Source of the DNA: Styela clava | Taxonomy: Eukaryota | Reading direction: 5' to 3' | DNA length: 64,000 bases | NCBI RefSeq assembly: GCF_964204865.1 | Contig: NC_135252.1 | Location: 14,074,001-14,138,000 of the forward strand | Shown here: positions 1-64,000 of the stretch, piece after piece | Layout of the letters: each line of letters starts with the position of its first letter | Position numbering within the stretch: the first letter of the stretch is position 1 | The notes under the pieces: generated by a model | The model's input: only the letters and a program-made list of their open reading frames with translations | The model's database searches: none | Told to the model about the DNA's origin: nothing | Made by a program: the position numbers and the translations under genes

Positions 1-154
1 ATTTGTGATAGATTAATATTCAACTTCAACCAACAGGAATTCAGAAAAAATATTGAGTTGATTGTGATTGGATAATATATTTTTGCTTATATATATATAT
101 ATATATATATCTGTACAATCTATTAAAATATACTAATTATTTTTCATGATGTAG

Positions 155-3100
155 AAAGAACAGTTTCATTCAATGAAGAAGTTGAAGTGAAAGAAGTTGA
201 TTTATCAGAACCTGTGTTGGAAATTGATGAGGTACTTCATTTCTTGTTTTTTTTATGACTTAACTTACAAAACTGCAGCCAGGTTTTCTATAGCTCTTAT
301 CATTTACTAATCAATTACAGAGCTTGATGGACAAAACGCTCGTAGATCTACAAAATACAGATCCAGAGAGCGGAATTCAAGATACTAATGAATTATTACA
401 GAATGAAGGTATTTTTATAAAACTAATCTCATTTGCCTAATTTGAGCTTTGCAACTGGAAGCTGTTATAGTTTGATGGACTATGTATTTGTGTTATTTAT
501 TTTATGTTGAGCATTTTTTATTTCAAATTTATCATAACATGCTTCCCAACCTGATTTAGTAGTAATGTATACCTGTGCATATTTCAGTATATTTCTACCA
601 CATTGCACCCAGACTTCAATAAGCCTGATTAAAATATATTTCAATCATGTTCTTCATATCTCTCAAGGGTGGATGGTACTTCATGTCGTGTTTTGGCAAC
701 TTTTATTAGTTTTAGTCCGATTCCTATGTCTTGTATGATGTCTTTTTTGTACGATGGCGGAGTTAACTTATCTGTTTATTTATCCTCTTGCTCTTTGTAG
801 ATTCATGTACGCAAATGGGACCATTAATTGATCAGAAACTTGAAGAAATAGATAGAAAGCATTTAGAATACACTCAACTCAATGAAAAAATACTCGAAGC
901 ATTGAATATGTATGACAAGTAAGTTTGAGATTAATATTAAATATGTTTGTATGAATTACCAAAAACTATGATGCAGAGAGAACAGAGAGTTTTTGGACAA
1001 CTTACATGTTTTCAGGATGTGTTTCATACATGTCGCTCCAAAAAAATCTACTGCAAGCTCGCCCCTACTCCGAGACATTCAAGAAATGATTGCAGGTTGA
1101 AGAACATATCAACTCTGACATTAATTACAAAATCAAATTTTCATAAAAGAAAATCTTGTGCTTGTTAAGAATGCTCATTCAATGAGTTTTTGTCAGAAAA
1201 CAACATAATATAATAGTTTTTTATTTGTTATTATATTTGGGATCTATCTAGTTTTCAGGTACAAATGTACTGTATTTCTTTCATTTATAGACTGATGAAT
1301 GAAATGCCGGCATACAATCCAATTCATGCGGCATATATGAAAAATCCAGCAGCAGCTATGTCTACCATGAATCCATATGGTCAACAGATGGTGTCAGCGC
1401 AACAGGTTCCATCTTTTCCTCCTCAGGTTAATCCAGCCATGTATGGCCAACCACAACATCATATGCGACAGGTATGAGAATTTGAATTGTATTTGTGTGG
1501 CTGGGCTTTGTGCTTTTTTCGGTTTTTTATTGGCTATTTTGATATGAGCATATCCTGGCCTATAATTTTCAGTTAACTTTGATGTATTTTCGTACATATA
1601 TACTTACTGCCTTTTGACTTTTTCTGTGCTGAGATTGATGGAGTCGGCAATCTCTCTCAATAACTTTGAAGTTAAAAAGTGTTATGTTGCAGCGGTATAT
1701 TATTGAGTTCTTCTGTATTTGCAGTAGCTTTTAAGAATAACAACCTTGATTTCGTATCAAAATTATCCGATTAATGTAAATAGTTCCTGGATTGAGATGT
1801 TTTGAAGTTCTGCATAATTGATTTCCAACAAAAGTGAAAAAATTTGGCAGTGTTGCTCGGTTGATGTGGTTTATTTTCGGAACACAATCTACTGGAAATA
1901 ATTGAAGGAACGCAATATATTTATGATTTTGATAAAGAATTATGCCTGTTTATGTGTTGATACGTTATTCATACTCTTTTCATCACAACCCACTTGGCAC
2001 GACCAAATTTTTTTGCGACCTTCAGGAACTAAAATAATAATAAAGTAAAATTGGATGATTCAGAAAATATTCAAAAGAATAATGGAATTGACAATACCTC
2101 TAATGAGACCGATATGCTTTTACATTCATTCTCAAAAGAATTTACTTTACTGCATTTCGATTATGGGGGGGTCTCAGAACAGGTTCCGAATCTTTCAAAT
2201 TTGATCAATATTTTGCTATAACTTAATTTAGTGAGGAAAATATTTTACAGCATCTACGATTTGACCCCTTTGAGCCGCAGGGCGGTGGGGACCCCCAGTT
2301 TGAAAAGTCTGAAATCAGAGGTTACCTTCATCAGTCATTTATCAAATAATACTTGTATACTTTTAAGTTCTTTCAATAAGACTCGGCGAACTTATCCATA
2401 AATTCCTAGACTAAACTAAAGGCAATCTGAATTAATTTACCTTGAATTGGTGAAAAAGGAAACATGAGAATTCTGTGATGAAATTACGTATACAACCATA
2501 AGTTATAGGGTATTCTTATAGTATGTGTAATAACTTATTCACAGGCTGAAACGGCACCAAGTAGTTCAAATCCTCAATTAGCAGGAGCCGCTAATTATCA
2601 GATGTATCAACAAGCACCGGTAAGTGTGTTCGACTTAAATGCATATGAATTCAGGGTTTTGTTTTTCAAAATTTTTCCAGGTTGTCATGCAGTTCTTGCT
2701 TTTATAGGTATTACTTACCTATTTCTGCTTAAAAATATGAGTTGAATTTTGATTTTGTAATCTGGCATAATAGTATTTCTGTTTATGGGCTAAAAACTCT
2801 TTTATTGAATACTTCCTGCTTAAATTGTATTGGTAATTGTAAATTTCTTCCACTCTAGCCTGCTCAAGCTGCACCTACGACAACTTCATATGCCGCTCAT
2901 AATGGTATGACACCACAGGGTATGAACCTTTAATATTATCTATATTGTGTGATTGTAATGTTTAAACTTATGGTACAAAATCAATTTAACCATTGGGTAA
3001 TAATTCAAATTAGATTTAGCTTTTGACAATTCTTCACGATAATCATACTAAATTATTATTTACACCTGATGAGATTATCAGTCTATAGGAATTATTCAAT

Positions 3101-4625
3101 GCTTTTTCTTCTATCTATGTTCATATTTAAATTTGATTGACGTTATTTTTCTAGTACATTCACAAATCAACTAATAAATTGCAATTAATTTTAAGGGATA
3201 AGCCATTCTATTCATGCACCTAACAATCAACCATCACCACAAGGGTAAGTATACTGTCACCATTACCCCTTTTGGAAAAGTTTTTTCACTAAATCTATGA
3301 AACGCTTAGCTAAATATGCCTCAATATTGCTTGTGGTGATCACTTCGGCCAAATTCTGCTTTCATGTTAATGTGTATTGATGAGTGACTGTTGTGTCCAT
3401 ATATTAGATTAGAGCATTGCTCTCTTGTTGATGTACAAACTGTTGGTATCGTTGTTAATAAGTGAAGCAAAATTACTGTATGTTTGCATAACCGTTTATT
3501 AAAACTGAACTGTCAGTTTTTTACAATTGTAAGTTCTTATCTCGGTTTCATTAACTGGTTGTGATTTTTGGCCTATTTAGGCAATAATTTATTCTAACAG
3601 ACAGGTAGCAGCAATAAATTGTTTCATGCATTTATTGTTTTGCTTTTTATGAGTTCACTAATACACATTCTATGATTTTTATCATTCAATTCAATATTTT
3701 ATCTGGCACTATAAAATAGAGATAAAGATAAACGTTCGGTTATTAATTATTTGTGATTAATTCAATAATTTGTTAATTTTGGCTTCTAATCTGATCTGAC
3801 ATCATTAGCTGTGGGATAATGTCTGGTTTTGTTTTGTGAAAGAACTATGCAAAAATTGTATTTGTTATATTATTTAGAAACTTTCCACAACAAGTATACA
3901 GAGATACAGCAGTGAGTAGTACAATGCATACAAATCAAATGTCATATTCTAACCAGGTAACTTATCTATTCTAGGTATTCTGATCTTCAGTTCAATTTTC
4001 GCCATTTTTTCTACAACTCTGTGCTCGGCGGCGGGGTGCATCGTGCTAAGTGTTAGAAATACGCTCGCCGCTGGCATGCTGATTTCCTTGCGAGGGTTCG
4101 AATCCCATGTGGGGATAATTATGTGCATGAGAATCGCTGGACTCCTCGCCGCCGTAGAGTGTTTCACGTAACCGTTGGTCGCTTACGACTTCATCCACCA
4201 TCAAGGCCATGCTAATCTAATCCCATAACCGATATGAACTTGTAACCGATAAGCGGCCGTGGTTTGCCATTTGATTAAGCTGTCTTATCGGCTTTCCTCT
4301 CTTCCAGGATAAATATCTAATTCCTATCTTAAGGTCTTAACCTTAACAGATGTGACATGCAACGGCAGTGAGACTTGGTTTGTAATTTTGATTCAAAGCT
4401 TCGAATGATCAGATAATAGATCTCTGTGTAGGTTGCACAGGCGACAGCGGTTGGTCATTCAACCTTCATGGTCATTATCTTTCAGCATTTCTCTCTTTTT
4501 AACAGACAACATTGCCGCAACATCATCAACAACAATATAACATGACTACAAGCTATTCTTCTCAACCAAATCATGGACAACAATATTCAACGACAGCAGT
4601 TCCATCAATGCAACCAATGATGTGA
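155..4625 (+). CDS. STAM: Signal transducing adapter molecule (ESCRT-0 subunit STAM1/2 homolog), 3' part; the 5' exons lie upstream of the window
   Basis: GT-AG exons 155-231, 321-408, 801-918, 1291-1471, 2545-2619, 2859-2919, 3196-3244, 3878-3956, 4506-4625 join in frame. They give [61 protein letters not shown], which matches the STAM GAT/coiled-coil region (human, from memory: [42 protein letters not shown]). A Q/P/Y-rich tail follows, with TGA at 4623-4625. Tail exons are less certain. Confidence 0.93.
4020..4330 (+). mobile_element. tRNA-derived SINE, longest copy in the window (STAM last intron)
   Basis: Pol III B box GGTTCGAATCC at 4095-4105 in a GC-rich head. The 3' end (ggataaatat.taa.tcctat) recurs near 22870-22890, 28568-28588, 35923-35947 and 47695-47720. 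Confidence 0.75.
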
Positions 4626-5100
4626 CATGGGAACAAGATCAAAATGCTGCTGTCAGTCTTTGGTAAACAACTTGCTTTGAAGAATATATACATTGTTTTA
4701 ACATTCTTGCAGTGCAATTCAGCCAGTTATTAGCCCAGAATGAAACCGTCTAATCTACAATTTCAGAATTTGACTGAAACTTTTTTGAATGGAAAAATGA
4801 ATTATTCAATCTCATAACATCACTGCAAAGTTGAAGTTGACTTCAGTTGCCAGTAAAATTATTTCCCCATGTTAGTGCTACGTTATAAATTTATATAATA
4901 ACGCATATATACTAAGTATTTCGGTCCTGATGTATGTGCAAATTTCTTTTTATATAATGTTTTTCTTTTGTTATTTGTCTTTATAGTCATCTTTTTCATG
5001 GATTTCGTGCATGGTGGATCTCGACTTGATATATATATATTTTTCTGAGGGTAAATAGCTAGGATAAGTTGCTCTGGGATTTTGAAGCATGGATCTACAT

Positions 5101-5369
5101 CAGTGGTTCTCAAACTTTTTAAGCCCTTTTTAGAATTTGTCAAGTCTCGCGCCCCACCTCGAAAATAAGCTACAAATGACAAAGAGTGAGACATAAGTAT
5201 GTTTTACTCAAAAAACACGTTGAAAATATGTGGATATAATGTGAATAATGAAATAGATGGAAAGTTTTAAAAACAAATGAGGCGGGAAATATCAATTCCA
5301 ACAAATATTTTTATATTCAACTATCCTCACGTCCCCTCTGGGGCGCGCCCCTTCGTTTGAGAACCACTG
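5101..5369. mobile_element. hAT (Charlie-like) MITE
   Basis: 15-bp TIR cagtggttctcaaac / gtttgagaaccactg; imperfect 8-bp flanks atctacat / ctccagat. Confidence 0.75.
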
Positions 5370-6979
5370 CTCCAGATGGATTGAGAAATTTGACAAGTAG
5401 CATAATGAATTATACATAAAATTGTTAGAATAATATGGCAATGTCTTTAACTATAAATTTATAAGTAAGACTCATGAATGTATCTTTATTTTGTTGTTAT
5501 GATAACCAGCATTATTGGTATTATTGTTTAGAAATATTCATTGTGAAAGATTCTAGTCTTAACAAAATCGACTTCTTGCCTAAAAAGGACAGTCTATACA
5601 GAGTGAAAGATGTACAAAACGTAAAAAAAATAATATTTTCAAGTTTTCGAAAGTCTCGTCATGTTTCAGTTAATTGATCCAATTTGGTTAGTTTCTCACA
5701 CTGCTGCAGAAAACTTTTTTTTTGAGTTGACTGTGATACTTATATGAAGCACAATCAAAATGTGAATTATGATTTGTCACTGGGGTTCACTTCTCTTAAC
5801 TTAGTATCTTATCTTTAGCACATGGAAAATTATCTTGAATGTTGACTTCTTTTCATTTGCAAGTGTATAATATTTCAGGCATACCAAATTCATGTCATTA
5901 AAGATTTTCTTATATTATTATTGTACTTTACTATTTCGATGTTGTTGTGATTATAATATTATTCTAATGTATGTATTGTATATTTTTCCGCGAAAAAAGT
6001 GGATGGCCAATCAAGCTTCTGTTTTTCTTTTGCCTTGTATTTCGCAGTGTGGCTTTCGGATTTGAAAAGTAAAATGCGTGCGATATGCTATCGCGCGCTG
6101 CTCTGGGATTCTAAACAGGGGTGCGAAATTGAGGGAATCACCAACTAGTCTTATATATAATAAACATCAAGGACCGCTAAAAATAATACTTGGATTCATT
6201 TCTTTATCCAGGTCGCTTGTGAAAATAGGAAATTGCAAATTCAAGCCTGCGAAAATTTCCAGAAAAGCGCCGGAATCTGGCTGAGAAAATGTTACTAAAT
6301 GATATTGTCAAATCCAAAGTTAGAAATAAAAAGCGAGTGTATGCAAAACCTCAGGCAATCTGTAAGGCTTTTGTCGTCTACCACTAGTCAATACTAAAGG
6401 ACATTAACACGGTGGCAAAAGTGTTGTTCAGTGGTGAATATTATTATCCAGCAATAAAAACACTTTTTTTTACAATTGTGGCGACTAGAAAGACATGTCG
6501 TTCGTTCACGGGTACTCAAGGTTCAGTAGTTAATAGTTGCCACCAATTCCCCAACGATCGTTGAGAATGAGCACCCACTAAAAACGACACCGGACTCTCA
6601 ACCGTCGACCAGGGAAAATAAGTCGTGCGACTCCATCCACACCCTCCGAACCGATGCGCTCCCGAAGAGCAGGATCCATCCGCCTCACTAACTCTAAATG
6701 ATGCAAGTTCCACAGGCGTGAGCATATTATTTCCCAATCACAGCGTATTTTTCCATATATATATATATTCCGTATTGTGATTTGTGATCCTTAGAATTGG
6801 GACCCGTAACTTTCTACTTCAATCAAAATTCTACTTCAATCAAAATTCTTAATTTATTTTCGATTTGCCTCATTCAGACTTCTTGGTAGAGGAGGGTGTC
6901 AATTCTGGTCGTCAAATATGTTAGGTTACATGTACCGCACAGCTCCCGGCGGTGTCAACACAGCATTTACCGTATATGA

Positions 6980-8793
<1,814 letters not shown>

Positions 8794-9357
8794 GTAGCTC
8801 ATTGCCGTACTGTACAGGCCGAATCGAATCATAGGTCCTTTTCAATCGATAAATATTATGGTGGTATTCCAGTGATCAACCATGAGATGGGTCACAGGTG
8901 AGCGTCATTTTCATCTGAGTGAGTGCGCATGCTTGAGATGAAAATTTTATATAAAACGATTACAGACTCATTGTTGGTCGTAAATGCCGCATTAAAAAAC
9001 CGCCGTGCAGACGTGTCTGTTGCAGGTAAAGCACGTGCATGATGCGCATCGCTAGCGCCCGTCTGCCATTCTGTCGAGTGATTAGTGATGTCCGTGGTTT
9101 TGAATCTTGAGAACGCGTCGTTTCACAATTTCAGGTTTGGTACGCGCCTTCCGTCTGTCCGTAGGATTTTTCACAGGGTACCAGTACAGCAGTATGGTTT
9201 TCAATATTTGCTTCGCACGGAATACTATACTTCTGTACTCTGAGCGGAAGTTTTAGTCCAGAAATGAAGCATATCAAGTTGGATTTATTCGTGGATATTT
9301 ACAGACGGGTACCTATAATTTGCGACTCTGTTACAACCCTAAACGGAGCATCTACAC

Positions 9358-9690
9358 CAGGGGTGGGCACGATTTTTGGACCAGGGGCCAAGAGTTTTGC
9401 CCACCCAAATGGCGGCCCATGTGATTGTGATGTAAAAAGTACATTCTTTGAACAATATTTCTGTATTTACAGTCTTACGAAATCAAAAGTGAAAAAAAAT
9501 AAGCATCCTGCCAAAACTAAATTTAATCGCAATCTCAACACATTCCTGAATTCTTTGAGCTATTTCAATATTTTTTAGCTAAATCATCAAATATTAAGTT
9601 TGGTTGTGGCAGCATCAACATATCAAGTGGGCAGATTGAATCATCCTGCAGGCCTGATTTGGCCAGCGGGCCGTAGTTTGTTCATGTCAG
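9358..9690. mobile_element. hAT MITE with decayed right TIR
   Basis: Starts caggggtgggca, ends gcgggccgtagtttgttcatgtcag; 8-bp TSD atctacac / atctagac (7/8). Confidence 0.65.
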
Positions 9691-10452
9691 ATCTAGACTG
9701 CTCCATATTATTTTCAAAAGACTCTGCGAATGTAAAACAAAATTATAACTCAAACCGTCTTCTGGTCGTAAAAATCTGTGGGGCTGAATGTTCGCGGGGA
9801 AAAACATCTGAACATCTGGACTGAAAGTCTTCATATCTTTTCTGCTTTTTGGTTCAGCTGATTTTTGAAAAACATGATGGTTAGTTTGACAGGTTGATGG
9901 GTGGCTATTGAGTAATGAACTAGCTATATACAGATAGACTATATGAATATTTGGATTTTCTATAACACATTTTAATAACAAAATATTCACAATAAATCTT
10001 TAAAAAGCATCTTCAATTAAGTCAAAATTGTAAAATATTGTGACACAAAACTTTTAATATTCAAGGCATTTTAGAAAGAAGTGAATTCCACCCATAAACC
10101 TCCAAGTTTACTCTTTAAAAATAATCTGTGAAGTCAGTCCACAGTGGATAGAATAGTATAAAAATGTCCACTAAGCAATTCTGAAAAAGAGTAGCGCTAA
10201 AAACTCAAATGTGGACGCATGATTGCTAGTGCAGTGATGTAGTTCACCAGATATTTCAGCACCAGCACAGTTTGGCAATGAAATAAAATTTACAGTGTTT
10301 TATCATGAATTGTGTATAAGGCATTTCCATGTATTCCAGAGATTTGGCTCTGGTATTAGAAACATGCCATCTAGCCATTGCACCTGAATTTTTTGGGCAG
10401 TCATACTTTCTTGTCTTATAGTTCGATAGTTCTACAGGTATCTGAGGGCTAA

Positions 10453-10882
10453 AGGGGTGGTGACTCCTTTACAGCCCATGAGCCGGGGCCACGGCCCATC
10501 TAATTGGGCCACATAGGCCATGGCCTATCAACCTATGGGCCGCGGCCCCATCAGCAAAAATTAAATTATCTTACCAAAATTTTCAATTTTTACAAAATTG
10601 TCGATATTCAAACCAAAAAAAATCGCGGGATCCCTCCAAATATTTTTCTTATGATAAGCATTTATATAAAATTAAATACCAAGCTACATAGGCCTACTAC
10701 TCCTGTAGTATGTGTAGGGTACCAGGTTAGGTTAGGGTTAGGAGTTGGTCACTGTCTGTGTTAGCCAAGTGAATAGTCCCTTTAGAAAACTTGATGGGCC
10801 GCGGCCCATAGACTGATGGGCCGTGGCCCAATTTGATGGGCCGTGGCTCCGGCCCATGGGCCGTAGAGGAGTCACCACTTCC
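10453..10882. mobile_element. Palindromic MITE with inverted arms of about 100 bp
   Basis: Left arm gtggtgactcct..gcccatgagccggggccacggcccatc is the near reverse complement of the right arm gatgggccgtggctccggcccatgggc..aggagtcaccac; internal ggttagggttagg tract. Confidence 0.75.
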
Positions 10883-11169
10883 ACTCTCTGAGGGGGGCTC
10901 AAACAAGTTTGAAAAAATCGAACCATGCCTAGAAACTTAGCTAGATTAGAACAACAATTGCTGAAACTAATCCCTGAATCCACAGAATATCTTTTAAAGT
11001 CTTATATTCTTTATTTATCTGATTTGCAGACAAATAGTAAATTTTTATCTCTCAATGCACCTGTTTTAGACGGTTGTATTGTGAGTAATATTTGGGGCTA
11101 GTCCCGTTTTCAACGTCTAGCCGCAGTAGTTATAGTTAAAGGAATCTAGTTGCATAATAATCAAGTAGA

Positions 11170-14100
11170 ATGGCAACCAAATCCAGTCAACAACAACCAT
11201 TTGCCTTTGCAAATCCTGGAGCAATAACGTCTTTAATTACAGTGGTTGTTCTTGCTCTTTGCTGTCTTGTTGGATTTGCTTCTCGTCTGTTTGCTGTCAT
11301 TAGATTTGAAAGCATTATTCATGAATTTGATCCATGGTAAGTTATGTTTAGAAATATTACTGGAAATTTATCATATTTGTCATCATAATTTTGTTGGTTT
11401 TTTTTCTATGTATTTTTTTTTAAATGTCGAAATACACCTTGATATCAAATATAAAAAAATTGTAGAATATTCTGACTGATTTTGCCATAAACATTCCATC
11501 TGAATCTGGAAAACCTCACTGATTGCAGTATGGCACACTTTACAGATCGAGAGACAATCTCTCGTTTTAGAGAAACCTATTTTAATGGTGATCGAATATC
11601 CCTCCTTCGATGTACGTCTGGCGGATTTTGTCTCCCGATATCGATAAATTGAAGCAGCGCAGTAAACTAACAAAAAGCGCAATCTAAAACCATCATCATT
11701 GAATTCCTCGTGAAAAAATAATCAGATCTACCGATGTAAAAAAATTTTTACCGGTGCGTTCGAGAGAAATGAGCAAAAAACGATTGACGGCGTGTGACGT
11801 CACTGAATTTCAATCGACGCACGCAGGCACGCATCGGCCGTTCCTCGACGTAAACCTTGGCGTGCCGTGTTTCTCTCATTTTCAATGTAGATAGGATGGC
11901 GTGTTAACGATAATAAATGGATCAGAGATAATAAAAATTACATTTTGATAACACACAATCGATAAACAGTAAAATTAATGCCTCGATATAGCATTAGATG
12001 AATAAGTTCATAAAGCAATAATTTAATCTAATGCCGCAACGAGACATTCATATGCCGCAAAATGTGCAACTTGCGTAATTTATACAAGAATAGATCGGCG
12101 AAAAACGAGAATCAAATTAGCAAAATAACTTAATTTAATGCCACATCGATGTATTCATATGCCGCAAATGTTCAGTTTGCATAATTTATACTAGTATAGA
12201 TCGGTAAAAAACAAGATTCAAAATAATATAATGTCCCATCGATACATTCATATGCCGCAAATGTTTAACTTCCGAAAGTTACGGTATACGAGAATAATTT
12301 AATTCAATGCCACATCGAGGCATTCATATGCCACAAATGTTAATCTATACGAAAATAATTTAATTCATATGCCGCAAATGATCAACTTGCGTAATTTACA
12401 CAATAATAGATCGGCAAGAAACAAGAATCAAATTAGCAAAATAATGTAACACATGCCGCATCGATGTATTCATATGCCGCAAATGTTCAATTTGCGTAAT
12501 TTATACTAGTATAGATCGATGAAAAACAAGATTCAAACTAATATAATGCGGCATCGATACATTCATATGTCGCGAATGTTTAACTTCGAAGTATACGGAA
12601 TACGAGAATATTTTAATTCAATGCCACGTCGAGGCAATCATATACCGCAAATGTTAATTTGCGTGATTTATGCAAGAATAGATAGGTGAAAAACAAGAAT
12701 CAAATTAATATAATGCCGCATTGATGCATTCGTATGCCGCAAATGATCAACTTGCGTAGTCTGTGAAAAACAAGAATCAAATTGGCAAAATAGTTTAATC
12801 CAATTAATCATCGAGGCTTTTATTTTACATTTCTGGAAGTTTCAGTTCTAAATAACCGAAGATGCTATGTTAAATTGTTGTAATTACAGGTATTAACGGG
12901 CATACAAAGTTTCACTATCGATATTAATTTAACTATTGAAAAAAAAAACTTCGATATCGTGCATCGTTTTGACTTCGTTATACGACAATTCAAACGATGT
13001 CATGTAGTCACAAACACTTATAATAAAATTAGTTGGACTCGTAGACGTATTAATCGAAACGCATAATTTTGTAATCTCTTGATATTATTTAAAAGTAATT
13101 ATTTTATTCACAGACAATTGCATTTACGCGAAATTATTTTAATTAGGCACTACCAACAGTAGACTGAATATAATGATTCAGAAATACATCGTATATCTAA
13201 CCATATAGGTCAGTATACATCGGTAAAAAACGAAAATCAAATTAGCAAAATTCGAGAGCCGTGCCGAACTGCCGATCTGTGCGTGACTTTCTTTGACGTC
13301 ATATCCAGACATCTGACGTTCTCACGCATCGAGCTCGCAGACGACTCGACGCCCCCCGTTTCACAGACGCCTATTCATATTTTGGCTCTTCCGGAATGTA
13401 GACGCAAATCCGGATTCGGGATAGTGTGCCGTACTGGATTGTATGTATCTTTCAATTTTATTAAAAATATACGGATTATTTTCTGTATTCGATATAAATT
13501 ATACTTGTGCCAAATTTCAAGATGAAATTAGGATTCTGTCACCATGAACAGTCTTTTCTTATCAAAACATATTTATTTGAAATTTATAATTGGATTAATC
13601 AAAATCTATAATTAAAATGCATCGATAGTCAAAATCAGCCTCTCTGCATTGAAATGAATATACTGAAAAACATTTGAAATTGAAATATTGAATCCTGGAA
13701 TATGAATCTTTTTAAATGAAGTCTGTGCATCTGAAACTGGTTAGCTATTTCCATATCCGACGTGTACTGGTTAACGAGAGCCGTGATGTTCCATCGACTT
13801 TTTTTCAGCATCGTATTAATAGGCCTATTTATTGAAGATTAATATTATTATCATGCTACCTCAAAATTCAACAGGTTTAACTACAGAGCCACACATCATC
13901 TGAGTGAAAATGGTTTTTATGATTTTCTGAACTGGTTTGATGAAAGTGCATGGTATCCACTTGGAAGAATTGTTGGTGGAACGGTGAGTCTTTTCACCCT
14001 CTTTGATAATATTTGGTTACAAGTCATTTAATTGGACATTTTCATATTTTGTGGATTTTATTTATACTGCAATTTCTTACAAAGAACCTCAATCCTTTTT

Positions 14101-17100
14101 TCAAAATTGAGTTAATTTGAATATTTGTCTTACCTTTTGCTACTTTTCAGTATAAAGCTACTGTAAAGAGATGATTTTGAGATATGAGAAAATTGAATTA
14201 TATTCCATTAATAAAAAATTTTGACAAACAAAATCAATTTGTAAAATTTTACAGAAAGCATTTTCTAATCATTTGATTCAACAATTGAATAGAAAAGGCA
14301 AGGAATTTTATTTACAAAACTGTTTAAACATTGAAACATCAATCTAGTCCCCAGCTGTCTGTTTTTAGAATGAGACGCAATGAATTATTGAGTGATTATT
14401 TTTTGTATAAAATGGAACATTGTTTATATGTTATTGTTGTATACTTATCAATGTGATATTGTAAAACTATCTTTATCCATTAATAAATCATTAATTCTTT
14501 CCTGAAGTTAGGCCTTAGAAATTTGAAAAAACATTTTTAATGATCTGCCAGTTTGATTAGGGAATGCAGATATGTCTTGATATAGATTTTTCTCACTACA
14601 CAAGTAATCATTCTTATTACTGATATATATATTCCTAATTCGATTTTAATCGGATTTGTTTGAACTATTTTTTTTTGGCCAACTCTATCTATTACATTTA
14701 CGAGACTAGAATATTTAAAAAAAAACGTGTGGGCTCACAAAATTGTCAGGCTTCATACTATATTATTGAATACCCTAATGTTAACAATCACTACGCGGAA
14801 GAAGCCAGTTGTATTTATGCTGCACAAAATTGCACATTATACTCTTACATCCTTCCTGTCTTTATGGTGGAATATTAAATGTAAAAATCAACCAGCTATA
14901 ATATGATGATAACGAACTGTTCATGTTTCAGTTGCCATCTGTATTAGGTATTTTTCATGCAGTAAAAATACAGATATTAACCTCATAAATTTGGTTTATA
15001 GGTAATGGCCGTAAGCTTATTCTGTGTGGAAATTTCATTGAAATCTCCTGATTTCATGATTTAATCTGCTTGGCAGATCAAGTTACCTGAATATATTTCC
15101 ATATCTGAAAATATATTGTAACGATGAGCAATGATCTATATTTAACAAATAACCCAAAATATGTTAATAAATCACATAATTCAAGATTGAACTCTGAAAA
15201 TCTGCGCACTCTAAATTTTGAACTAGTTTGAACAAAATTCATTTCAATTTTTTTTTTACGGAAATTTCCATTCCCCATATTAGTCGGGTACTTTAATATT
15301 TTGTTCTTGGTTCTAGGTTTATCCTGGTCTCATGATTACAGCAGGCGGAATCCATTGGATTTTAAACGCACTTCACCTCACTGTTCATATTAGGGATGTT
15401 TGTGTATTTCTTGCTCCCTTGTTCAGTGGTTTGACAGCTATTTCAACATTTCTTCTAACAAAGGAGTTATGGAGTGCTGGGGCCGGACTGTTTGCAGCAT
15501 GCTTTATAGCGATAGGTATGGATTGTACTATCATGATGTACATTTCATATGTTATTAACAATCTATGATTGTTCTATTATATGGGACATTATTTCTACCT
15601 ATTCTGTATTTTCTGAGTAATAAGCTAATTTTTTGGATTAATTTTTTGGCCTGATTTTCTGGGGTCTGCTTATTCGAGGTGTTAGCTATTTAGCAAGAAA
15701 ATGATTGTATTCAAATAAAACTTTTTGAAATACTTCATTTTGTAAATAATTAAGTTATAATTCATTTACATATTGAACAACAATATATCTTTGTCCAAAT
15801 TTCATGACCCTGTCTTTATTGACCTAGTATAGTATTCAAAAGGTAATGCATTGCTTGTTTCATTTCATTTATTTTATCCAATATTTCATCACTCTTTCTT
15901 AGTAAAGCTTAATAATCTTTATTTGGGGATAAAAGTAAAATCTATCAGTTAGGACTGTCTTGAATGCATTGTTACAAAAAGAAATTGTATTAGTATGCAT
16001 GCAGCAATTAATCACTTGAAAAAATAAAAAACCAAAAAATTCTGAGATCATTTGCTATTGAGTAGGCTAGTTGTTAAGTGTGTTTCATCCTCTTGTTTAT
16101 ATGATAGAAAGTTATGAAAATGGAATATTTCTAGTGGTTCCCAACTTGGAGGCTTTTAGCACTCGTGGCCCCATTGTTTATCATTCCAGTTGTATTCATA
16201 CTCAGTGTCATTTGGATTGGTAGATTCCAAATCCCATTATGTTCAAACAATTCATGCTCAACAAATGGAAAACATCATGTGGAATAACCTTATTTTGCGA
16301 TAACACTAGGAAGAACAGGGAGTTTTCTTGTAAAGTAAAAAGTAAAACCATTTTTGTGTGTAGCATTGTGACCTCCCGGGTTGGGAGCCGCTGTATTAAA
16401 CCATTCATATTAGAGATAAAAATTCTAATGTACTGCTGTATGCCATTGTCAGCCCTTTTTTGACACATTTATTTTGATGAGACTTGAGTAATTTTTATGG
16501 CTTTTTTCAATGCTATAATATTTTAATTACACAGTTCCTGGGTATATTTCAAGATCAGTTGCAGGAAGTTATGATAATGAAGGAATTGCAATCTTTGCAT
16601 TGCAGTTTACTTATTTCCTCTGGATTAAATCTGTCAAAACGGGATCGGTTCTTTGGTCAGTGTTTGCCGCCCTGTCATACTTTTATATGGTAAGACTTCC
16701 AATTTCTTTCAGCACTATATTGAATTAGTAGGTTTATGGTATTGAAGCTGTGTAAATCACTGACAAAACTATCATTGGCACCAATTAGATAGTTAGAGGA
16801 TGTGGGTGGGATGTTTTAATAGGACTTAGAATTTTTGGCTAATCTGTGTAAATTTGTCAGATTAAGCCACTTTGATTACAGTGTTACTGGTGTACCTTTT
16901 GAAGTTTTCATATTTAGACCAAACTTAACATGAATCTTATACACTGTTTCATGTATGTTTGCTGCGATCTTATTCAGATATCTGACTGTTTGCTAATAGT
17001 ATTGATTCAGAAACCCAAAAATTCATTTTTTAGGTGTTGTTTTTGGGAAGAGTGAACATTATTTTAATGCCAAGGGAAAAAATTGGCATGTTGGCATGCC

Positions 17101-20100
17101 ATTGATATAAATTGTTCTGGGTAGTTTGCTTATGATTATTTGTAATTTGATGCTGTTGTATCAATTAGTTTAATGTTAATAATAAGATTGAATTTACTGT
17201 TTGATGGTTGATTTTTTCTATATTTTAATCTCAGTTTTTCAAATGTATTGAGGGACTTTTTTTCTTATAAAATGGTAGTTTTCTGTCTGTGAATGACTAG
17301 TTGTTTATGCCTTATTAAGTGGAAAATGTAAACACGTGAAGAACCTAAGTATTGGTTTGTTTCCAGGTATCGGCATGGGGAGGATATGTTTTCATCATCA
17401 ATTTAATTCCACTTCACGTATTCGTGCTTCTACTTATGCAAAGGTTTTCAACAAGAATTTATGTCGGTATGTTCTTTGTTTCGTTTTGATAGTTGTAAAA
17501 ACGCATGTACAAGTTGCAGTTCATAAAATATTGATGTCATATTTGCCCAACGATTTTATCCCAACCCCCATTGAGTGATCCAATCCCCGGTTTGAATAAA
17601 CTCAATTTAGATTATGCCACCACTTATCTCCCGGCATTTAGAACTTGACATTAAATGCGACATTATCTGCGACTTATATTTTCTTTTATTCCAATCTGAT
17701 ATTTTATACACTGTTTCAGCTTACACAACATTTTTTATTCTTGGTCTACTGCTGTCTATGCAAGTTCCATTCGTTGGTTTTCAACCAATTCGTACCAGTG
17801 AACACATGGCATCTGCAGGTTTGTACATTTTCCAAGTTATTTTCCATGTAAGTTTTCCAAGTTATTTTACTATGAGCTGAAATTTTGTAGTAAAGCTTTA
17901 AAATGCAAATGGATTCATAATGATAACTTACTAACGTAATTTCAATAATCATTATTACCATTTAAAGTCAATTTAGCAGTATCAAAGTATACTAAGTTAT
18001 GTTTGCTGTTCGAAAGATCTGATTTACTATAGCTAAATGTACGCTACTTACTTGAAGAGTTTAAAATTGTTATGATTTTGAACACAGTATTTTGGATTGA
18101 TGATTGTGTGTACTAAGATGCCAGTGTTTGTAAGATATTTTCTATTTTTTGATTTGTTCGAAATGTTATCAAATCTAAAGCTTTTCTTATGGGGGGAACA
18201 TGCATTAATATTTCATACCTTTGTAACCAATTAAAATCAATGACATTTTAAAATGCTGCAGGAAGAGTTGTAGTGCTTCCTAATTGCTATCTACATTTCC
18301 GTTTTTACAAAGGACTCACAAAATATCGATGCTTAGTGTTGAGTAGCTTTGATTTCGAAAATAAAAATTGTAACTCTGTTTATTTAGGTGTATTTGTCTT
18401 GTTGCAAGCTTATTGTTTCCTCGACTACATTCGTTCGAAAATGACAAAACAACAATTTCGTTCATTATTTTTCTTTGCTGTGACGGCATCGGCTGGAGTG
18501 GTGTTTTTAACAGTAGTCGTTCTGACATACGCAGGTTAGATATTACCGGTACATAGTGTTTAGTGGATCATCAATGTCATTGTGCATTTCTATCATTAGC
18601 TGATGAAATTGAATGGAGTAAACGGTGATTTCATCGATGGCATAAAACAATCATGACTTGCTTTTGTTCAATATATTGAAAAAAATAATATTCATTTCAG
18701 CGTTTTCCATTCAGTCAGTCAGAAGGCTTTTGCTTTTACTTATTTCAAAAATTTCTGTTGTCTCCATGGAATTCGTTTTCGTGTATGATGACTGATGACA
18801 TCATCAAAAATTAAAAAATGCTATAGTTTCAGGACTGATTTTCAGCGATCTCCTCATCCGTCATACCACTGATACTATGATTTGATGCGACTTCGTTTTG
18901 CCTTCATTTCCATATATTTAAGCATTATTCTCTTGTCTATATTACAGGTATCATTGCGCCGTGGAGCGGTAGATTCTATTCATTATGGGACACAGGTTAC
19001 GCTAAAATACACATTCCAATTATCGCATCAGTGTCTGAACATCAACCTACAACTTGGTCGTCGTTTTTCTTTGATTTACACATTCTCGTCTGTGCTTTCC
19101 CTGCTGGATTGTGGTTTTGCATCAAGAAAATCAATGATGAACGAGTTTTCAGTGAGTGCACTTTTTACATTTTTTTTTATCAAACGGCACCAACTCGATT
19201 GGTCATGCAATTTATCTTCGTTTCTGATATTTGAGTAGAAAACCGTTCTACTGCTACTTTTCTATAAAGTTTTGAACTAGTGTAATTACAAGAAAAAACA
19301 GTTATTTTGCTATTTTTGGCTTAACTAATGCATGTTTAAAAAATGTGACTATATATAAATGTTCAGTTCCAAACTATCTGTCTTTAAATTTAGTTCATGT
19401 AGCTTATTTAGGGCAATTTTTTTTTATTTGTTAAATACGGTATATCAACGCACATTAGTAATGTAATAAACTGTGGTTTATTTGCAAATCATTTGGGAAA
19501 TACACAATGAAGTAGATGCTCAAGCAGATAAGACATTCCCATCTATGATGTAGCCTTTGTGCTGTGCTTAGATATTATCATATTGGTTCAATCAATCTAT
19601 TGGTTCAGGTATTCAAGTAATTTCAAATCAGAAGCTTTGCTATAGAAATTGGCTGCCCGGAATTTTTTTTTTATTTCAAGTAATTTTTATTTTCATAAAT
19701 TCAATTAAATCAAATATTAATACTTCTGAGAAGCAGACATTTTTACCCATCATGAATTGAATCAATCTTCAGCCAAATGAAGGCATGTTTTGACATGATC
19801 CATTATTACACTTCACAGTCATCAATTTCCATCCACCTCTTTACTTTATGATTATCTGTTTTATTTTGAATTTATTTACATTATTACAATATTCATTTTT
19901 ATACACCAGTGTTTGAACTATTTTAATAAATATCCAACTTAGCTCTGCTTTTTAATGTATGCACGGTCTACAACCAAATATTTAACTCAGCTCAGCAGCA
20001 GCACCTGTTAGGTCTGCTTCAGAATAATCATACAATGTTTTTTTCTTTTTCGCAGTTATACTCTACGCCATTTTTGCGGCCTATTTTGCTGGTGTGATGG

Positions 20101-23100
20101 TTCGACTTATGCTGACGTTAACTCCATGTGTTTGTATGTTGGCGGGTGTTGCATTTTCCAATACATTCTCAATATTTTTGAAAGTAGGTATTTATTTTTG
20201 GTAGATCTTAGGTACATTTTCAAGGTTATTTTAAACACTTTGAAAATCAGGATATGGAGTAATGATTCGAATTAATAGTGTATTAAATCCGGGGTGCACA
20301 ACTCAAATGCTGGTACATGACAAAGTTTTTAAAATATTCTTGTCGCGTGCTGCAACACAGTTGAATAATTTGTTGGGAATTGAGATTGTAAACAAACTTC
20401 GGTAAGATACATTACAACAGACTTCAATAAACACACCTTTTTCAACAAATAACTATTGACTAAAACAATAAAATGTCCTGTAAAACTACTGCTTTGTGGA
20501 CGCTTTTGATGAACGTAATGGAAATATTAGGCTTCAAAGGAGGTGAAGTGATGCGTGTTCGAACTTATGATGTGCCAAATTTGACATGCATACGCTGTAT
20601 CATGCACTATTGTTAGTGTAATTTTAGGTCAATTTAAAAATACCTTTCAATATAAATATTGTAATATTCATAATTGTTTTCAACAAAACACAAAATTTGC
20701 ATTTTAATAATTTTTCATTTTTTTTTGATTGCATGCATTATGATAATAAGTATTTGTACAAATTTATTGTTTTGATCTTAGGATGACGTCGAGACTAATG
20801 AAAAATCAGAGAAAAGAAGATCTGTAAGTTCATTTTTAATTTGAATCTCACTATAAAATAATTTTATATTTTATTGATTGTGGTATGACAATCATTTATC
20901 GATACAAGTGAGCAATGCCTTTGGCCTTATATATGAATACGAATTGGGATTGAAAGAAAAAATAATAGTAATATCACTCTTGCAATTTCTTTTTTTTCAA
21001 GTACTGAAAATCCGAAATTGATCGTTTCATTAGTTGCACGAATGAGCTATTTTTCCCAACAAGAATGTAGCAATACAATCCATATGTACACATGACCAAT
21101 ATTGTAAAGTAGATGTAACATTATTCTGTTATCTTCAATACATTTCCGATTCTAAACTTGAGTTATGAAAATCAATTATGTTACATGTTTTGAGATTGTT
21201 GTATTAATTCATTAATTTCAGATGAGAAATCTTTAAAGATCAAGTAGGCCTATTATTTATTAAAATAATTTGCAGTTGACTGTTATTTTTATCACAAGAT
21301 TTCGAATGGTAAAGAAGCGGGTGATGGTGAAATTGATGAGGAAACTCAGGAAGGGAAATTGTATGATAAAGCAGGAAAACCTAAGAAAAAATCTTCAACT
21401 TCTGCAGGAACTACTGGAACTTCTTCATCCAAGTCAAAGAAAGATGAAGACAATACATTGGGCTCAAATTTGAAGGTTAGTAATAAAATGTGAAAGGATA
21501 AATATACACAAGTAACATTCATTTTACTATGATTGACTGGCAAGTTTGGTAACAAACAGTAAAGGAGGTTTCCCTCAAAGATGGATTTCTTTGTTATTTC
21601 CATAGCAATTACTAATCAGCCATAAGTTCACATTGACATATCAATTGCAATTTGTTCAGCTGCCCAGACAATTTTTTCACTCAGACATATATCAAACAAT
21701 ACGTCGTTTTCATAGTTTTGTTATTTGTCAGTTTTCAGTTGTGTTTCCAAAATTAGTTGTAAACCAAATAATCTACCGTAATTGTTCTTATGCCTTCCGA
21801 GAAGCTTTAGTTTTGTCGCAACTCGCAAAGTTCAAATAATACCCCTGGAAATGCTGCATTAGGCTAGGATGAAAGTAGCTAGCAGTACCAGTAAGCGGCA
21901 TGTGGTTGAATATTTTTATAAAATTGATGGTTTTGAACAGGTCAACCAGTTTGTGAATGCCAACCCTCGAAAACTCTCTCAAAATGAGGGACAAAAATTC
22001 TGCAAAATTATTTCTAGGGTCAAGGGTCTTGTAAACATCAGTCCTATTAAGCTGCCAACTAGGAAAATTCATATCTCAAATGTCGATTTACATTTAATCT
22101 TCATTCTTTTCAGGATGTTCTTGGTGTAAATATTATATACAGTTTTTAGTACTAACTTATACCTCATAAATATGATATCAGAGAAATAAATGTTCTATTT
22201 AAACTGTTAAGTATCTGTATAACATAATATGAAATTGAGAAAAAAATATGGCTCTAGTTACTGTACTTTGCTTAAATATTGAAGCGTCTGTGATACTGAA
22301 GTTTAAGAAATTACCTAATAGTCTATCGCCTCAGGAGTTTTTAAGTATATTGGATTTTACTATCATAAGTAGCTTCACTTAAGTCTGTTGTCTATGGTTG
22401 GTATCAGATTTCATGTTGTAATTCTCTTGCCCTCATTTAATTCTAGTTAGTGTAAAGATTTCCCCATGAGCTGTCTGTAATACTCTTGTTGACTTTTCAG
22501 TCTAGTTAGATTGTTTAGATATTCTCAATTGGGAGCCAAACTACTTATCCCTTCATAAAATCTTTTTATCCTCATTTAAATTCGAATGTGGTTACTCAAG
22601 TTGTATTTATGAATTAGGAGTTAATTTCATTATTGAACAAGTATGTTGTAAGATGTGTATTGCTTTTGTGAAATTGGAATATTGATCACCCTTCGTCGGT
22701 TTGCAGGTTTGAATAAGTGGCGTTACGTCTTCCTCCACAATAAAGTTACTCACATATGAGAAAAATAACTGGTAAATATTCCTATACGCAACATGTACTG
22801 GTAACCAGACAAGAGGACTTGGTTTGCCATAGGATAAAGCCATCTTATGGCCTTTGTTTTTCCCCAGGAGAAATATAAAAATCCTATTCTATCCCATATC
22901 AATAAGAAAAGAAATGCAGAAAAGAGAATTGACATTTTTTCATGCTTCCCATTCAGATGTTTGTGATCATGCTGATGTTAATGATGCTCATGATGTTTGT
23001 TGTTCATTGTACATGGGTTACGGGAAATGCTTATTCATCACCCAGTGTTGTGTTGGCTTCCTATAATAATGATGGGTGAGTTTATTTGGCATTAAAGTAT

Positions 23101-26100
23101 GCTTCCTAAGCTTTTTTATTTCATTGTTTTCAAATATATATAATCTGATTTGACACTGATTATGAATTTTTTTTTATTTTTCAGGACTTTTTGACTATAT
23201 TATGTAATAAAGTCTAGAATTGTGAAAAGAAGTACAACCATTCTAAAAATTGTTGTTTTTACAATTCGAGATCCTTTTCTTGTAATTGCGTTGTTTTGTG
23301 TGCAAAATTTGCTACCTGTTCCGGTCTGGATTATAGTAAAATTCGGGATAAAACTTATTTATGATCTTTTTTCATAGGTCGAGAAACATTTTGGATGATT
23401 TTCGTGAAGCTTATTATTGGCTGCGTCAAAATACACATGAAAAGGCTAGAGTTATGTCATGGTGGGATTATGGATACCAGATTGCAGGAATGGCGAATAG
23501 AACAACTCTTGTAGATAACAATACTTGGAACAACAGTCACATAGCATTGGTATGGATTAGTGTAAAAGTCTTTATGTGAACATTGCAATTGAATGGCAAT
23601 ACACTTTTTGTGTAGCTATCCTTAAAATCAAACATGCTATCAAATGGTAGCACAATATGCTCAAATTTGTACATATTTCAAGTGTGTTGTCAAAATTTTC
23701 AGGTTGGCAAGGCTATGTCGTCAACAGAAGACAAAGCTATAGAAATTATGAGAGCGTTGGATGTCGATTATGTTCTTGTTATTTTTGGTGGAGTTATTGG
23801 ATATTCTGGCGATGATATCAATAAGTTCTTATGGATGGTGAGTTCTACCTGCAAACCAAATTATTTGAATAAAAATTCTGGTTCTCCTGTAGTGTGTACC
23901 AGGGTTAGGTCATAATTTTATTCCGATTTTCCTTATTTTAGTTCTATTACGAGTTCGGGACTGTCTGTGTTAAGGTGAATATACTCCCTGTCTATAGGTT
24001 TCAGTCCCTTTACACAACTTGATGTAAAGTAGGCGAACAAAATTAGTTACCTCCATATTGGTACACACACTTCTGGAGCACCAAAATTCGTTTTAACAAC
24101 ATAGGAAGATATTTCTGAAATGAAGTTTATTCATTTTTTACACGACATTATACGTTATTGCCCACCATATTTATTACACCCTGAGTGAGGTGGTGGGCAT
24201 GGGATTTGAACACTAAAATTCAATCTGCGATGCCATTATTGTTCATATAATGCTTTAATAACCGCTAGACCATGCTCCAAAATTTACGAATTTATGAGTT
24301 GGTTTTAAATTGCATTACCTGTAGTTGAGAAACATGTTTACATAAATTGTAATTTTACCTTGAAGGTTCGTATTGCTGAAGGTGAACATCCAAAAGATAT
24401 CAAAGAGTCGAACTATTTCACCCCTCAGGGTGAATTCCGAGTTGATAAAGGTGGTTCGAAGACCCTTCTTAATTGTCTGATGTATAAAATGAGTTATTAC
24501 AGGTATTGTGGAATTTTTTTTAAATTAGAAAGTTTTATCATGTTGGAACCAGGATATCAATTTGATTATTTCGATTGGTTTTGCACTGGTTTTAAATCGA
24601 TCCCAACAATTTGGAATATCAATCCAAGTAGAGTGAAATCTTCCGCTCTTTGAGACTTGTAGCCACTAAAAGTACAGACCCATATTGAGTCCTATTCTTA
24701 GTAATTATGCGACCTTTTTTGATGCATTTTTCGATTTGTAACTCGTTATTTCTCTTTCTCTGTGTATATGAACTTTGTTTTCATTTCGATATTTGTTCAA
24801 TCCTTAATGAATCTTTAGCTAATGGTAACATGTAAGCAACTCGCACCCTGGGGCCTGTTTGCAAGGTTTGAATAGACTATAATCTGTTCATAAATGTGTA
24901 ATAAAATAGTACTAAGTAAATAAACAATATTAGTTGAAATACACTAAATACAAGGTAATATTTTCTTCCTTAGTTGAAATGAACCGACTGTAACATGACT
25001 TTTGCTGGATCACCTTAGTTGAATCGAGTCAAATCACTTAATCAATCCGTTTGTTTAAAAAATGTATTTTGAAGTCAAAATATAAATATAAATGCTATTT
25101 TTTACACCTATTTTTACTTATTGCAAAAATACATTTTGTTTTTCTTGATTAATAAATGAAGCAATTATCTTCTCGTTTTCTAGGTTTGGTGATGTTCAGC
25201 TGGATTTTCGCAATCCCGCAGGATATGATAGAACAAGGAATGTTGAAATTGGAAACAAGAATATCAAACTTAAACACTTGGAAGAAGCATATACATCAGA
25301 ACATTGGCTTGTTAGAATTTATAGGTAATTTTTCCAAATAAATGTTCTTGTGTATTCTCAATCTCCGTGAAACATCTTTATTACTTATGATTAACGAATA
25401 TGTACAAACAAGAAAAGACTGCAAGATTTTTACCATTTTTTGATATTTGGGTTTTTGAGTATAGACTTCATGAACTAAATTTGAATGTTTGTTTTATAAT
25501 TAATATTCGAGTTATATTGGGGAAACGGAATATCATATCTGTGGTTGCTTAGATAGAGCCTTATTCAGAGTGAAGACATAAAGTGTGTCATAAAGATGAA
25601 ACCTAAAATAAGAATTTTTTTCTGTTGATATTTTTGAATTTGTGACAATGAAATGGAGTAATAGAATTGCCAGAGGAGTGTTGGATATAACTGATTCATC
25701 ATCATTTTCTTATTTGACATGAAGTGGAAATATGTATCATTTTGCCAGTTTGTTTTGTCGGAAGAAAATTGCTTTTCTTGATGCTATGGGCCAAGATTTT
25801 TAAATTTGAAGCTGATAAAAAGATTTTACTTTCATTTTGTTTCAATTTTTTTTCTGAGTCGTGTGGCTTTTTACATTTTTCCACCATGCGGCAATATGTC
25901 ATACCAATTAGAACATCTTTCTGACAAAGGCAGTGCTTACTGCTCAGTTGCAGTCTTAACCAGTATCTATGTCAGTTACTATTACAGTGAGACTTGATTT
26001 GCATAGGCTACTGATACTGCAGTTAGTAATTTGGGCATGTATATATGTGAGCAATTGCTCTTTTGTGCCTCTGTGGTATTGCCTGCTGACACTGTCAGTT

Positions 26101-26552
26101 TATGCAGTGATGTACGTTTTAAAGGGTAGATTGTTGAAAAATGTATTAACATCATTGTCTGTTTTTGTAGGGTCAAGAAACCAGCAAATCGTGAAAAGAT
26201 GTCTCGTCCACTGACTCATAAACATTATAAAGCCAAGTACATTTCAAAGAAGGTATTTTAATATTTATTCATTTTGAATACAATTTGACTCAAACAGCAA
26301 TACTTCTAGTCTACGAACAGTTTACTTTAAAATACTTATGCTTTTCGGGCAGACTGTACTTTTGAACCATCCACTGTCTTCCTTGCTTAATATTATTGGA
26401 TGAAAAATTTAGAAGGGATCTTTTGTTTTCAGACGAAATCTAAGAAACGTGGCTACATGAAGTCTAGGGATAACAAAAAAATCGTCAAAGGAAAGAGGAA
26501 TCGTGCAAAATCGATTAAGAAATCTACGAAGAAAAATAAAGCAGCATCTTAG
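11170..26552 (+). CDS. STT3B: Dolichyl-diphosphooligosaccharide-protein glycosyltransferase catalytic subunit STT3B (810 aa, 18 coding exons)
   Basis: Exons 11170-11336, 13875-13983, 15317-15515, 16535-16689, 17367-17466, 17720-17818, 18388-18534, 18948-19151, 20056-20183, 20782-20823, 21299-21475, 22957-23075, 23378-23549, 23703-23837, 24366-24502, 25184-25324, 26171-26252, 26433-26552. All are GT-AG, total 2433 nt and join in frame. Motifs [39 protein letters not shown] and [13 protein letters not shown] are present. [16 protein letters not shown] and the basic tail ([14 protein letters not shown]) indicate STT3B rather than STT3A. Confidence 0.97.
11960..12820. repeat. Minisatellite with higher-order period of about 315 bp, inside a probable 2-kb insertion (about 11474-13553) in STT3B intron 1
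   Basis: Core attcatatgccgcaaatg or close variants at about 12046, 12153, 12246, 12322, 12363, 12468, 12561, 12637 and 12728; cores 1-4 recur 315-317 bp later as cores 5-8. Confidence 0.85.
22685..22895 (+). mobile_element. SINE copy, 5'-truncated
   Basis: Shares ggtttgccat..gat.aagc..tcttat.g and the tail ccagga.aaatat..aaatcctat with the 4020-4330 copy. Confidence 0.6.
23880..24082. mobile_element. Palindromic MITE, same family as 45547-45784
   Basis: Ends ggttctcctgtagtgtgtacca / tggtacacacacttctggagcacc; flanks aaaattct / aaaattcg; internal gggttagg..ataatttt..attttagttctatta shared with the 45547 copy. Confidence 0.6.
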
Positions 26553-28851
26553 ATGATATTCCTTCCAAAATAAAGCTGCTAATCATATTTGATGCTGATA
26601 AAGAAAGATTTCACTGACATGTGCAATCAACCGTATTTAGACACAACTTTGGAGTAGGCAATTTCTGACTATTTACTCCAAAGGGATTTATATCAAAATT
26701 TTAGTAAATTTGTCATGTGATTTTTTTATTATATATGGGGTAAAAATATTGTAGATGTTCAGGATTGCTTTAAGTTTAAACGGTGCTGTATGTAAGAAAT
26801 GTAGTTAGTTGGAAACACTTTTCTGATCTGGAATTCTGTCGAACCAAGTTTTTTTTTTTATCTTCGAATGGGTTTGTAGATTTCTCCTCATATTTGAAAA
26901 TATTTTACTTTACTAAAATAGTATAGGCTTCAAAGACTTGAAATGAAAAGTACTGGTTCCCAACTCATTTTTGATAAATCTCTCTCTGCTTATTTTGGAT
27001 CTTTTTATTCCTCCCACGTATAAACTCCGTTTCCGTTATTTGTTCAATCTTTAATAGATCCTTGGGTATTGCTACGCACAATTCACTCTGCACCAAACTC
27101 GTATTTCATTAATAACTCACTTGGAGGAAAAGAGTCTGATGTCAGAATTTAAAAAAATGACATAAAAAAAAAATTGAGGCATTCACCAAAAAAAGAAACA
27201 AAATGGTGACGATTTGAAGTTTGTGTCTGAACAGATTCGCTTAAAATGACCAGCCCTAACCACGATAACATTGATTTTTTAATATACATCTTTGCAATAT
27301 ATCCAGCCTTTTTTTACCCATTTCACCAAGAAGTTTTGATAAAACAGCTAGGTTTCTAAGAAATACAAAACAAATAGTTTCAAAGACTGATAGAATATTT
27401 TGAAACGTTTTTGAATGCTGCTTAAGAATGTTGTAGTCGCTCGTATAGTAATTATCGTCCTTTATTTTTTTTTATCTTATCCCATTCAAACACAGAATTA
27501 TTACAGATACTTTGATTTTCCAACATGATAGTTCAAAACCAAGCATTCAATTTAAATTATCTTATCTGTTCAAAATACTGAACAATTTGGCATTTACTCT
27601 GTTTGTTAAACAAAAATCACTGTGGTCTCCTAGTGGGTATTCTTTCAAAATGAGACTAAAATTTAGTGACAATAGTAACCTATATCTAATTAGATTTTGA
27701 AATTTCTTCAAATCCATAGGTAAATAGAATTCATTAGGGTATATATATGTCTGTTAATTTACCATATCTTAGTTCCATAACGCGTACTTTAAAATCAACT
27801 TTTATTCCCAAAAATTGATTATTGATTGAAAACCCAATCTTGAGTGATTTCTTGACAATCTGCCTCCTGGTCCCATCAAATGCTGTATTTTTCGTCATTG
27901 ATATTAATTTTAAATAAATAATTGTGTGTCGTGTATGAATAAAATTCCAGTCTAAGCGATTTCTTGACAATGCGGCTCATAGTCCATAAAATATTGTATT
28001 TTTCGCCATTGATATGACCAAGAAATTAATTTTAAATAAATAATTAATTGTGTAGTCACGTCCACGTTGATGTAAATGCAGTCTCTCTTATCTCAGGCCA
28101 TAACCATGATGTTGTTTCTAAAAGAAGTTAGGTGACACATTTAACAACCTGTGGCTACTCATGGTTTCGTTATGAGATTCATTGTTAATTGCAACATGCC
28201 TGTCCTTATTATTATAGATCCTATTGTACGCTTGCGGAATATGGTGTGCTATTTTGATATAGGGAAAAGCGGAAATAAATTTTCTTGAATAAATGTCAGT
28301 CAAATTTTGTTGTGAGCATGATAAGATGAGCATGATGCCTATGCGTCTTTAATTATGATTTGTTGGGCCTTGTTTGAGTCGAGATACAGAAATATGTGAA
28401 AACTGTCGTCTTGAGAGCCCTGTTAATGGAACCAGGGAAGAGTACCGCACTTTAACCACTGCAATTCTACTAGACTCTGCTGTGTGGCGCAACATGCTAA
28501 TCGTTATGACAAGAGGCTATAGTTTGTCATGATGATTAAGCTTTCCTATTAGTTTCCTCTCTCCCGTGATAAATATGTAAATCCTATTTCTTGCTACTTG
28601 ACTGGAGTTTGCTATTGCGTTGGGTAGTCGTTCTCTGTAATAGTATACAGAAGGCATATTAAGATTATTTCGCCATGGTGATGCCAATTACAGACCACAG
28701 AGGTTATTCGCCGTTTATCATCATCTTTTGGTATGGACTATCCTATAGTACTAAATTATTTACCAACACTTGAGGCTACATGTGCGTGGAACAGGGATGG
28801 CTAATCTTTTTTGAACAATTTTGTTTTGAAAAAGAAGACTGGCTCCTAGAT

Positions 28852-29529
28852 CAGCGGTTCCCAAACTATGGGTCGAGACCCACGGGTGGGTTGCAAAAGG
28901 AATCTTAGTGGGTCGTGAAAAGATGTGGAAAGCTTTGATTAACTGTACTGGGTATTAGGATCGGTGCCGACTCGAATACGTAAATCTTCAAAAAAAAAAT
29001 TAAATTCTAATCTCTGAAAGTTTCCTTTTTCCGATCTTCTCAGAGGAACAAAATTTGCTACACAAAGAATGGCCATGTGAATTTTTTTTATCAAAAGAAT
29101 TATTTTTATCAAAAATAAAATTACATTGTAGAAAATCACGAGATTTTCTAATGAACATTATATGAAAACCGAGATCCATTGTTTTTATCCCATACAAAAA
29201 TCAAGTGACAAATATCATAATTGTGATATCACACAATCTTGAATAGTGGTGTGATCTTCACATTACCTCAGGTAATTGAACCTTTCCTCTCCCACACATT
29301 TTAAATTTATTTTATTGGTAGGGTTTAATTAACATCATTTTGAAAATTCGAATTAGGTATTTTTTTCAAGCCAGGTCTTATTTTCGAGGAAACACGGTAG
29401 TGTTGCGATGATTAGCCATTGCTAATTTGTTTCCTCCAATGTTTTATTAATTTATTAAAGTTAAATGGGTCGCCATAAGCTGTGGTAATGAATAGTGGGT
29501 CGCAACTCTAAAAAGTTTGGGAACCACTG
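28852..29529. mobile_element. hAT (Charlie-like) MITE with perfect TSD
   Basis: TIR cagcggttcccaaact / agtttgggaaccactg; perfect 8-bp TSD tcctagat at 28844-28851 and 29530-29537. Contains an orphan right TIR of the Tc1/mariner-type MITE at about 29371-29399. Confidence 0.85.
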
Positions 29530-30885
29530 TCCTAGATGTTTAATGAATGTCTGCATCAATGAGAAACTTGTTGCTGCATATTCTCTGGGAGTTTTAGAAT
29601 CCTTTGTTGACGCACACAGTGCTTATATCATCAAGATGGGGCAATTTCTGATGCTGATTAGCATATGCTCCTAAATTACCAAAAACATGCTATGGCAAAA
29701 CTATTCACAGATTTGATAGAGTTTAGAATGAAATTCCAGTCTGAGAATCTTATATTTTTTTATCTGCACATTTTTCAAACGCATTACCGTCACTAACATC
29801 TGACTCCATTGTAGCATTCAATTCATTCTTTGATTAAAGCACCAAAATGTCAGTACGATTTTTGCGGATCGTGACTTCAAGGGTTATCAAAAAAACGTGG
29901 GTGACAAAGGGTCAGTGGTTCGAGGTCTCTGGCATGATAGGAAATGGTTTTAAACTCCGGTCAAGGTTTTACCTGCAACTCAAATGAATGGCTTTTTGTG
30001 CATGATTTATTGTATTCATAGTTGCAAATGAAACTAGAAAGAAGTTGAATTGGAAAATACAGAGTGGTTGAAGTGATTTACAACGAAACTTTTTAGAAGC
30101 AGATTTGAAAAAGGTAAATTGGTCAGCGGTGCAACATTTTTCCAAGTGACACGTGCACACCAATTGCTTGTATTTAAGCCATACTACGATTGCTTTTGGC
30201 GAAAGAATGCTCATAACGGTTTTATATCCACATGGCAACGTAACTAGTCATGCTGAAATATTAATTAAAGTCAATGAGTGGTAGTGAAATGAATGACTCA
30301 CGAAGTTTGTACATAAAGGTCATACAGAAAAGACTCGTAAACCCATTTACATAAATTTTGCAGACTTTCAGACCACAAGTTGGTTTGAGTTACGACTATG
30401 CATTACAATTCGCCTTGGAAGTTGTTTGAAAATATCAATATATGAATACATGTGGATTTATTCAGGCTTATTTGGGCATAGTTATGGGGTTGTAATGGTG
30501 TTGCAAGTTAACTGTATGTGTCGCTACCGTTGTAAATAAATCTTTGTGTATTTATATATTATTATTTCTATACAACTCCCAAGGCAACTGAAAATTTATA
30601 CCTCAAACTGTCTTGTAGTCGGATAAGTCTGTAAACCAAGTGTATTCATTGAGTGGCCTAGGTGATTTCTATACTGAGAAATTTGAAAGACAGAAAAAGT
30701 GTTTTATCATGCGCAAAAAATTAAAAAGATCAGCAAAGTAATAAATAAAATGTTCAGTGGTAACTAGATTCACGCTTGCTAATAGTGACAAGCATAGTCC
30801 ATTGGGGGATGCAGATAGCCAATGCTTCATGTCAGAAAATATGGGATTCATTCATGTTTCATATGATAACAACGCTACAGTCATT

Positions 30886-33800
30886 TCACATTGCCTTGTT
30901 ATTTGGTTGAGAGGATCTGTAGTGCATAGTAACTTTTGACGTTTTCTCATGCTTATTTCTTGATACCCTGTAAAGAAGAAACAAGGGATAAAACTAACCA
31001 CAGTGATTTTTTTCTACAAATTTCAAGGTTTTGAAAATATATTTTTATAATATTGACAAAAAATTTCCTTTCAAATACTTAATATTCATATTGAAGCAGG
31101 GAATGTTCCTTTGGTAAAAATCCAAAATCGCAACTGGTTACCAGTCCATGTCGGGTATAAGAATAGTAACCAGTTATTCATTTGAGATGCACAGACTCGA
31201 TGATGAAGAAAACCATGGCCAACTGGTAGTCACATGCTTAGCATGATAAGTAAGCCAATTGCTGAATCGTCATTTCAGAGTAGAGAATATTGGATATAAA
31301 TGTTTAAATTTAACTTACGTGATGTAATGGCTTGAATTCTTGATGTGATATAAATCTTTCGATACTTTGCTTACCAATCCAAATGCCTTCAGTTCACTGG
31401 CCCACGAACTCTCCAATGGATAAAATCCATTCAATTTAATGTATTCAGCTTTGCTTTCTCCACCAGGGTTACAGAACCTAAACATGACAACAAATAAGAG
31501 TTATGATTCACTTAAAATGAACCTTGTAAAATATGGCCCAAGAGAAGATATTTCAAACTGTATGGAAAAATAGAAGTTTCTCTTGGGGACACTTTTCTTG
31601 TAAACTTACCTATAAAAGTTTTCCTAGAATTAGGAAACTAGTGTACAAACACAAAATGAAATAGGTACACTAATCCTTTTTTTCTCTTATTTAGTAGTCC
31701 CATGTAAAATTCCCTCCTATATACTGGTAACCGTTTTTATTACAAGCACCAAAATTTCACACAAGTAAACCGATATTAACTACAATGAATCTGAAACAAC
31801 ACAATTATTAAAAGTTCACAATTTCAAGTGTTTATTAAAAGGGTGTCTCAAAAATGTTATGTTGCACTTGTATGAATCTCACTTGATAGGTTTACTTTAT
31901 CGTTCTATTCAGAGTATTATAATCTATGCAAACCCAGAACATGGCATAAATCCCACTTCATTAGCTTACTTTTGATCATTTGTTCCCCAATATATATCAA
32001 CCCTAACTCAGAATTGTTTAGACACCATACATTAAGCATGATTTGAGAAAGTGGTAAAGCTGTATCTATTTGAAACTGCACATACTTACAATATATAAAC
32101 AGAATTATCTTCTTTTCTAAATTCAAGAAACTGCAAATCAAGGGGAGTGATATATTGTCCTTTCTTTAACATTTCCATCAACATCTGCTGTTTTAAAATC
32201 TTGTATATTCCTTTGTTTTTAAGACAGACAGCTGGAAAAAAACATAGAATCAGATTGAAAATACACTAATATATGAATATTTGTCACTGGTCGACCAAAT
32301 TATTTATAATAAATATATTCTATCTCTATAGGAGGAAGACATTCAATTAGCAGAGTCCTATATGAGTATATTTCCAACATACTTAGTATGAAGGAAAATA
32401 TGTAACTAGACTCTCGGTGTGTATAAACATAACAAGCATGCAAAGTATGAGATGTATGATTGACTAAACCAAGTTATCAACCCAACCATACCATGAAAAA
32501 TAACACTAATAATCAGTGTTTTGAAGATTTTAGAGACTTGTACTCACCATTACTTATGATTCCTACTAACCTAATCCCATCAAAAGTTATTATCCTTTAT
32601 GTAGACTGTGAAGTTTTTGCTAATATATGTATAAAATAAACTTTTAAAATCTCGAAACTTATACGAACCTAATGTTTGCATGAATATATTATGATATGGA
32701 TGAAGTTCATCAATGTCATCATCAGATTCATCAGTGCTGTCGTCATCATTTAACTCATCTTCAGAGTCGTCATCATCTGCACTACTGTACACCTCACTTG
32801 TTGTACGCTATTCAATAATTTATAAAAAGATTAATTATCAGCGTGAGTCACAACCATGTCAACCCATCCTCAAAGGTTACATTTGGTCTATTGTTCGGTC
32901 ACAATACCACATAATACATGGGAAAAGCTAAATATATAAATAATTTGGATGCACGAACTCAGATGGGGTATTCACAGGCAATCAGAAATTCCACGAACCA
33001 TCCCGCCCTGTAGCAAGGGTCCAGCAAATCTTCCGCACAAGATTATCCCCAGGATGATTAAACTTTGGTGTAATGTCGAGGTCTGGGCTGAATTTTGGTT
33101 TTATGATTGTGGTGAGTCAAAATTTCCGTCAGAAATTAAAAAAAAAGCATTAGGTTAACAAGACTCTAGAGTCATTTTTCAAATGGTCAGTGTTTCCCAG
33201 CCTTGTTGAAAAAACAAGCGACCCAAGATATTTATCAGGTGACACAGTTTCGGGTCGTGACCTATAGGTTGCGAAACATTGTTCCAGGTAACTGTATTTC
33301 TTCACTGTAATAATGTTTATGAAAACCAAACTTACAGATTTCTGCAGAATCATCTCATCATCCGATGTTCCATTAGATACTGGAGTCAATGCTAAAATAT
33401 GCACTAAATGTGTTAGCAGCTGGTTTTTGACATGGAAGTAAATTTTTTACAAAAGTAAATGCTATAAAATCCATAAAAGATATTTAAAAATTCTAAACAA
33501 ACCTTGTCCAAGTCTACTTTGATGCAACTGATTGATGGTAACAGGACTACTGTGATTAATATTTGGAAAATGTTTAAATACATGATCTTTTATGTTCACT
33601 CCAGGTTTCAAAGGTGTGGAATGATCACCATCACTTGGAACTGTTGCACCTATATAAAATCATAAAACTCTAAAACAGTGTTCTTTAATAAAACATTTCA
33701 TTGCAATGTTAGGTAATAAAATACCGTTTTTTATTTGCCGGAAATAAATGGATTTGTATTAAACTTAAAAATGATATTATCACTTTACTTCTCTTAGAGA

Positions 33801-36800
33801 TTAATGTGAATACCTATTTGTGAACTACCAAACTGTGACAATATTTATTGAGCATAATGATTACGATACTCGAATTGAGAAACATTTACAGCATAAAAAT
33901 TGACTGAAATCTTTTGTTTCCCCCATATTATACAACCAAGGCTGGGTTGTAAAATACTCCGACTCCATTTCCAACCCGAAAGAAAAAATGTTGATAATGA
34001 AAGCTTCGGCATATGCAAGCCTTCTTCATAGACCGGTAAATTATTTTTTTTTAAGTTTTAGTATCAAGTTTTACCTTATCTCATCAACATTGAAAGTCTG
34101 CAATTCAGAGATATTCAGAATTTCGATTCTGAATTCGGGTTTGAAACTTTGCAAATTCGAATCCGACTCTGACTTCAGTGAAAATATGCTAGACACTCCT
34201 GTTAAGACTCCCGAATATATAGCTCTAGTACCAACTTATTAAGTTTTGCGAAAGGTATCATGACCAATAAATACACTATAGATTCTTCAATCGTGCTGAT
34301 TTCGCAATGATTTTTATTGAATCTATAACCGTATACTCAATCATACCATTGATTCTTTTATTATGGTTGACATCAACTGAACTTGAATCGAATTGTTTTC
34401 TGGCAGATGGCATTGGAACTCGCAATTGTTCTTTTGTAATAGGCTGTATTGTTTTGATGTTACTGATGATGTCAGTTAGCTTGTGAACTTTTAGATTTTC
34501 TTTTGATGTGGTAGAATCTTGAGAAAGGCTCATTTCTGTAAAAACAAAAAGATCACATTCTGAAATACTACTTTTTAATATAAAATATGTTCCAAAATGG
34601 ATCCTATTCAATAAGAAAATTTATATTGTATCATGTTATGATACATTCACGGAGATATGGCTGTAGTACAGAAAAGTTAAGACAGGCATTATTCTTATTG
34701 TTAGTTATGGTTGCCAAAGTTATACAAGTCTGGGCTTGGTTTAAACATATGACATCAGTTTGAATTGAATCACATAAATTATATGCAATATTATAAATTC
34801 TTCCGAAAATCAGTAATTTAATAAATTTTTAAAATGAAAATAAATTTCTTGTGAGAGTAATAAATCTAATTTCAAGTCTTGTCAGGTTTTCTCTGACTAT
34901 ATCATGATATGATTTTCAATATGTTTGGTTTGGATTGTCTGTTGAAAAAAGTTTGTGCTGACAAAGAAATCTAAGCTTGGAAAATCAAAGAAATTAAAAT
35001 AGAATTTGGCTATCTAACCTTGGAAAAATCATAAATTGCTGATACGCATGAACAAGAATCTTACAAATGGGGTGAAGGCTTCAAATATTGCATGATATAA
35101 CGACAATGCAACAAATAAAATACCAAAACAATGTCCGTCATTATTTTTTACCAATTACAATCCATGATAAGCTAGTTTTAATTCAAATATTATTTTAATT
35201 AAATCACCTCTTGAATTTAGTGATTCATCAGAATTTTTGCTAATTTCTGCCAAAGCTCCAAATTGTCCAGATGTTATCCCTTGATACATTGGTTCTGACA
35301 AAATATTATGTAAAAATTTGAGAAAACATCAAATACTACTCACACACATGTACACTTTTACAAGACAACCCTTAGCTTTATAATAACAACCATTTACTAA
35401 AGGTGTCTGTCAGTAATTCTTCAATGAAAATAATATTATTGTTCCATCTGATTTATCCACTCAGATATTTTCCAAGTTATAATATATTTCCTATAGAATC
35501 TTAATATGTTGATGTTGCAGATATTCGAATATTCATCATCTCACTCGAAGGATGGGGATATGCAATACCAAACCGAAAGGATTATGGTCATTTCCAACAT
35601 ACCGTAATAGCTTCTAACAAAGTCAGTGACTGATTGTACCAAGCCTTTTTCATAGAAAAAACACCTCATAAAAAGATATAAGCAAATTTGAGCAATACCA
35701 AAATAAAAATACAACACAAACAGCGAATAGTACCAATCAAGGTTTGAAAGTTAAGATGAAAGTTCATGTGAGAGTCACTCAACCTCACACATAGTTTAAT
35801 ATTAATTAAGTCCATGCTTCCGAAAACAAAAAATCCCATACGGGACATGGACTGGTAATCTGACGAGGGCCGTAGTTCGCCATATGATAAAGCCGTCGTA
35901 TAGACTTTCATTTTCCTCCCCGGGATAAATATGTAAATCCTATCCTCACCTTCGATATTTTTCACTTTTTGCTTTCGATTTAGTACATTTTTATTTGGAA
36001 TTACTTTGAATTGGTCAGAGGACACGGGACTCATTGCTCCTCCAATATTGTTAACTGAAAACCTAGAATGAAAAAATTACCTATTCTTATGAGCAAGCTA
36101 TTTATGCTGAGAAAATATCTTTACGACATATAATATTGCACAAAGTATCATCACCCGATATACCAAGTGCTGAGGTGTACCCTTTGAAACCATAAAATTT
36201 ATCATAATCAGTAATCAGTTTATTTTTTCGCATAGGCCTGCTGAAAATATACATTTCAAAGTGAAGGGAGATGCGATAAACTAGTACTAGTCATACTCAC
36301 TTCCAAACATGGAGTGCTCTGTATTTAGCTTTTACACCAGCAAAACTGGGTCCACTTTTAAGGGTATAACAAACCTAAATGAAGAATTAAAAAAATTTGG
36401 ATAAAAACAATGTTGAACTTGAGCCCATATAACACAACAAATATATTATGAAAAATAGTTTCAAGAAATTATTCTTAAAAAGAATGTGAGAGAAACATGA
36501 AACCATTTGAAAAATGCTGGACTTTCCAACTTCATAGATCATTTGATAATCAAAAAAAAGCCTATGAAACGTATCTGAATACTTATTAGGATTTTCATGT
36601 TCAGTATTGGAAGAGAAAAAGTGATAATACAATCTAATAACATGACGAACTACGACCTCTCGTCCGGTTACGAGTCAATGGAGATTTACAATAGATTTAC
36701 AATTATTTTATTCAGATATATGGACCTAATGGTTGAGGAAGCTGCAATCGACTAGCTGTTACATGAAGAAACACAATGTGGTGGAGTCCAGCAATCGCAC

Positions 36801-39800
36801 ATCATGCAGTGGTGTGCCAAACTTTTCCGCTGCCCGGGGCGAGAATATGATGCCCGGGGCGAGTTTCTGATAATGCTGCCCCTTATACCTTCAAAAATAT
36901 TTGGGGAGTAAACAAATTATAGATGTTGTTAATTGTTATACGTGAAAATAAATAAATTGAAGGTCGAGTAAGGGGTGAAATGTTTGTAATATTTTTATTC
37001 AAACCATCGAACTAAGCAACAAACTCACACCTATAACGTGCTGCCCAGGGCGGCTGACCTTTCAGCTCCCCTCTAGGCAGGCCACTGACCACAGGATTTG
37101 GACCTGTTATCCCCTTGCAAGGTAAACAAAAGTGCAATGACAAACGTGTTCCTAACGCTTATCACAATTTTCCTGCATACCTTTTCACCTATGCTCAATA
37201 CTTTTGTTAAGTCATTAGTAAGAGGTTCATTCATTCCAATCTGATATGCTTCAATATTGAAATACACATTTTCGGTAAATAAATCATTGTATCTATCTTT
37301 CTGAATAAATCCAAAATCTGGCCTCAAATTTTTGTGAACGTATCCAATATCTATGGAAAATAAGAAAGAATTTTTTTTAAACCCGAATAAAAAAAGATTT
37401 TCATATTATTAGAAGCCGTAAAAAACATACATACCGAGTTTCCCCGAAAATAAGACCTACCCTTTAAATAAGACCTAGTCAATAACGCGGAATTTTTTTT
37501 TGACCTGGTCGATAGCAAGAAATCTCTCCCATATGTTTTAAATGATTAATCTAAAACGTGTGAGATAGGAAAACGTGTCATTTAAGTAAATGGATATCGA
37601 ATTTCATATTTTGTATATTTGAAAATCTCGTAATTCTCTTCTTCGTAATTTTGTTTTTGATGAATAAAATATAAGAAATCCCCCGAAAATAAGCCCTAGT
37701 GTTATTTTTCGGAAGAATATTGGAATAAGACCCAGTCTTATTTTCAGGCAAACGCGGTAGCAATATCGAGTATAACAACAAAAAATTTGAATCATAGTTT
37801 ATTGTCATTGCAATAAATTGTTAGCTCGCAAAAGCAGAGAATCGTGTATTTACATAATGAAAAGGAAATTGATCAACAATGACTATTAGAGCATGAATGA
37901 TTAACAATATTTTAGAATGAAGTATAGTATATTTATGACTATGGAACTGCATACTTAGTTTAAAATAAATAAATCTAAGAAAAATTTGGAAATACAGGAA
38001 TGTTAAGATAAATACTTATTTAATCATTTGTCAATATTTTAAAGATTATCAGAACGTAAATAAAGACGAAAATAAAATTTTCCAAATAAGAACTACGATA
38101 TAACAATTTTTTCTTCATAGCGCAAATGTAAAATATTGAAATTATTTAATTATAAATTGATGTTCAAATCAATTTGATTTGTTTTAGACAACCCTGCATA
38201 TACCAATGCATACCATAACTAGATTTAGGTGATGGAGGTGGACTCGGAAACACCATCGCATTCGTTACAGTCTTAGCTGGTTGTTTGATAGGAGGATTCC
38301 TTTGAGTCACACTAGCCCAGCTGAAACAAGAATAAGATTTGTTACGAGTGCAATAAACTATATTTGCTAGATTGATGAAGATAATGCTCTAGATCTAATT
38401 GTATAACATTGTGGGCATAGGAAGAAAAACTAATATAAAAAATTTTGAAATTGTTTTAGAATTGAGGACATTCCAACTCAGACAAAATATTTTTCTGATT
38501 GGATTACAGTGGAGAAAAGTTTTGGTAAATAAGAGAGTTATATAAAATTGGTGAGATTTATAATAATAGCAATTACCAACATAAACATTTTACAACTTCA
38601 GTTTTATAGTTATTATTTTCATTTATTCAATTTAGAGAACGCATCCAAAAACAAGATATGAGTTTTGACAGATACTGCATTTCATTCATATTCTAAAGCT
38701 AATTCTGAAAATCAGATGTCTGAAATTATTGGACACTGGGTGTAGCTATTGTTCTTGTTGTCGTTCTGAAAAGTTCTTTTCCTTCAGTACTTGAAGTTGG
38801 CAGTAGTTGCCAGAAGGCTATTTATGCTTCTGCTTTTATAAAAAGAAACACTGGTTCGATATTTTATCCTAATGTTTAAACATATTACACCACTGCATGG
38901 CTTTCTAACTGCCATTCTTCGACTTCCTTGTTGTGAATAGCTTTGGTGGTGACAGCCAGAATTGAATCATAAGCATTTTAATGATCAGATAACAGATATC
39001 TGTGTAGGTAGGTCACACTAATGTAGTACGGTTAGTCATATGACGACCGTTTCCATATATTTGAGCATTGCTGTCCTATTGGACACGTAGTGGACATAAC
39101 AATCGTTTCAAAATTTTGTTGTTATTGTTATTTTCATTATTATTTGTCTCCATCATTTTTAAAAAAATCGCTTTTCTCTTCGAATACTGGACCAATTGCT
39201 TTGAAATTTTCAGTGGTTGAAGATAAAATTTTTCCCCAGAAGGCTATTACTTTTATTCATTTTAAATATTTCTGTTAGCTCTATGAGATTTGTTTTTGTT
39301 TGCTATGACGTCATTAAACGTTCTGCGGACATCGGACGCCATTTTGTGTCCTACTGTACTGCTTCACTTGGTGTGAGTATATTTGTAGACTGTGATCTGG
39401 CGGTACGGTAAACCGTACCCTACTGCGAACAGACGTGTCCATATATTTGGGTGTAGCTCTCTTGTTTCTAATCTAATACAGAAGATTGGAATATAAGTAT
39501 TTACCCTGATAAAGTAGATGTTGAAGATTGAGCAGGAAATTTAGATGCCAATGATGGAAATTCATTAAAAGATTCTTCTGGTATTTGTTTCACACTGTCA
39601 AAAAAGAGTTTTTAAATAATAGGATTCAAGTTTATTCCAAATTTCAGACAACTTTGAAGTCGGAAATTATATTATTTATTTATTCACTATGATTGCTTAT
39701 TTTATGACATGCCTAACAAGTTTTACAACTGATGTAAAATAAATCTGAAATTAATTCTATTTTAAATTTTTATGTAATTTTAGGAATAATTTATTTTGAA

Positions 39801-42800
39801 AATTATCATTTTTAGCGATTAACTAAAAATGGCTTCAGTTAATTTGAAAAAGAAAATCAGACCTCCTGAAGTATGCGCACCAAGATGACGAACAACCTGA
39901 ACTCAGGTTGTGTACCAGGTTAGGGTTCAGGTTATGCGACATTTTGGTGCGCAAACTTCAGGAGTACCAAAAAATCAATTGAGATCGCTCAGTAATTAAA
40001 GTGTTAGACTTGGCATCGAAGATTTAAAAACCTATACCCACCACCTCACCCAGGGTGTAATAATTAGGTAGGCGATGACGAAAAGTAAAAATTCGAACTC
40101 TAAAATTCTAATACATATCATTGGCTGCTCGTAAAGAGCCTCGTTTAGACCAAGCAATATTTAAAAAAACGAAATGTCATTTCACTTTTCTGTATTTTCA
40201 TATTCAAACTCATTGAAGATACAGAGACAGAAAATGATAAAATTTAGAATATATTAGATGCATTCAAAAATATTACTTCTGGGTTTTCCCATCCCCATAC
40301 TGAAAAAATCAAAAATCATACTTACACAGAAGCATCTGCTAAATTATCTTCATATTCTACATCATCATCATCAATTTTTTCTACCTCAAGAGCTCTCCAT
40401 TTGGACTTAATATTTGGATTAGTAACTGGCATTGCATAAGCACTAACCCTGTAAACAATTAATTTGAATAAAGGTAAAGAATACAGGTACTTCAATCTGA
40501 ATCGCTACTGCTAATTTTGGTTGATCTTTCTGTAATTCACGACACAATTATGTAGGTAAATATGTATTAACCAAATACAAGGAGAAACAATGACAACTAA
40601 ACATCTTATTCGACCTAGGGAAAAGCATAGATACCATGTTCGGGTGGCTGTAATCTTTGCAACAGATGGAAGGAGCATAAATTCAAATCCTTGGGTAAAA
40701 AACGCTCTGCCGTTTATATAATATTTTACCATAAAAAAAACAATGATTGTCAAGACTAGAGGAATAAGTCAGTTTTCAGATGCCTCAGTTGCAAGTCTAG
40801 ATGAAATATTGACTATGCATGATTACCTATCGAAATTTTTAAAATGCTTTCTTATATCATCATTAGGTTCGAGACCACAAGCTTCCAAATCGAAGAAAAC
40901 ATTTTCTTCAAATCTCGAAGGTTTGTCATCTCTTTCTATAAATGAGTATTCCTTCTCTATACGTCGAGCTATAAATCCTGAAATGTGAATTGAGTAGAAA
41001 AGTTGAGTAGAAAAGCTTTTAATTTTACAATGCTGTGCTTCTGAGGTCTCACCTAATACTTTCAAGCTATATGAGCAACAAAGTAGACATACTGGTATGG
41101 GTGTACTGAAGTTAAAAAAAACAGATTTCAGCGAAACGAATCTAATTTTAATACCCAAAATGAGGTAATGGACACATGACATGTTTATCACATAATAAGC
41201 CGCGGATCAAACTTGGAGAGTATTATTTGCCTGCTGAGATTATTTAACTTTCTCCAACTGTACATCATGACGCAATTTTCCAAAGCACAGTACAATAATT
41301 TCCCAAATAGATTATAACAAAAAGAAAAGTTTGTGAAGCACTGACCTAACTCATGTACAAATCAATATTCATCCATAACATTTCTTATCCATGAGAATTC
41401 ATTGAAATAACAAACAAATGAAGTCTTGAAATTTAGCTGCGCTCATTATCAAAAGATTAAGACTCAAATAATGCTCACCAAAGATGAAAAACTTGATTGT
41501 AATTGCTTTTTCAAAATGAATTCTCAGGACTTTCAAAAATGATTTAACATTTTGTGATTTAACATTCTAGAAAGTTACCTGTAATATGTATTCCACCAGC
41601 AGGATCAGGTTCAACTTTTAATATCTTTTTTTGTTTATCTATAAAATTTACAAATTATTCATATTAATTCATTAAACATACATATTAAGCTAAGTGCTGG
41701 AAGCATGATCATTATAGCTTTACAAATTAAGATATGATTAAAATAGAATTTATCATTGGTGGAAGAATGGTAAGGTGACGTATGGAAATGGATTTTGACT
41801 GATTAATCAGTAAAAAGTTTTATATTGCTCTCGAGATATCTTTGAGTCATTTTTAGAAAATGATTGTTGAATTCACTCATGTAACAACTAACTGCTAATA
41901 CATTTATAGAGTGCATTGAAAATGGTGTTATGGATAGTTACCACCAAAACAATGTTCAAATATATGAATTTAAAGGTCAAAGGCTTAAAATCGGTGATTT
42001 CTCATTCAACCACTGAATTTATTCACATGCCTACCAGCCAGGCCTCAGCTGACCACTAAGTTTGCTGAGAAGAGTGAAAGAATAATCTGGCAGAATGCCA
42101 AATAGATGTGCAATATAAGACAAACCGGTAATTTTTGGTGTGATATTTTAGGCCCTATCAGACCAGAAGAAAATTTGAGAGTGAGACTAAATGGAAGTAT
42201 AAGGCACCTAGTAATTTTCGTTGTAATCTTCTAGTACTTAAAGTTTTATATTATTTGGTCCATTACTTGTACAATTTATTCACAACAACGAACACCTCAA
42301 CAGGTACAACAACGATGAATATGTGCTTAGCTGGATATGCCTGTAATAAGAAAAGTAAAATGAACTTCACCCTTTTTTCTTTCATACATAAATGGAACAC
42401 TAATTCTTTGCTCTGCTTTCTTTTCCAATTTACTTTTCTGTCCACTATGCTTCTGCAAATTATGACCCTGACAATATAAAGAAAACATAATAACATAGAA
42501 ACGCTTTTAAACTACTGTAATAAACTAATTTAGCAAAATAGGAAATTACCTGTAAATCTATTTCATCTCTATAGACAGGAATGCGATCTGATTCCATGCA
42601 TTCAGGATGTTCACATGGAAAATGATTTTCACGCTGATGTTCAAAAAGTGAGTTCTTGTCTCTAAATAAAAATATTGAGCATTAGCAGGAAAGTTGATGC
42701 CATCCTCGCTAGAAGCAGATCTCGCATATAAGCCAACCTCTTGAAAAAGGCTCTAAAACGGTAAATTTATACAAATTTGCATATGTGACATGTGTGTGAC

Positions 42801-45800
42801 AACCAATCACAGACTGTTATCACTGTCGTAGCATACAGAGTGCTGCTTCGATCTTATCATGATTCGAGTTGAATCTGTTTAAATTACCGGCAAGTTACAT
42901 AGTATAATGTCATTTCGTTTGAGTGTGATCAAAGTTATGCGTGTATAAGCCTAGCATTTTATAGAAGCCTAAATAAAAGACATAACATTGCGTAATCATG
43001 TGAAACTAGAGTATCATTGACTTCTGTACACAACACAAGGGGTTTCCTAACCGAGTATATTGTATCTACAGATGTGGAACTATTCTTTCACCTGTATTAT
43101 AATAATTTAAACAATGAAATACGCTAGACATAATGTCATGCCTGAACTATCATAAAATGTGAGAGTGTGTTCAGAAGCATAAAATTGAGCTGATAATAAA
43201 TAGAGCATACAAAAAGCAGAACACAATTAAGTATGTGTGGAACAACACACCTTCAAAAGTAAATAATATCTAATATAATGACAGGCAGCCTATACTGACA
43301 TAAATGTATTACAGGAATGGTTGAATGATATATATTGCTATTCGAGGTTACTTTCACTTTAGGCATATTTACGTATAGAATGACACTAAACATGGATAAA
43401 CTCCTTTTAATAAATATTTGCATCATAGAAAATCAATTATGAAAGCTTTTGCTGTAACATCAAGACAAATCATTTTCACAAATCTCTAAAAAATTGAATA
43501 TGTATAATTTAAAATTATTTTTTAGTTAAGTGAACATGCACCACTTCTTAAAAGTCTTTTTATTTAAACTTTGTTTGTTTTTAACCTTACTTTTGTTTGC
43601 TTTCCTGGTTCTATAATCTGTTTTTATTTGTTTTATTTCTATCAAATATTTTATCACCTATGCTGATTACGGAGTCGAAATGAACTTATATTTATTTGTA
43701 GACAACTGAGAACACACTTTTAAGACCTTGCCTTAAAAAGTCCAGTATTATATTCAGGACATGCATTTTTATAATAGAAAATCTATACAGTGTTGACTTA
43801 CGCATAAAACTCATAATTCTTATGTTCTTCATTAACTTCATCACATATAATACAGGAACAATGATGAAGTCGAAGATGACGTAATAATTCATCATTATCC
43901 AAATAACGATAATCACAAAATCTAAAACGAAAGACATATAGTTTATAGATTTTACCATAGTTTTTTAGCTGTCCAGATACATAACAGCTTCAGGAAGCAT
44001 ACTCACAAGTGACACCATTTACATCTATATAGTGTTGCATTGGAGGGAATTTAGCATATTTGACTCATAAATTTGTGGTGAAAAATTTTTTTGGCTCTGA
44101 GAGATCAAAAATACAACTCTGACTCCAATATAAACATGCCGACACTACAGCCTAATAATTACATTTTACTGGAATAAAAACAGGATATACATGCTTACCT
44201 ACACAATGGATGGCCACCCCTTGCTGACCCAGTTTCATCACCATCTTCAATATGTTTCTTTAATTCCGACTTGGAATATGTTTTTCGCTCTTCAGTAAAT
44301 ATCTGAAAACGAATGTAAAAATCTGCTTTTTTCCTATAGTTTCTCAACGTCAAAACATTTTGTATAGCTCATTTCCTTGTTTGGTACCCAGATTCATTAT
44401 GGTACTTAATGGGAGAGCTATAAAACGAATTTATCCAATATCTTAAAATAAATTATGCAAACAATTCTAGTAATTTCAAAAAATCAGCTTCTTCCATTTT
44501 CAATGGCTGCTTTTGCAGAGCCTCGTACAGGGTGAAAGTCATATCAAAGAAATTATGTTTGAATAAAAATGCATTTTAGTAAGAAAAAACTTTTAAAATC
44601 AATATCACTCGCCGTTTCATTTGCTAATTAAAAAAAAACACTTTAACATACCTTACATTGTCTTACACATATTTCACAATAATACAGTTGATGTTTATCA
44701 CGAGCATGAGCTTCTAATCCAGGAAAATTATCGAAAATGGCATTCGGACATTTATTGCAGACATGTCGCAAAAGAGCACTGTAGATTATAACAGAATATA
44801 AATAGCATAGGAAAATATAATTCGGTTAATTTAGCAATGTTTCGTAGGCACTGAATAGTTTCAAAGAAAATGTGCTACTGCTGCATATTATGGTATATAC
44901 AGACCTGACTGTTTGAAAAAAGACAAACAAGAATACCGGAAATTATAAACCAAATAAATTAACATTCAAGTATGCTTATTCCTATAATTATTGTCACATG
45001 TAAGATGTAACCTCTGTTATACAGTCTAAAGCAGGGATGGACAAACTACGGCCAAACAAAGCATTTTGCGTAGCACCCTGTTCTTGGGAGAAATTAGTGA
45101 AGATTTCTTAGAACTACATACAAAATTTAATTTTATTGCTTTGCTTCATCTTCAATTTAACAATACCATAGCGAGAGTCACAGTCAATTTTTCAATGCGA
45201 GTCTTTGCAAAAAAAAAAAGATTTTCAAATAATTCAAACCTCTTTTGTTCACAGACTTTGATGTTTTCAAATGCAATCCCATATTTTTTATCCTTGATAT
45301 AATCGTCAACCTTATGCTCATTTAATGGAAGCAAATTCTTAGAAAATACAACCTAAAAAAATTTTTTTGAGAGAAACTTTGATAGGACAGAAAAACATTG
45401 ATCTAAATAGTCGAGAATTCTGTAACAATATATTATAGTATCAGATTCATTCAGAAATGGCCAAAACTTAATCATTTTCCCTAACATACACAATGAGTAA
45501 AATCTAAACAGATCATTTTAACAGAGAAATTTGAAGAAACAAAATTGGGTGCTCCCGAAGTATGCGAATCAAGATGGCGGACATCGGAACGTAACATGGA
45601 TAACAAGTTAGGGTTAGGCGATAATTTTTTTCCAATTTTCCTCATTTTAGTTCTATTATCAGTTGGAAGACTAGCCAAGAGCCTCCCGTAGTATTTAAAG
45701 CTAAAATTATGGCCTAACCTTAACCTAGTACACATATTACATTCCGATGTCCGCCATCTTGGTTCGCATACTTCGGGAGCCCCCAAAATTGAATTTGAAA

Positions 45801-47292
45801 TCAAATGATTTCTATAATGAAAAATTAAAATCAAAATTTTTCAAAATTTTTCGTTTCTATAAATTCCATGGTAATCAGAAATGATAAAATTAGAGCTAAA
45901 TTAAAATTGGAGTCAACTGTGTCGAAAACTATTGAGTGACTCAAATATCGCTGACTTCTATCTTTAGTCAGTTTCTATGACTTACCAGGTCCAATGTTTG
46001 TCTGCATACTGGGCAGTTCTTATCTTCACATAACACCCGTAATTTAGTACTGCATCTGTAAAAAGGAAAAGCTTTAGAAACTTGACAAATTGATCATTAA
46101 AATCTTTAAAATAACAGCATTTTGAGAAATAATAAAAAATGCTCTCTAAATAAGTGAATGTGGCAATATAAATAAAATGCAGGGCAACAATTCGAAGTTT
46201 GGCATGCTTCCATTGAAATCGAATCGTATTTTAAACTCTCCGAAGTCAAAGTAATTTCCAAAAGATGGAAGTCAGGATTTCAGACTTTGAATGGTGATAA
46301 TCAAAGTCTCAAATTCAAAATTTTGTGAACGAACCGAAAAAAAAGCAGTCTCCATTCTTATAAGTCTATCAAAGATGCGTGTTCAAAATTTTATTTTTAC
46401 TAGAGTTCGGTGCAGAAGCTTGAGTTAAAATTTCCATCAATCTTAATTTTTTGGACTCAGAGCAGGGAGTGGGAATCGATTGTGAATTTCCATGACTACA
46501 CAACCCTGACAAAATGTTTTGACAAAAATTAAATTATAAGAACTGAGCTAACCTGTAACAAATAGGATGTCGACATTCACCAATTGCAAATATTTCAATA
46601 GGATCGGAACAAACTGTACATGGATCATCCTCTGTAAAATAAAATTGCAATATTTTCATACGATAATTGATAGTTTGTAAGAAAATAATTCCCAATTTAG
46701 TATAATACAAGCAAATTGCGCACTTGAGCATTTATCATCTTCAAAATTTTTATCATCAAAGATAAATCGATTAATTTAAAAAAATTATTTTGAAATTGAA
46801 AAATATTAATTAGATAATTTTTTAGCAATGATTCACTAGAAACTGAGTATGAAATCCATCTTTAAAATATTTGTAGAGAAATGAAAAAAATTGGTCCTCA
46901 AATTATCCGACAAAATAAAATTTAAATTACATCTTATCATTTGCAGAAGAATCGAAGAAATCTTATTCCACGAAATTTGTAAAAATATATTGATTACAGA
47001 ATTAAGCAAAATCGAATCACAAAATATAAAACACTAATTTTAATTTGGTTTAACCTAAAATAAAAAATTAATCTGATTGATCTATTCAAAGACTTAAAAT
47101 AATAATGGTAATATTATTGTATGAACAATCGCTTGAAAACAATATCTGAATCTAAGAATATTCTGAGAAGGAAAGCTTCAGAATGTTTGAAGTGAGCGTT
47201 ACTGTAATAATAATCAAAAGAAATTAAAAAATGTAATTTCACACACTTGCACTATCCAAATTAACTGATGATTTTTTTCCTTTGGAATTCAT
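30886..47292 (-). CDS. ZNF598: ZNF598/Hel2-like RING and zinc-finger E3 ubiquitin ligase with two cold-shock-like domains and a divergent C-terminus (about 922 aa, 25 coding exons; true start may be further upstream)
   Basis: Minus-strand exons 47292-47247, 46631-46553, 46055-45986, 45352-45240, 44778-44652, 44302-44199, 43921-43802, 42661-42550, 42467-42371, 41638-41579, 40977-40827, 40448-40326, 39594-39505, 38320-38214, 37350-37181, 36374-36301, 36062-35950, 35294-35208, 34535-34347, 33649-33503, 33403-33336, 32807-32669, 32231-32090, 31477-31319, 30967-30886. All are GT-AG and phase-compatible (2769 nt). RING: CTVCSDPIEIFAIGECRHPICYRCSTKLRVLCEDKNCPVC. Also IFTEERKTYS and GHPLCRFCDYRYLDNDELLRHLR (human, from memory: GHPLCKFCDERYLDNDELLKHLR) and an EFPSL motif. 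It may be a paralog rather than the ortholog; C-terminal exons rest on phase fit alone. Confidence 0.88.
35780..35947 (+). mobile_element. SINE 3' fragment abutting a ZNF598-like splice donor
   Basis: catggactggtaa..cgccatatgataaagcc..cccgggataaatatgtaaatcctatcctc ends at the donor GT (35949-35948, minus strand). Confidence 0.65.
36645..36800 (-). mobile_element. SINE fragment (reverse orientation) cut off next to a MITE
   Basis: ggagtccagcaatc and upstream sequence are the near reverse complement of the SINE core at about 4130-4260. Confidence 0.5.
36807..37087. mobile_element. hAT-like MITE
   Basis: TIR cagtggtgtgcc / ggcaggccactg (10/12) with tgccc(g/a)ggg subterminal repeats; no clear TSD. 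Confidence 0.55.
37434..37757. mobile_element. Tc1/mariner (pogo/Tc2-like) MITE
   Basis: TA TSD on both sides; imperfect TIR ccgagtttccccgaaaataagac / gtcttattttcaggcaaacgcgg. Confidence 0.75.
39077..39466. mobile_element. Helentron/DINE-like non-autonomous element
   Basis: Subterminal inverted repeat tggacacgt (39080) / acgtgtcca (39433); hairpin ggtacggt-aa-accgtacc (39402-39419); terminal tccatatat..gctctcttgtt also seen at about 3393-3429. Confidence 0.45.
39859..39968. mobile_element. Short palindromic MITE, same family as 45547-45784
   Basis: Inverted arms ctcctgaagtatgcgcaccaaga / ttttggtgcgcaaacttcaggag around ggttagggtt. Confidence 0.6.
40375..40977 (-). other. Cold-shock/OB-fold-like domain 1 of the ZNF598-like protein
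   Basis: Exons 40977-40827 and 40448 onward encode GFIARRIEKEYSFIERDDKPSRFEENVFFDLEA..FDRVSAYA..KSKWRALEVEK. Its first 33 aa align without gaps to domain 2. Confidence 0.65.
45547..45784. mobile_element. Palindromic MITE with 6-bp TSD
   Basis: Arms gggtgctcccgaagtatgcgaatcaagatggcggacatcggaa / ttccgatgtccgccatcttggttcgcatacttcgggagccccc; aaaatt on both flanks; internal ttagggttagg / cctaaccttaa. Confidence 0.85.
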
Positions 47293-47544
47293 GACACCTT
47301 TTATGTTGTGCTCGTCACTAATTTTTTTAAAAACATCAGAATCTTCCTTTTTCTCATCTTCCTGGATGCTATAAATTTCCTCATCACATAAAAGAAACAA
47401 ATCTGGATATTTTGAAATCAATTTTTCCAGTCCAACTTTCTGAAAAAGTTATTTAAGTTAATTAAAATACTGTTTACTCAAACAAATAAATTAAATCAAC
47501 ATATCGCACTGCATATACCAGTGTTGAGTAAAAGTTCTTCAACC

Positions 47545-47720
47545 CCACAGGGTGAGGTCAAGCCACAGTTTATTCAAGTCAAGTCAATCATCGACTCAAA
47601 TTTCACACAGCGGTGTCCGACATGGACTGGTAACTGGAGAAGAGGATGTGGTTCCCCATATGATTAAGCCATCTCATCAGCTTATATCTCCTTGGGATAA
47701 ATATGTAAATCCCATCCCAC
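47545..47720 (+). mobile_element. SINE 3' fragment
   Basis: ccgacatggactggtaact..ccatatgattaagcc..gggataaatatgtaaatcccatccc matches the other SINE copies. Confidence 0.6.
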
Positions 47721-49439
47721 TAGGGTGGTGTAGCCAGTCTGCGGACAATTTCATTCAAACTGCTATAAAACATAAACCAATATTTCTAACCCGTTAATTT
47801 TTTTACCGTAGGTGCATTGGCATTTATTCTACACGTTAAACCTCGAATTAACTTTCTACAACCAGGGGTTGAAGCTATACAAACCAGCAAAGTACGACAC
47901 TCTGAAGACGTATTTGCGACCGAACGACCAGTGTGCAACCACGGATTTCAAGCCTTGAACATCGTTTCTGCTGCGCCGAAACTAGGGCATACGTAGCCAT
48001 GCGTAAAAAAATAGGCTTCTAATTGCATTTCTGACCATCATATATTTTAAGAACACGATTATTTCGAACAAAACTCGTCAAATTATAAACAAAGCACCGC
48101 ATCATAGCAATCAAACAGACAAAAACACGGCGCAAACTGGTAGACAAAGCTATTATCGACGTATTGGAAATGCGCACCCCTCTATTCTTCCTCTTTTAAA
48201 TGTAGAAACGCGAAACTTTAAAGATGGTTAAAAGAAACACAAGTTTCATCTCTTTATCTCTCATATTTGTATGGATTTTCAAGCTTTTTTAAAGGAACAA
48301 TGGGTAGTTGGCGACATGGAAAAATTGTCCGTTTTTTTTTTTCGGTCGGGTTTTCGGTTGTAAGTTTTTTGTTTGTGGCTGCATTTTAATGTAATTTCGC
48401 AGGACTACGAGGGATAAGTGGATAACACGTGAGAAATATCGTCGCGGTTCGTTAATTTTTTCATCATTAATTTAATCGATGAAGTTGATGGTCGCAAATA
48501 GGTCGTGGCCGCAAAGTGGGTAGGTATAAGTATAAGTTTATTTCGACTCCATAATCGGCAAAACAATAAGATAAATGATAAAAATAAATAAATAAAAACT
48601 GATTATGAAATCAGGAGAGCGAACAAAACCTTAGATAAGGTTTAAAACGTACAGAATGTATATAAGATGGAAGGTTTTGCCAAGAAGATGTGGTACGTGT
48701 TCACTCACCTAAAATAATTGAAATATTTCACACACGCTCACACGCACCCACACACACAACCATATAGAAGTTATTAAGTAAAGGGAACATGAAAAATTAC
48801 ATACTGGTAGTTAATAAAAAATAAATAAATAAAAATTACTTGCCACACCATATTTATAAATTTATGATGATTGCCACTGCCAAATTGATCAGTTTATTAA
48901 ATGGGAGTGAACAGTAACGATAAACTTTTTTAAAAAAAATTATATAATTAAGCCACCCTATAGCATCAGCGATTAGTACGAGTCCAAGTTATTTTGATGA
49001 GTCTAGTCACTTCAATTCCACAATTTGCATCAAAAATATCTGAATACATATAACAGTATAAGCTACAATAAATCAGTAATTTTAAATATTTACCTTTACA
49101 TATTTACGTTCTTTTTGACTTAATTCAGCTAAATGACCCTTGAAAGAATTCATGCAAAGATGTCCATTTTTGTTAAGCAGGACTTTCTTGAAATAATCAA
49201 TAATATTCTTTTCCATGGTGGTCAACAGAATAACTGAGATAATTTGAGGCTACACTGTTTAACAATGATAAAAAAATTAATTAATTTCAATGATCTGACT
49301 AAATTTTAGGTAAATTACATTGTGTACATCAAAGAAAGCTTTTTTTGTCGATTGCAATTTGGCGGAACAGACATAGACTACATAAAAAAACATCTCGCTA
49401 TAAAGACAATTGCGCAGGGGAATCCCCAGTGGGAAAAAT

Positions 49440-50437
49440 ATCATTTCGACACGAAACCACAGTAGTTTGGTCAGATGGATGTTTGATAGATTTTTGTTAG
49501 AGCCGGTGTAGAAATTTATATGGTTCTATCAAATGTGAAATTGCAAAGTCTAGTCTCGAGTATTGGCATATCGTGCTAAGCACCTGATATATCACCGCGC
49601 ATATTCGCATGCTAGAATCTCGACGGATTGTTTACAAGAGTCTGTGGCATCTTTCTCCATCATCCCAGTCCAGTAATCGGAGACAAATAACTATTGTTGT
49701 AGCGGCCATGATTGTAAACAGTGACCGCTCCTTTTGTTTTACCTAGTAACTAAACTGGCAACGGTAACTTTGGGTGTTGAACCTTAACCATTTTGACATT
49801 GGCGCGATCTCTTTCGGCGTGAGCCACTTGGAGGTAGGACGTGTAAATTTGTATCCTAACCAATCAAAGGGGATTTGGTATTATTAATTAGGCTTAGTTT
49901 TGATTTACATCTAATAATTCTGTTTTTCTTGTTTCGTATAGTATAATTGGTCCCTCCTGTGTAATAGCACTGTATATTACCGGATTTCTGTTTGACAACT
50001 ATTTCACCAACTTTTGACTCAACAATAAACATCTTTGGACAATCATTTCGAGACTTTGGAAGAAACTCAGTCAGAACTGCGTCATCAAAAATAAAGTGCC
50101 TGTACAATCTATTTGTTCCAATCGCTCTAACGAGCACGTCGTATGGTGGCTGAGCTGTTATAATCGTCATGTATCATTTCATACCATATCCTTATTATTA
50201 TCTCATGCTTTAAACCGTAAATATATACTACTAAGTTCAAACATCATTTAAAGGCAAGACCAATTTCGTAATTTCTGGACTGCGTCCTTTTTGTGTCATG
50301 GTGAAGTTCGTGAAAATTTCTGATTCTGAGTAAGATGTATCGTATTTAAAACGGGATAAATAAAAAAAAATACTGATTTGTATGGCGATAAACGCTAATG
50401 ATATTTTCCAATCCTGATTGACTGACCAATTTGACAT
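49440..50437 (-). pseudogene. Possible decayed intronless ORF (type II membrane protein-like), unidentified
   Basis: ORFs 50437-50237 (N-terminal hydrophobic ISLAFIAIQISIFFYL) and 50170-49856 are in the same frame, separated by stops; protein-like fragments continue in shifted frames to about 49440. No family recognised. Confidence 0.25.
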
Positions 50438-50537
50438 TACGTTTCTGATAAACAGAAGACTTTCAGAAATTCTTATTATAGATAACGAGGATTTTTACAA
50501 TCTAGTTTTCTTACATTGCTCAAAGATTTGGTATAAA

Positions 50538-50955
50538 TAGGGTTACCATATTTTTGTGACTTCAGAGTGGGAGCTTATAAATACAACGACCCCTTAGCTG
50601 TGATTTTGTAACTTTACATTTTCCGATTTTACTACATAGGCCTACATTTAAAGCTATCCCGGCTGTCTTCATTGACCATATTGTCATCGAGATTTAATGC
50701 GCATATTCTCTGTCCAAATATCAGGTTCAGTTCGAAAAATGGCAAGGAATTGTCGTTAACGATACCGGTACAAATAATTCGAATTTAGACTAATTAGTAT
50801 TGGTTTTACATGCGATGCGTTTTCTAACAATGTTAGCGAGAAACAACGAAACAAACGCATTTACCTACCCAAAGCGGGACTTTTGGCTGACATGGCGGGA
50901 CAAGACGCTAAAAAGCAGGAATGTCTCGCCTAAATCGGGACGTATGGTAAGCCTA
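50538..50955. mobile_element. hAT (Blackjack/MER81-like) MITE
   Basis: TIR tagggttaccata / tatggtaagccta; cgggac subterminal repeats; 8-bp TSD ggtataaa / cgtataaa. A left-truncated duplicate lies at 59984-60301. Confidence 0.8.
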
Positions 50956-53900
50956 CGTATAAATATAGTGCAATCAGGCAGCTAACTATCGCATTAGTAA
51001 AGTAGTCTTACTCTTCATTATGAAGCAAATTTTCTGTTTGGGAGGGGCGTGTCCTACGGTAAGTCCATACCAGTATTGCAGCTCAGCAATTCCATCGGAT
51101 TCCATAAGTCTTTGTATTCAATGTAGAAAAATTTACATGCAAATGGTTAGAAGCAAAGGTTGCAAGGACAGGATATTGATAGGCCTATGTGTTCGACTGC
51201 AAATCGAAATTAACCGTGTTTCAATGTTTTATAAAAAAAATCATTATTTGTGTGTCATGCTGTAATTGCCTCATCGTTTTTGATAAGACCCTGAGTTGGT
51301 ATAGTTATATTTAAAAGCAGAATATCCAATCAAATGGACGTTTTGGATGCATGAGCATGCCTGATTGGTAGAAATGACGACTGTTGGATTTTAAAAAAAA
51401 TCATCGTGTTACGAATATTGGAAAAACAATCGTGCTAATCGTAGGATTACCTAACATAACTTTATTTTGGATAAGCGTTTTAGTCTTTAGGTAATTTATA
51501 AAACAGGTTTCTGTTACAATTATAGCCATTTATTGGAGGAATCTCAAAATCAAACGATAACGAATTGGACAGTAATGTTTCTATTTACGCAACTTTGTTT
51601 GAAATCTTTCATACATCCGCATATTTCGTATTAATCTGAAACGTACACTGTGATTGATGAGCTTTACTTCGAGGCTTTGGGTCAGATTGCCTCATTTTTC
51701 TATTCTGCAAGGTGTTGTTGTAGAATCTTCTTCCTTCACACTGCATTGTTCAAATACTTAGTATCGTTTTCTAGCCGCCATTACATTGCACACGATCCAC
51801 AGCACAATTAAACAATTTGAAGCAACTGGGTTTCTTCAATGGTACGAGCCACAGCAAATGCAATGTAACAATGTTGAATAAGAGATGAAAGCTAATATTT
51901 TGGCATCATCATGGGAGTTCTCTGAAGACTTGAATGGACTTGTTTAAAACACAGTTAGGCTAATCGACGCGATTTTAACAATCGCATTGGATTTGAAATT
52001 TTTCCTATTGACACGATTAACGATTAGAAACCATTAATTACAGATATGAAGACTTCGCTGAATGAATGCGGCGCGGAGAAATGGGCATTAACAGAGAACC
52101 GTTAAAAATAATAAGTATGAAGCAAGTAACGTTTTATACTCCTTTTTTAAAAAAAAATGTTTATTTGATTATGAGCAGATACATGCGACAAAACATAACA
52201 GTTCGAGCTCATTATTTATTTTTTACTGAACGCCGGAGTTTCCGATACCATTAAATGTTAATTTGAATTTTGGTATAGCGAAAGTTTACAATTTATCTAT
52301 TATATAAACTATTTGGATTTTATGTTTAGCAATTTTGGTCATATGAACATGAGCGTTTCGCAAAACAGAAAGAACAGAAAAATTTGAGGTGAAATATCGC
52401 GCCAAGTATAAAATTAAAAAATATAATCATGACAATACCCTTCCAGTGACTTCGCCTATCTTGGAGTAATGAATATTTGAAATTGATCTCCTCGAATGCC
52501 TGTGTTAGCCTACTATTACTATGTACAAAATGCGCTTTTTATTCATCTTGTCATTCAGAAAAGGATGAGACTTTTTTTTATATATATTTAAACGGATTTT
52601 AATTGTTATTGCAAATGCACATCCAAAAGTTTAATTCCGAGTTAATAATTTTGTTATCGCACTATGATGCTACATCTCTGTGACCTTTCTATGATTTTGT
52701 TTACGCCCTAGTGATCAGTATTGTACTTGATCAAAGTATAGTATAATATGTATACATTTTAACACATGCCCTCTAAGTCTAAACTATACAATAAATCTGA
52801 TTTAAAGTGTCGAATAGGGGGAATTTTTTTTTATATTTATCAGCCGACTCATTTTTGTCTTTATTTTATAATTTCATATCGTAATAATCCATACTGACAG
52901 TTTGATCACAGCGTAAATAAAATGGTCAGGATCTGTATTTCTGCACTGTATTTCTATAAAAATTTGTACTATTGCCCTTTTTTAACATTGTTTTATTTAA
53001 ATAAAATCTCCCTCTCTCTCTCTCTCTCTCTCTAGTCCTACGGCGCATTTATAAATAGAGAGATCGGACTTTAGCTTGCGCCATAGAAAAAGATCTGGAG
53101 CCTCAGATAGATTATACGTTACTAACTGCACCAGTTAAACACAAAACTCAATTCCCTTGTCATGTAAATTGTAAACCATTAATGGTTCTAGAATGAAATA
53201 AATCCTGTTAATTTTATAGTTCGGCCGTTGGCACAGTTGATCATCATACCGTAAATATATACTACTACGATGATACACGTTTGGCACGATTCAAATGAAT
53301 ATATTTCTCTGGTAAATTTAACGAAATGATTATATTTAGTCAATATATATATTTTAAACTTCGGCTGATGTCGCTAATTGTTAGGGGATTTGTTTAAAAT
53401 TTAGAAAATGGATGAAATCGTGTGCTGTGCATTGAACTAGAACAACGAACATTAAATGAGGTCCGTACTTGGTATGAAAATCCTCATTTCACGCTATTCC
53501 AAAACTTCGTGTGCGTCAAGTTCATATCAAATATTTGAACTAAATTGCCTTCGAGACAAGTCCATGCTTAATGGCATCTTACTTTGACACGTATAAGTCT
53601 TTTTCCAAGATTGTTATATCCTGAAATGTATGAGGTAGCCGACACATAACTTGCAAAAAAATCCGGACGATGTCACCACAACTATAAGGAAACATAAAAT
53701 CAAACCACGAGAAGCTAACAACAAACGTAATAATATGCTGAAATTCAAATACATATCTTACTTTTTAGCACTTTTTAAATAAAAATGTTATTACATTTTA
53801 TTATTTAAGTTATACATTGACAATTCTCATTCTTCGACGAGAATACTTGAAAAAAAAATATACTTCATGACGACAAATACAAATGTGATAAATTTTAGTT

Positions 53901-54513
53901 TTATGCTTCTCGTTTACGACGAGGCTTTCTACAATGCCAGTTTCTCGCTTTGGAAATTTTTTAAGCTTAGTATCAACTTTCAGGAATCATGCAATAAATG
54001 TTTTAGCTGTTTTAATCTGATAATCAATCTTCAGATGATAGTTGTACGGGCGTGGAAATTTATCAACATAGACAATTGGTTTTACTAATCGTGCAGTCGT
54101 CGCGAATGATTCAGAATTTCTACGATTTGAACAAAGTTTGTTTTATTTCAACTGAAATGTCTTGTTTAAAAAATTTTGCAATGGTAGTGTAACATATTCG
54201 TAGGAACAATCTATGTTTGAAATTTTGTATCAATATAGATGTCTAATATTTTCTCGTGGGCATGAAAGTAAACATAGGAATAGGCTTAACACAATAATAA
54301 AGAAAGTGATCAAAAAAAGATTTATATTTTAATCGTGTTTTTTTTTCATAATTATATTTTTATCCGTAATTGCTGAATTTAAGACACCAAAAATAAATCT
54401 GCCTAAATTTTTAATTGATCATTTTACGTCAAACCTTGACGTCCTGAACGTCTATTGTTAACATTGCGTCTCATGCAGTAAGCTTTAGGAACAACAACTT
54501 GTTGATATTTCAT
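50646..54513 (+). repeat. Segmental duplication, copy 1
   Basis: Colinear and near-identical to 59984-64000, from atttaaagctatcccggctgtc to ..caacttgttgatatttcat, with scattered substitutions and a few indels. Confidence 0.95.
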
Positions 54514-55824
54514 GGTTTAATCGCGTTTTGTATATTTTGTTTACCACTCGCTTTATATATTGTTTATACGCACTCTGTATTTTTGTATTTAGATTGTCCG
54601 TGAAACGTGACGATTTGGTCACACCTGTCATTCATCTGATAGATTCATCTGTGACATATCAGATAAAGGGTTTATCCTCGCTGTAACGTTTATAATATAC
54701 TCTCTTAAGTATCAGAGTTATTAGAGGCTGAGCCGTAGTACGAGAATTTATTACTTCAACCAAATCAGTCCGAAATGTTTTCATTAAATAAACAAAGGAT
54801 TATAGAAACGATTTAATTTTAATTACATTGAAAACGATATGATAATCAAACAGTTGTTTAGACAAAGATTCACAACTTTACTTCTTTCATTAATACTCTT
54901 CGAATATTAAAAATTCAAAACAGGGAGGGTTTTGTATTTTCTTTTTTAGAATGCCTGATTTTTATAAGATCGCTTTTCAGTGGCGTTATTTTTTTTATTG
55001 TATACCCTCTTGTAATTTTGGGAAACTGAAAACCGTCCAGGGCCACGCTCGGGGATTAATGATGGGCTATTACTAATCAACGAGAGTAGTGGACACTATA
55101 TGATTGGATGTTGATTTGAATGCAACCATTCACATATATGCTTGAAAACACAGAACGCTAACCGTTTTAATATTTGGACACTCTATTCGAATGTCCAAAA
55201 TAAAGACAGAACCTGAAAATTTATATTTGTATAAAAATATATATAGAAAAAATGAATAATATTTTGTCCACTCTAGACTGGTGGTGCTGTTTGTAACAAA
55301 TTAAATTCATTACTGTCAGAGAATACTTTTTATATAAGGTCTCGTAACGACTAAACAAGAATAGAATCCGTCGGATTTTAACATGGTTTGCAAAGCATCA
55401 ACACACATTACCGGCACTGATCCACACATGATGAGAGAACAGCACTGCTATGACCCTTAAATACCACACCATCGAACAAACAAAATTGTGAATTGAGGCA
55501 TAGATACAGTTTATAACCATGTTGCAATATAAAATTATTTCACACAAGTATAGAAATATTGCATGGAAACGAAATGACAAACGGAAATATTTGTAAATCT
55601 TAGATACAGTATACGCAATATATGCTAGCACGTATTAAAAAAATTGTCACAATTGTCAAAAAAGTTCTTGTGGTGTTTTTGGATGTTAGAAAAAGTGTAG
55701 AATAACAATTTGTTATATATTAGATAAAATAACCGTCGTCATGCAATTAAATAACGTATCGTCCTATTTTCTATGCACCAAGAACGTTGTATATTTTCCC
55801 GAGAGTGAACACCGCTTTCAGTCA

Positions 55825-56240
55825 CTATTCAAAATCAAAGAACGGATCTTCATCTGTTAAATTAAAAATTTGTTTTTGTAATTTATATATATTTCCAATG
55901 CAATGTAATGATGATTTGATTCAAATGCTTCGCTGATATAAGTTGAATAAATCGGGCAGCAAAGAACTTAATATTGCGGTCTTACCTAATATAATTGATC
56001 CTTTCCTTCGTACGTCCGTGGGCCACCACGATGGAGGCGCTGAGTCTATTCTGAAAGTGAATTATAAAATTGTACATAATAATTTAAAATTTTCTTTACA
56101 TTCCACTATCTTGAACTAACTTTCAATTTTACTAACCTTGAACTCCGGCCTTTTTCAGGCTCTGAGGCTGAGATTAGGACGATACTAGATATCAAACAAA
56201 ACAATAGAAAAATTGCTTTAACTAATCCCGCAATCATCAT
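55825..56240 (-). CDS. Small secreted prepropeptide A (65 aa), family not recognised
   Basis: Exons 56240-56137, 56050-55986, 55853-55825 (GT-AG, intron phases 2 and 1) give MMIAGLVKAIFLLFCLISSIVLISA SEPEKGRSSR IDSAPPSWWPTDV RRKG SIILDEDPFFDFE*. Splice sites and frame are conserved with paralog B, and length differences are multiples of 3. Confidence 0.85.
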
Positions 56241-56340
56241 GAAAAAATTAGAATTTTTAAGATTCAAATGATTATTCTAAATACTTCTGTCGTGAGTGTT
56301 GGCGCCGAGAATATGATTCAATTTTATGTACGATTTGCTG

Positions 56341-56346
56341 TTTATA
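56341..56346 (-). promoter_or_regulatory. Candidate TATA box of prepropeptide gene A
   Basis: TATAAA on the minus strand about 100 bp upstream of the ATG; also present at the homologous position in gene B (58486-58491). The AT-rich background weakens the call. Confidence 0.4.
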
Positions 56347-56735
56347 GAAAATCGCATCCCCGTCATATGGTTCGCCACCAGTCTCCGACGGAAAAAAAAT
56401 CTAAATTTGCTGATGTTGTATTTTTATAATGAACCGCATTGATAAGTTATATTTATATTGTGTTTGATTCAATGTCATTAAGCTGGGAGGATTTAAACCA
56501 CACCTACTGTAGAAAATGCACAAGCTTCACAGAATTTTCAAGGTAACTTCTGATGGCACGAAGCGTCTAATAAGACCATTTGCATGGTTTAAATATAGAA
56601 ATGTTTCAAACTGAAGAATTAAGTCCCATGTCACATTGCCGAATTGAAGTGCAGTAGAAACTGGTTTCATATTAAGAAACTGTTAACAATTCAGACGTTA
56701 CTCATAATTCCAAATGTATTACCTAATAACTGTCT

Positions 56736-57028
56736 TGTTAGGTACACCACCAGAACGTGTACCCTCAAAAACTGGTACCTAAACGCCGTTCCCGAATGGC
56801 TTTTCCAGTATGACTGTACCCAGCCTGCTGTCACTGTGCCAAGGTGATATTCCCTTTGGTCGTTGCTATGCTGTTTGCTGCCCATGGTTACCCCTCTCGT
56901 ACTTGACGGTGCCCAGAGTCTCTTTTCTGTAACAAATTTGGTTTTTGGACTTGATATTTGATATATTAATTTATATATTGTTCGTCTTATTTCTATTAAA
57001 CTTGTATCAAAGTTAGACTCCTATCACA
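56736..57028 (+). mobile_element. Possible solo LTR upstream of prepropeptide gene A
   Basis: TG..CA ends (tgttagg / cctatcaca), GC-richer body, ATTAAA about 30 bp before the 3' end, located in the segment absent from unit B; no convincing TSD. Confidence 0.35.
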
Positions 57029-57940
57029 GGTATCGCTGATCAATAACCAACTTTGGTTTTTCGCGTCACCTTTCACCATGAAATGTCATTTTCAACTTTT
57101 TTTATGTTCACTGTGAGTGCATTTTCATTTTGGTGAAAAATAAACTACTGACTGACTATTTTCCTTTTTAAACTAAAAATAAACATTTAACGTCATCAAT
57201 TACACGATGATTAAGAGATAAATACGCCAAGGCAAATATTTAAAACAGAAAGATTCTATATTTGAGTACATGAGCATAAAACAATCTAAACATAATTTAC
57301 TTGAACTAAATCTATGTAAAACTAAATTGATGTTCAAATTTCCAGGATAAACACAGACTCAGAAAATTTACATTAGTACAAGGAAAATGAATAATATTTT
57401 GCCCACTCTAGGATGGTGGCGCTGTATGTGACAAATTAATTCATTGTTGTCAGAGTGTATTTATTATATAAAGACTCGCAACGGACAAACGATAACAAAA
57501 TCAGTCAAAATTTAACATGGATTGCAAAGCATCAATACACATTACCGACACTGATCTACGCATCATGCGAGAACAGCACTCTCATGAGCACAAATATCAT
57601 ACCCACAAAGAAAACAAATTGTGCGTCGAGATATAGGTTTAATTTATAAATGCAAAATTATTTCGCACAAATGTAGAAATAATATACAAAAACGAAACGG
57701 CAAATATTTGTAGATCTTAAATACACTATATAAGCATTATGAGCTAACATTTTCAGTTCGTCAAAAAAGTTGTCACAACTGTCAGAAAGTTCTTGTGGGG
57801 TTTCTGGATGTTATAAATAGTGTAAATTTGTTTATATCAGATAAAATAATCGTTGTCATAAAATTAAATATCGTATTGTCATATTTTTCATGTAGCAAGA
57901 ACGTTGTATATTTTCCGGGAGTGAACAGCGATTTCAGTCA

Positions 57941-58360
57941 CTATTCAAAATCGAAGAACGGATCTTCATCTGTAAAATTAAGGAAAGTTGTTTTTGCAAT
58001 ATATATATATAAATATAAGGCCATATAATGATTATTGGATTCAAATGCTTGACTGATTCAAGTTAAATAAAGCCGGCAGCAATAAACCTAATATTACCTA
58101 ATATAATTGATCTTTTTCTTCGTCCCCACGATGAGTTCGGTGGAGACGTTGAGTCCACTCTAAATGTGAATTATACATATTAAATACATATACGTTATTT
58201 TACATTATAATTTGAAAATTTTCTTTACATTGCGCTATCTTAAACTAAGTTTTAAGTTTACTAACCTTGACTCGCGGGGCCCATAGGCTGAGATCAACAC
58301 GATGGTAGATAGCAAGCAAAATAATAGAAATATTACTTTAACTAATCTCGCAATCATCAT
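57941..58360 (-). CDS. Small secreted prepropeptide B (61 aa), paralog of A, with predicted Trp-amide core
   Basis: Exons 58360-58266, 58159-58098, 57969-57941 give MMIARLVKVIFLLFCLLSTIVLISA YGPRESR VDSTSPPNSSW G RRKR SIILDEDPFFDFE*. G-RRKR is an amidation Gly followed by a furin consensus site. Confidence 0.85.
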
Positions 58361-59983
58361 GAAAAAATCAGATTTTTCCGGATTCAAATGAATATTCCAC
58401 TGAAACCTGAAACACTTTTGTCAAATCCTTTTTCCGTGAATGTTGACAACGAGAATATGATTCAATATTACGTACGATTTTTCGTTTTATAAAAAAATTC
58501 TCTCCGTCGGATGGTTCGGTACCAGTCTCCAAAAAAAAAAAAACTAAATTTGCTGATGCTGTATTTATATAATAATCCACAATAGATAAGATATATTTCA
58601 ATTGTGTATTCATTCAATGTCATTAGGCAGGGAGAAATTGTATTCAAACCACACCTACTGTAGAAAATGCACAATTTTCACAGTCATTTCAAGGTAACGT
58701 GTGATGGCACGAAGCGTCCAATAAGAACATTTGCATGGTTTAAATATAAAAATGTTTCAAAACTAAAAATTTATTGTTTTTTAAATTAAACATAAACATT
58801 TAACGTCACTAATTACAATATAATTAAGAGATGTAGACGTCAGAACAAATATTGAAAACAGGAAGATTTGAGTGCATGAGCTAAAACAATCAAAATATAA
58901 ATGGGAAATTATATCAGGCACTCATTGTCTAACATAAATGTGAAAACAAACAAATCCGTCAACGCAAAACTAATAAAAAATTAGTCAGTATTTTTGTCAC
59001 AGACTCTCATTACTTCGTTGTTTACATAACAATGATTTAAAGTAAACAACTTACTTATTATTGGACACGAAATGGACCTATGGATCGTTTTATTATTAGA
59101 CTGTTGTTCTTGTTGATATTTTCCTTCTTGTTGTGATCGTATGAAAAAATTCCCGATATCATATAATGCTAATCTAAATTTTGGTATATATATATATATA
59201 TAGTACAACCCATCTATTATATAAACTATTCAGGTTTTCTGTTTACCATTTTTGGTCGTACTTTGGACATTAATGTAAATGAACATGAGGGTTTCGTAAA
59301 ACTTATCATCATTCTGATTTAAATTGGCTGTAAACATGGGCACGAAAGTCAAATGACTATGATACAACGCAATGTAAACAAATTTCAACTGAATTTTAAT
59401 TGAATTGTCTCTATTTTCATATGAAGGTATGTCTAAGAATTAAAAAAGGCAAACTTTGGGGTGAAATAACTCACAGGAAATTGATAAAAAAATCAAGGTA
59501 TCTGTACTCACTATAACTAATACAACTAATATATGCAAAATCATCTTTTTGTCCATCTTGTCATTTTAAAAAAGATGAGTCTTGATTCCGAGTTGATAAT
59601 TTTGCTATCGCACCACAATGCTACATCTCTGTGACCTTTCTATAATGTAGACACATTGTTAAGCCCGAGTCCTACGGCGCATTTATAAATAGAAATATAT
59701 ATATAACTTTAGCTTGCGCCCTAGAAATAGATCTGAAGTCACAAATAGATTATAAGTTACTAACTATAGCAGTATAACTACCAGTTCAAAACACAACTCA
59801 ATTTCCATGTCATATAAATCATTATGGGGTTTAGAATGAAATGAATCTAAAAATGAAAATGAATGCGATGTACTAACATTTTCAATTGAAAAGTGCTGGA
59901 AAGTATGATATAATTTGAAGTTCAGCATATTCTTACGGTGGTGTTAGCTTTTCGTGGTTTGATTTTATGTTTATTTATTGTTT

Positions 59984-62900
59984 ATTTAAAGCTATCCCGG
60001 CTGTCTTCATTGACCATATTGTCATCGACATTTAATGCGCATATTCTCTTTCCAAATAACGGGTTCAGTTCAAAAAATGGAAAGGAATTGACGTTAACGA
60101 TACCGGTACAAATAATTCGAATTTAGACTAAATAGTATTGGTTTTACATGCGATACGTTTTCTAACAATGTTAGCGAGAAACAACGAAACAAACGCATTT
60201 ACCTACCCAAAGCGGGACTTTTGGCTGACATGTCGGGACGGCGGGACAAGACGCTAAAAAGCAGGACTGTCTCGCCTAAAGCGGGACGTATGGTAAGCCT
60301 ACGTATAAATACAGTGCAATCAGGCAGCTAACTATCGCATTAGTAAAGTAGTCTTACTCTTCATTATGAAGCAAATTTTCTGTTGGGAAGGGGCGTGTCC
60401 CACGGTAAGTCTATACCAGTATTGCAGCTCAGCAATTCCATCGGATCCCATAAGTCTTTGTATTCAATGTAGAAAAATTTACATGCAAATGGTAAGAAGC
60501 AAAGGTTGCAAAAACAGGATATTGATAGGCATATATGTTCGACTGCAAATCGAAATTAACCGTGTTTCAATGTTTTATAAAGAAATTATTAGTTGTGTGT
60601 CATGCTGTAATTGCCTCATCGTTTTTGATAAGACCCTGAGTTGGTATAGTTATATTTAAAAGCAGAATATCCAATCAAATGAACGTTTTGGATGCATGAG
60701 CATGCCTGATTGGTAGAAATGGCGACTGTTAGATTTTAAAATAATCATCGTGTTACGAATATTGGAAAAAACAATCGTGCTAATCGTAGGGTTAACTAAC
60801 ATAACTTTATTTTGGATAAAAGCGTTTTAGTCTTTAGGTAATTTATAAAACACGTTTCTGTTACAATTATGGCCATTTATTGGAGGAATCTCAAAATCAA
60901 ACAATAAAGAATTGGACAGTAATGTTTCTATTTACGCAACTTTGTTTGAAATCTTTCATACATCCGCATATTTCGTATTAATTTGAAACGTACACTGTGA
61001 TTGATGAGCTTTACTTCGAGGCTTTGGGCCAGATTGCCTCATTTTTCTATTCTGCAAGGTGCTGTTGTAGAATCTTCTTCCTTCACACTGCATTGTTCAA
61101 ATACTCAGTATCGTTTTCTAGTCGCCATTACATTGCACACGATCCACAGCACAATTAAACAATTTGAAGCAACTGGGTTTCTTCAATGGTACGAGCCACA
61201 GCAAATGCAATGTAACAATGTTGAATAAGAGATGAAAGCTATTATTTTGGCATCATCATGGGAGTTCTCTGAAGACTTGAATGGACTTGTTTAAAACACA
61301 GTTAGGCTAATCGACACGATTTTAACAATCGCATCGGATTTGAAATTTTTCCTATTGACACGATTAACGATTAGAAACCATTAATTACAGATATGAAGAC
61401 TTCGCTGAATGAATGGGGCGCGGAGAAATGGGCATTAACAGAGAACCGTTAAAAATAAGTATGAAGCAAGTAACGTTTATACTCATTTTTCTCAAAAAAA
61501 TGAATTTAATTATGAGCAGATACATGCGACAAAACATAACAGTCGAGCTCATTATTTATTTTTTACTGAACGCCGGAGTTTCCGATACCATTAAATGTTA
61601 ATTTGCATTTTGGTATAGTGAAAGTTTACAATTTATCTATTATATAAACTATTTAGATTTTATGTTTAGCAATTTTGGTCATATGAACATGAGCGTTTCG
61701 CAAAACAGAAAGAACAGAAAAATTCGAGGTGAAATATCGCGCCAAGTATAAAATTAAAAAATATAATCATGACAATACCCTTCCAGTGACTTCGCCTATC
61801 TTAGAGTAATGAAAATTTGAAAATTGATCTCCTCGAATGCCTAGCAAGATAACTGTGTTGGCCTACTATTACTATGTACAAAATGGGCTTTTTATTCATC
61901 TTGTCATTCAGAAAAGGATGAGACTTTTTTATATATTTCTAAACGGATTTTAATTGTTATTGCAAATGCACATCCAAAAGTTTAATTCCGAGTTAATAAT
62001 TTTGTTATCGCACTATGATGCTACATCTCTGTGACCTTTCTATGATTTTGTTTACGCCCTAGTGATCAGTATTGTACTTGATCAAAGTATGGTATAATAT
62101 GTATACATTTTAACACATGCCCTCTGAACTATACAATAAATCTGATTTAAAGTGTCGAATAGGGGAAAATTTCTCTTTATATTTATCAGCCGACTCATTT
62201 TTGTCTTTATTTTATAATTTCATATTGAAATAATCCATACTGACAGTTTGATCACAGAGTAAATAAAATGGTCAGGAGCCTCGGTGACCTGTAAAGGTCT
62301 TGCATACTGACCAACACGATTCAATGTTTAATTATTAACTGCACTGTATTTCTATAAAAATTGGTACTATTGCCCTTTTTTAACATTGTTTTATGTAAAT
62401 AAAATCTCTCTCTCTCTCTCTCTAGTCCTACGGCGCATTTATAAATAGAGAGATGGGACTTTAGCTCGCGCCACAGAAAAAGATCTGGAGCCACAGATAT
62501 ACGTTACTAACTATACAACCAGTTAAAAACAAAACTCAATTCCCTTGTGATGTAAGCCATTAATGTTCTAGAATGAAACAAATCCTGTTAATTTTGTAGT
62601 TCGGCCGTTAGCACAGTTGATCATCATACACGTTTGGCACGATGCAAATAAATAAATTTCTCTGATAAATTTAATGAAATGATTATATTTAGTCAACAAA
62701 TATATTTTAAAATTCGTCTGATGTCGCTAATTTTTTTAAAATTTCGAAAATGGATGAAATCGTGTGTTGTTCATTGAACTGGAACAACGAACGAACATTC
62801 AATGAGGTCCGTACTTGGTATTAAAATCCTCATTTCACGCTATTCCAAAACTTCGTGTGCGTCAAGTTCATATCAAATATTATGAACTAAATTGCCTTCG

Positions 62901-64000
62901 AGACGAGTTCATGGTTATTTGCATTTTACTTTGACTCGTATAAGTCTTTTTCCCAGATTATTATATCCCAAAATGTATGCGGTAGCCGACACATAACTTG
63001 CAAAAAAATCGGACGATGTCACCACAACTATAAGGAAACATAAAATCAAACCACGAGAAGCTAACAACAAACGTAATAATATGCTGAAATTCAAATACAT
63101 AACTTACTTTTTAGCACTTTTCAAATAAAAATGTTAGTACATCGCATTCACTTTCATTTTAGGAGATTAACATGGTGATAAGATAATTGTGGAAGCCGTT
63201 CGGATAAATGTCGCGATATAAATTTGATAAACAGGTCATATCTTTTTTACGTTGTCCAAAACACAACACCAGCTCTTCTCATATTTAAGTTATACATTGA
63301 CAATTCTCATTCTTCGACAAGAATACTTGAAAAAATATACCTCATGACAACGAATAAAAATGTAATAACTTTTAGTTTTATGTTTCTCGTTTACGAAGAG
63401 GCTTTCTACAATGCCAGTTTTTCGCTTTGTAAATTTTTTAAGGTTGGTATCAACTTTCAGAAGTCATGCGATAAATGTTTCAGCTGTTTTAATCTGATAA
63501 TCAATCTTCAGATGATAGTTGTACGGGCATGAAATAAAACAACACAGACAATTGGTTTTACTAATCGTGCAGTCGTCGCGAATGATTCAGAATTTCTACG
63601 ATTTGAACAAAGTTTGTTTTATTTCAACTGAAATGTCTTGTTTAAACACTTTTGCAATGGTAGTGTAACATATTCGTAAGAACAATCTATTTTGACACCA
63701 TGTTTGAAATTTTGTATTAATATAGATGTCTAATATTCTCTCGTGGGCATGAAAGTAAACATAGGAATAGGCTTAACACAATAATAAAGAAAGTGATCGA
63801 AAAAAGATTCATATTTTTATCGTGTTTTTTTTTCATAATTATATTTTTATCAGTAATTGCTGAATTTAAGACACCAAAAATAAATCTGCCTAAATTTTTA
63901 ATTGATCATTTTACGTCAAACCTTGACGTCCTGAACGTCTATTGTTAACATTGCGTCTCATGCAGTAAGCTTTAGGAACAACAACTTGTTGATATTTCAT
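59984..64000 (+). repeat. Segmental duplication, copy 2 (runs off the window end)
   Basis: Matches 50646-54513. It begins inside the Blackjack-like MITE and has extra segments at about 62277-62340 and 63140-63280. Confidence 0.95.

Follow-up and report, generated by a model that had tools for sequence, protein, structure and literature searches.

Does the ZNF598-type ubiquitin ligase encoded at this ascidian locus carry RNA-binding domains on the same chain, and what could such domains do for an enzyme whose family, ZNF598/Hel2, senses the geometry of collided ribosomes and not the mRNA? The question arose from a preliminary description of the window, i.e., the whole stretch of 64,000 nucleotides of Styela clava contig NC_135252.1 analysed here, which had proposed an intact RING and zinc fingers followed by two cold-shock-like repeats in a lineage-specific ligase.

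A single expressed gene on the minus strand

Positions 49216-36297 of the minus strand hold a single expressed gene, modelled with 17 coding exons and approximately 638 codons (Table 1). The reading frame is uninterrupted over all 17 exons, and the splice sites chosen are all AG/GT. As read from the sequence, the product would comprise, in this order, an Egalitarian-type (LOTUS-like) winged helix, a ZNF598-type RING, five C2H2 fingers, a first cold-shock-like barrel, a linker and a second barrel. The linker between the barrels is short and retains one [DE]FP[SA]L motif, and the stop codon stands right after the second barrel. The span 36301-41638 given in the preliminary description does contain, on the minus strand, all the features listed for it, but its lower end falls within the last Lys codon (36302-36300), just before the stop.

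Table 1. Coding exons of the modelled gene (E1 to E17), with their content and the evidence for each; P0001 is the homolog from Clavelina, P0004 from Phallusia and P0011 from Ciona
Exon	Coordinates	Strand	Content	Evidence
E1	49094..49216	-	ATG at 49216; first half of putative Egalitarian-like winged helix	45% identity to P0011 residues 1-42 (tblastn); GT donor present
E2	47247..47439	-	winged helix second half (putative), acidic/basic linker; 3' boundary +/- 2 nt	matches P0001 residues 44-71 and P0004 residues 45-69 (tblastn); AG/GT sites, open frame
E3	46553..46631	-	ZNF598-type RING, first half (CTVC...C-R-H-PIC)	Pfam RING_ZNF598 31.4 bits (piece 46537-46731; cut-off 27); 54-68% identity to canonical copy and ascidian homologs
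E4	45986..46055	-	RING second half (C-STKLRVLC...CPVC)	Pfam RING_ZNF598 37.5 bits (piece 45971-46093; cut-off 27); own-genome RING_ZNF598 scan match C3:14119962-14120063
E5	45240..45352	-	post-RING segment (VVFSKNLL...)	weak match to RING_ZNF598 profile positions 52-88; tblastn matches to P0001 and P0011; donor picked by phase and length equal to Ciona's
E6	44652..44778	-	C2H2 finger 1, start of finger 2	tblastn E 2e-8 to P0004; 44-53% identity to homologs and canonical copy; single AG acceptor available
E7	44199..44302	-	finger 2 (FTEERKTYSK...GGHPLC)	identity 62% to P0001, 48% to canonical copy
E8	43802..43921	-	fingers 3-4 (FCDYRYLDNDELLRHL...)	identity 77% to P0001, 74% to canonical copy; weak Pfam zf-C2H2_4 match
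E9	42550..42661	-	finger 5 (HFPCEHPEC...)	Pfam zf-C2H2_13 22.7 bits, below cut-off 27; tblastn match to P0004 residues 312-352
E10	42371..42467	-	finger 5 end, basic segment; last exon of ZNF598 core	
E11	41579..41638	-	linker; final nt begins Gly codon opening repeat 1 (phase-1 intron)	
E12	40827..40977	-	CSD-like repeat 1, strands 1-3 (YSFI, NVFFD motifs)	41% identity to P0001 residues 419-459 (tblastn)
E13	40326..40448	-	repeat 1 strands 4-5 (SKWRALEV), then acidic tract	
E14	39505..39594	-	linker; NEFPSL motif (ZNF598 tail signature) occurs once	aligns with homologs' DSFPSL/DEFPAL/EAFPAL
E15	38214..38320	-	Pro/Ser-rich linker; final nt begins Asp codon before repeat 2 (phase-1 intron)	
E16	37181..37350	-	CSD-like repeat 2, strands 1-3, AYQIGM helical insert (FGFI, NVYFN motifs)	phmmer E 4.8e-12 to P0001
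E17	36297..36374	-	repeat 2 strands 4-5 (VCYTL...KAKYRALHVWK); TGA stop 36299-36297	acceptor tttag|GT fits 2-nt overhang of E16 contig piece

In each of four runs (three studies), one contig of 2.2-2.5 kb joins E10 to E16 at the coordinates of Table 1 through six GT..AG joints. These runs carry no RNA record and had been marked 'RNA?' by guess; the absence of introns from their contigs is the one argument for taking them as cDNA. The joints 42371>41638 and 41578/9>40976/7 are present in all four runs, as are those of E13, E14 and E15. Since E10 to E16 are joined in single contigs, one mRNA carries the final zinc-finger exon together with both repeats, in agreement with the single transcript for ligase core and repeats proposed at the outset. 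The contigs reach 1050-1138 nt upstream, where the model has 1041 nt of coding sequence, and continue 333-608 nt past E16. The read-based joints cover E10-E16, while the E1-E9 junctions rest on homology and splice sites; homology and the upstream reach of the contigs together support the predicted placement of E1. The junction of E16 with E17 is a probable assignment, as is the 3' end. A possible alternative donor, AA|GTGAGT, was observed at 36301/36300 within E17.

The ZNF598-type core and its relation to the canonical copy

Both RING pieces exceed the cut-off of the Pfam RING_ZNF598 model (PF25447), which the ascidian relatives match at 80-90 bits. All eight Zn ligands are readable in the window sequence together with five C2H2 patterns, C-x2/4-C...H-x4-H, that form an array in E6-E10 directly after the RING, in agreement with the intact RING and zinc fingers first described. 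This RING region is poorly modelled by AlphaFold in the relatives (pLDDT < 40).

A second, canonical ZNF598, for which a genome search had been suggested, is indeed present: the own-genome scan with RING_ZNF598 revealed another locus, on contig C17, the exons of which are those of canonical ZNF598. The finger exons of the window share 36-74% identity with this copy. The canonical gene possesses a 615-aa disordered exon, a conserved C-terminal region and five FP motifs, compared with the single NEFPSL motif in the tail of the window gene; no CSD-like repeat was found in it, and its C-terminal exons give no match to the window at E below 0.7. The window gene is a paralog of ZNF598 and a second member of its family; for almost all the eukaryotes scanned, this family has been reported to be single-copy (PMC3701560).

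Like ZNF598/Hel2, the paralog has the family-specific RING with five C2H2 fingers behind it, arranged in the same order, and keeps one [DE]FP[SA]L motif; its similarity to this genome's own canonical copy can be followed exon by exon. In contrast to ZNF598/Hel2, it is devoid, within the window, of the long disordered tail with its repeated FP(S/T)LG motifs (pattern [DE][DE]FP[ST]LG) and of the conserved C-terminal region, and it has gained two CSD-like barrels and, at the N-terminus, the predicted Egl-like winged helix. Homologs were found in ascidians only (Ciona, Phallusia and Clavelina), all named 'uncharacterized'; repeat 2 retains 41-48% identity across two ascidian orders, and the NCBI gene models of Ciona and Clavelina show an identical domain order. 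No paper in the literature searched describes this domain combination. Both observations fit the lineage-specific architecture initially proposed.

Cold-shock-like repeats and the N-terminal domain

Repeat 1 is formed by the final nucleotide of E11 together with E12 and E13, and repeat 2 by E16 and E17 down to position 36300. Their first halves align without gaps (27% identity and 61% positives over 41 aa, BLASTP E 2e-7), and their ends, NIKSKWRALEV and GVKAKYRALHV, align at E 4e-4, which reproduces the gapless start and the like ends noted previously. An HMM built from eight repeats of ascidian homologs (three species) matched, among the 2961 open-frame pieces of the window, exactly the four repeat exon pieces, with E values of 2e-17 (E16), 2.8e-9 (E12), 0.0028 (E17) and 0.011 (E13), the next match being at 0.73. 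Both repeats also display the two introns from which an exon-pair duplication had been deduced, one of phase 1 near the start and one immediately ahead of the Val in DR|V or EK|V. The first introns, however, are two codons apart, and the second ones, of phase 2 and phase 0, differ by 1 nt; because these positions are near but not identical, the closeness of the introns stands and the duplication of exon pairs is loosely supported. The duplication of the repeats is old, since each window repeat belongs with its counterpart in the homologs, repeat 1 with their repeat-1 type and repeat 2 with their repeat-2 type.

The Pfam CSD model (PF00313, cut-off 27 bits) yields no match on the window exons, and the window is not among the 22 matches of the own-genome scan with this model. 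An HMM of genuine CSDs reaches E 2.9 or worse on the window repeat pieces, and no homolog attains the Pfam cut-off, the best being P0001 with 22.5 bits summed over its repeats. The profile comparison by hhalign aligns the repeat profile with 12 genuine CSDs of this genome at 94.8% (E 5.5e-8, score 41.5); by comparison, 100 column shuffles give a score of 10.4 +/- 2.2, a maximum of 17.4 and at most 4.9%, and the reversed profile scores 10.2. Furthermore, the repeat HMM matches genuine CSD exons in register, with the shared pattern G-x-V ... FGFI ... (D/N)(V/I)(F/Y)F ... G-x-(K/R)-V ... A-x-x-V.

The evidence for the fold consists of models of relatives, built from alignments of 5-6 sequences. 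The AlphaFold model of Ciona P0011 exhibits five strands in both repeat regions (pLDDT 70-87), and that of Phallusia P0004 the same strand topology in three repeats. In structural alignments, Ciona region 368-453 superposes on Lin28B (Z 8.9) and CspA (Z 8.7, 68/70 residues) and region 519-605 on Bc-Csp (Z 8.2, 65/67 residues), the overall range being Z 8.2-8.9 over 65-75 residues; with Foldseek, the best matches are Drosophila Unr CSDs (E 6e-5, multi-CSD fragments). Read across from these relatives, the window repeats are predicted to adopt the five-stranded antiparallel OB barrel characteristic of the CSDs of Unr/CSDE1, Lin28, YBX and bacterial Csp, as anticipated when modelling was suggested. 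Collectively, profile comparison and the predicted structures of the relatives support the original assignment of the repeats as cold-shock domains, of a divergent kind. Their tandem arrangement is also found in Unr. They depart from known CSDs in scoring under the Pfam cut-off, in the helical insert (10-15 residues) that separates strands 3 and 4 of repeat 2, and in the family-specific SK(W/Y)RA motif of the last strand.

The putative Egalitarian-like winged helix starting at 49216 was absent from the preliminary description. The N-terminus of the Ciona relative superposes on the Egl domains of the Egl-BicD-RNA structures, related to LOTUS (OST-HTH) domains, with Z 11.0 and rmsd 2.0 over 69 residues (26% identity). 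The Pfam WH_Egal model (PF23713, cut-off 27) scores 29.0 bits for Clavelina P0001, 27.6 for Ciona P0005 and 23.7 for Ciona P0011; in the window, the half-domain of E1 reaches 14.6 bits and E2 alone has no match. The N-terminus of the relatives is, as modelled, an Egalitarian-type winged helix. Egl domains are described as non-canonical dsRNA-binding, LOTUS-like wHTH domains (PMC13186709). Unlike Egalitarian, the paralog has one predicted winged-helix copy and not three, with neither an exonuclease-homology module nor a BicD-binding context.

Possible functions of the paralog

The locus is probably best explained as an expressed ZNF598 paralog whose core is still an E3 ligase and whose tail has been swapped for RNA-binding modules that aim ubiquitination. 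The RING-finger core would retain ZNF598-type ligase activity, and the RNA-binding modules would stand in for the long disordered, adaptor-binding tail. Single-stranded RNA may be gripped by the two CSDs, through the FGFI and V(Y/F)F faces that they retain, and structured RNA by the Egl-type domain at the N-terminus, and ubiquitination would be steered to ribosomes or mRNP proteins on the bound transcripts; RNA binding, ligase activity and a role in ribosome quality control are all putative. Tentatively, the paralog may be an RNA-reading derivative of the collision sensor, in which an Egl-type dsRNA domain and two ssRNA-binding CSDs aim the ZNF598 core at transcript-selective ubiquitination of ribosomes or mRNPs. 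Its targets could then be, for example, localized maternal mRNAs or viral RNA. No organism is known in which ZNF598 exerts transcript-selective quality or translational control through RNA-reading domains.

In its predicted pairing of a RING with an RNA-binding module on a single chain, the paralog resembles the RNA-binding RING ligases MEX3, Roquin, MKRN, CNOT4 and TRIM25/71, which employ KH, ROQ, CCCH, RRM or NHL modules. We know of no such ligase with CSDs or a ZNF598-type core, and none was found in the literature searched. As a conserved and expressed paralog, the gene may represent a natural experiment in re-aiming the ZNF598 core by direct RNA contact; it raises the questions of whether this core works when tethered to RNA and of which ligands are bound by divergent CSDs missed by Pfam. 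Ciona is tractable for CLIP, knockouts and in-situ expression.

With the same architecture, the barrels could instead be non-canonical CSDs that have lost nucleic-acid binding and serve as protein-interaction or scaffold modules, the ligase being recruited by proteins. Some CSDs of Unr/CSDE1 are non-canonical and act as scaffolds, and multi-CSD Unr fragments are the top Foldseek matches. Compared with the RNP1 (G-F/Y-G-F-I) and RNP2 (V-F-V-H) motifs of CSDs, the window repeats read FGFI and VYFN in repeat 2 and YSFI (in place of FGFI) and VFFD in repeat 1; the aromatics are kept and the RNP2 His is lost, its place being taken by Asp in the first repeat and by Asn in the second. The strand-1 Trp has no equivalent, and the failure of the Pfam CSD model points in the same direction. 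Against this, FGFI, N(I/V)(Y/F)F and the basic/aromatic SK(W/Y)RA strand vary little or not at all over eight homologous repeats from three species, a pattern that selection on the canonical binding face would be expected to produce. A purely scaffolding role is conceivable but doubtful.

It is rather unlikely that the paralog is tethered to RNA but operates outside ribosome quality control, its substrates being components of mRNPs or germ plasm that sit on localized or maternal mRNAs. The match of the N-terminal domain to Egl domains, which read localization stem-loops, is in line with such a role, as are the loss of the conserved C-terminal ZNF598 region and of the multiple FP(S/T)LG motifs and the retention of canonical ZNF598 for the housekeeping function. 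The RING and fingers are, however, the ribosome-facing part of ZNF598, and the RING and all five fingers persist at the identity to the canonical copy given above.

Finally, an artefact, in which a neighbouring ZNF598 copy and a CSD gene are read as one or a duplicate is decaying, is highly improbable and already in conflict with the data. Before the contigs were aligned, the fusion was supported by predicted exons, and read support begins at 42467, but single contigs in four runs span the E10-E11-E12 junctions, neither E11 nor E12 has a Met, the frame stays open for 638 codons, the Ciona and Clavelina models share the domain order, and the run-to-run differences are synonymous, conservative or in frame. 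These differences include, in E16, two synonymous changes and one Leu>Phe and, in run X2, an in-frame CAT indel within the poly-Asp tract of E13.

Gene model and transcript evidence

The window, of animal DNA, is AT-rich (~32% GC), intron-rich and N-free, and its stop-to-stop translation reveals a minus-strand series of short coding pieces extending from ~49.2 kb down to 36.3 kb. The full gene model comprises 17 coding exons and 638 codons with zero in-frame stops, and its exons, including the start MEKNIIDYFKKVLL... at 49216, are each matched in the window by the proteins of ascidian relatives (tblastn). The splice sites picked for this model are AG/GT throughout, given the corrected boundaries of exons 5 and 6. 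At the distal end, the acceptor tttag/GTTTGT at 36374 fits the GT overhang, and the coding sequence would then run as ...SIGEK/VCYTLKSGPSFAGVKAKYRALHVWK up to a TGA at 36299-36297. A possible alternative donor, AA/GTGAGT, is located at 36301/36300; if used, it would lead to additional exons. Minus-strand AATAAA signals lie at 36224, 35995 and 35800 and do not settle the 3' end of the gene. The read-based joints cover 36468-42467, while the junction of exons 16 and 17, the 3' end and the junctions upstream of 42467 are modelled. No Rfam match was obtained in 35500-49500. Window exons were queried singly, with the ascidian relatives representing the full-length protein.

The sampled words of 36290-42560 are present at ~12% in nine runs of the same organism, corresponding to the exon share of the region, and at 77-88% in four runs of one further study, the kind of which is not on record. 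Contigs from four low-share runs (three studies) were aligned to 36468-42467. In each of the four, one contig of 2.2-2.5 kb spans seven exon pieces, and all six joints between them are CT..AC on the plus strand, i.e. GT..AG in the gene sense. The label of these runs ('RNA?') had been assigned by guess; since the contigs lack introns, their source can only be cDNA. They reach 1050-1138 nt upstream of 42467, where the model requires 1041 nt of coding sequence, and extend 333-608 nt past 37181, where the exon 16 piece overhangs by two letters, GT. Differences between runs are limited to two synonymous changes, one Leu>Phe and one in-frame CAT indel in a poly-Asp tract. The fusion proposed in the preliminary description is thus borne out at the transcript level, with the last zinc-finger exon and both repeats joined on one mRNA. 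The readings of the locus as a gene-fusion artefact or as a pseudogene were rejected.

Coordinates of the exon pieces, loci and repeat elements (window positions unless a contig is named)
Feature	Coordinates	Strand	Source or remark
Contig-covered exon piece	42467-42371	minus	4 runs
Contig-covered exon piece	41638-41579	minus	4 runs
Contig-covered exon piece	40977-40827	minus	4 runs
Contig-covered exon piece	40448-40326	minus	4 runs
Contig-covered exon piece	39594-39505	minus	4 runs
Contig-covered exon piece	38320-38214	minus	4 runs
Contig-covered exon piece	37350-37181	minus	4 runs
Canonical ZNF598 (L007, L008)	G000:C17:12396700-12404800	minus	PF25447 own-genome scan
Cluster of cold-shock-protein ORFs	G000:C17:379972-436511		PF00313
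Single cold-shock-protein copy	C3:8599212-8599400		PF00313
Single cold-shock-protein copies	C19:10616961, 16942024, 16951405		PF00313
Short dispersed repeat, three copies	35844-35945, 47619-47717, 28507-28587		~75% identical
Intronic inverted repeat	39863-39964		40 nt, 88% complementary, 22-nt loop
Stretch neighbouring the inverted repeat	39068-39467

Of the three copies of the short dispersed repeat, one falls within intron 2 of the gene and another within what is presumed to be its 3' UTR region; this repeat probably accounts for the break points of some cDNA contigs. An inverted repeat is also found in the introns. The word depth in the cDNA contigs is 10^3 to 10^4 for this element and its neighbouring stretch versus ~15-50 for the gene exons, which suggests a transcribed element present in many copies; it may be MITE- or SINE-like, and no Rfam family was found for it.

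Repeats and cold-shock domains

Both repeats reported in the preliminary description are real: their first halves (40975-40826 and 37348-37181) give a gap-free alignment (61% positives, E 2e-7), and their ends pair as NIKSKWRALEV and GVKAKYRALHV. Repeat 1 corresponds to the repeat-1 type of the homologs (C-G-L, SKWRA, insert-free) and repeat 2 to their repeat-2 type (AYQ-GM insert, SKYRA..VWK); this one-to-one correspondence indicates that the two split before these ascidians diverged. A profile built from eight homolog repeats matches four window pieces and no others; neither this profile nor tblastn of the relatives found a third repeat there.

At the sequence level, Pfam assigned no family to the single repeat exons, and its top cold-shock domain (CSD) score among the homologs is 22.5 bits, in Clavelina. 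A scan of the genome with PF00313 returned 22 other places and not the window gene; likewise, an HMM of genuine CSDs run on the window pieces did not pick up the repeats, and the full-length profile, searched against PDB sequences, retrieved RING and zinc-finger chains only, with no CSD chain. In the ESM Atlas, the repeat-2 exon gave a weak CSD lead (0.83) and the repeat-1 exon nothing. When the eight ascidian repeats were compared by hhalign with 12 single-exon, genuine CSDs from this genome, the match scored 94.8% (E 5.5e-8), with a register shared over G-x-V, FGFI, (D/N)(V/I)(F/Y)F and G-x-K-V; none of 100 column shuffles exceeded 4.9%, and the reversed profile scored 0.2%. The repeat profile also recovers the majority of the genuine CSD exons, with the register preserved.

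The AlphaFold model of the Ciona relative (650 aa) gives each repeat five strands (pLDDT 70-87). The top Foldseek matches in the PDB are CSD456, CSD12 and CSD789 of Drosophila Unr (E 6e-5), followed by two unrelated rows and then by human UNR CSDs and CspA. Structural alignment of this model yields Z 8.9 with Lin28B and Z 8.7 with CspA (68/70 residues, rmsd 2.4) for repeat 1, and Z 8.2 with Bc-Csp (65/67 residues) for repeat 2, values within the range attainable by a common fold alone. The Phallusia model displays the five-strand topology three times over, at lower confidence. Because the structural alignment agrees with the profile comparison, the repeats are assigned, on predicted structure and sequence, as divergent CSDs below the Pfam threshold, in line with the cold-shock/OB fold originally anticipated.

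Ascidian relatives and the canonical copy

When 1.84 billion representatives were searched by phmmer, the 56-aa exon of repeat 2 found six matches, one of which (P0002) is an unrelated, spurious repeat protein. The three long matches, from Clavelina lepadiformis (LOC143469989, 1015 aa), Phallusia mammillata (1054 aa) and Ciona intestinalis (LOC104266457, 560 or 650 aa), are all ascidian, represent two orders and are named 'uncharacterized' or carry an automatic label only. In all three, WH_Egal, RING_ZNF598 and fingers precede repeats like those of the window gene, two in Ciona and three in Clavelina and Phallusia, with a [DE]FP[SA]L linker between the first two. A word-index search gave zero matches for the repeat-2 exon, Ciona with fungal and plant Hel2 only for the full-length alignment, and Clavelina and Phallusia only for the Clavelina CSD region. 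Among the matches listed, chiefly the six of the 56-aa query, the architecture appears provisionally restricted to ascidians. Proteins carrying it are already in databases, unnamed; in the paper library searched by full text no description was found (ZNF598 with cold shock domain, Ciona, the Ciona locus, RNA-binding E3 with CSD). According to a 2013 survey, almost every species scanned has one ZNF598 homolog (PMC3701560).

The last ~150 residues of the Clavelina and Phallusia relatives (P0001 and P0004) hold the third CSD-like repeat and a conserved beta-rich C-terminal region (FVQF...P-K-F ... Y-x-L-x-R; low pLDDT, no assigned fold), both missing from the window gene and the Ciona model.

In the Ciona model, N-terminal residues 1-69 align with the Egalitarian domains of the 2026 Egl-BicD-RNA structures (Z 11.0, rmsd 2.0, 26% identity), and WH_Egal exceeds the Pfam cut-off in two homologs. 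In the window, the winged helix is divided over exons 1 and 2, the former scoring 14.6 bits by itself. Egl domains are described in the structure paper as LOTUS-like winged helices acting as non-canonical dsRNA-binding domains (PMC13186709).

Regarding the ZNF598 core, RING_ZNF598 matches the pieces 46537-46731 (31.4 bits) and 45971-46093 (37.5 bits; cut-off 27), and zf-C2H2_13 gives a weaker match at 42463-42681. The RING keeps its full set of eight ligands, and the five fingers are intact as well. Scanning the genome with PF25447 located a second, canonical ZNF598 on contig C17, a possibility raised at the outset. Its exons encode the RING, five fingers and a conserved C-terminal region divided between two exons; a further exon, 615 aa long, contains five [DE][DE]FP[ST]LG motifs. 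The repeat profile has no match at E <=1 in this locus, and the C-terminal exons of the locus have no counterpart in the window. Furthermore, the matches of Phallusia P0004 in this genome are confined to the window locus and the canonical copy. Judged by these comparisons, the window gene is a paralog of ZNF598 and distinct from the canonical copy.

Putative RNA-bound ligase

The architecture is present in the genome, expressed and conserved. Its RING-finger core, with ligands and fingers preserved, is predicted to be an active ZNF598-type E3, in which the disordered, motif-rich tail of canonical ZNF598 would have been exchanged for RNA-binding modules; with these in place of the tail, the ligase would be kept on RNA. 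Its target may still be the collided ribosome, or may be some other mRNP component. All repeats retain the FGFI and (V/I)(Y/F)F faces, which favours ssRNA binding. The RNP2 His and the strand-1 Trp are lost, which would suit the less likely reading of the repeats as scaffold CSDs.

Elsewhere in the genome, contig C17 harbours a ~57 kb cluster of at least eight single-exon, full-length cold-shock-protein ORFs of bacterial-looking type (open frames 79-105 aa, 88-101 bits), and further single copies occur on two other contigs. The cluster is unusual for an animal genome, with lineage expansion or transfer as candidate origins.

What the first reader, a model, noticed from the sequence alone, without database searches (positions are those of the whole stretch)
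55986..58159. Divergence is concentrated in the core peptide, and the two paralogs are predicted to be processed differently
Seen: the 13-aa tail is identical in both genes (one synonymous TTT/TTC change), and the signal peptide differs at only 4 of 25 positions. The segment between signal peptide and RRK is rewritten with in-frame indels but keeps R-(I/V)DS, PP and SW. B has W-G-RRKR (amidation plus furin consensus); A has V-RRKG (no amide donor, R-X-K-R consensus lost). Inference, two testable alternatives: the variable core is the active product and the constant tail is a follower or sorting sequence, as in conotoxin-like and RiPP-like precursors; or SIILDEDPFFDFE is the conserved active peptide and the core is a free spacer.
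Basis: partly seen in the sequence, partly recalled or inferred. Interest (0 to 1): 0.7.

Follow-up and report, generated by a model that had tools for sequence, protein, structure and literature searches.

The report
Sea-squirt Pro/Trp peptide precursor family

Summary
The described residues are all present. The genes are two of seven intact three-exon copies in a tandem array of the ascidian Styela clava; an eighth, distant member lies on another contig. RNA-like contigs from two studies splice gene B exactly as modelled.

Two corrections. (1) The Val before RRK is private to this A copy: 6 of 7 array copies have Gly. Only RRKG is shared by all three A copies. (2) Excess divergence is confined to the 7-12 residues after the signal peptide. 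The exon-2 part of the core changes no faster than introns and keeps (I/V)D-x-T-P-P...W(W) in the distant member, so it is not a free spacer.

The tail is under purifying selection. Styelin genes in this genome show the same variable-core, constant-acidic-tail pattern, which favours core as product and tail as follower (0.55). Tail as hormone remains open (0.25). The core is not cationic, so this is not a styelin-type antibiotic. No relatives outside the species were found. The scan noted similar-looking families elsewhere in this genome, but not this one. No peptide has been detected.

The parts
56137..56240 (-). Gene A1 coding exon 1: 25-residue signal-like peptide (56240-56166) plus 10-residue N-terminal core segment ending S-R; phase-2 intron inside the Arg codon
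   Evidence: hydropathy peak 2.98; signal cleavage placed by eye
55986..56050 (-). Gene A1 exon 2: Pro/Trp core part, private Val codon (56013-56011), RRKG site (56010-55999), first four tail residues
   Evidence: no RNA contig cover in 4 runs
55825..55853 (-). Gene A1 exon 3 coding part: acidic-aromatic end of the tail and stop; phase-1 intron before it
58266..58360 (-). Gene B1 coding exon 1: signal-like peptide (58360-58286) plus 7-residue fast-changing segment (58285-58266)
   Evidence: splice joint 58159/58266 in X1, X4, X5
58098..58159 (-). Gene B1 exon 2: core part ending W-G (Gly codon 58125-58123), RRKR site (58122-58111), first four tail residues
57941..57969 (-). Gene B1 exon 3 coding part (end of tail, stop)
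57131..57940 (-). Likely 3' untranslated region of B1, as far as one spliced contig reaches
   Evidence: record 6 of run X1 covers 57131-57969, 58098-58159 and 58266-58532
50646..59983 (.). First of three roughly 9.5-kb tandem units, each holding one A and one B gene; units 2 and 3 and a seventh gene (C) lie beyond the window at G000:C3:14139.4-14160.4 kb
53814..53972 (+). Decayed exon-1 relic resembling the distant family member on contig C13 (frameshifted, donor lost; no exon 2 or 3 found)
   Evidence: 68% over 171 nt to L076
63352..63493 (+). Second copy of the same exon-1 relic
   Evidence: 71% over 147 nt to L076

Best explanation
Each gene encodes a 61-69-residue precursor with a signal-like start, a Pro/Trp-rich core, a multibasic site and a conserved 13-residue acidic tail, and the likely product is the core, predicted to be released by convertase cutting at the basic site. 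Inferred steps: (1) entry into the secretory pathway and signal removal; (2) a furin- or PC-type cut at R-x-(K/R)-R / S-I in B, C and the C13 gene, or at the remaining RR or RK pair in A; (3) trimming of basic residues and amidation where Gly precedes the site (6 of 8 genes); (4) the tail acts as a follower for sorting or enzyme docking, as proposed for the acidic pro-regions of styelin and clavanin. The released 18-27-residue core, or its 11-20-residue exon-2 part if the S-R bond is also cut, has a side-chain charge of 0 to -2 in the seven array copies. It would therefore act by binding a receptor or other protein through its (I/V)D-x-T-P-P...W(W) motif, as a lineage-specific signalling or defence effector, not by lysing membranes.
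For: Shown: seven intact array copies and one distant gene share three exons and intron phases 2 and 1. B is spliced as modelled in 3 of 4 runs laid, from 2 studies. The tail has 0 non-synonymous changes at about 32 sites in A1-B1, A1-C and B1-C, against 17-26% intron divergence (p=0.006, 0.002, 0.0003). Its two halves flank an intron that has diverged 19-25%, which argues for selection over one conversion tract. The exon-2 motif and a basic site followed by S-I are kept in the C13 gene. Gly before the site is in 6 of 7 array copies. Internal control: styelin-family genes have cores 15-22 of 32 identical and acidic tails 17-21 of 21 identical, and their first intron is also phase 2 in a basic codon inside the mature peptide. 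Literature passages: ascidian antimicrobial precursors are signal + active region + anionic C-terminal pro-region that is removed and is relatively conserved in Ci-MAM (PMC7387483); convertases cut after (K/R)-Xn-(K/R), n = 0, 2, 4 or 6 (PMC8310232).
Against: No peptide was detected; every processing step is predicted. The tail is the most conserved part, and in many prohormones the most conserved C-terminal piece is the ligand (own knowledge). With a non-cationic core the usual reason for an acidic pro-piece, neutralising charge, does not apply. Styelin's second intron is phase 0, not 1, and styelins and clavanins are cut before Asp, not at basic sites (PMC7387483), so homology to them is not shown. 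The amide donor is missing in A1 and the C13 gene, and the core's C-terminal end varies in length, so an amidated end is not essential. Tissue of expression is unknown.
Confidence: 0.55

Rival explanations
1. The 13-residue acidic tail is the hormone-like product, released by the furin-type cut, and the core is a pro-region with some constraint (signal - pro - basic site - terminal peptide layout, recalled from apelin-type precursors).
For: The tail shows the strongest purifying selection and keeps 9 of 13 residues in the distant gene, 3-4 of them with a different codon. R-x-(K/R)-R / S-I is in 5 of 8 genes. The Gly donor is dispensable (2 of 8 lack it). Ascidians have lineage-specific short peptides with their own receptors (PMC6475428, passages).
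Against: A copies (3 of 8) changed the last Arg to Gly, which would alter the tail's N-terminus, yet kept the tail. The core keeps its own motif over the same distance (8 identical residues between C and the C13 gene in the exon-2 part). In the same genome a constant acidic tail follows a variable active core in styelin-family genes. Tandem expansion with diverging cores but identical tails makes more sense if the cores matter.
Confidence: 0.25
2. Both released pieces are functional, for example a variable core with a defence or recognition role plus a constant co-released tail signal.
For: Both pieces are conserved in the distant paralog; a single cut releases both.
Against: No direct evidence; needs two activities.
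Confidence: 0.1
3. The precursor is not cut in vivo; the 36-45-residue pro-form is secreted whole, with the basic patch and acidic tail as binding surfaces (for example a substrate-like protease binder or a tunic component).
For: The Gly donor is missing in 2 of 8 genes and the P1 Arg in 3 of 8.
Against: G-RRKR followed by S-I is a standard cleavage-plus-amidation signal and is the likely ancestral state in the array; a basic pair is kept in 8 of 8.
Confidence: 0.1

Closest known systems
Styelin and clavanin precursors (Styela clava); Ciona linear cationic antimicrobial peptide precursors (Ci-MAM, Ci-PAP)
   Same: Signal + variable core + more conserved acidic C-terminal piece; Gly amide donor; small multi-exon genes in clusters; styelin's first intron is also phase 2 in a basic codon.
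   Different: Core is Pro/Trp-rich with charge 0 to -2, against +5 to +9 for the three styelin-family cores. The cut is predicted at a multibasic site, not before Asp. Second intron phase differs. No Pfam styelin match at this locus.
Lineage-specific ascidian neuropeptide precursors (Ci-NTLP, Ci-LF, Ci-YFV/L)
   Same: Short secreted precursors whose peptides have no homologues outside ascidians (PMC6475428, passages).
   Different: No sequence link shown. Their sequences are in a supplement that I did not read, so a faint likeness is not excluded. Here there is one core per precursor and one gene per variant.
Sponge proline-rich macrocyclic peptide precursors (animal RiPPs)
   Same: Signal peptide, conserved recognition sequence, variable Pro-rich core, introns (PMC10945851, passages).
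   Different: Those carry up to 25 repeated cores that end in Pro and are cyclised; here a single core ends at a Gly/basic site.
Public model P0122 ('uncharacterized protein', Styela clava, 129 aa)
   Same: Its last 61 residues equal copy B1/B2.
   Different: It adds 68 upstream residues from a separate signal-like exon and the 5' region; likely a chimeric model. No public protein for A, C or the C13 gene turned up.

Membership tests
Ascidian linear cationic antimicrobial peptide precursors | Signal peptide, then core, then C-terminal anionic region | tested here: met
   Hydropathy peak 2.5-3.0 in 8 of 8; tail charge -5 in 7 of 7 array copies; no signal-peptide predictor was available
Ascidian linear cationic antimicrobial peptide precursors | Cationic amphipathic core (net +3 to +10 in the screen of PMC7387483) | tested here: not met
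   Core charge 0 to -2 in 7 of 7 array copies, Pro-rich
Ascidian linear cationic antimicrobial peptide precursors | Pro-region removed before Asp, without a basic processing motif | tested here: not met
   A multibasic site separates core and tail in 8 of 8
Styelin (Pfam PF17562) | Profile match | tested here: not met
   All 9 matches in the genome lie on contig C10; none for P0122
Ascidian linear cationic antimicrobial peptide precursors | Haemocyte expression and antimicrobial activity | not testable with these tools
   Library descriptions not on record
Prohormone / neuropeptide precursor | Signal peptide plus convertase site (K/R)-Xn-(K/R) | tested here: met
   8 of 8; full R-x-(K/R)-R in 5 of 8 (motif from PMC8310232)
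Prohormone / neuropeptide precursor | Invariant Gly amide donor with a conserved C-terminal motif | tested here: inconclusive
   Gly in 6 of 8; residues before it vary
Prohormone / neuropeptide precursor | Homology to a known peptide family | tested here: not met
   No Pfam family over cut-off; 0 PDB matches; Atlas hits all under 0.9
Prohormone / neuropeptide precursor | Neural or endocrine expression and a receptor | not testable with these tools
   none
Animal RiPP (sponge macrocyclic peptide type) | Repeated recognition sequence-core units, core ending in Pro | tested here: not met
   Single core ending at Gly/basic site against PMC10945851
Animal RiPP (sponge macrocyclic peptide type) | Tail acts as enzyme recognition sequence; core is modified | not testable with these tools
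   needs biochemistry
Disulfide-rich conotoxin precursors (features recalled) | Cys framework in the mature peptide | tested here: not met
   0-2 Cys per precursor, all within the signal-like part

The most novel reading that the evidence does not exclude
The acidic-aromatic tail is a portable docking tag that brings processing or modifying enzymes (for example the Trp-brominating chemistry known from styelin D) to a Pro/Trp core. That would make this an animal RiPP-like family with a C-terminal follower, in which the A clade has switched from a furin-type to a dibasic cut and the N-terminal segment is under diversifying selection against a changing target.
Probability: 0.12. Interest if true: 0.75.

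Novelty: new variant of a known kind. Interest (0 to 1): 0.4.

Why it matters
It adds an undescribed, expressed, poorly annotated peptide family to the sister group of vertebrates. It uses the core-plus-acidic-tail layout of ascidian defence peptides but with a non-cationic core and a convertase site. That makes it a clean test of what acidic tails do when there is no charge to neutralise, with eight natural variants, including amide-donor and cleavage-site changes, for comparison. Until a peptide or activity is shown it is a modest orphan-gene finding, and the headline contrast between A and B shrinks to one private substitution plus one site change.

Tried and rejected
Homologue searches. 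Word-index search with B1's exon-1 frame gave no candidate; with an alignment of 4 exon-2 frames, 0 of 57 candidates scored. HMMER over 1.84 billion representatives gave 1 hit, the species' own model P0122. All three used unspliced exon frames, so short distant relatives could be missed. Pfam: nothing over cut-off for 16 + 2 queries. PDB: 0. Atlas: best score 0.83; prohormone-like clusters at 0.76-0.79 are leads only.

Papers. 0 hold the last-exon motif and 0 hold P0122's gene identifier. Five topical searches listed no paper whose title or abstract start describes this family. The library lacks most subscription papers.

Expression. No holder is on record as RNA. A exons had no cover in X1, X4, X5, X6. 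No spliced C contig was listed in X1, X2, X5, and that output was cut. Neither is evidence of silence.

More members. The C10 hit is chance. The C3, C4 and C6 hits are one repeated element (1 of 11 inspected); the C2 and C16 hits showed no gene. Of 55 other S-R-type donor sites, 1 had a signal-like exon, with no matching later exon in 12 kb. 120 kb around the C13 gene held no further last exon.

Rejected ideas. A second cut at an upstream R-x-x-R as a family rule: present in 6 of 8, absent in B3 and the C13 gene, and the S-R may be fixed by the splice donor. Retention of intron 2 as an alternative C-terminus: the frame is open in A and C but shifted in B, with no RNA support. A separate gene at 59556: no acceptor gave a convincing product in all three copies, and the matching stretch on C13 has no such frame. 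A local template for B3's changed block: none within 2 mismatches apart from one distant match. The tail as a product of gene conversion: the intron that splits it is diverged.

Full report
Gene models. Both genes are on the minus strand. A1 has coding exons 56240-56137, 56050-55986 and 55853-55825 (65 aa); B1 has 58360-58266, 58159-58098 and 57969-57941 (61 aa). Introns are GT..AG, phase 2 inside an Arg codon and phase 1 inside an Asp codon. Contigs of runs X1 and X4 (study P1) and X5 (study P2) skip exactly B1's two introns; X6 does not cover them. None of the 4 runs covers A's exons, which is no evidence either way. The runs are only guessed to be RNA, but the joints show spliced molecules. 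An STT3B exon in the window matches a Styela protein at 100%, and the one profile hit among 1.84 billion representatives is a Styela clava model containing B, so the host is this ascidian.

The family. DNA and pattern searches give seven copies, all in one array: three roughly 9.5-kb units with one A and one B each, then a single gene C. All seven have open frames of 61-69 codons; A2 lost its first ATG but keeps the second. The units differ by a few percent, so the exact copy number could partly reflect assembly of haplotypes; I could not test that. An earlier scan note on another cluster (e1-8585449) prompted a looser last-exon search, which found an eighth gene on contig C13. It has the same exons and phases, and its introns give no alignment to C's longer than 15 nt. 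I could not locate that note's cluster, so a link to it is untested. Decayed plus-strand exon-1 relics of the C13 type sit at 53814-53972 and 63352-63493. Of 55 further sites with the same donor motif, 1 had a signal-like exon, without matching later exons.

Where the divergence is. For A1 against B1, introns differ at 36 of 210 aligned bases; upstream and downstream flanks differ at 0.14-0.31. The signal peptide differs at 11 of 75 bases, mostly silently (pN 0.07, pS 0.39). The tail has no replacement at about 32 sites in A1-B1, A1-C and B1-C (Fisher p=0.006, 0.002, 0.0003 against introns, 31 sites used). The exon-2 part of the core is not faster than introns in any of three pairs (p=0.60, 0.40, 0.42); A2-C gives pN 0.135 and pS 0.43, but A1-B1 gives pN 0.28 and pS 0.07 on only 9 codons, so the codon counts are too small to show selection by themselves. 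The exon-1 part is faster: 11 of 20 for A1-B1 (p=0.0004) and 9 of 20 for B1-B3 against 13 of 231 (p=5e-6). Caveats: gap positions were set by hand, indels inflate the A-B count, the far flank (0.31) would weaken it, and the B1-B3 difference is one 15-base block that may be a single event. Diversifying selection is therefore suggested, not shown. The C13 gene keeps S-R, (I/V)D-x-T-P-P, W-W, a basic site, S-I and 9 of 13 tail residues, so both the exon-2 core and the tail are constrained.

Processing. The codon before RRK is GGA in 6 of 7 array copies and GTA only in A1. A1 differs from A2 at 3 of 69 core bases, all replacements, about the intron rate (8 of 218), so the Val may be drift or decay. 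RRKG is shared by the three A copies, which form a clade, and is likely derived; a basic pair still fits the general convertase motif (PMC8310232, passages). So A2 and A3 are predicted to give amidated cores like B and C, possibly through a different convertase, while A1 and the C13 gene would not be amidated. An upstream R-x-x-R is in 6 of 8 genes; that convertases dislike an aliphatic residue just after the cut is recalled, and my search did not return a passage for it. In styelin-family genes the equivalent phase-2 junction lies inside the mature peptide. With note e1-8585450, which reached the same doubt for another cluster, this moved me from 'exon 2 alone is the peptide' to an even split with 'the whole core is the peptide'.

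Which piece is the product. The internal control is the three styelin-family genes on contig C10: cores are identical at 17, 15 and 22 of 32 positions, acidic tails at 17, 17 and 21 of 21. Ascidian antimicrobial precursors are described as signal, active region and removable anionic pro-region (PMC7387483, passages); styelins and clavanins are amidated haemocyte peptides and styelin D carries bromo-Trp (PMC10608444, passages). A constant acidic tail behind a variable product is thus normal in this animal. I put core-as-product at 0.55. The core's charge is 0 to -2 against +5 to +9 for those styelin-family cores, so lysis is unlikely and receptor or protein binding is the likelier action; Ciona has lineage-specific peptides with their own receptors (PMC6475428, passages; its supplement with the sequences was not read). 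Tail-as-ligand gets 0.25 because the tail is the most conserved piece; both pieces active 0.1; no cutting 0.1. All steps after splicing are inferred.

Comparison and novelty. It works like an ascidian core-plus-acidic-tail precursor with prohormone-type cutting. It is not a member of the cationic antimicrobial class (core charge and cleavage rule not met), of styelins, of sponge macrocyclic peptide precursors (PMC10945851, passages) or of Cys-framework conotoxins. Passages of PMC9966394 added nothing decisive. No relative outside the species was found, with the limit that queries were exon frames or the chimeric model. No paper in the library holds the last-exon motif or the gene identifier. 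The scan has no note near this window or on this sequence but has notes on similarly built families elsewhere in the genome; these are unchecked leads, not support.

Verdict. A real, undescribed orphan family.

Noticed in passing
G000:C13:4097746-4098427 (+), locus L076: Eighth, distant family member: 68 aa, same exon layout, R-H-R-R / S-I site, no Gly donor; no public protein for it turned up.
   Followed up: yes
window 59512-59556 (-); copies at G000:C3:14143136 and 14152709: A 15-codon signal-like exon that the public model P0122 joins to copy B2; likely a chimeric annotation.
   Followed up: partly
window 58271-58285 against copy B3 (L009:5435-5449): 9 of 15 bases differ without an indel while the rest of the genes differs by 1-9%; one X4 contig of depth 4.2 shows a further amino-acid variant in the same block.
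   Followed up: partly
L008:3818-3820 (copy A2): First ATG changed to ATA; the second ATG is intact.
   Followed up: no
G000:C4:18661075-18661166 (-), L127: Signal-like exon ending S-R with the same donor sequence, followed at once by what looks like a transposon end; no matching exon 2 or 3 within 12 kb.
   Followed up: partly
G000:C3:16167736-16167918 (+), L051: Signal peptide followed by a very Arg/Lys-rich stretch: looks like an unrelated cationic antimicrobial peptide gene.
   Followed up: no
window 23616-24653 (+): Exons of STT3B (oligosaccharyltransferase); one is 100% identical over 98% of 47 residues to the Styela protein P0003.
   Followed up: yes
window 33150-41206 (-): Several long open frames that look like exons of an unidentified gene; no Pfam match over cut-off for the 4 tested.
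   Followed up: no
window 56626-56840 and 56930-57160: Repeated elements between A1 and B1, matched by many unrelated contigs; B's transcript contig ends inside one.
   Followed up: no
window 11997-12791 and 45540-45791: A roughly 105-bp tandem repeat, and an 89-bp inverted repeat with 74 bp between the arms.
   Followed up: no
G000:C3:14180.6-14193.0 kb: A separate 5-6-kb tandem duplication, 98% identical, 20 kb beyond the array.
   Followed up: no

What the first reader, a model, noticed from the sequence alone, without database searches (positions are those of the whole stretch)
55825..58360. Hidden tandem family of 3-exon secreted peptide precursors: signal peptide, variable core, RRK(R/G), invariant acidic tail
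Seen: two minus-strand genes split into 29-104 nt exons and missed by the ORF track. A: MMIAGLVKAIFLLFCLISSIVLISA-SEPEKGRSSR-IDSAPPSWWPTDV-RRKG-SIILDEDPFFDFE. B: MMIARLVKVIFLLFCLLSTIVLISA-YGPRESR-VDSTSPPNSSW-GRRKR-SIILDEDPFFDFE. All splice sites, phases, start and stop are conserved and coding length differences are in frame, while introns and flanks carry arbitrary indels. Established: signal peptide plus basic cleavage sites plus an acidic C-terminal extension is the layout of neuropeptide and host-defence precursors; ascidian clavanin and styelin precursors have anionic C-terminal extensions. These sequences match no family I recognise. Inference: an undescribed, diversifying secreted peptide system for signalling, defence or recognition, possibly a ribosomal precursor of modified peptides.
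Basis: partly seen in the sequence, partly recalled or inferred. Interest (0 to 1): 0.92.

Follow-up and report, generated by a model that had tools for sequence, protein, structure and literature searches.

The report
Orphan sea-squirt secreted peptide gene array
The two small three-exon genes are real and belong to a seven-copy tandem family, found only in the sea squirt Styela clava, that looks like a set of hormone-type or defence-type peptide precursors; one copy is already in RefSeq as an uncharacterised protein, and neither expression nor function could be tested here.

Summary
Observation confirmed.

The family is larger than reported. There are seven intact copies of three types (A x3, B x3, C x1), all in one array on contig C3 and nowhere else in the 377 Mb genome. 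The array is three 9.58 kb units of A+B, followed by a promoter fragment and gene C.

Evidence that the genes are real:
- All coding indels are multiples of three; non-coding indels are mostly not.
- Signal peptide and tail are under purifying selection (10 of 26 changes non-synonymous against 78% expected, p about 1e-5).
- The propiece and core evolve near neutrality, so "diversifying" selection is not shown.
- Six of seven copies have Gly before RRK(R/G), an amidation signal. The window's copy A is the exception.

A profile search of 1.84 billion proteins gave one hit, XP_039267745.1 (uncharacterized LOC120342824, Styela clava). Its last 61 residues are spliced protein B exactly. Its 68-residue N-terminal extension is not conserved and looks like an annotation artefact.

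No known family matches.

Verdict: a real, lineage-specific family of prohormone-like precursors, of moderate interest. The scan has no report of it on other DNA.

The parts
56137..56240 (-). Gene A1 exon 1: start codon, 25-residue signal-like segment, 9.7 codons of polar propiece; ends in phase 2
55986..56050 (-). Gene A1 exon 2: completes the Arg of R-S-S-R, 13-residue core, RRKG, first four tail residues; ends in phase 1
55825..55853 (-). Gene A1 exon 3: last nine residues of the invariant acidic tail and TAG stop
58266..58360 (-). Gene B1 exon 1: start codon, signal-like segment, short propiece
58098..58159 (-). Gene B1 exon 2: core ending in W-G, RRKR, first four tail residues
   Evidence: identical to residues of P0001
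57941..57969 (-). Gene B1 exon 3: rest of the acidic tail and stop
56314..56346 (-). Gene A1 putative core promoter: TATAAA at 56346-56341, then 32 nt to the CA of the conserved AATCATATT (A at 56314). No ATG between here and the start codon.
   Evidence: same spacing of 32-33 nt in all seven copies; inferred, no transcript ends seen
58458..58491 (-). Gene B1 putative core promoter: TATAAA at 58491-58486, CA of AATCATATT at 58459-58458
   Evidence: inferred
59512..59556 (-). Upstream 'exon 0' used by the RefSeq-type model of the B copies: ATG in a strong context, 15 codons, then donor GTGAGT. In the model it is spliced to the acceptor ..ggag|ACTGGT at 58526. In B1 a 7-nt insertion puts it out of frame with the precursor.
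55249..56620 (-). Ancestral 1.4 kb duplication unit, copy A1 (about 380 nt of promoter, the gene, about 575 nt downstream)
   Evidence: 77% identity to 57384-58771
57384..58771 (-). Ancestral 1.4 kb duplication unit, copy B1
50646..64000 (-). In-window part of the higher-order array. Unit 1 (A1+B1) and the start of unit 2 lie here. The array runs on to window-equivalent 79128 (G000:C3:14153128), followed by a promoter fragment (C3:14156596-14157029) and gene C (C3:14159981-14160407).

Best explanation
A Styela clava-specific tandem family of seven small genes (61-69 codons, three coding exons) that encode prohormone-type secretory precursors.

Inferred path:
1. The N-terminal 24-25 residues direct the protein into the ER and are cut after the invariant ..IVLISA.
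2. Furin or PC-type convertases cut after RRKR (after RR or RRK in type A) and probably after the R-x-S-R at the exon 1/2 junction.
3. A carboxypeptidase trims the basic residues.
4. In six of seven copies the exposed Gly is converted to a C-terminal amide.

Predicted products:
- A short neutral peptide rich in Pro, Ser and Trp: 12 residues in A2/A3, 11 in B, 15 in C, and an unamidated 13-mer in the window's A1.
- The invariant, strongly acidic 13-residue C-terminal peptide.

I favour the amidated core as the released ligand or effector, with the tail as a conserved pro-domain for sorting, folding or enzyme docking. This follows the pattern of other multigene peptide families, which have a conserved signal and extension around a variable middle. 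Transcription most likely starts about 75-100 nt upstream of the start codon, at a conserved TATA plus initiator pair.

Shown: the gene structure, copy number, selection on the frame, the motifs, identity with a RefSeq model, and presence of the processing enzyme families in the genome.

Inferred: secretion, the cleavages, amidation, which product is active, and the promoter.
For: - Exact exon models, with 7 of 7 copies intact and conserved GT..AG sites and phases.
- All 5-6 coding indel events are multiples of 3. Non-coding indels are 1, 2, 4, 5, 7, 8, 17, 19...
- Exon 3 differs by 3-7% between types, against 13-28% in the adjacent introns and flanks.
- pN/pS is 0.18-0.42 in the signal, 0-0.12 in RRKx plus tail, and 0.4-1.3 in the propiece.
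- Signal plus tail shows 10 non-synonymous changes of 26 against 78% expected, p = 1.4e-5.
- ..IVLISA is invariant in protein despite several synonymous changes.
- Signal descriptors: basic n-region (K8, R5), a 16-17 residue hydrophobic run, Ile at -3 and Ala at -1.
- Gly precedes the basic cluster in 6 of 7 copies; R-x-S-R is present in 6 of 7.
- XP_039267745.1 ends with the 61-residue spliced B protein and equals a model built on copy B2 residue for residue.
- The genome holds Cu2_monooxygen (PHM-type) and P-domain convertase genes.
- TATAAA lies 32-33 nt before a conserved initiator-like CA in all seven copies, and the leader has no ATG.
- The protein-language-model neighbours among eukaryotes are small prohormones, but with scores of 0.76-0.79, in the noise range.
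Against: - No RNA evidence was obtained here. The RefSeq model is a computed prediction, and it uses an upstream exon with a strong ATG. If that exon is always included, the 61-residue reading frame would not be the first one translated.
- No signal-peptide predictor was available. A 16-17 residue hydrophobic run could also act as a membrane anchor.
- The most conserved part is the tail, not the core, which in cross-species neuropeptide comparisons usually marks the active peptide.
- No orthologue is known outside this genome, so no long-term conservation is shown.
- Type A has RRKG rather than a clean furin site, and copy B3 lacks the P4 Arg of R-x-S-R.
Confidence: 0.62

Rival explanations
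1. Same precursor, opposite reading of the products. The invariant acidic 13-residue C-terminal peptide is the bioactive product, made in seven gene copies for dosage. The variable propiece and core are a loosely constrained spacer.
For: - The tail is the most constrained segment: 0-1 non-synonymous against 2-3 synonymous changes per pair, and exon 3 diverges only 3-7%.
- It is released by the best cleavage site in the protein (RRKR).
- The propiece and core are not distinguishable from neutral.
- Recent amplification of near-identical units (95-97%) fits selection for dosage.
Against: - A Gly amidation signal on the core is kept in 6 of 7 copies, and a shared core motif survives 22-27% exon divergence. 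Neither is needed for a spacer.
- Documented multigene peptide families conserve the signal and anionic extension while the middle is the active part (myticalins, PMC5577615).
Confidence: 0.2
2. A small single-pass membrane protein rather than a secreted precursor. Either the hydrophobic segment is an uncleaved anchor, or the true product is the RefSeq 129-residue form, with an upstream signal-like start and the hydrophobic segment as a transmembrane helix. The C-terminal part would then face the cytosol and the acidic Phe-Phe tail would act as a trafficking or FFAT-like docking motif.
For: - XP_039267745.1 is annotated in that long form.
- Exon 0 has an ATG in a strong context and encodes a hydrophobic start.
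- The tail contains two Phe in an acidic tract.
- The hydrophobic run of 16-17 residues is long for a signal peptide.
Against: - The extension is open only in B2 and B3. B1 has a 7-nt frameshift, A types have a stop 12 codons upstream (A1, A3), C has one 2 codons upstream, and A and C have no exon 0.
- B2 and B3 differ in the extension by 6 non-synonymous and 0 synonymous changes, so there is no coding constraint.
- The basic residues sit on the N-terminal side of the hydrophobic run, which favours a luminal C-terminus.
- Gly plus RRKR has no role in the cytosol.
- The FFAT position 5 would be Phe instead of a small residue (own knowledge of the motif, not tested).
Confidence: 0.08
3. Not functional as protein: recently amplified DNA whose open frames persist only because the copies are young, or a non-coding transcript.
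For: - Within-type copies are 95-99% identical, so their intactness says little.
- No transcript evidence was obtained here.
- No homologue is known in any other species.
Against: - Types A, B and C differ by 19-27% in the exons yet keep frame, splice sites, start and stop.
- All coding indels are in frame.
- There is a strong deficit of non-synonymous change in signal and tail (p = 1.4e-5).
- NCBI's pipeline produced a spliced model with the same junctions. To my knowledge that pipeline keeps models without protein homology only if transcript alignments support them.
Confidence: 0.06

Closest known systems
[quoted passage not shown] Clavanins and styelins of Styela clava are recalled as having a similar layout.
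   Same: - The same order of parts.
- Gly before the basic site, for amidation.
- The signal and extension are conserved while the middle varies in length and sequence.
- A phase-1 intron falls a few residues after the basic site, in the extension (for myticalins; here).
- Lineage-restricted multigene family.
   Different: - The middle peptide here is 11-15 residues with net charge -2 to 0, rich in Pro, Ser and Trp. It is not a 23-42 residue cationic peptide with pI above 11.
- The extension is only 13 residues and is invariant rather than moderately conserved.
- An extra propiece sits between the signal and the core.
- No sequence similarity was found to anything else in this genome.
- The clavanin and styelin precursor layout is from my memory and was not checked in a paper here.
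Classical neuropeptide and peptide-hormone precursors. The AKH / corazonin / GnRH group is the nearest in the look of the peptide.
   Same: - Short precursor.
- Neutral Trp-containing peptide ending in an amide made from Gly plus basic residues: ..S-S-W-amide in B, ..W-P-T-N-amide in C.
- A C-terminal 'associated peptide' follows.
- An AKH-type prohormone cluster appears among the weak atlas neighbours (rank 21, score 0.76).
   Different: - There is no Gln/pyroGlu directly after the signal peptide; a 7-12 residue propiece comes first.
- No Pfam hit to Adipokin_hormo or GnRH at E <= 1.
- Seven tandem, fast-changing copies with no orthologue known, unlike conserved single-copy hormone genes.
- The resemblance rests on 3-4 residues and may be chance.
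XP_039267745.1, uncharacterized protein LOC120342824 [Styela clava] (RefSeq)
   Same: The whole 129 residues equal a four-exon model on copy B2 of this assembly.
   Different: - It carries a 68-residue N-terminal extension from an upstream exon and the 5' leader.
- That extension is not conserved in the other copies and shows no coding constraint.
- No function, family, processing or tandem array is recorded, and the A and C types have no public protein.

Membership tests
Processed secretory (prohormone-type) peptide precursor: a kind, not a homology family | Cleavable N-terminal signal peptide | tested here: inconclusive
   Heuristics only: basic n-region, 16-17 residue hydrophobic run, Ile at -3 and Ala at -1, and an invariant ..IVLISA under purifying selection. 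No SignalP or Phobius was available.
Processed secretory (prohormone-type) peptide precursor: a kind, not a homology family | Basic convertase sites flanking the peptide | tested here: met
   RRKR in B1-3 and C; RRKG in A1-3; R-x-S-R before the core in 6 of 7 copies.
Processed secretory (prohormone-type) peptide precursor: a kind, not a homology family | Gly amidation donor before the basic site | tested here: met
   Present in 6 of 7 copies. A1, the window's copy A, has Val through one base change.
Processed secretory (prohormone-type) peptide precursor: a kind, not a homology family | Processing enzymes encoded by the organism | tested here: met
   PF01082 Cu2_monooxygen gives 46 exon matches; PF01483 P_proprotein gives 11 matches, two of them strong.
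Processed secretory (prohormone-type) peptide precursor: a kind, not a homology family | Spliced mRNA and mature peptides exist | not testable with these tools
The only indirect support is that the RefSeq model has the same junctions.
Cationic antimicrobial peptide precursors with an anionic extension (clavanin / styelin / myticalin type) | Signal, then mature peptide, then (Gly) basic site, then anionic C-terminal extension | tested here: met
   The tail has five acidic residues in 13. The architecture is as described for myticalins.
Cationic antimicrobial peptide precursors with an anionic extension (clavanin / styelin / myticalin type) | Cationic, amphipathic mature peptide | tested here: not met
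   The predicted cores contain 1-2 Asp and no Lys, Arg or His. Net charge is -2 (A1), -1 (A2/3) and 0 (B, C), counted.
Cationic antimicrobial peptide precursors with an anionic extension (clavanin / styelin / myticalin type) | Sequence relatedness to known members | tested here: not met
   The exon-1 profile finds only the seven copies in the whole genome, with the next hit at E = 0.02, and only XP_039267745.1 among 1.84 billion representatives. No direct alignment with clavanin or styelin sequences was made, because none was available by reference.
AKH / corazonin / GnRH peptide superfamily | Peptide starts with Gln (pyroGlu) directly after the signal peptide | tested here: not met
   A 7-12 residue propiece intervenes, and the core starts with Ile or Val followed by Asp.
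AKH / corazonin / GnRH peptide superfamily | Profile match to the family (PF06377, PF00446) | tested here: not met
   hmmscan of P0001 at E <= 1 lists only Toddler (17 bits, cut-off 27) and Cox20.
AKH / corazonin / GnRH peptide superfamily | Trp near an amidated C-terminus, followed by an associated peptide | tested here: met
   ..S-S-W-Gly-RRKR in B and ..W-W-P-T-N-Gly-RRKR in C. This is a superficial feature shared by many peptides.

The most novel reading that the evidence does not exclude
The invariant acidic Phe-rich tail is a docking ('follower') sequence for a modifying enzyme. The family would then be an animal-encoded system for ribosomally made, heavily modified Trp/Pro peptides (for example brominated or hydroxylated Trp, as in styelin D of the same species). 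The variable cores would be alternative substrates, and the tail would be removed at RRKR afterwards.
Probability: 0.08. Interest if true: 0.8.

Novelty: new member of a known kind. Interest (0 to 1): 0.45.

Why it matters
Ascidians are the closest invertebrate relatives of vertebrates, and Styela clava is the source of clavanins and styelins. Its small secreted peptides are still poorly catalogued, because genes of 60-70 codons split into tiny exons escape ORF-based annotation.

This locus gives four concrete, synthesisable candidate peptides (three of them amidated, all Trp-containing) plus one invariant acidic peptide, so they can be looked for by mass spectrometry and tested for signalling or defence activity.

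It also corrects a probable RefSeq mis-annotation (129 against 61 residues). And it gives a clean case of a conserved signal and extension around a fast-changing middle, in a non-cationic peptide family.

It does not open a long-standing question. Lineage-specific secreted peptide families are common in animal genomes.

Tried and rejected
- Close homologue search. Exon 1 of A with 12 in-frame upstream codons, to widen the length window, found no candidate. The search with P0001 found only itself.
- Papers. None holds the peptide strings, the LOC number or the XP accession.
- Rfam gave nothing in the window.
- The bacterial promoter and terminator scan is irrelevant for this eukaryote and was at or below shuffle level.
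- Pfam on ten long ORFs of the window gave nothing.
- Atlas neighbours all scored under 0.85, which is noise level. The structural neighbours are unrelated helices.
- The weak Pfam 'Toddler' match (17 bits against a cut-off of 27) lies in the non-conserved extension. I rejected it.
- A tail-like 27-mer on contig C13 with two mismatches (..D-Q-L-F-D-F-E) is isolated and I took it as chance.
- FFAT-like reading of the tail: rejected on topology and on the motif (see rivals).
- Positive selection on the core: the counts are too small and not significant.
- Joined spliced models were not sent to any search tool. Exons were searched by reference. The joined B protein was examined only through the public protein P0001, which contains it. 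Exons were joined only inside scripts, from the session files, for translation and codon counts.
- Clavanin and styelin sequences were not typed in, so no direct alignment with them was made.
Full report
**1. What is in the sequence**

- Gene A uses 56240-56137, 56050-55986 and 55853-55825 (104 + 65 + 29 nt, 65 codons).
- Gene B uses 58360-58266, 58159-58098 and 57969-57941 (95 + 62 + 29 nt, 61 codons).
- Introns begin with GT and end with AG, and the phases are 2 and 1 in both genes.
- The start motif and the last exon each occur twice in the window, against none in shuffles.

**2. Extent of the family**

The window is G000:C3:14074001-14138000 of a 377 Mb assembly.
- A DNA search with gene A found seven full copies and one promoter fragment, all within 31 kb on the same strand.
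- A degenerate pattern for the tail found the same seven copies, plus one isolated two-mismatch site elsewhere.
- A profile of the exon-1 peptides found the same seven, with the next hit at E = 0.02.
- A self-comparison of the region shows three units of 9.58 kb, 95-97% identical, each holding one A and one B gene (window-equivalent 50646-79128). These are followed by a promoter-only fragment and a third type, C.
- A, B and C share a 1.4 kb ancestral unit at 75-78% identity.

All seven copies keep start, stop, splice sites and phases. Copy A2 has lost the first of the two ATGs and would start at the second.

**3. Are they genes under selection?**

- Between types, coding length differences are 3, 6, 9, 3 and 9 nt. 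Indels in the introns and flanks are 1, 2, 4, 5, 7, 8, 17, 19 and 24 nt.
- Exon 3 differs by 3-7% where the neighbouring introns and flanks differ by 13-28%.
- Codon counts give pN/pS of 0.18-0.42 for the 25-residue N-terminal segment and 0-0.12 for the basic cluster plus tail. They give 0.4-1.3 for the propiece and 0.4-3.3 for the core, on very few sites.
- On a three-branch star, signal plus tail has 10 non-synonymous changes of 26 where 78% are expected (p = 1.4e-5). Propiece plus core has 20 of 30 where 76% are expected (p = 0.17).

The frame is therefore read as predicted, across both junctions, because the tail spans exons 2 and 3. But the data show relaxed constraint in the middle, not demonstrated positive selection. 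The most variable part is the propiece; in B3 it was replaced in a local burst (13 differences in the 95 nt of exon 1, none in exon 2).

**4. Anatomy of the product**

- N-terminal segment: a basic n-region (Lys 8, and Arg 5 in B and C), a 16-17 residue hydrophobic run, and an invariant ..IVLISA with Ile at -3 and Ala at -1. It is kept at the protein level through several synonymous changes.
- A 7-12 residue polar propiece ending in Ser-Arg, with Arg at P4 in six of seven copies.
- Core with a shared skeleton [IV]-D-[SL]-[AT]..P-P..W:
  - IDSAPPSWWPTDV in A1
  - IDSTPPSWWPTD plus Gly in A2/A3
  - VDSTSPPNSSW plus Gly in B1-3
  - VDLTPPPPLFWWPTN plus Gly in C
- RRKR in B and C; RRKG in A.
- The tail SIILDEDPFFDFE, with one Leu-to-Ile change in A2/A3.

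Gly followed by basic residues is the standard amidation signal. It is present in six of seven copies, and the window's copy A is the exception through one base change. The cores have no basic residue (net charge -2 to 0). The tail has five acidic residues.

**5. Independent support from a public model, and the organism**

A profile of the exon-1 peptides, searched against 1.84 billion representative proteins, gave one hit (E = 7e-16). It is a 129-residue protein whose last 61 residues are spliced protein B, letter for letter. It is XP_039267745.1, uncharacterized protein LOC120342824 of Styela clava.

A four-exon model on copy B2 of this assembly reproduces all 129 residues. Its parts are an upstream exon (59556-59512 in the B1 copy, donor GTGAGT), an acceptor ..ggag|ACTGGT 159-166 nt before the main ATG, and the three coding exons.

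This identifies the genome as Styela clava, in agreement with another agent's note and with a cellulose-synthase match. It also shows that NCBI's pipeline arrived at the same two coding junctions. From my knowledge of that pipeline, models without protein homology are retained only with transcript support, so this is indirect evidence of expression. I could not verify that here.

The 68-residue extension is unlikely to be real coding sequence:
- B1 has a 7-nt insertion that shifts it out of frame.
- A1 and A3 have an in-frame stop 12 codons upstream, and C has one 2 codons upstream.
- No exon 0 lies upstream of A or C.
- B2 and B3 differ in it by six non-synonymous and no synonymous changes.

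**6. Promoter**

All seven copies have TATAAA 32-33 nt upstream of the CA in a conserved AATCATATT. There is no ATG between that point and the start codon; the nearest upstream ATG is at -117, -247 or -190. This fits a proximal start site giving a 74-98 nt leader, with exon 0 as an alternative or spurious 5' end. No transcript ends were seen, so this is inference. No conserved poly(A) hexamer was found: ATTAAA lies at +298 in B and +111 in C, and there is none before +650 in A.

**7. Comparison with what is known**

- Pfam finds nothing above cut-off in XP_039267745.1.
- Word-based searches find no other protein.
- No paper holds the peptide strings or the accession.
- The protein-atlas neighbours are below the noise threshold, although the eukaryotic rows are all small prohormones or frog-skin peptide precursors.

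The layout matches multigene families such as mussel myticalins: a conserved signal, a variable middle, Gly plus a dibasic site, an anionic extension, and a phase-1 intron just after the basic site. But those middles are long and strongly cationic and these are not, so I do not file the family as an antimicrobial-peptide precursor.

The Trp-amide endings recall AKH and corazonin-type peptides. However, the defining pyroGlu start after the signal peptide and any profile match are absent.

The processing machinery exists in the genome: many Cu2_monooxygen genes and P-domain convertases. A paper on a related ascidian reports furin in the granules of haemocytes that store a styelin-like propeptide (PMC9966394).

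**8. Mechanism and odds**

- Most likely (0.62): secretory precursors cut by signal peptidase and convertases, yielding a short, mostly amidated Trp/Pro-rich peptide and an invariant acidic peptide.
- Within that reading, I favour the core as the released ligand or effector. The case rests on its amidation signal, its shared motif and the precedent of other multigene families. The alternative, that the tail is the active part, gets 0.2.
- A membrane micro-protein reading gets 0.08 and a non-functional reading 0.06.
- Whether the role is signalling, defence or reproduction cannot be decided without tissue data. Recent amplification and the lack of known orthologues lean towards defence or reproduction. 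The neutral, short, amidated cores lean towards signalling.

**9. Limits**

- No signal-peptide predictor and no other tunicate genomes were available.
- Joined spliced models were not sent to search tools. Exons were searched by reference, and the joined B protein was examined only through the public protein that contains it.

**10. Verdict**

This is a real, lineage-specific, seven-member tandem family of prohormone-like precursor genes. One member is already in RefSeq as an uncharacterised protein, probably with a false N-terminus. It is a new member of a known kind, of moderate interest (0.45).

Noticed in passing
window 59171-59778 (exon 0 at 59556-59512, minus strand); related copies at 52254-53140 and 61594-62530: An element about 1 kb upstream of each B gene carries a TATAAA, an ATG in a strong context, 15 hydrophobic codons and a GTGAGT donor. 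RefSeq splices it to the B gene. Two paralogous copies per unit (61-89% identical) have a stop and no donor at the matching place. It may be a relic first exon of another secreted-protein gene, or an alternative promoter.
   Followed up: partly
G000:C13:10.37-10.76 Mb and C5:14.98-15.01, 17.89-17.96, 20.90-20.99 Mb: The PF01082 search gave 46 exon matches in dense clusters. This suggests a large expansion of copper type II ascorbate-dependent monooxygenase (PHM/DBH-like) genes in this genome, which may be relevant to heavy peptide modification in Styela.
   Followed up: no
G000:C3:14156596-14157029 (window-equivalent 82596-83029): A promoter-only fragment of the family (81-85% identical to the 5' flanks of A and B) lies between the third unit and gene C, with no coding exons.
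   Followed up: partly
copy B3, G000:C3:14151430-14151524: The propiece codons were replaced in a local burst: 13 differences in the 95 nt of exon 1 against B1/B2, while exon 2 is identical and the flanks differ by 1-4%. This could be a small conversion or a mutation cluster.
   Followed up: no
copy A2, G000:C3:14139820: The first ATG is ATA in this copy. The second ATG, one codon later, would have to serve as the start.
   Followed up: no
P0001 residues 8-42 (non-conserved extension): A weak Pfam match to Toddler/ELABELA (17.2 bits, cut-off 27), lying in a stretch without coding constraint. I took it as chance.
   Followed up: yes
window 36301-41638: Another first-stage note reports a ZNF598-like E3 ligase fused to cold-shock-like domains here. 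The two 122-residue ORFs in that area had no Pfam match.
   Followed up: no
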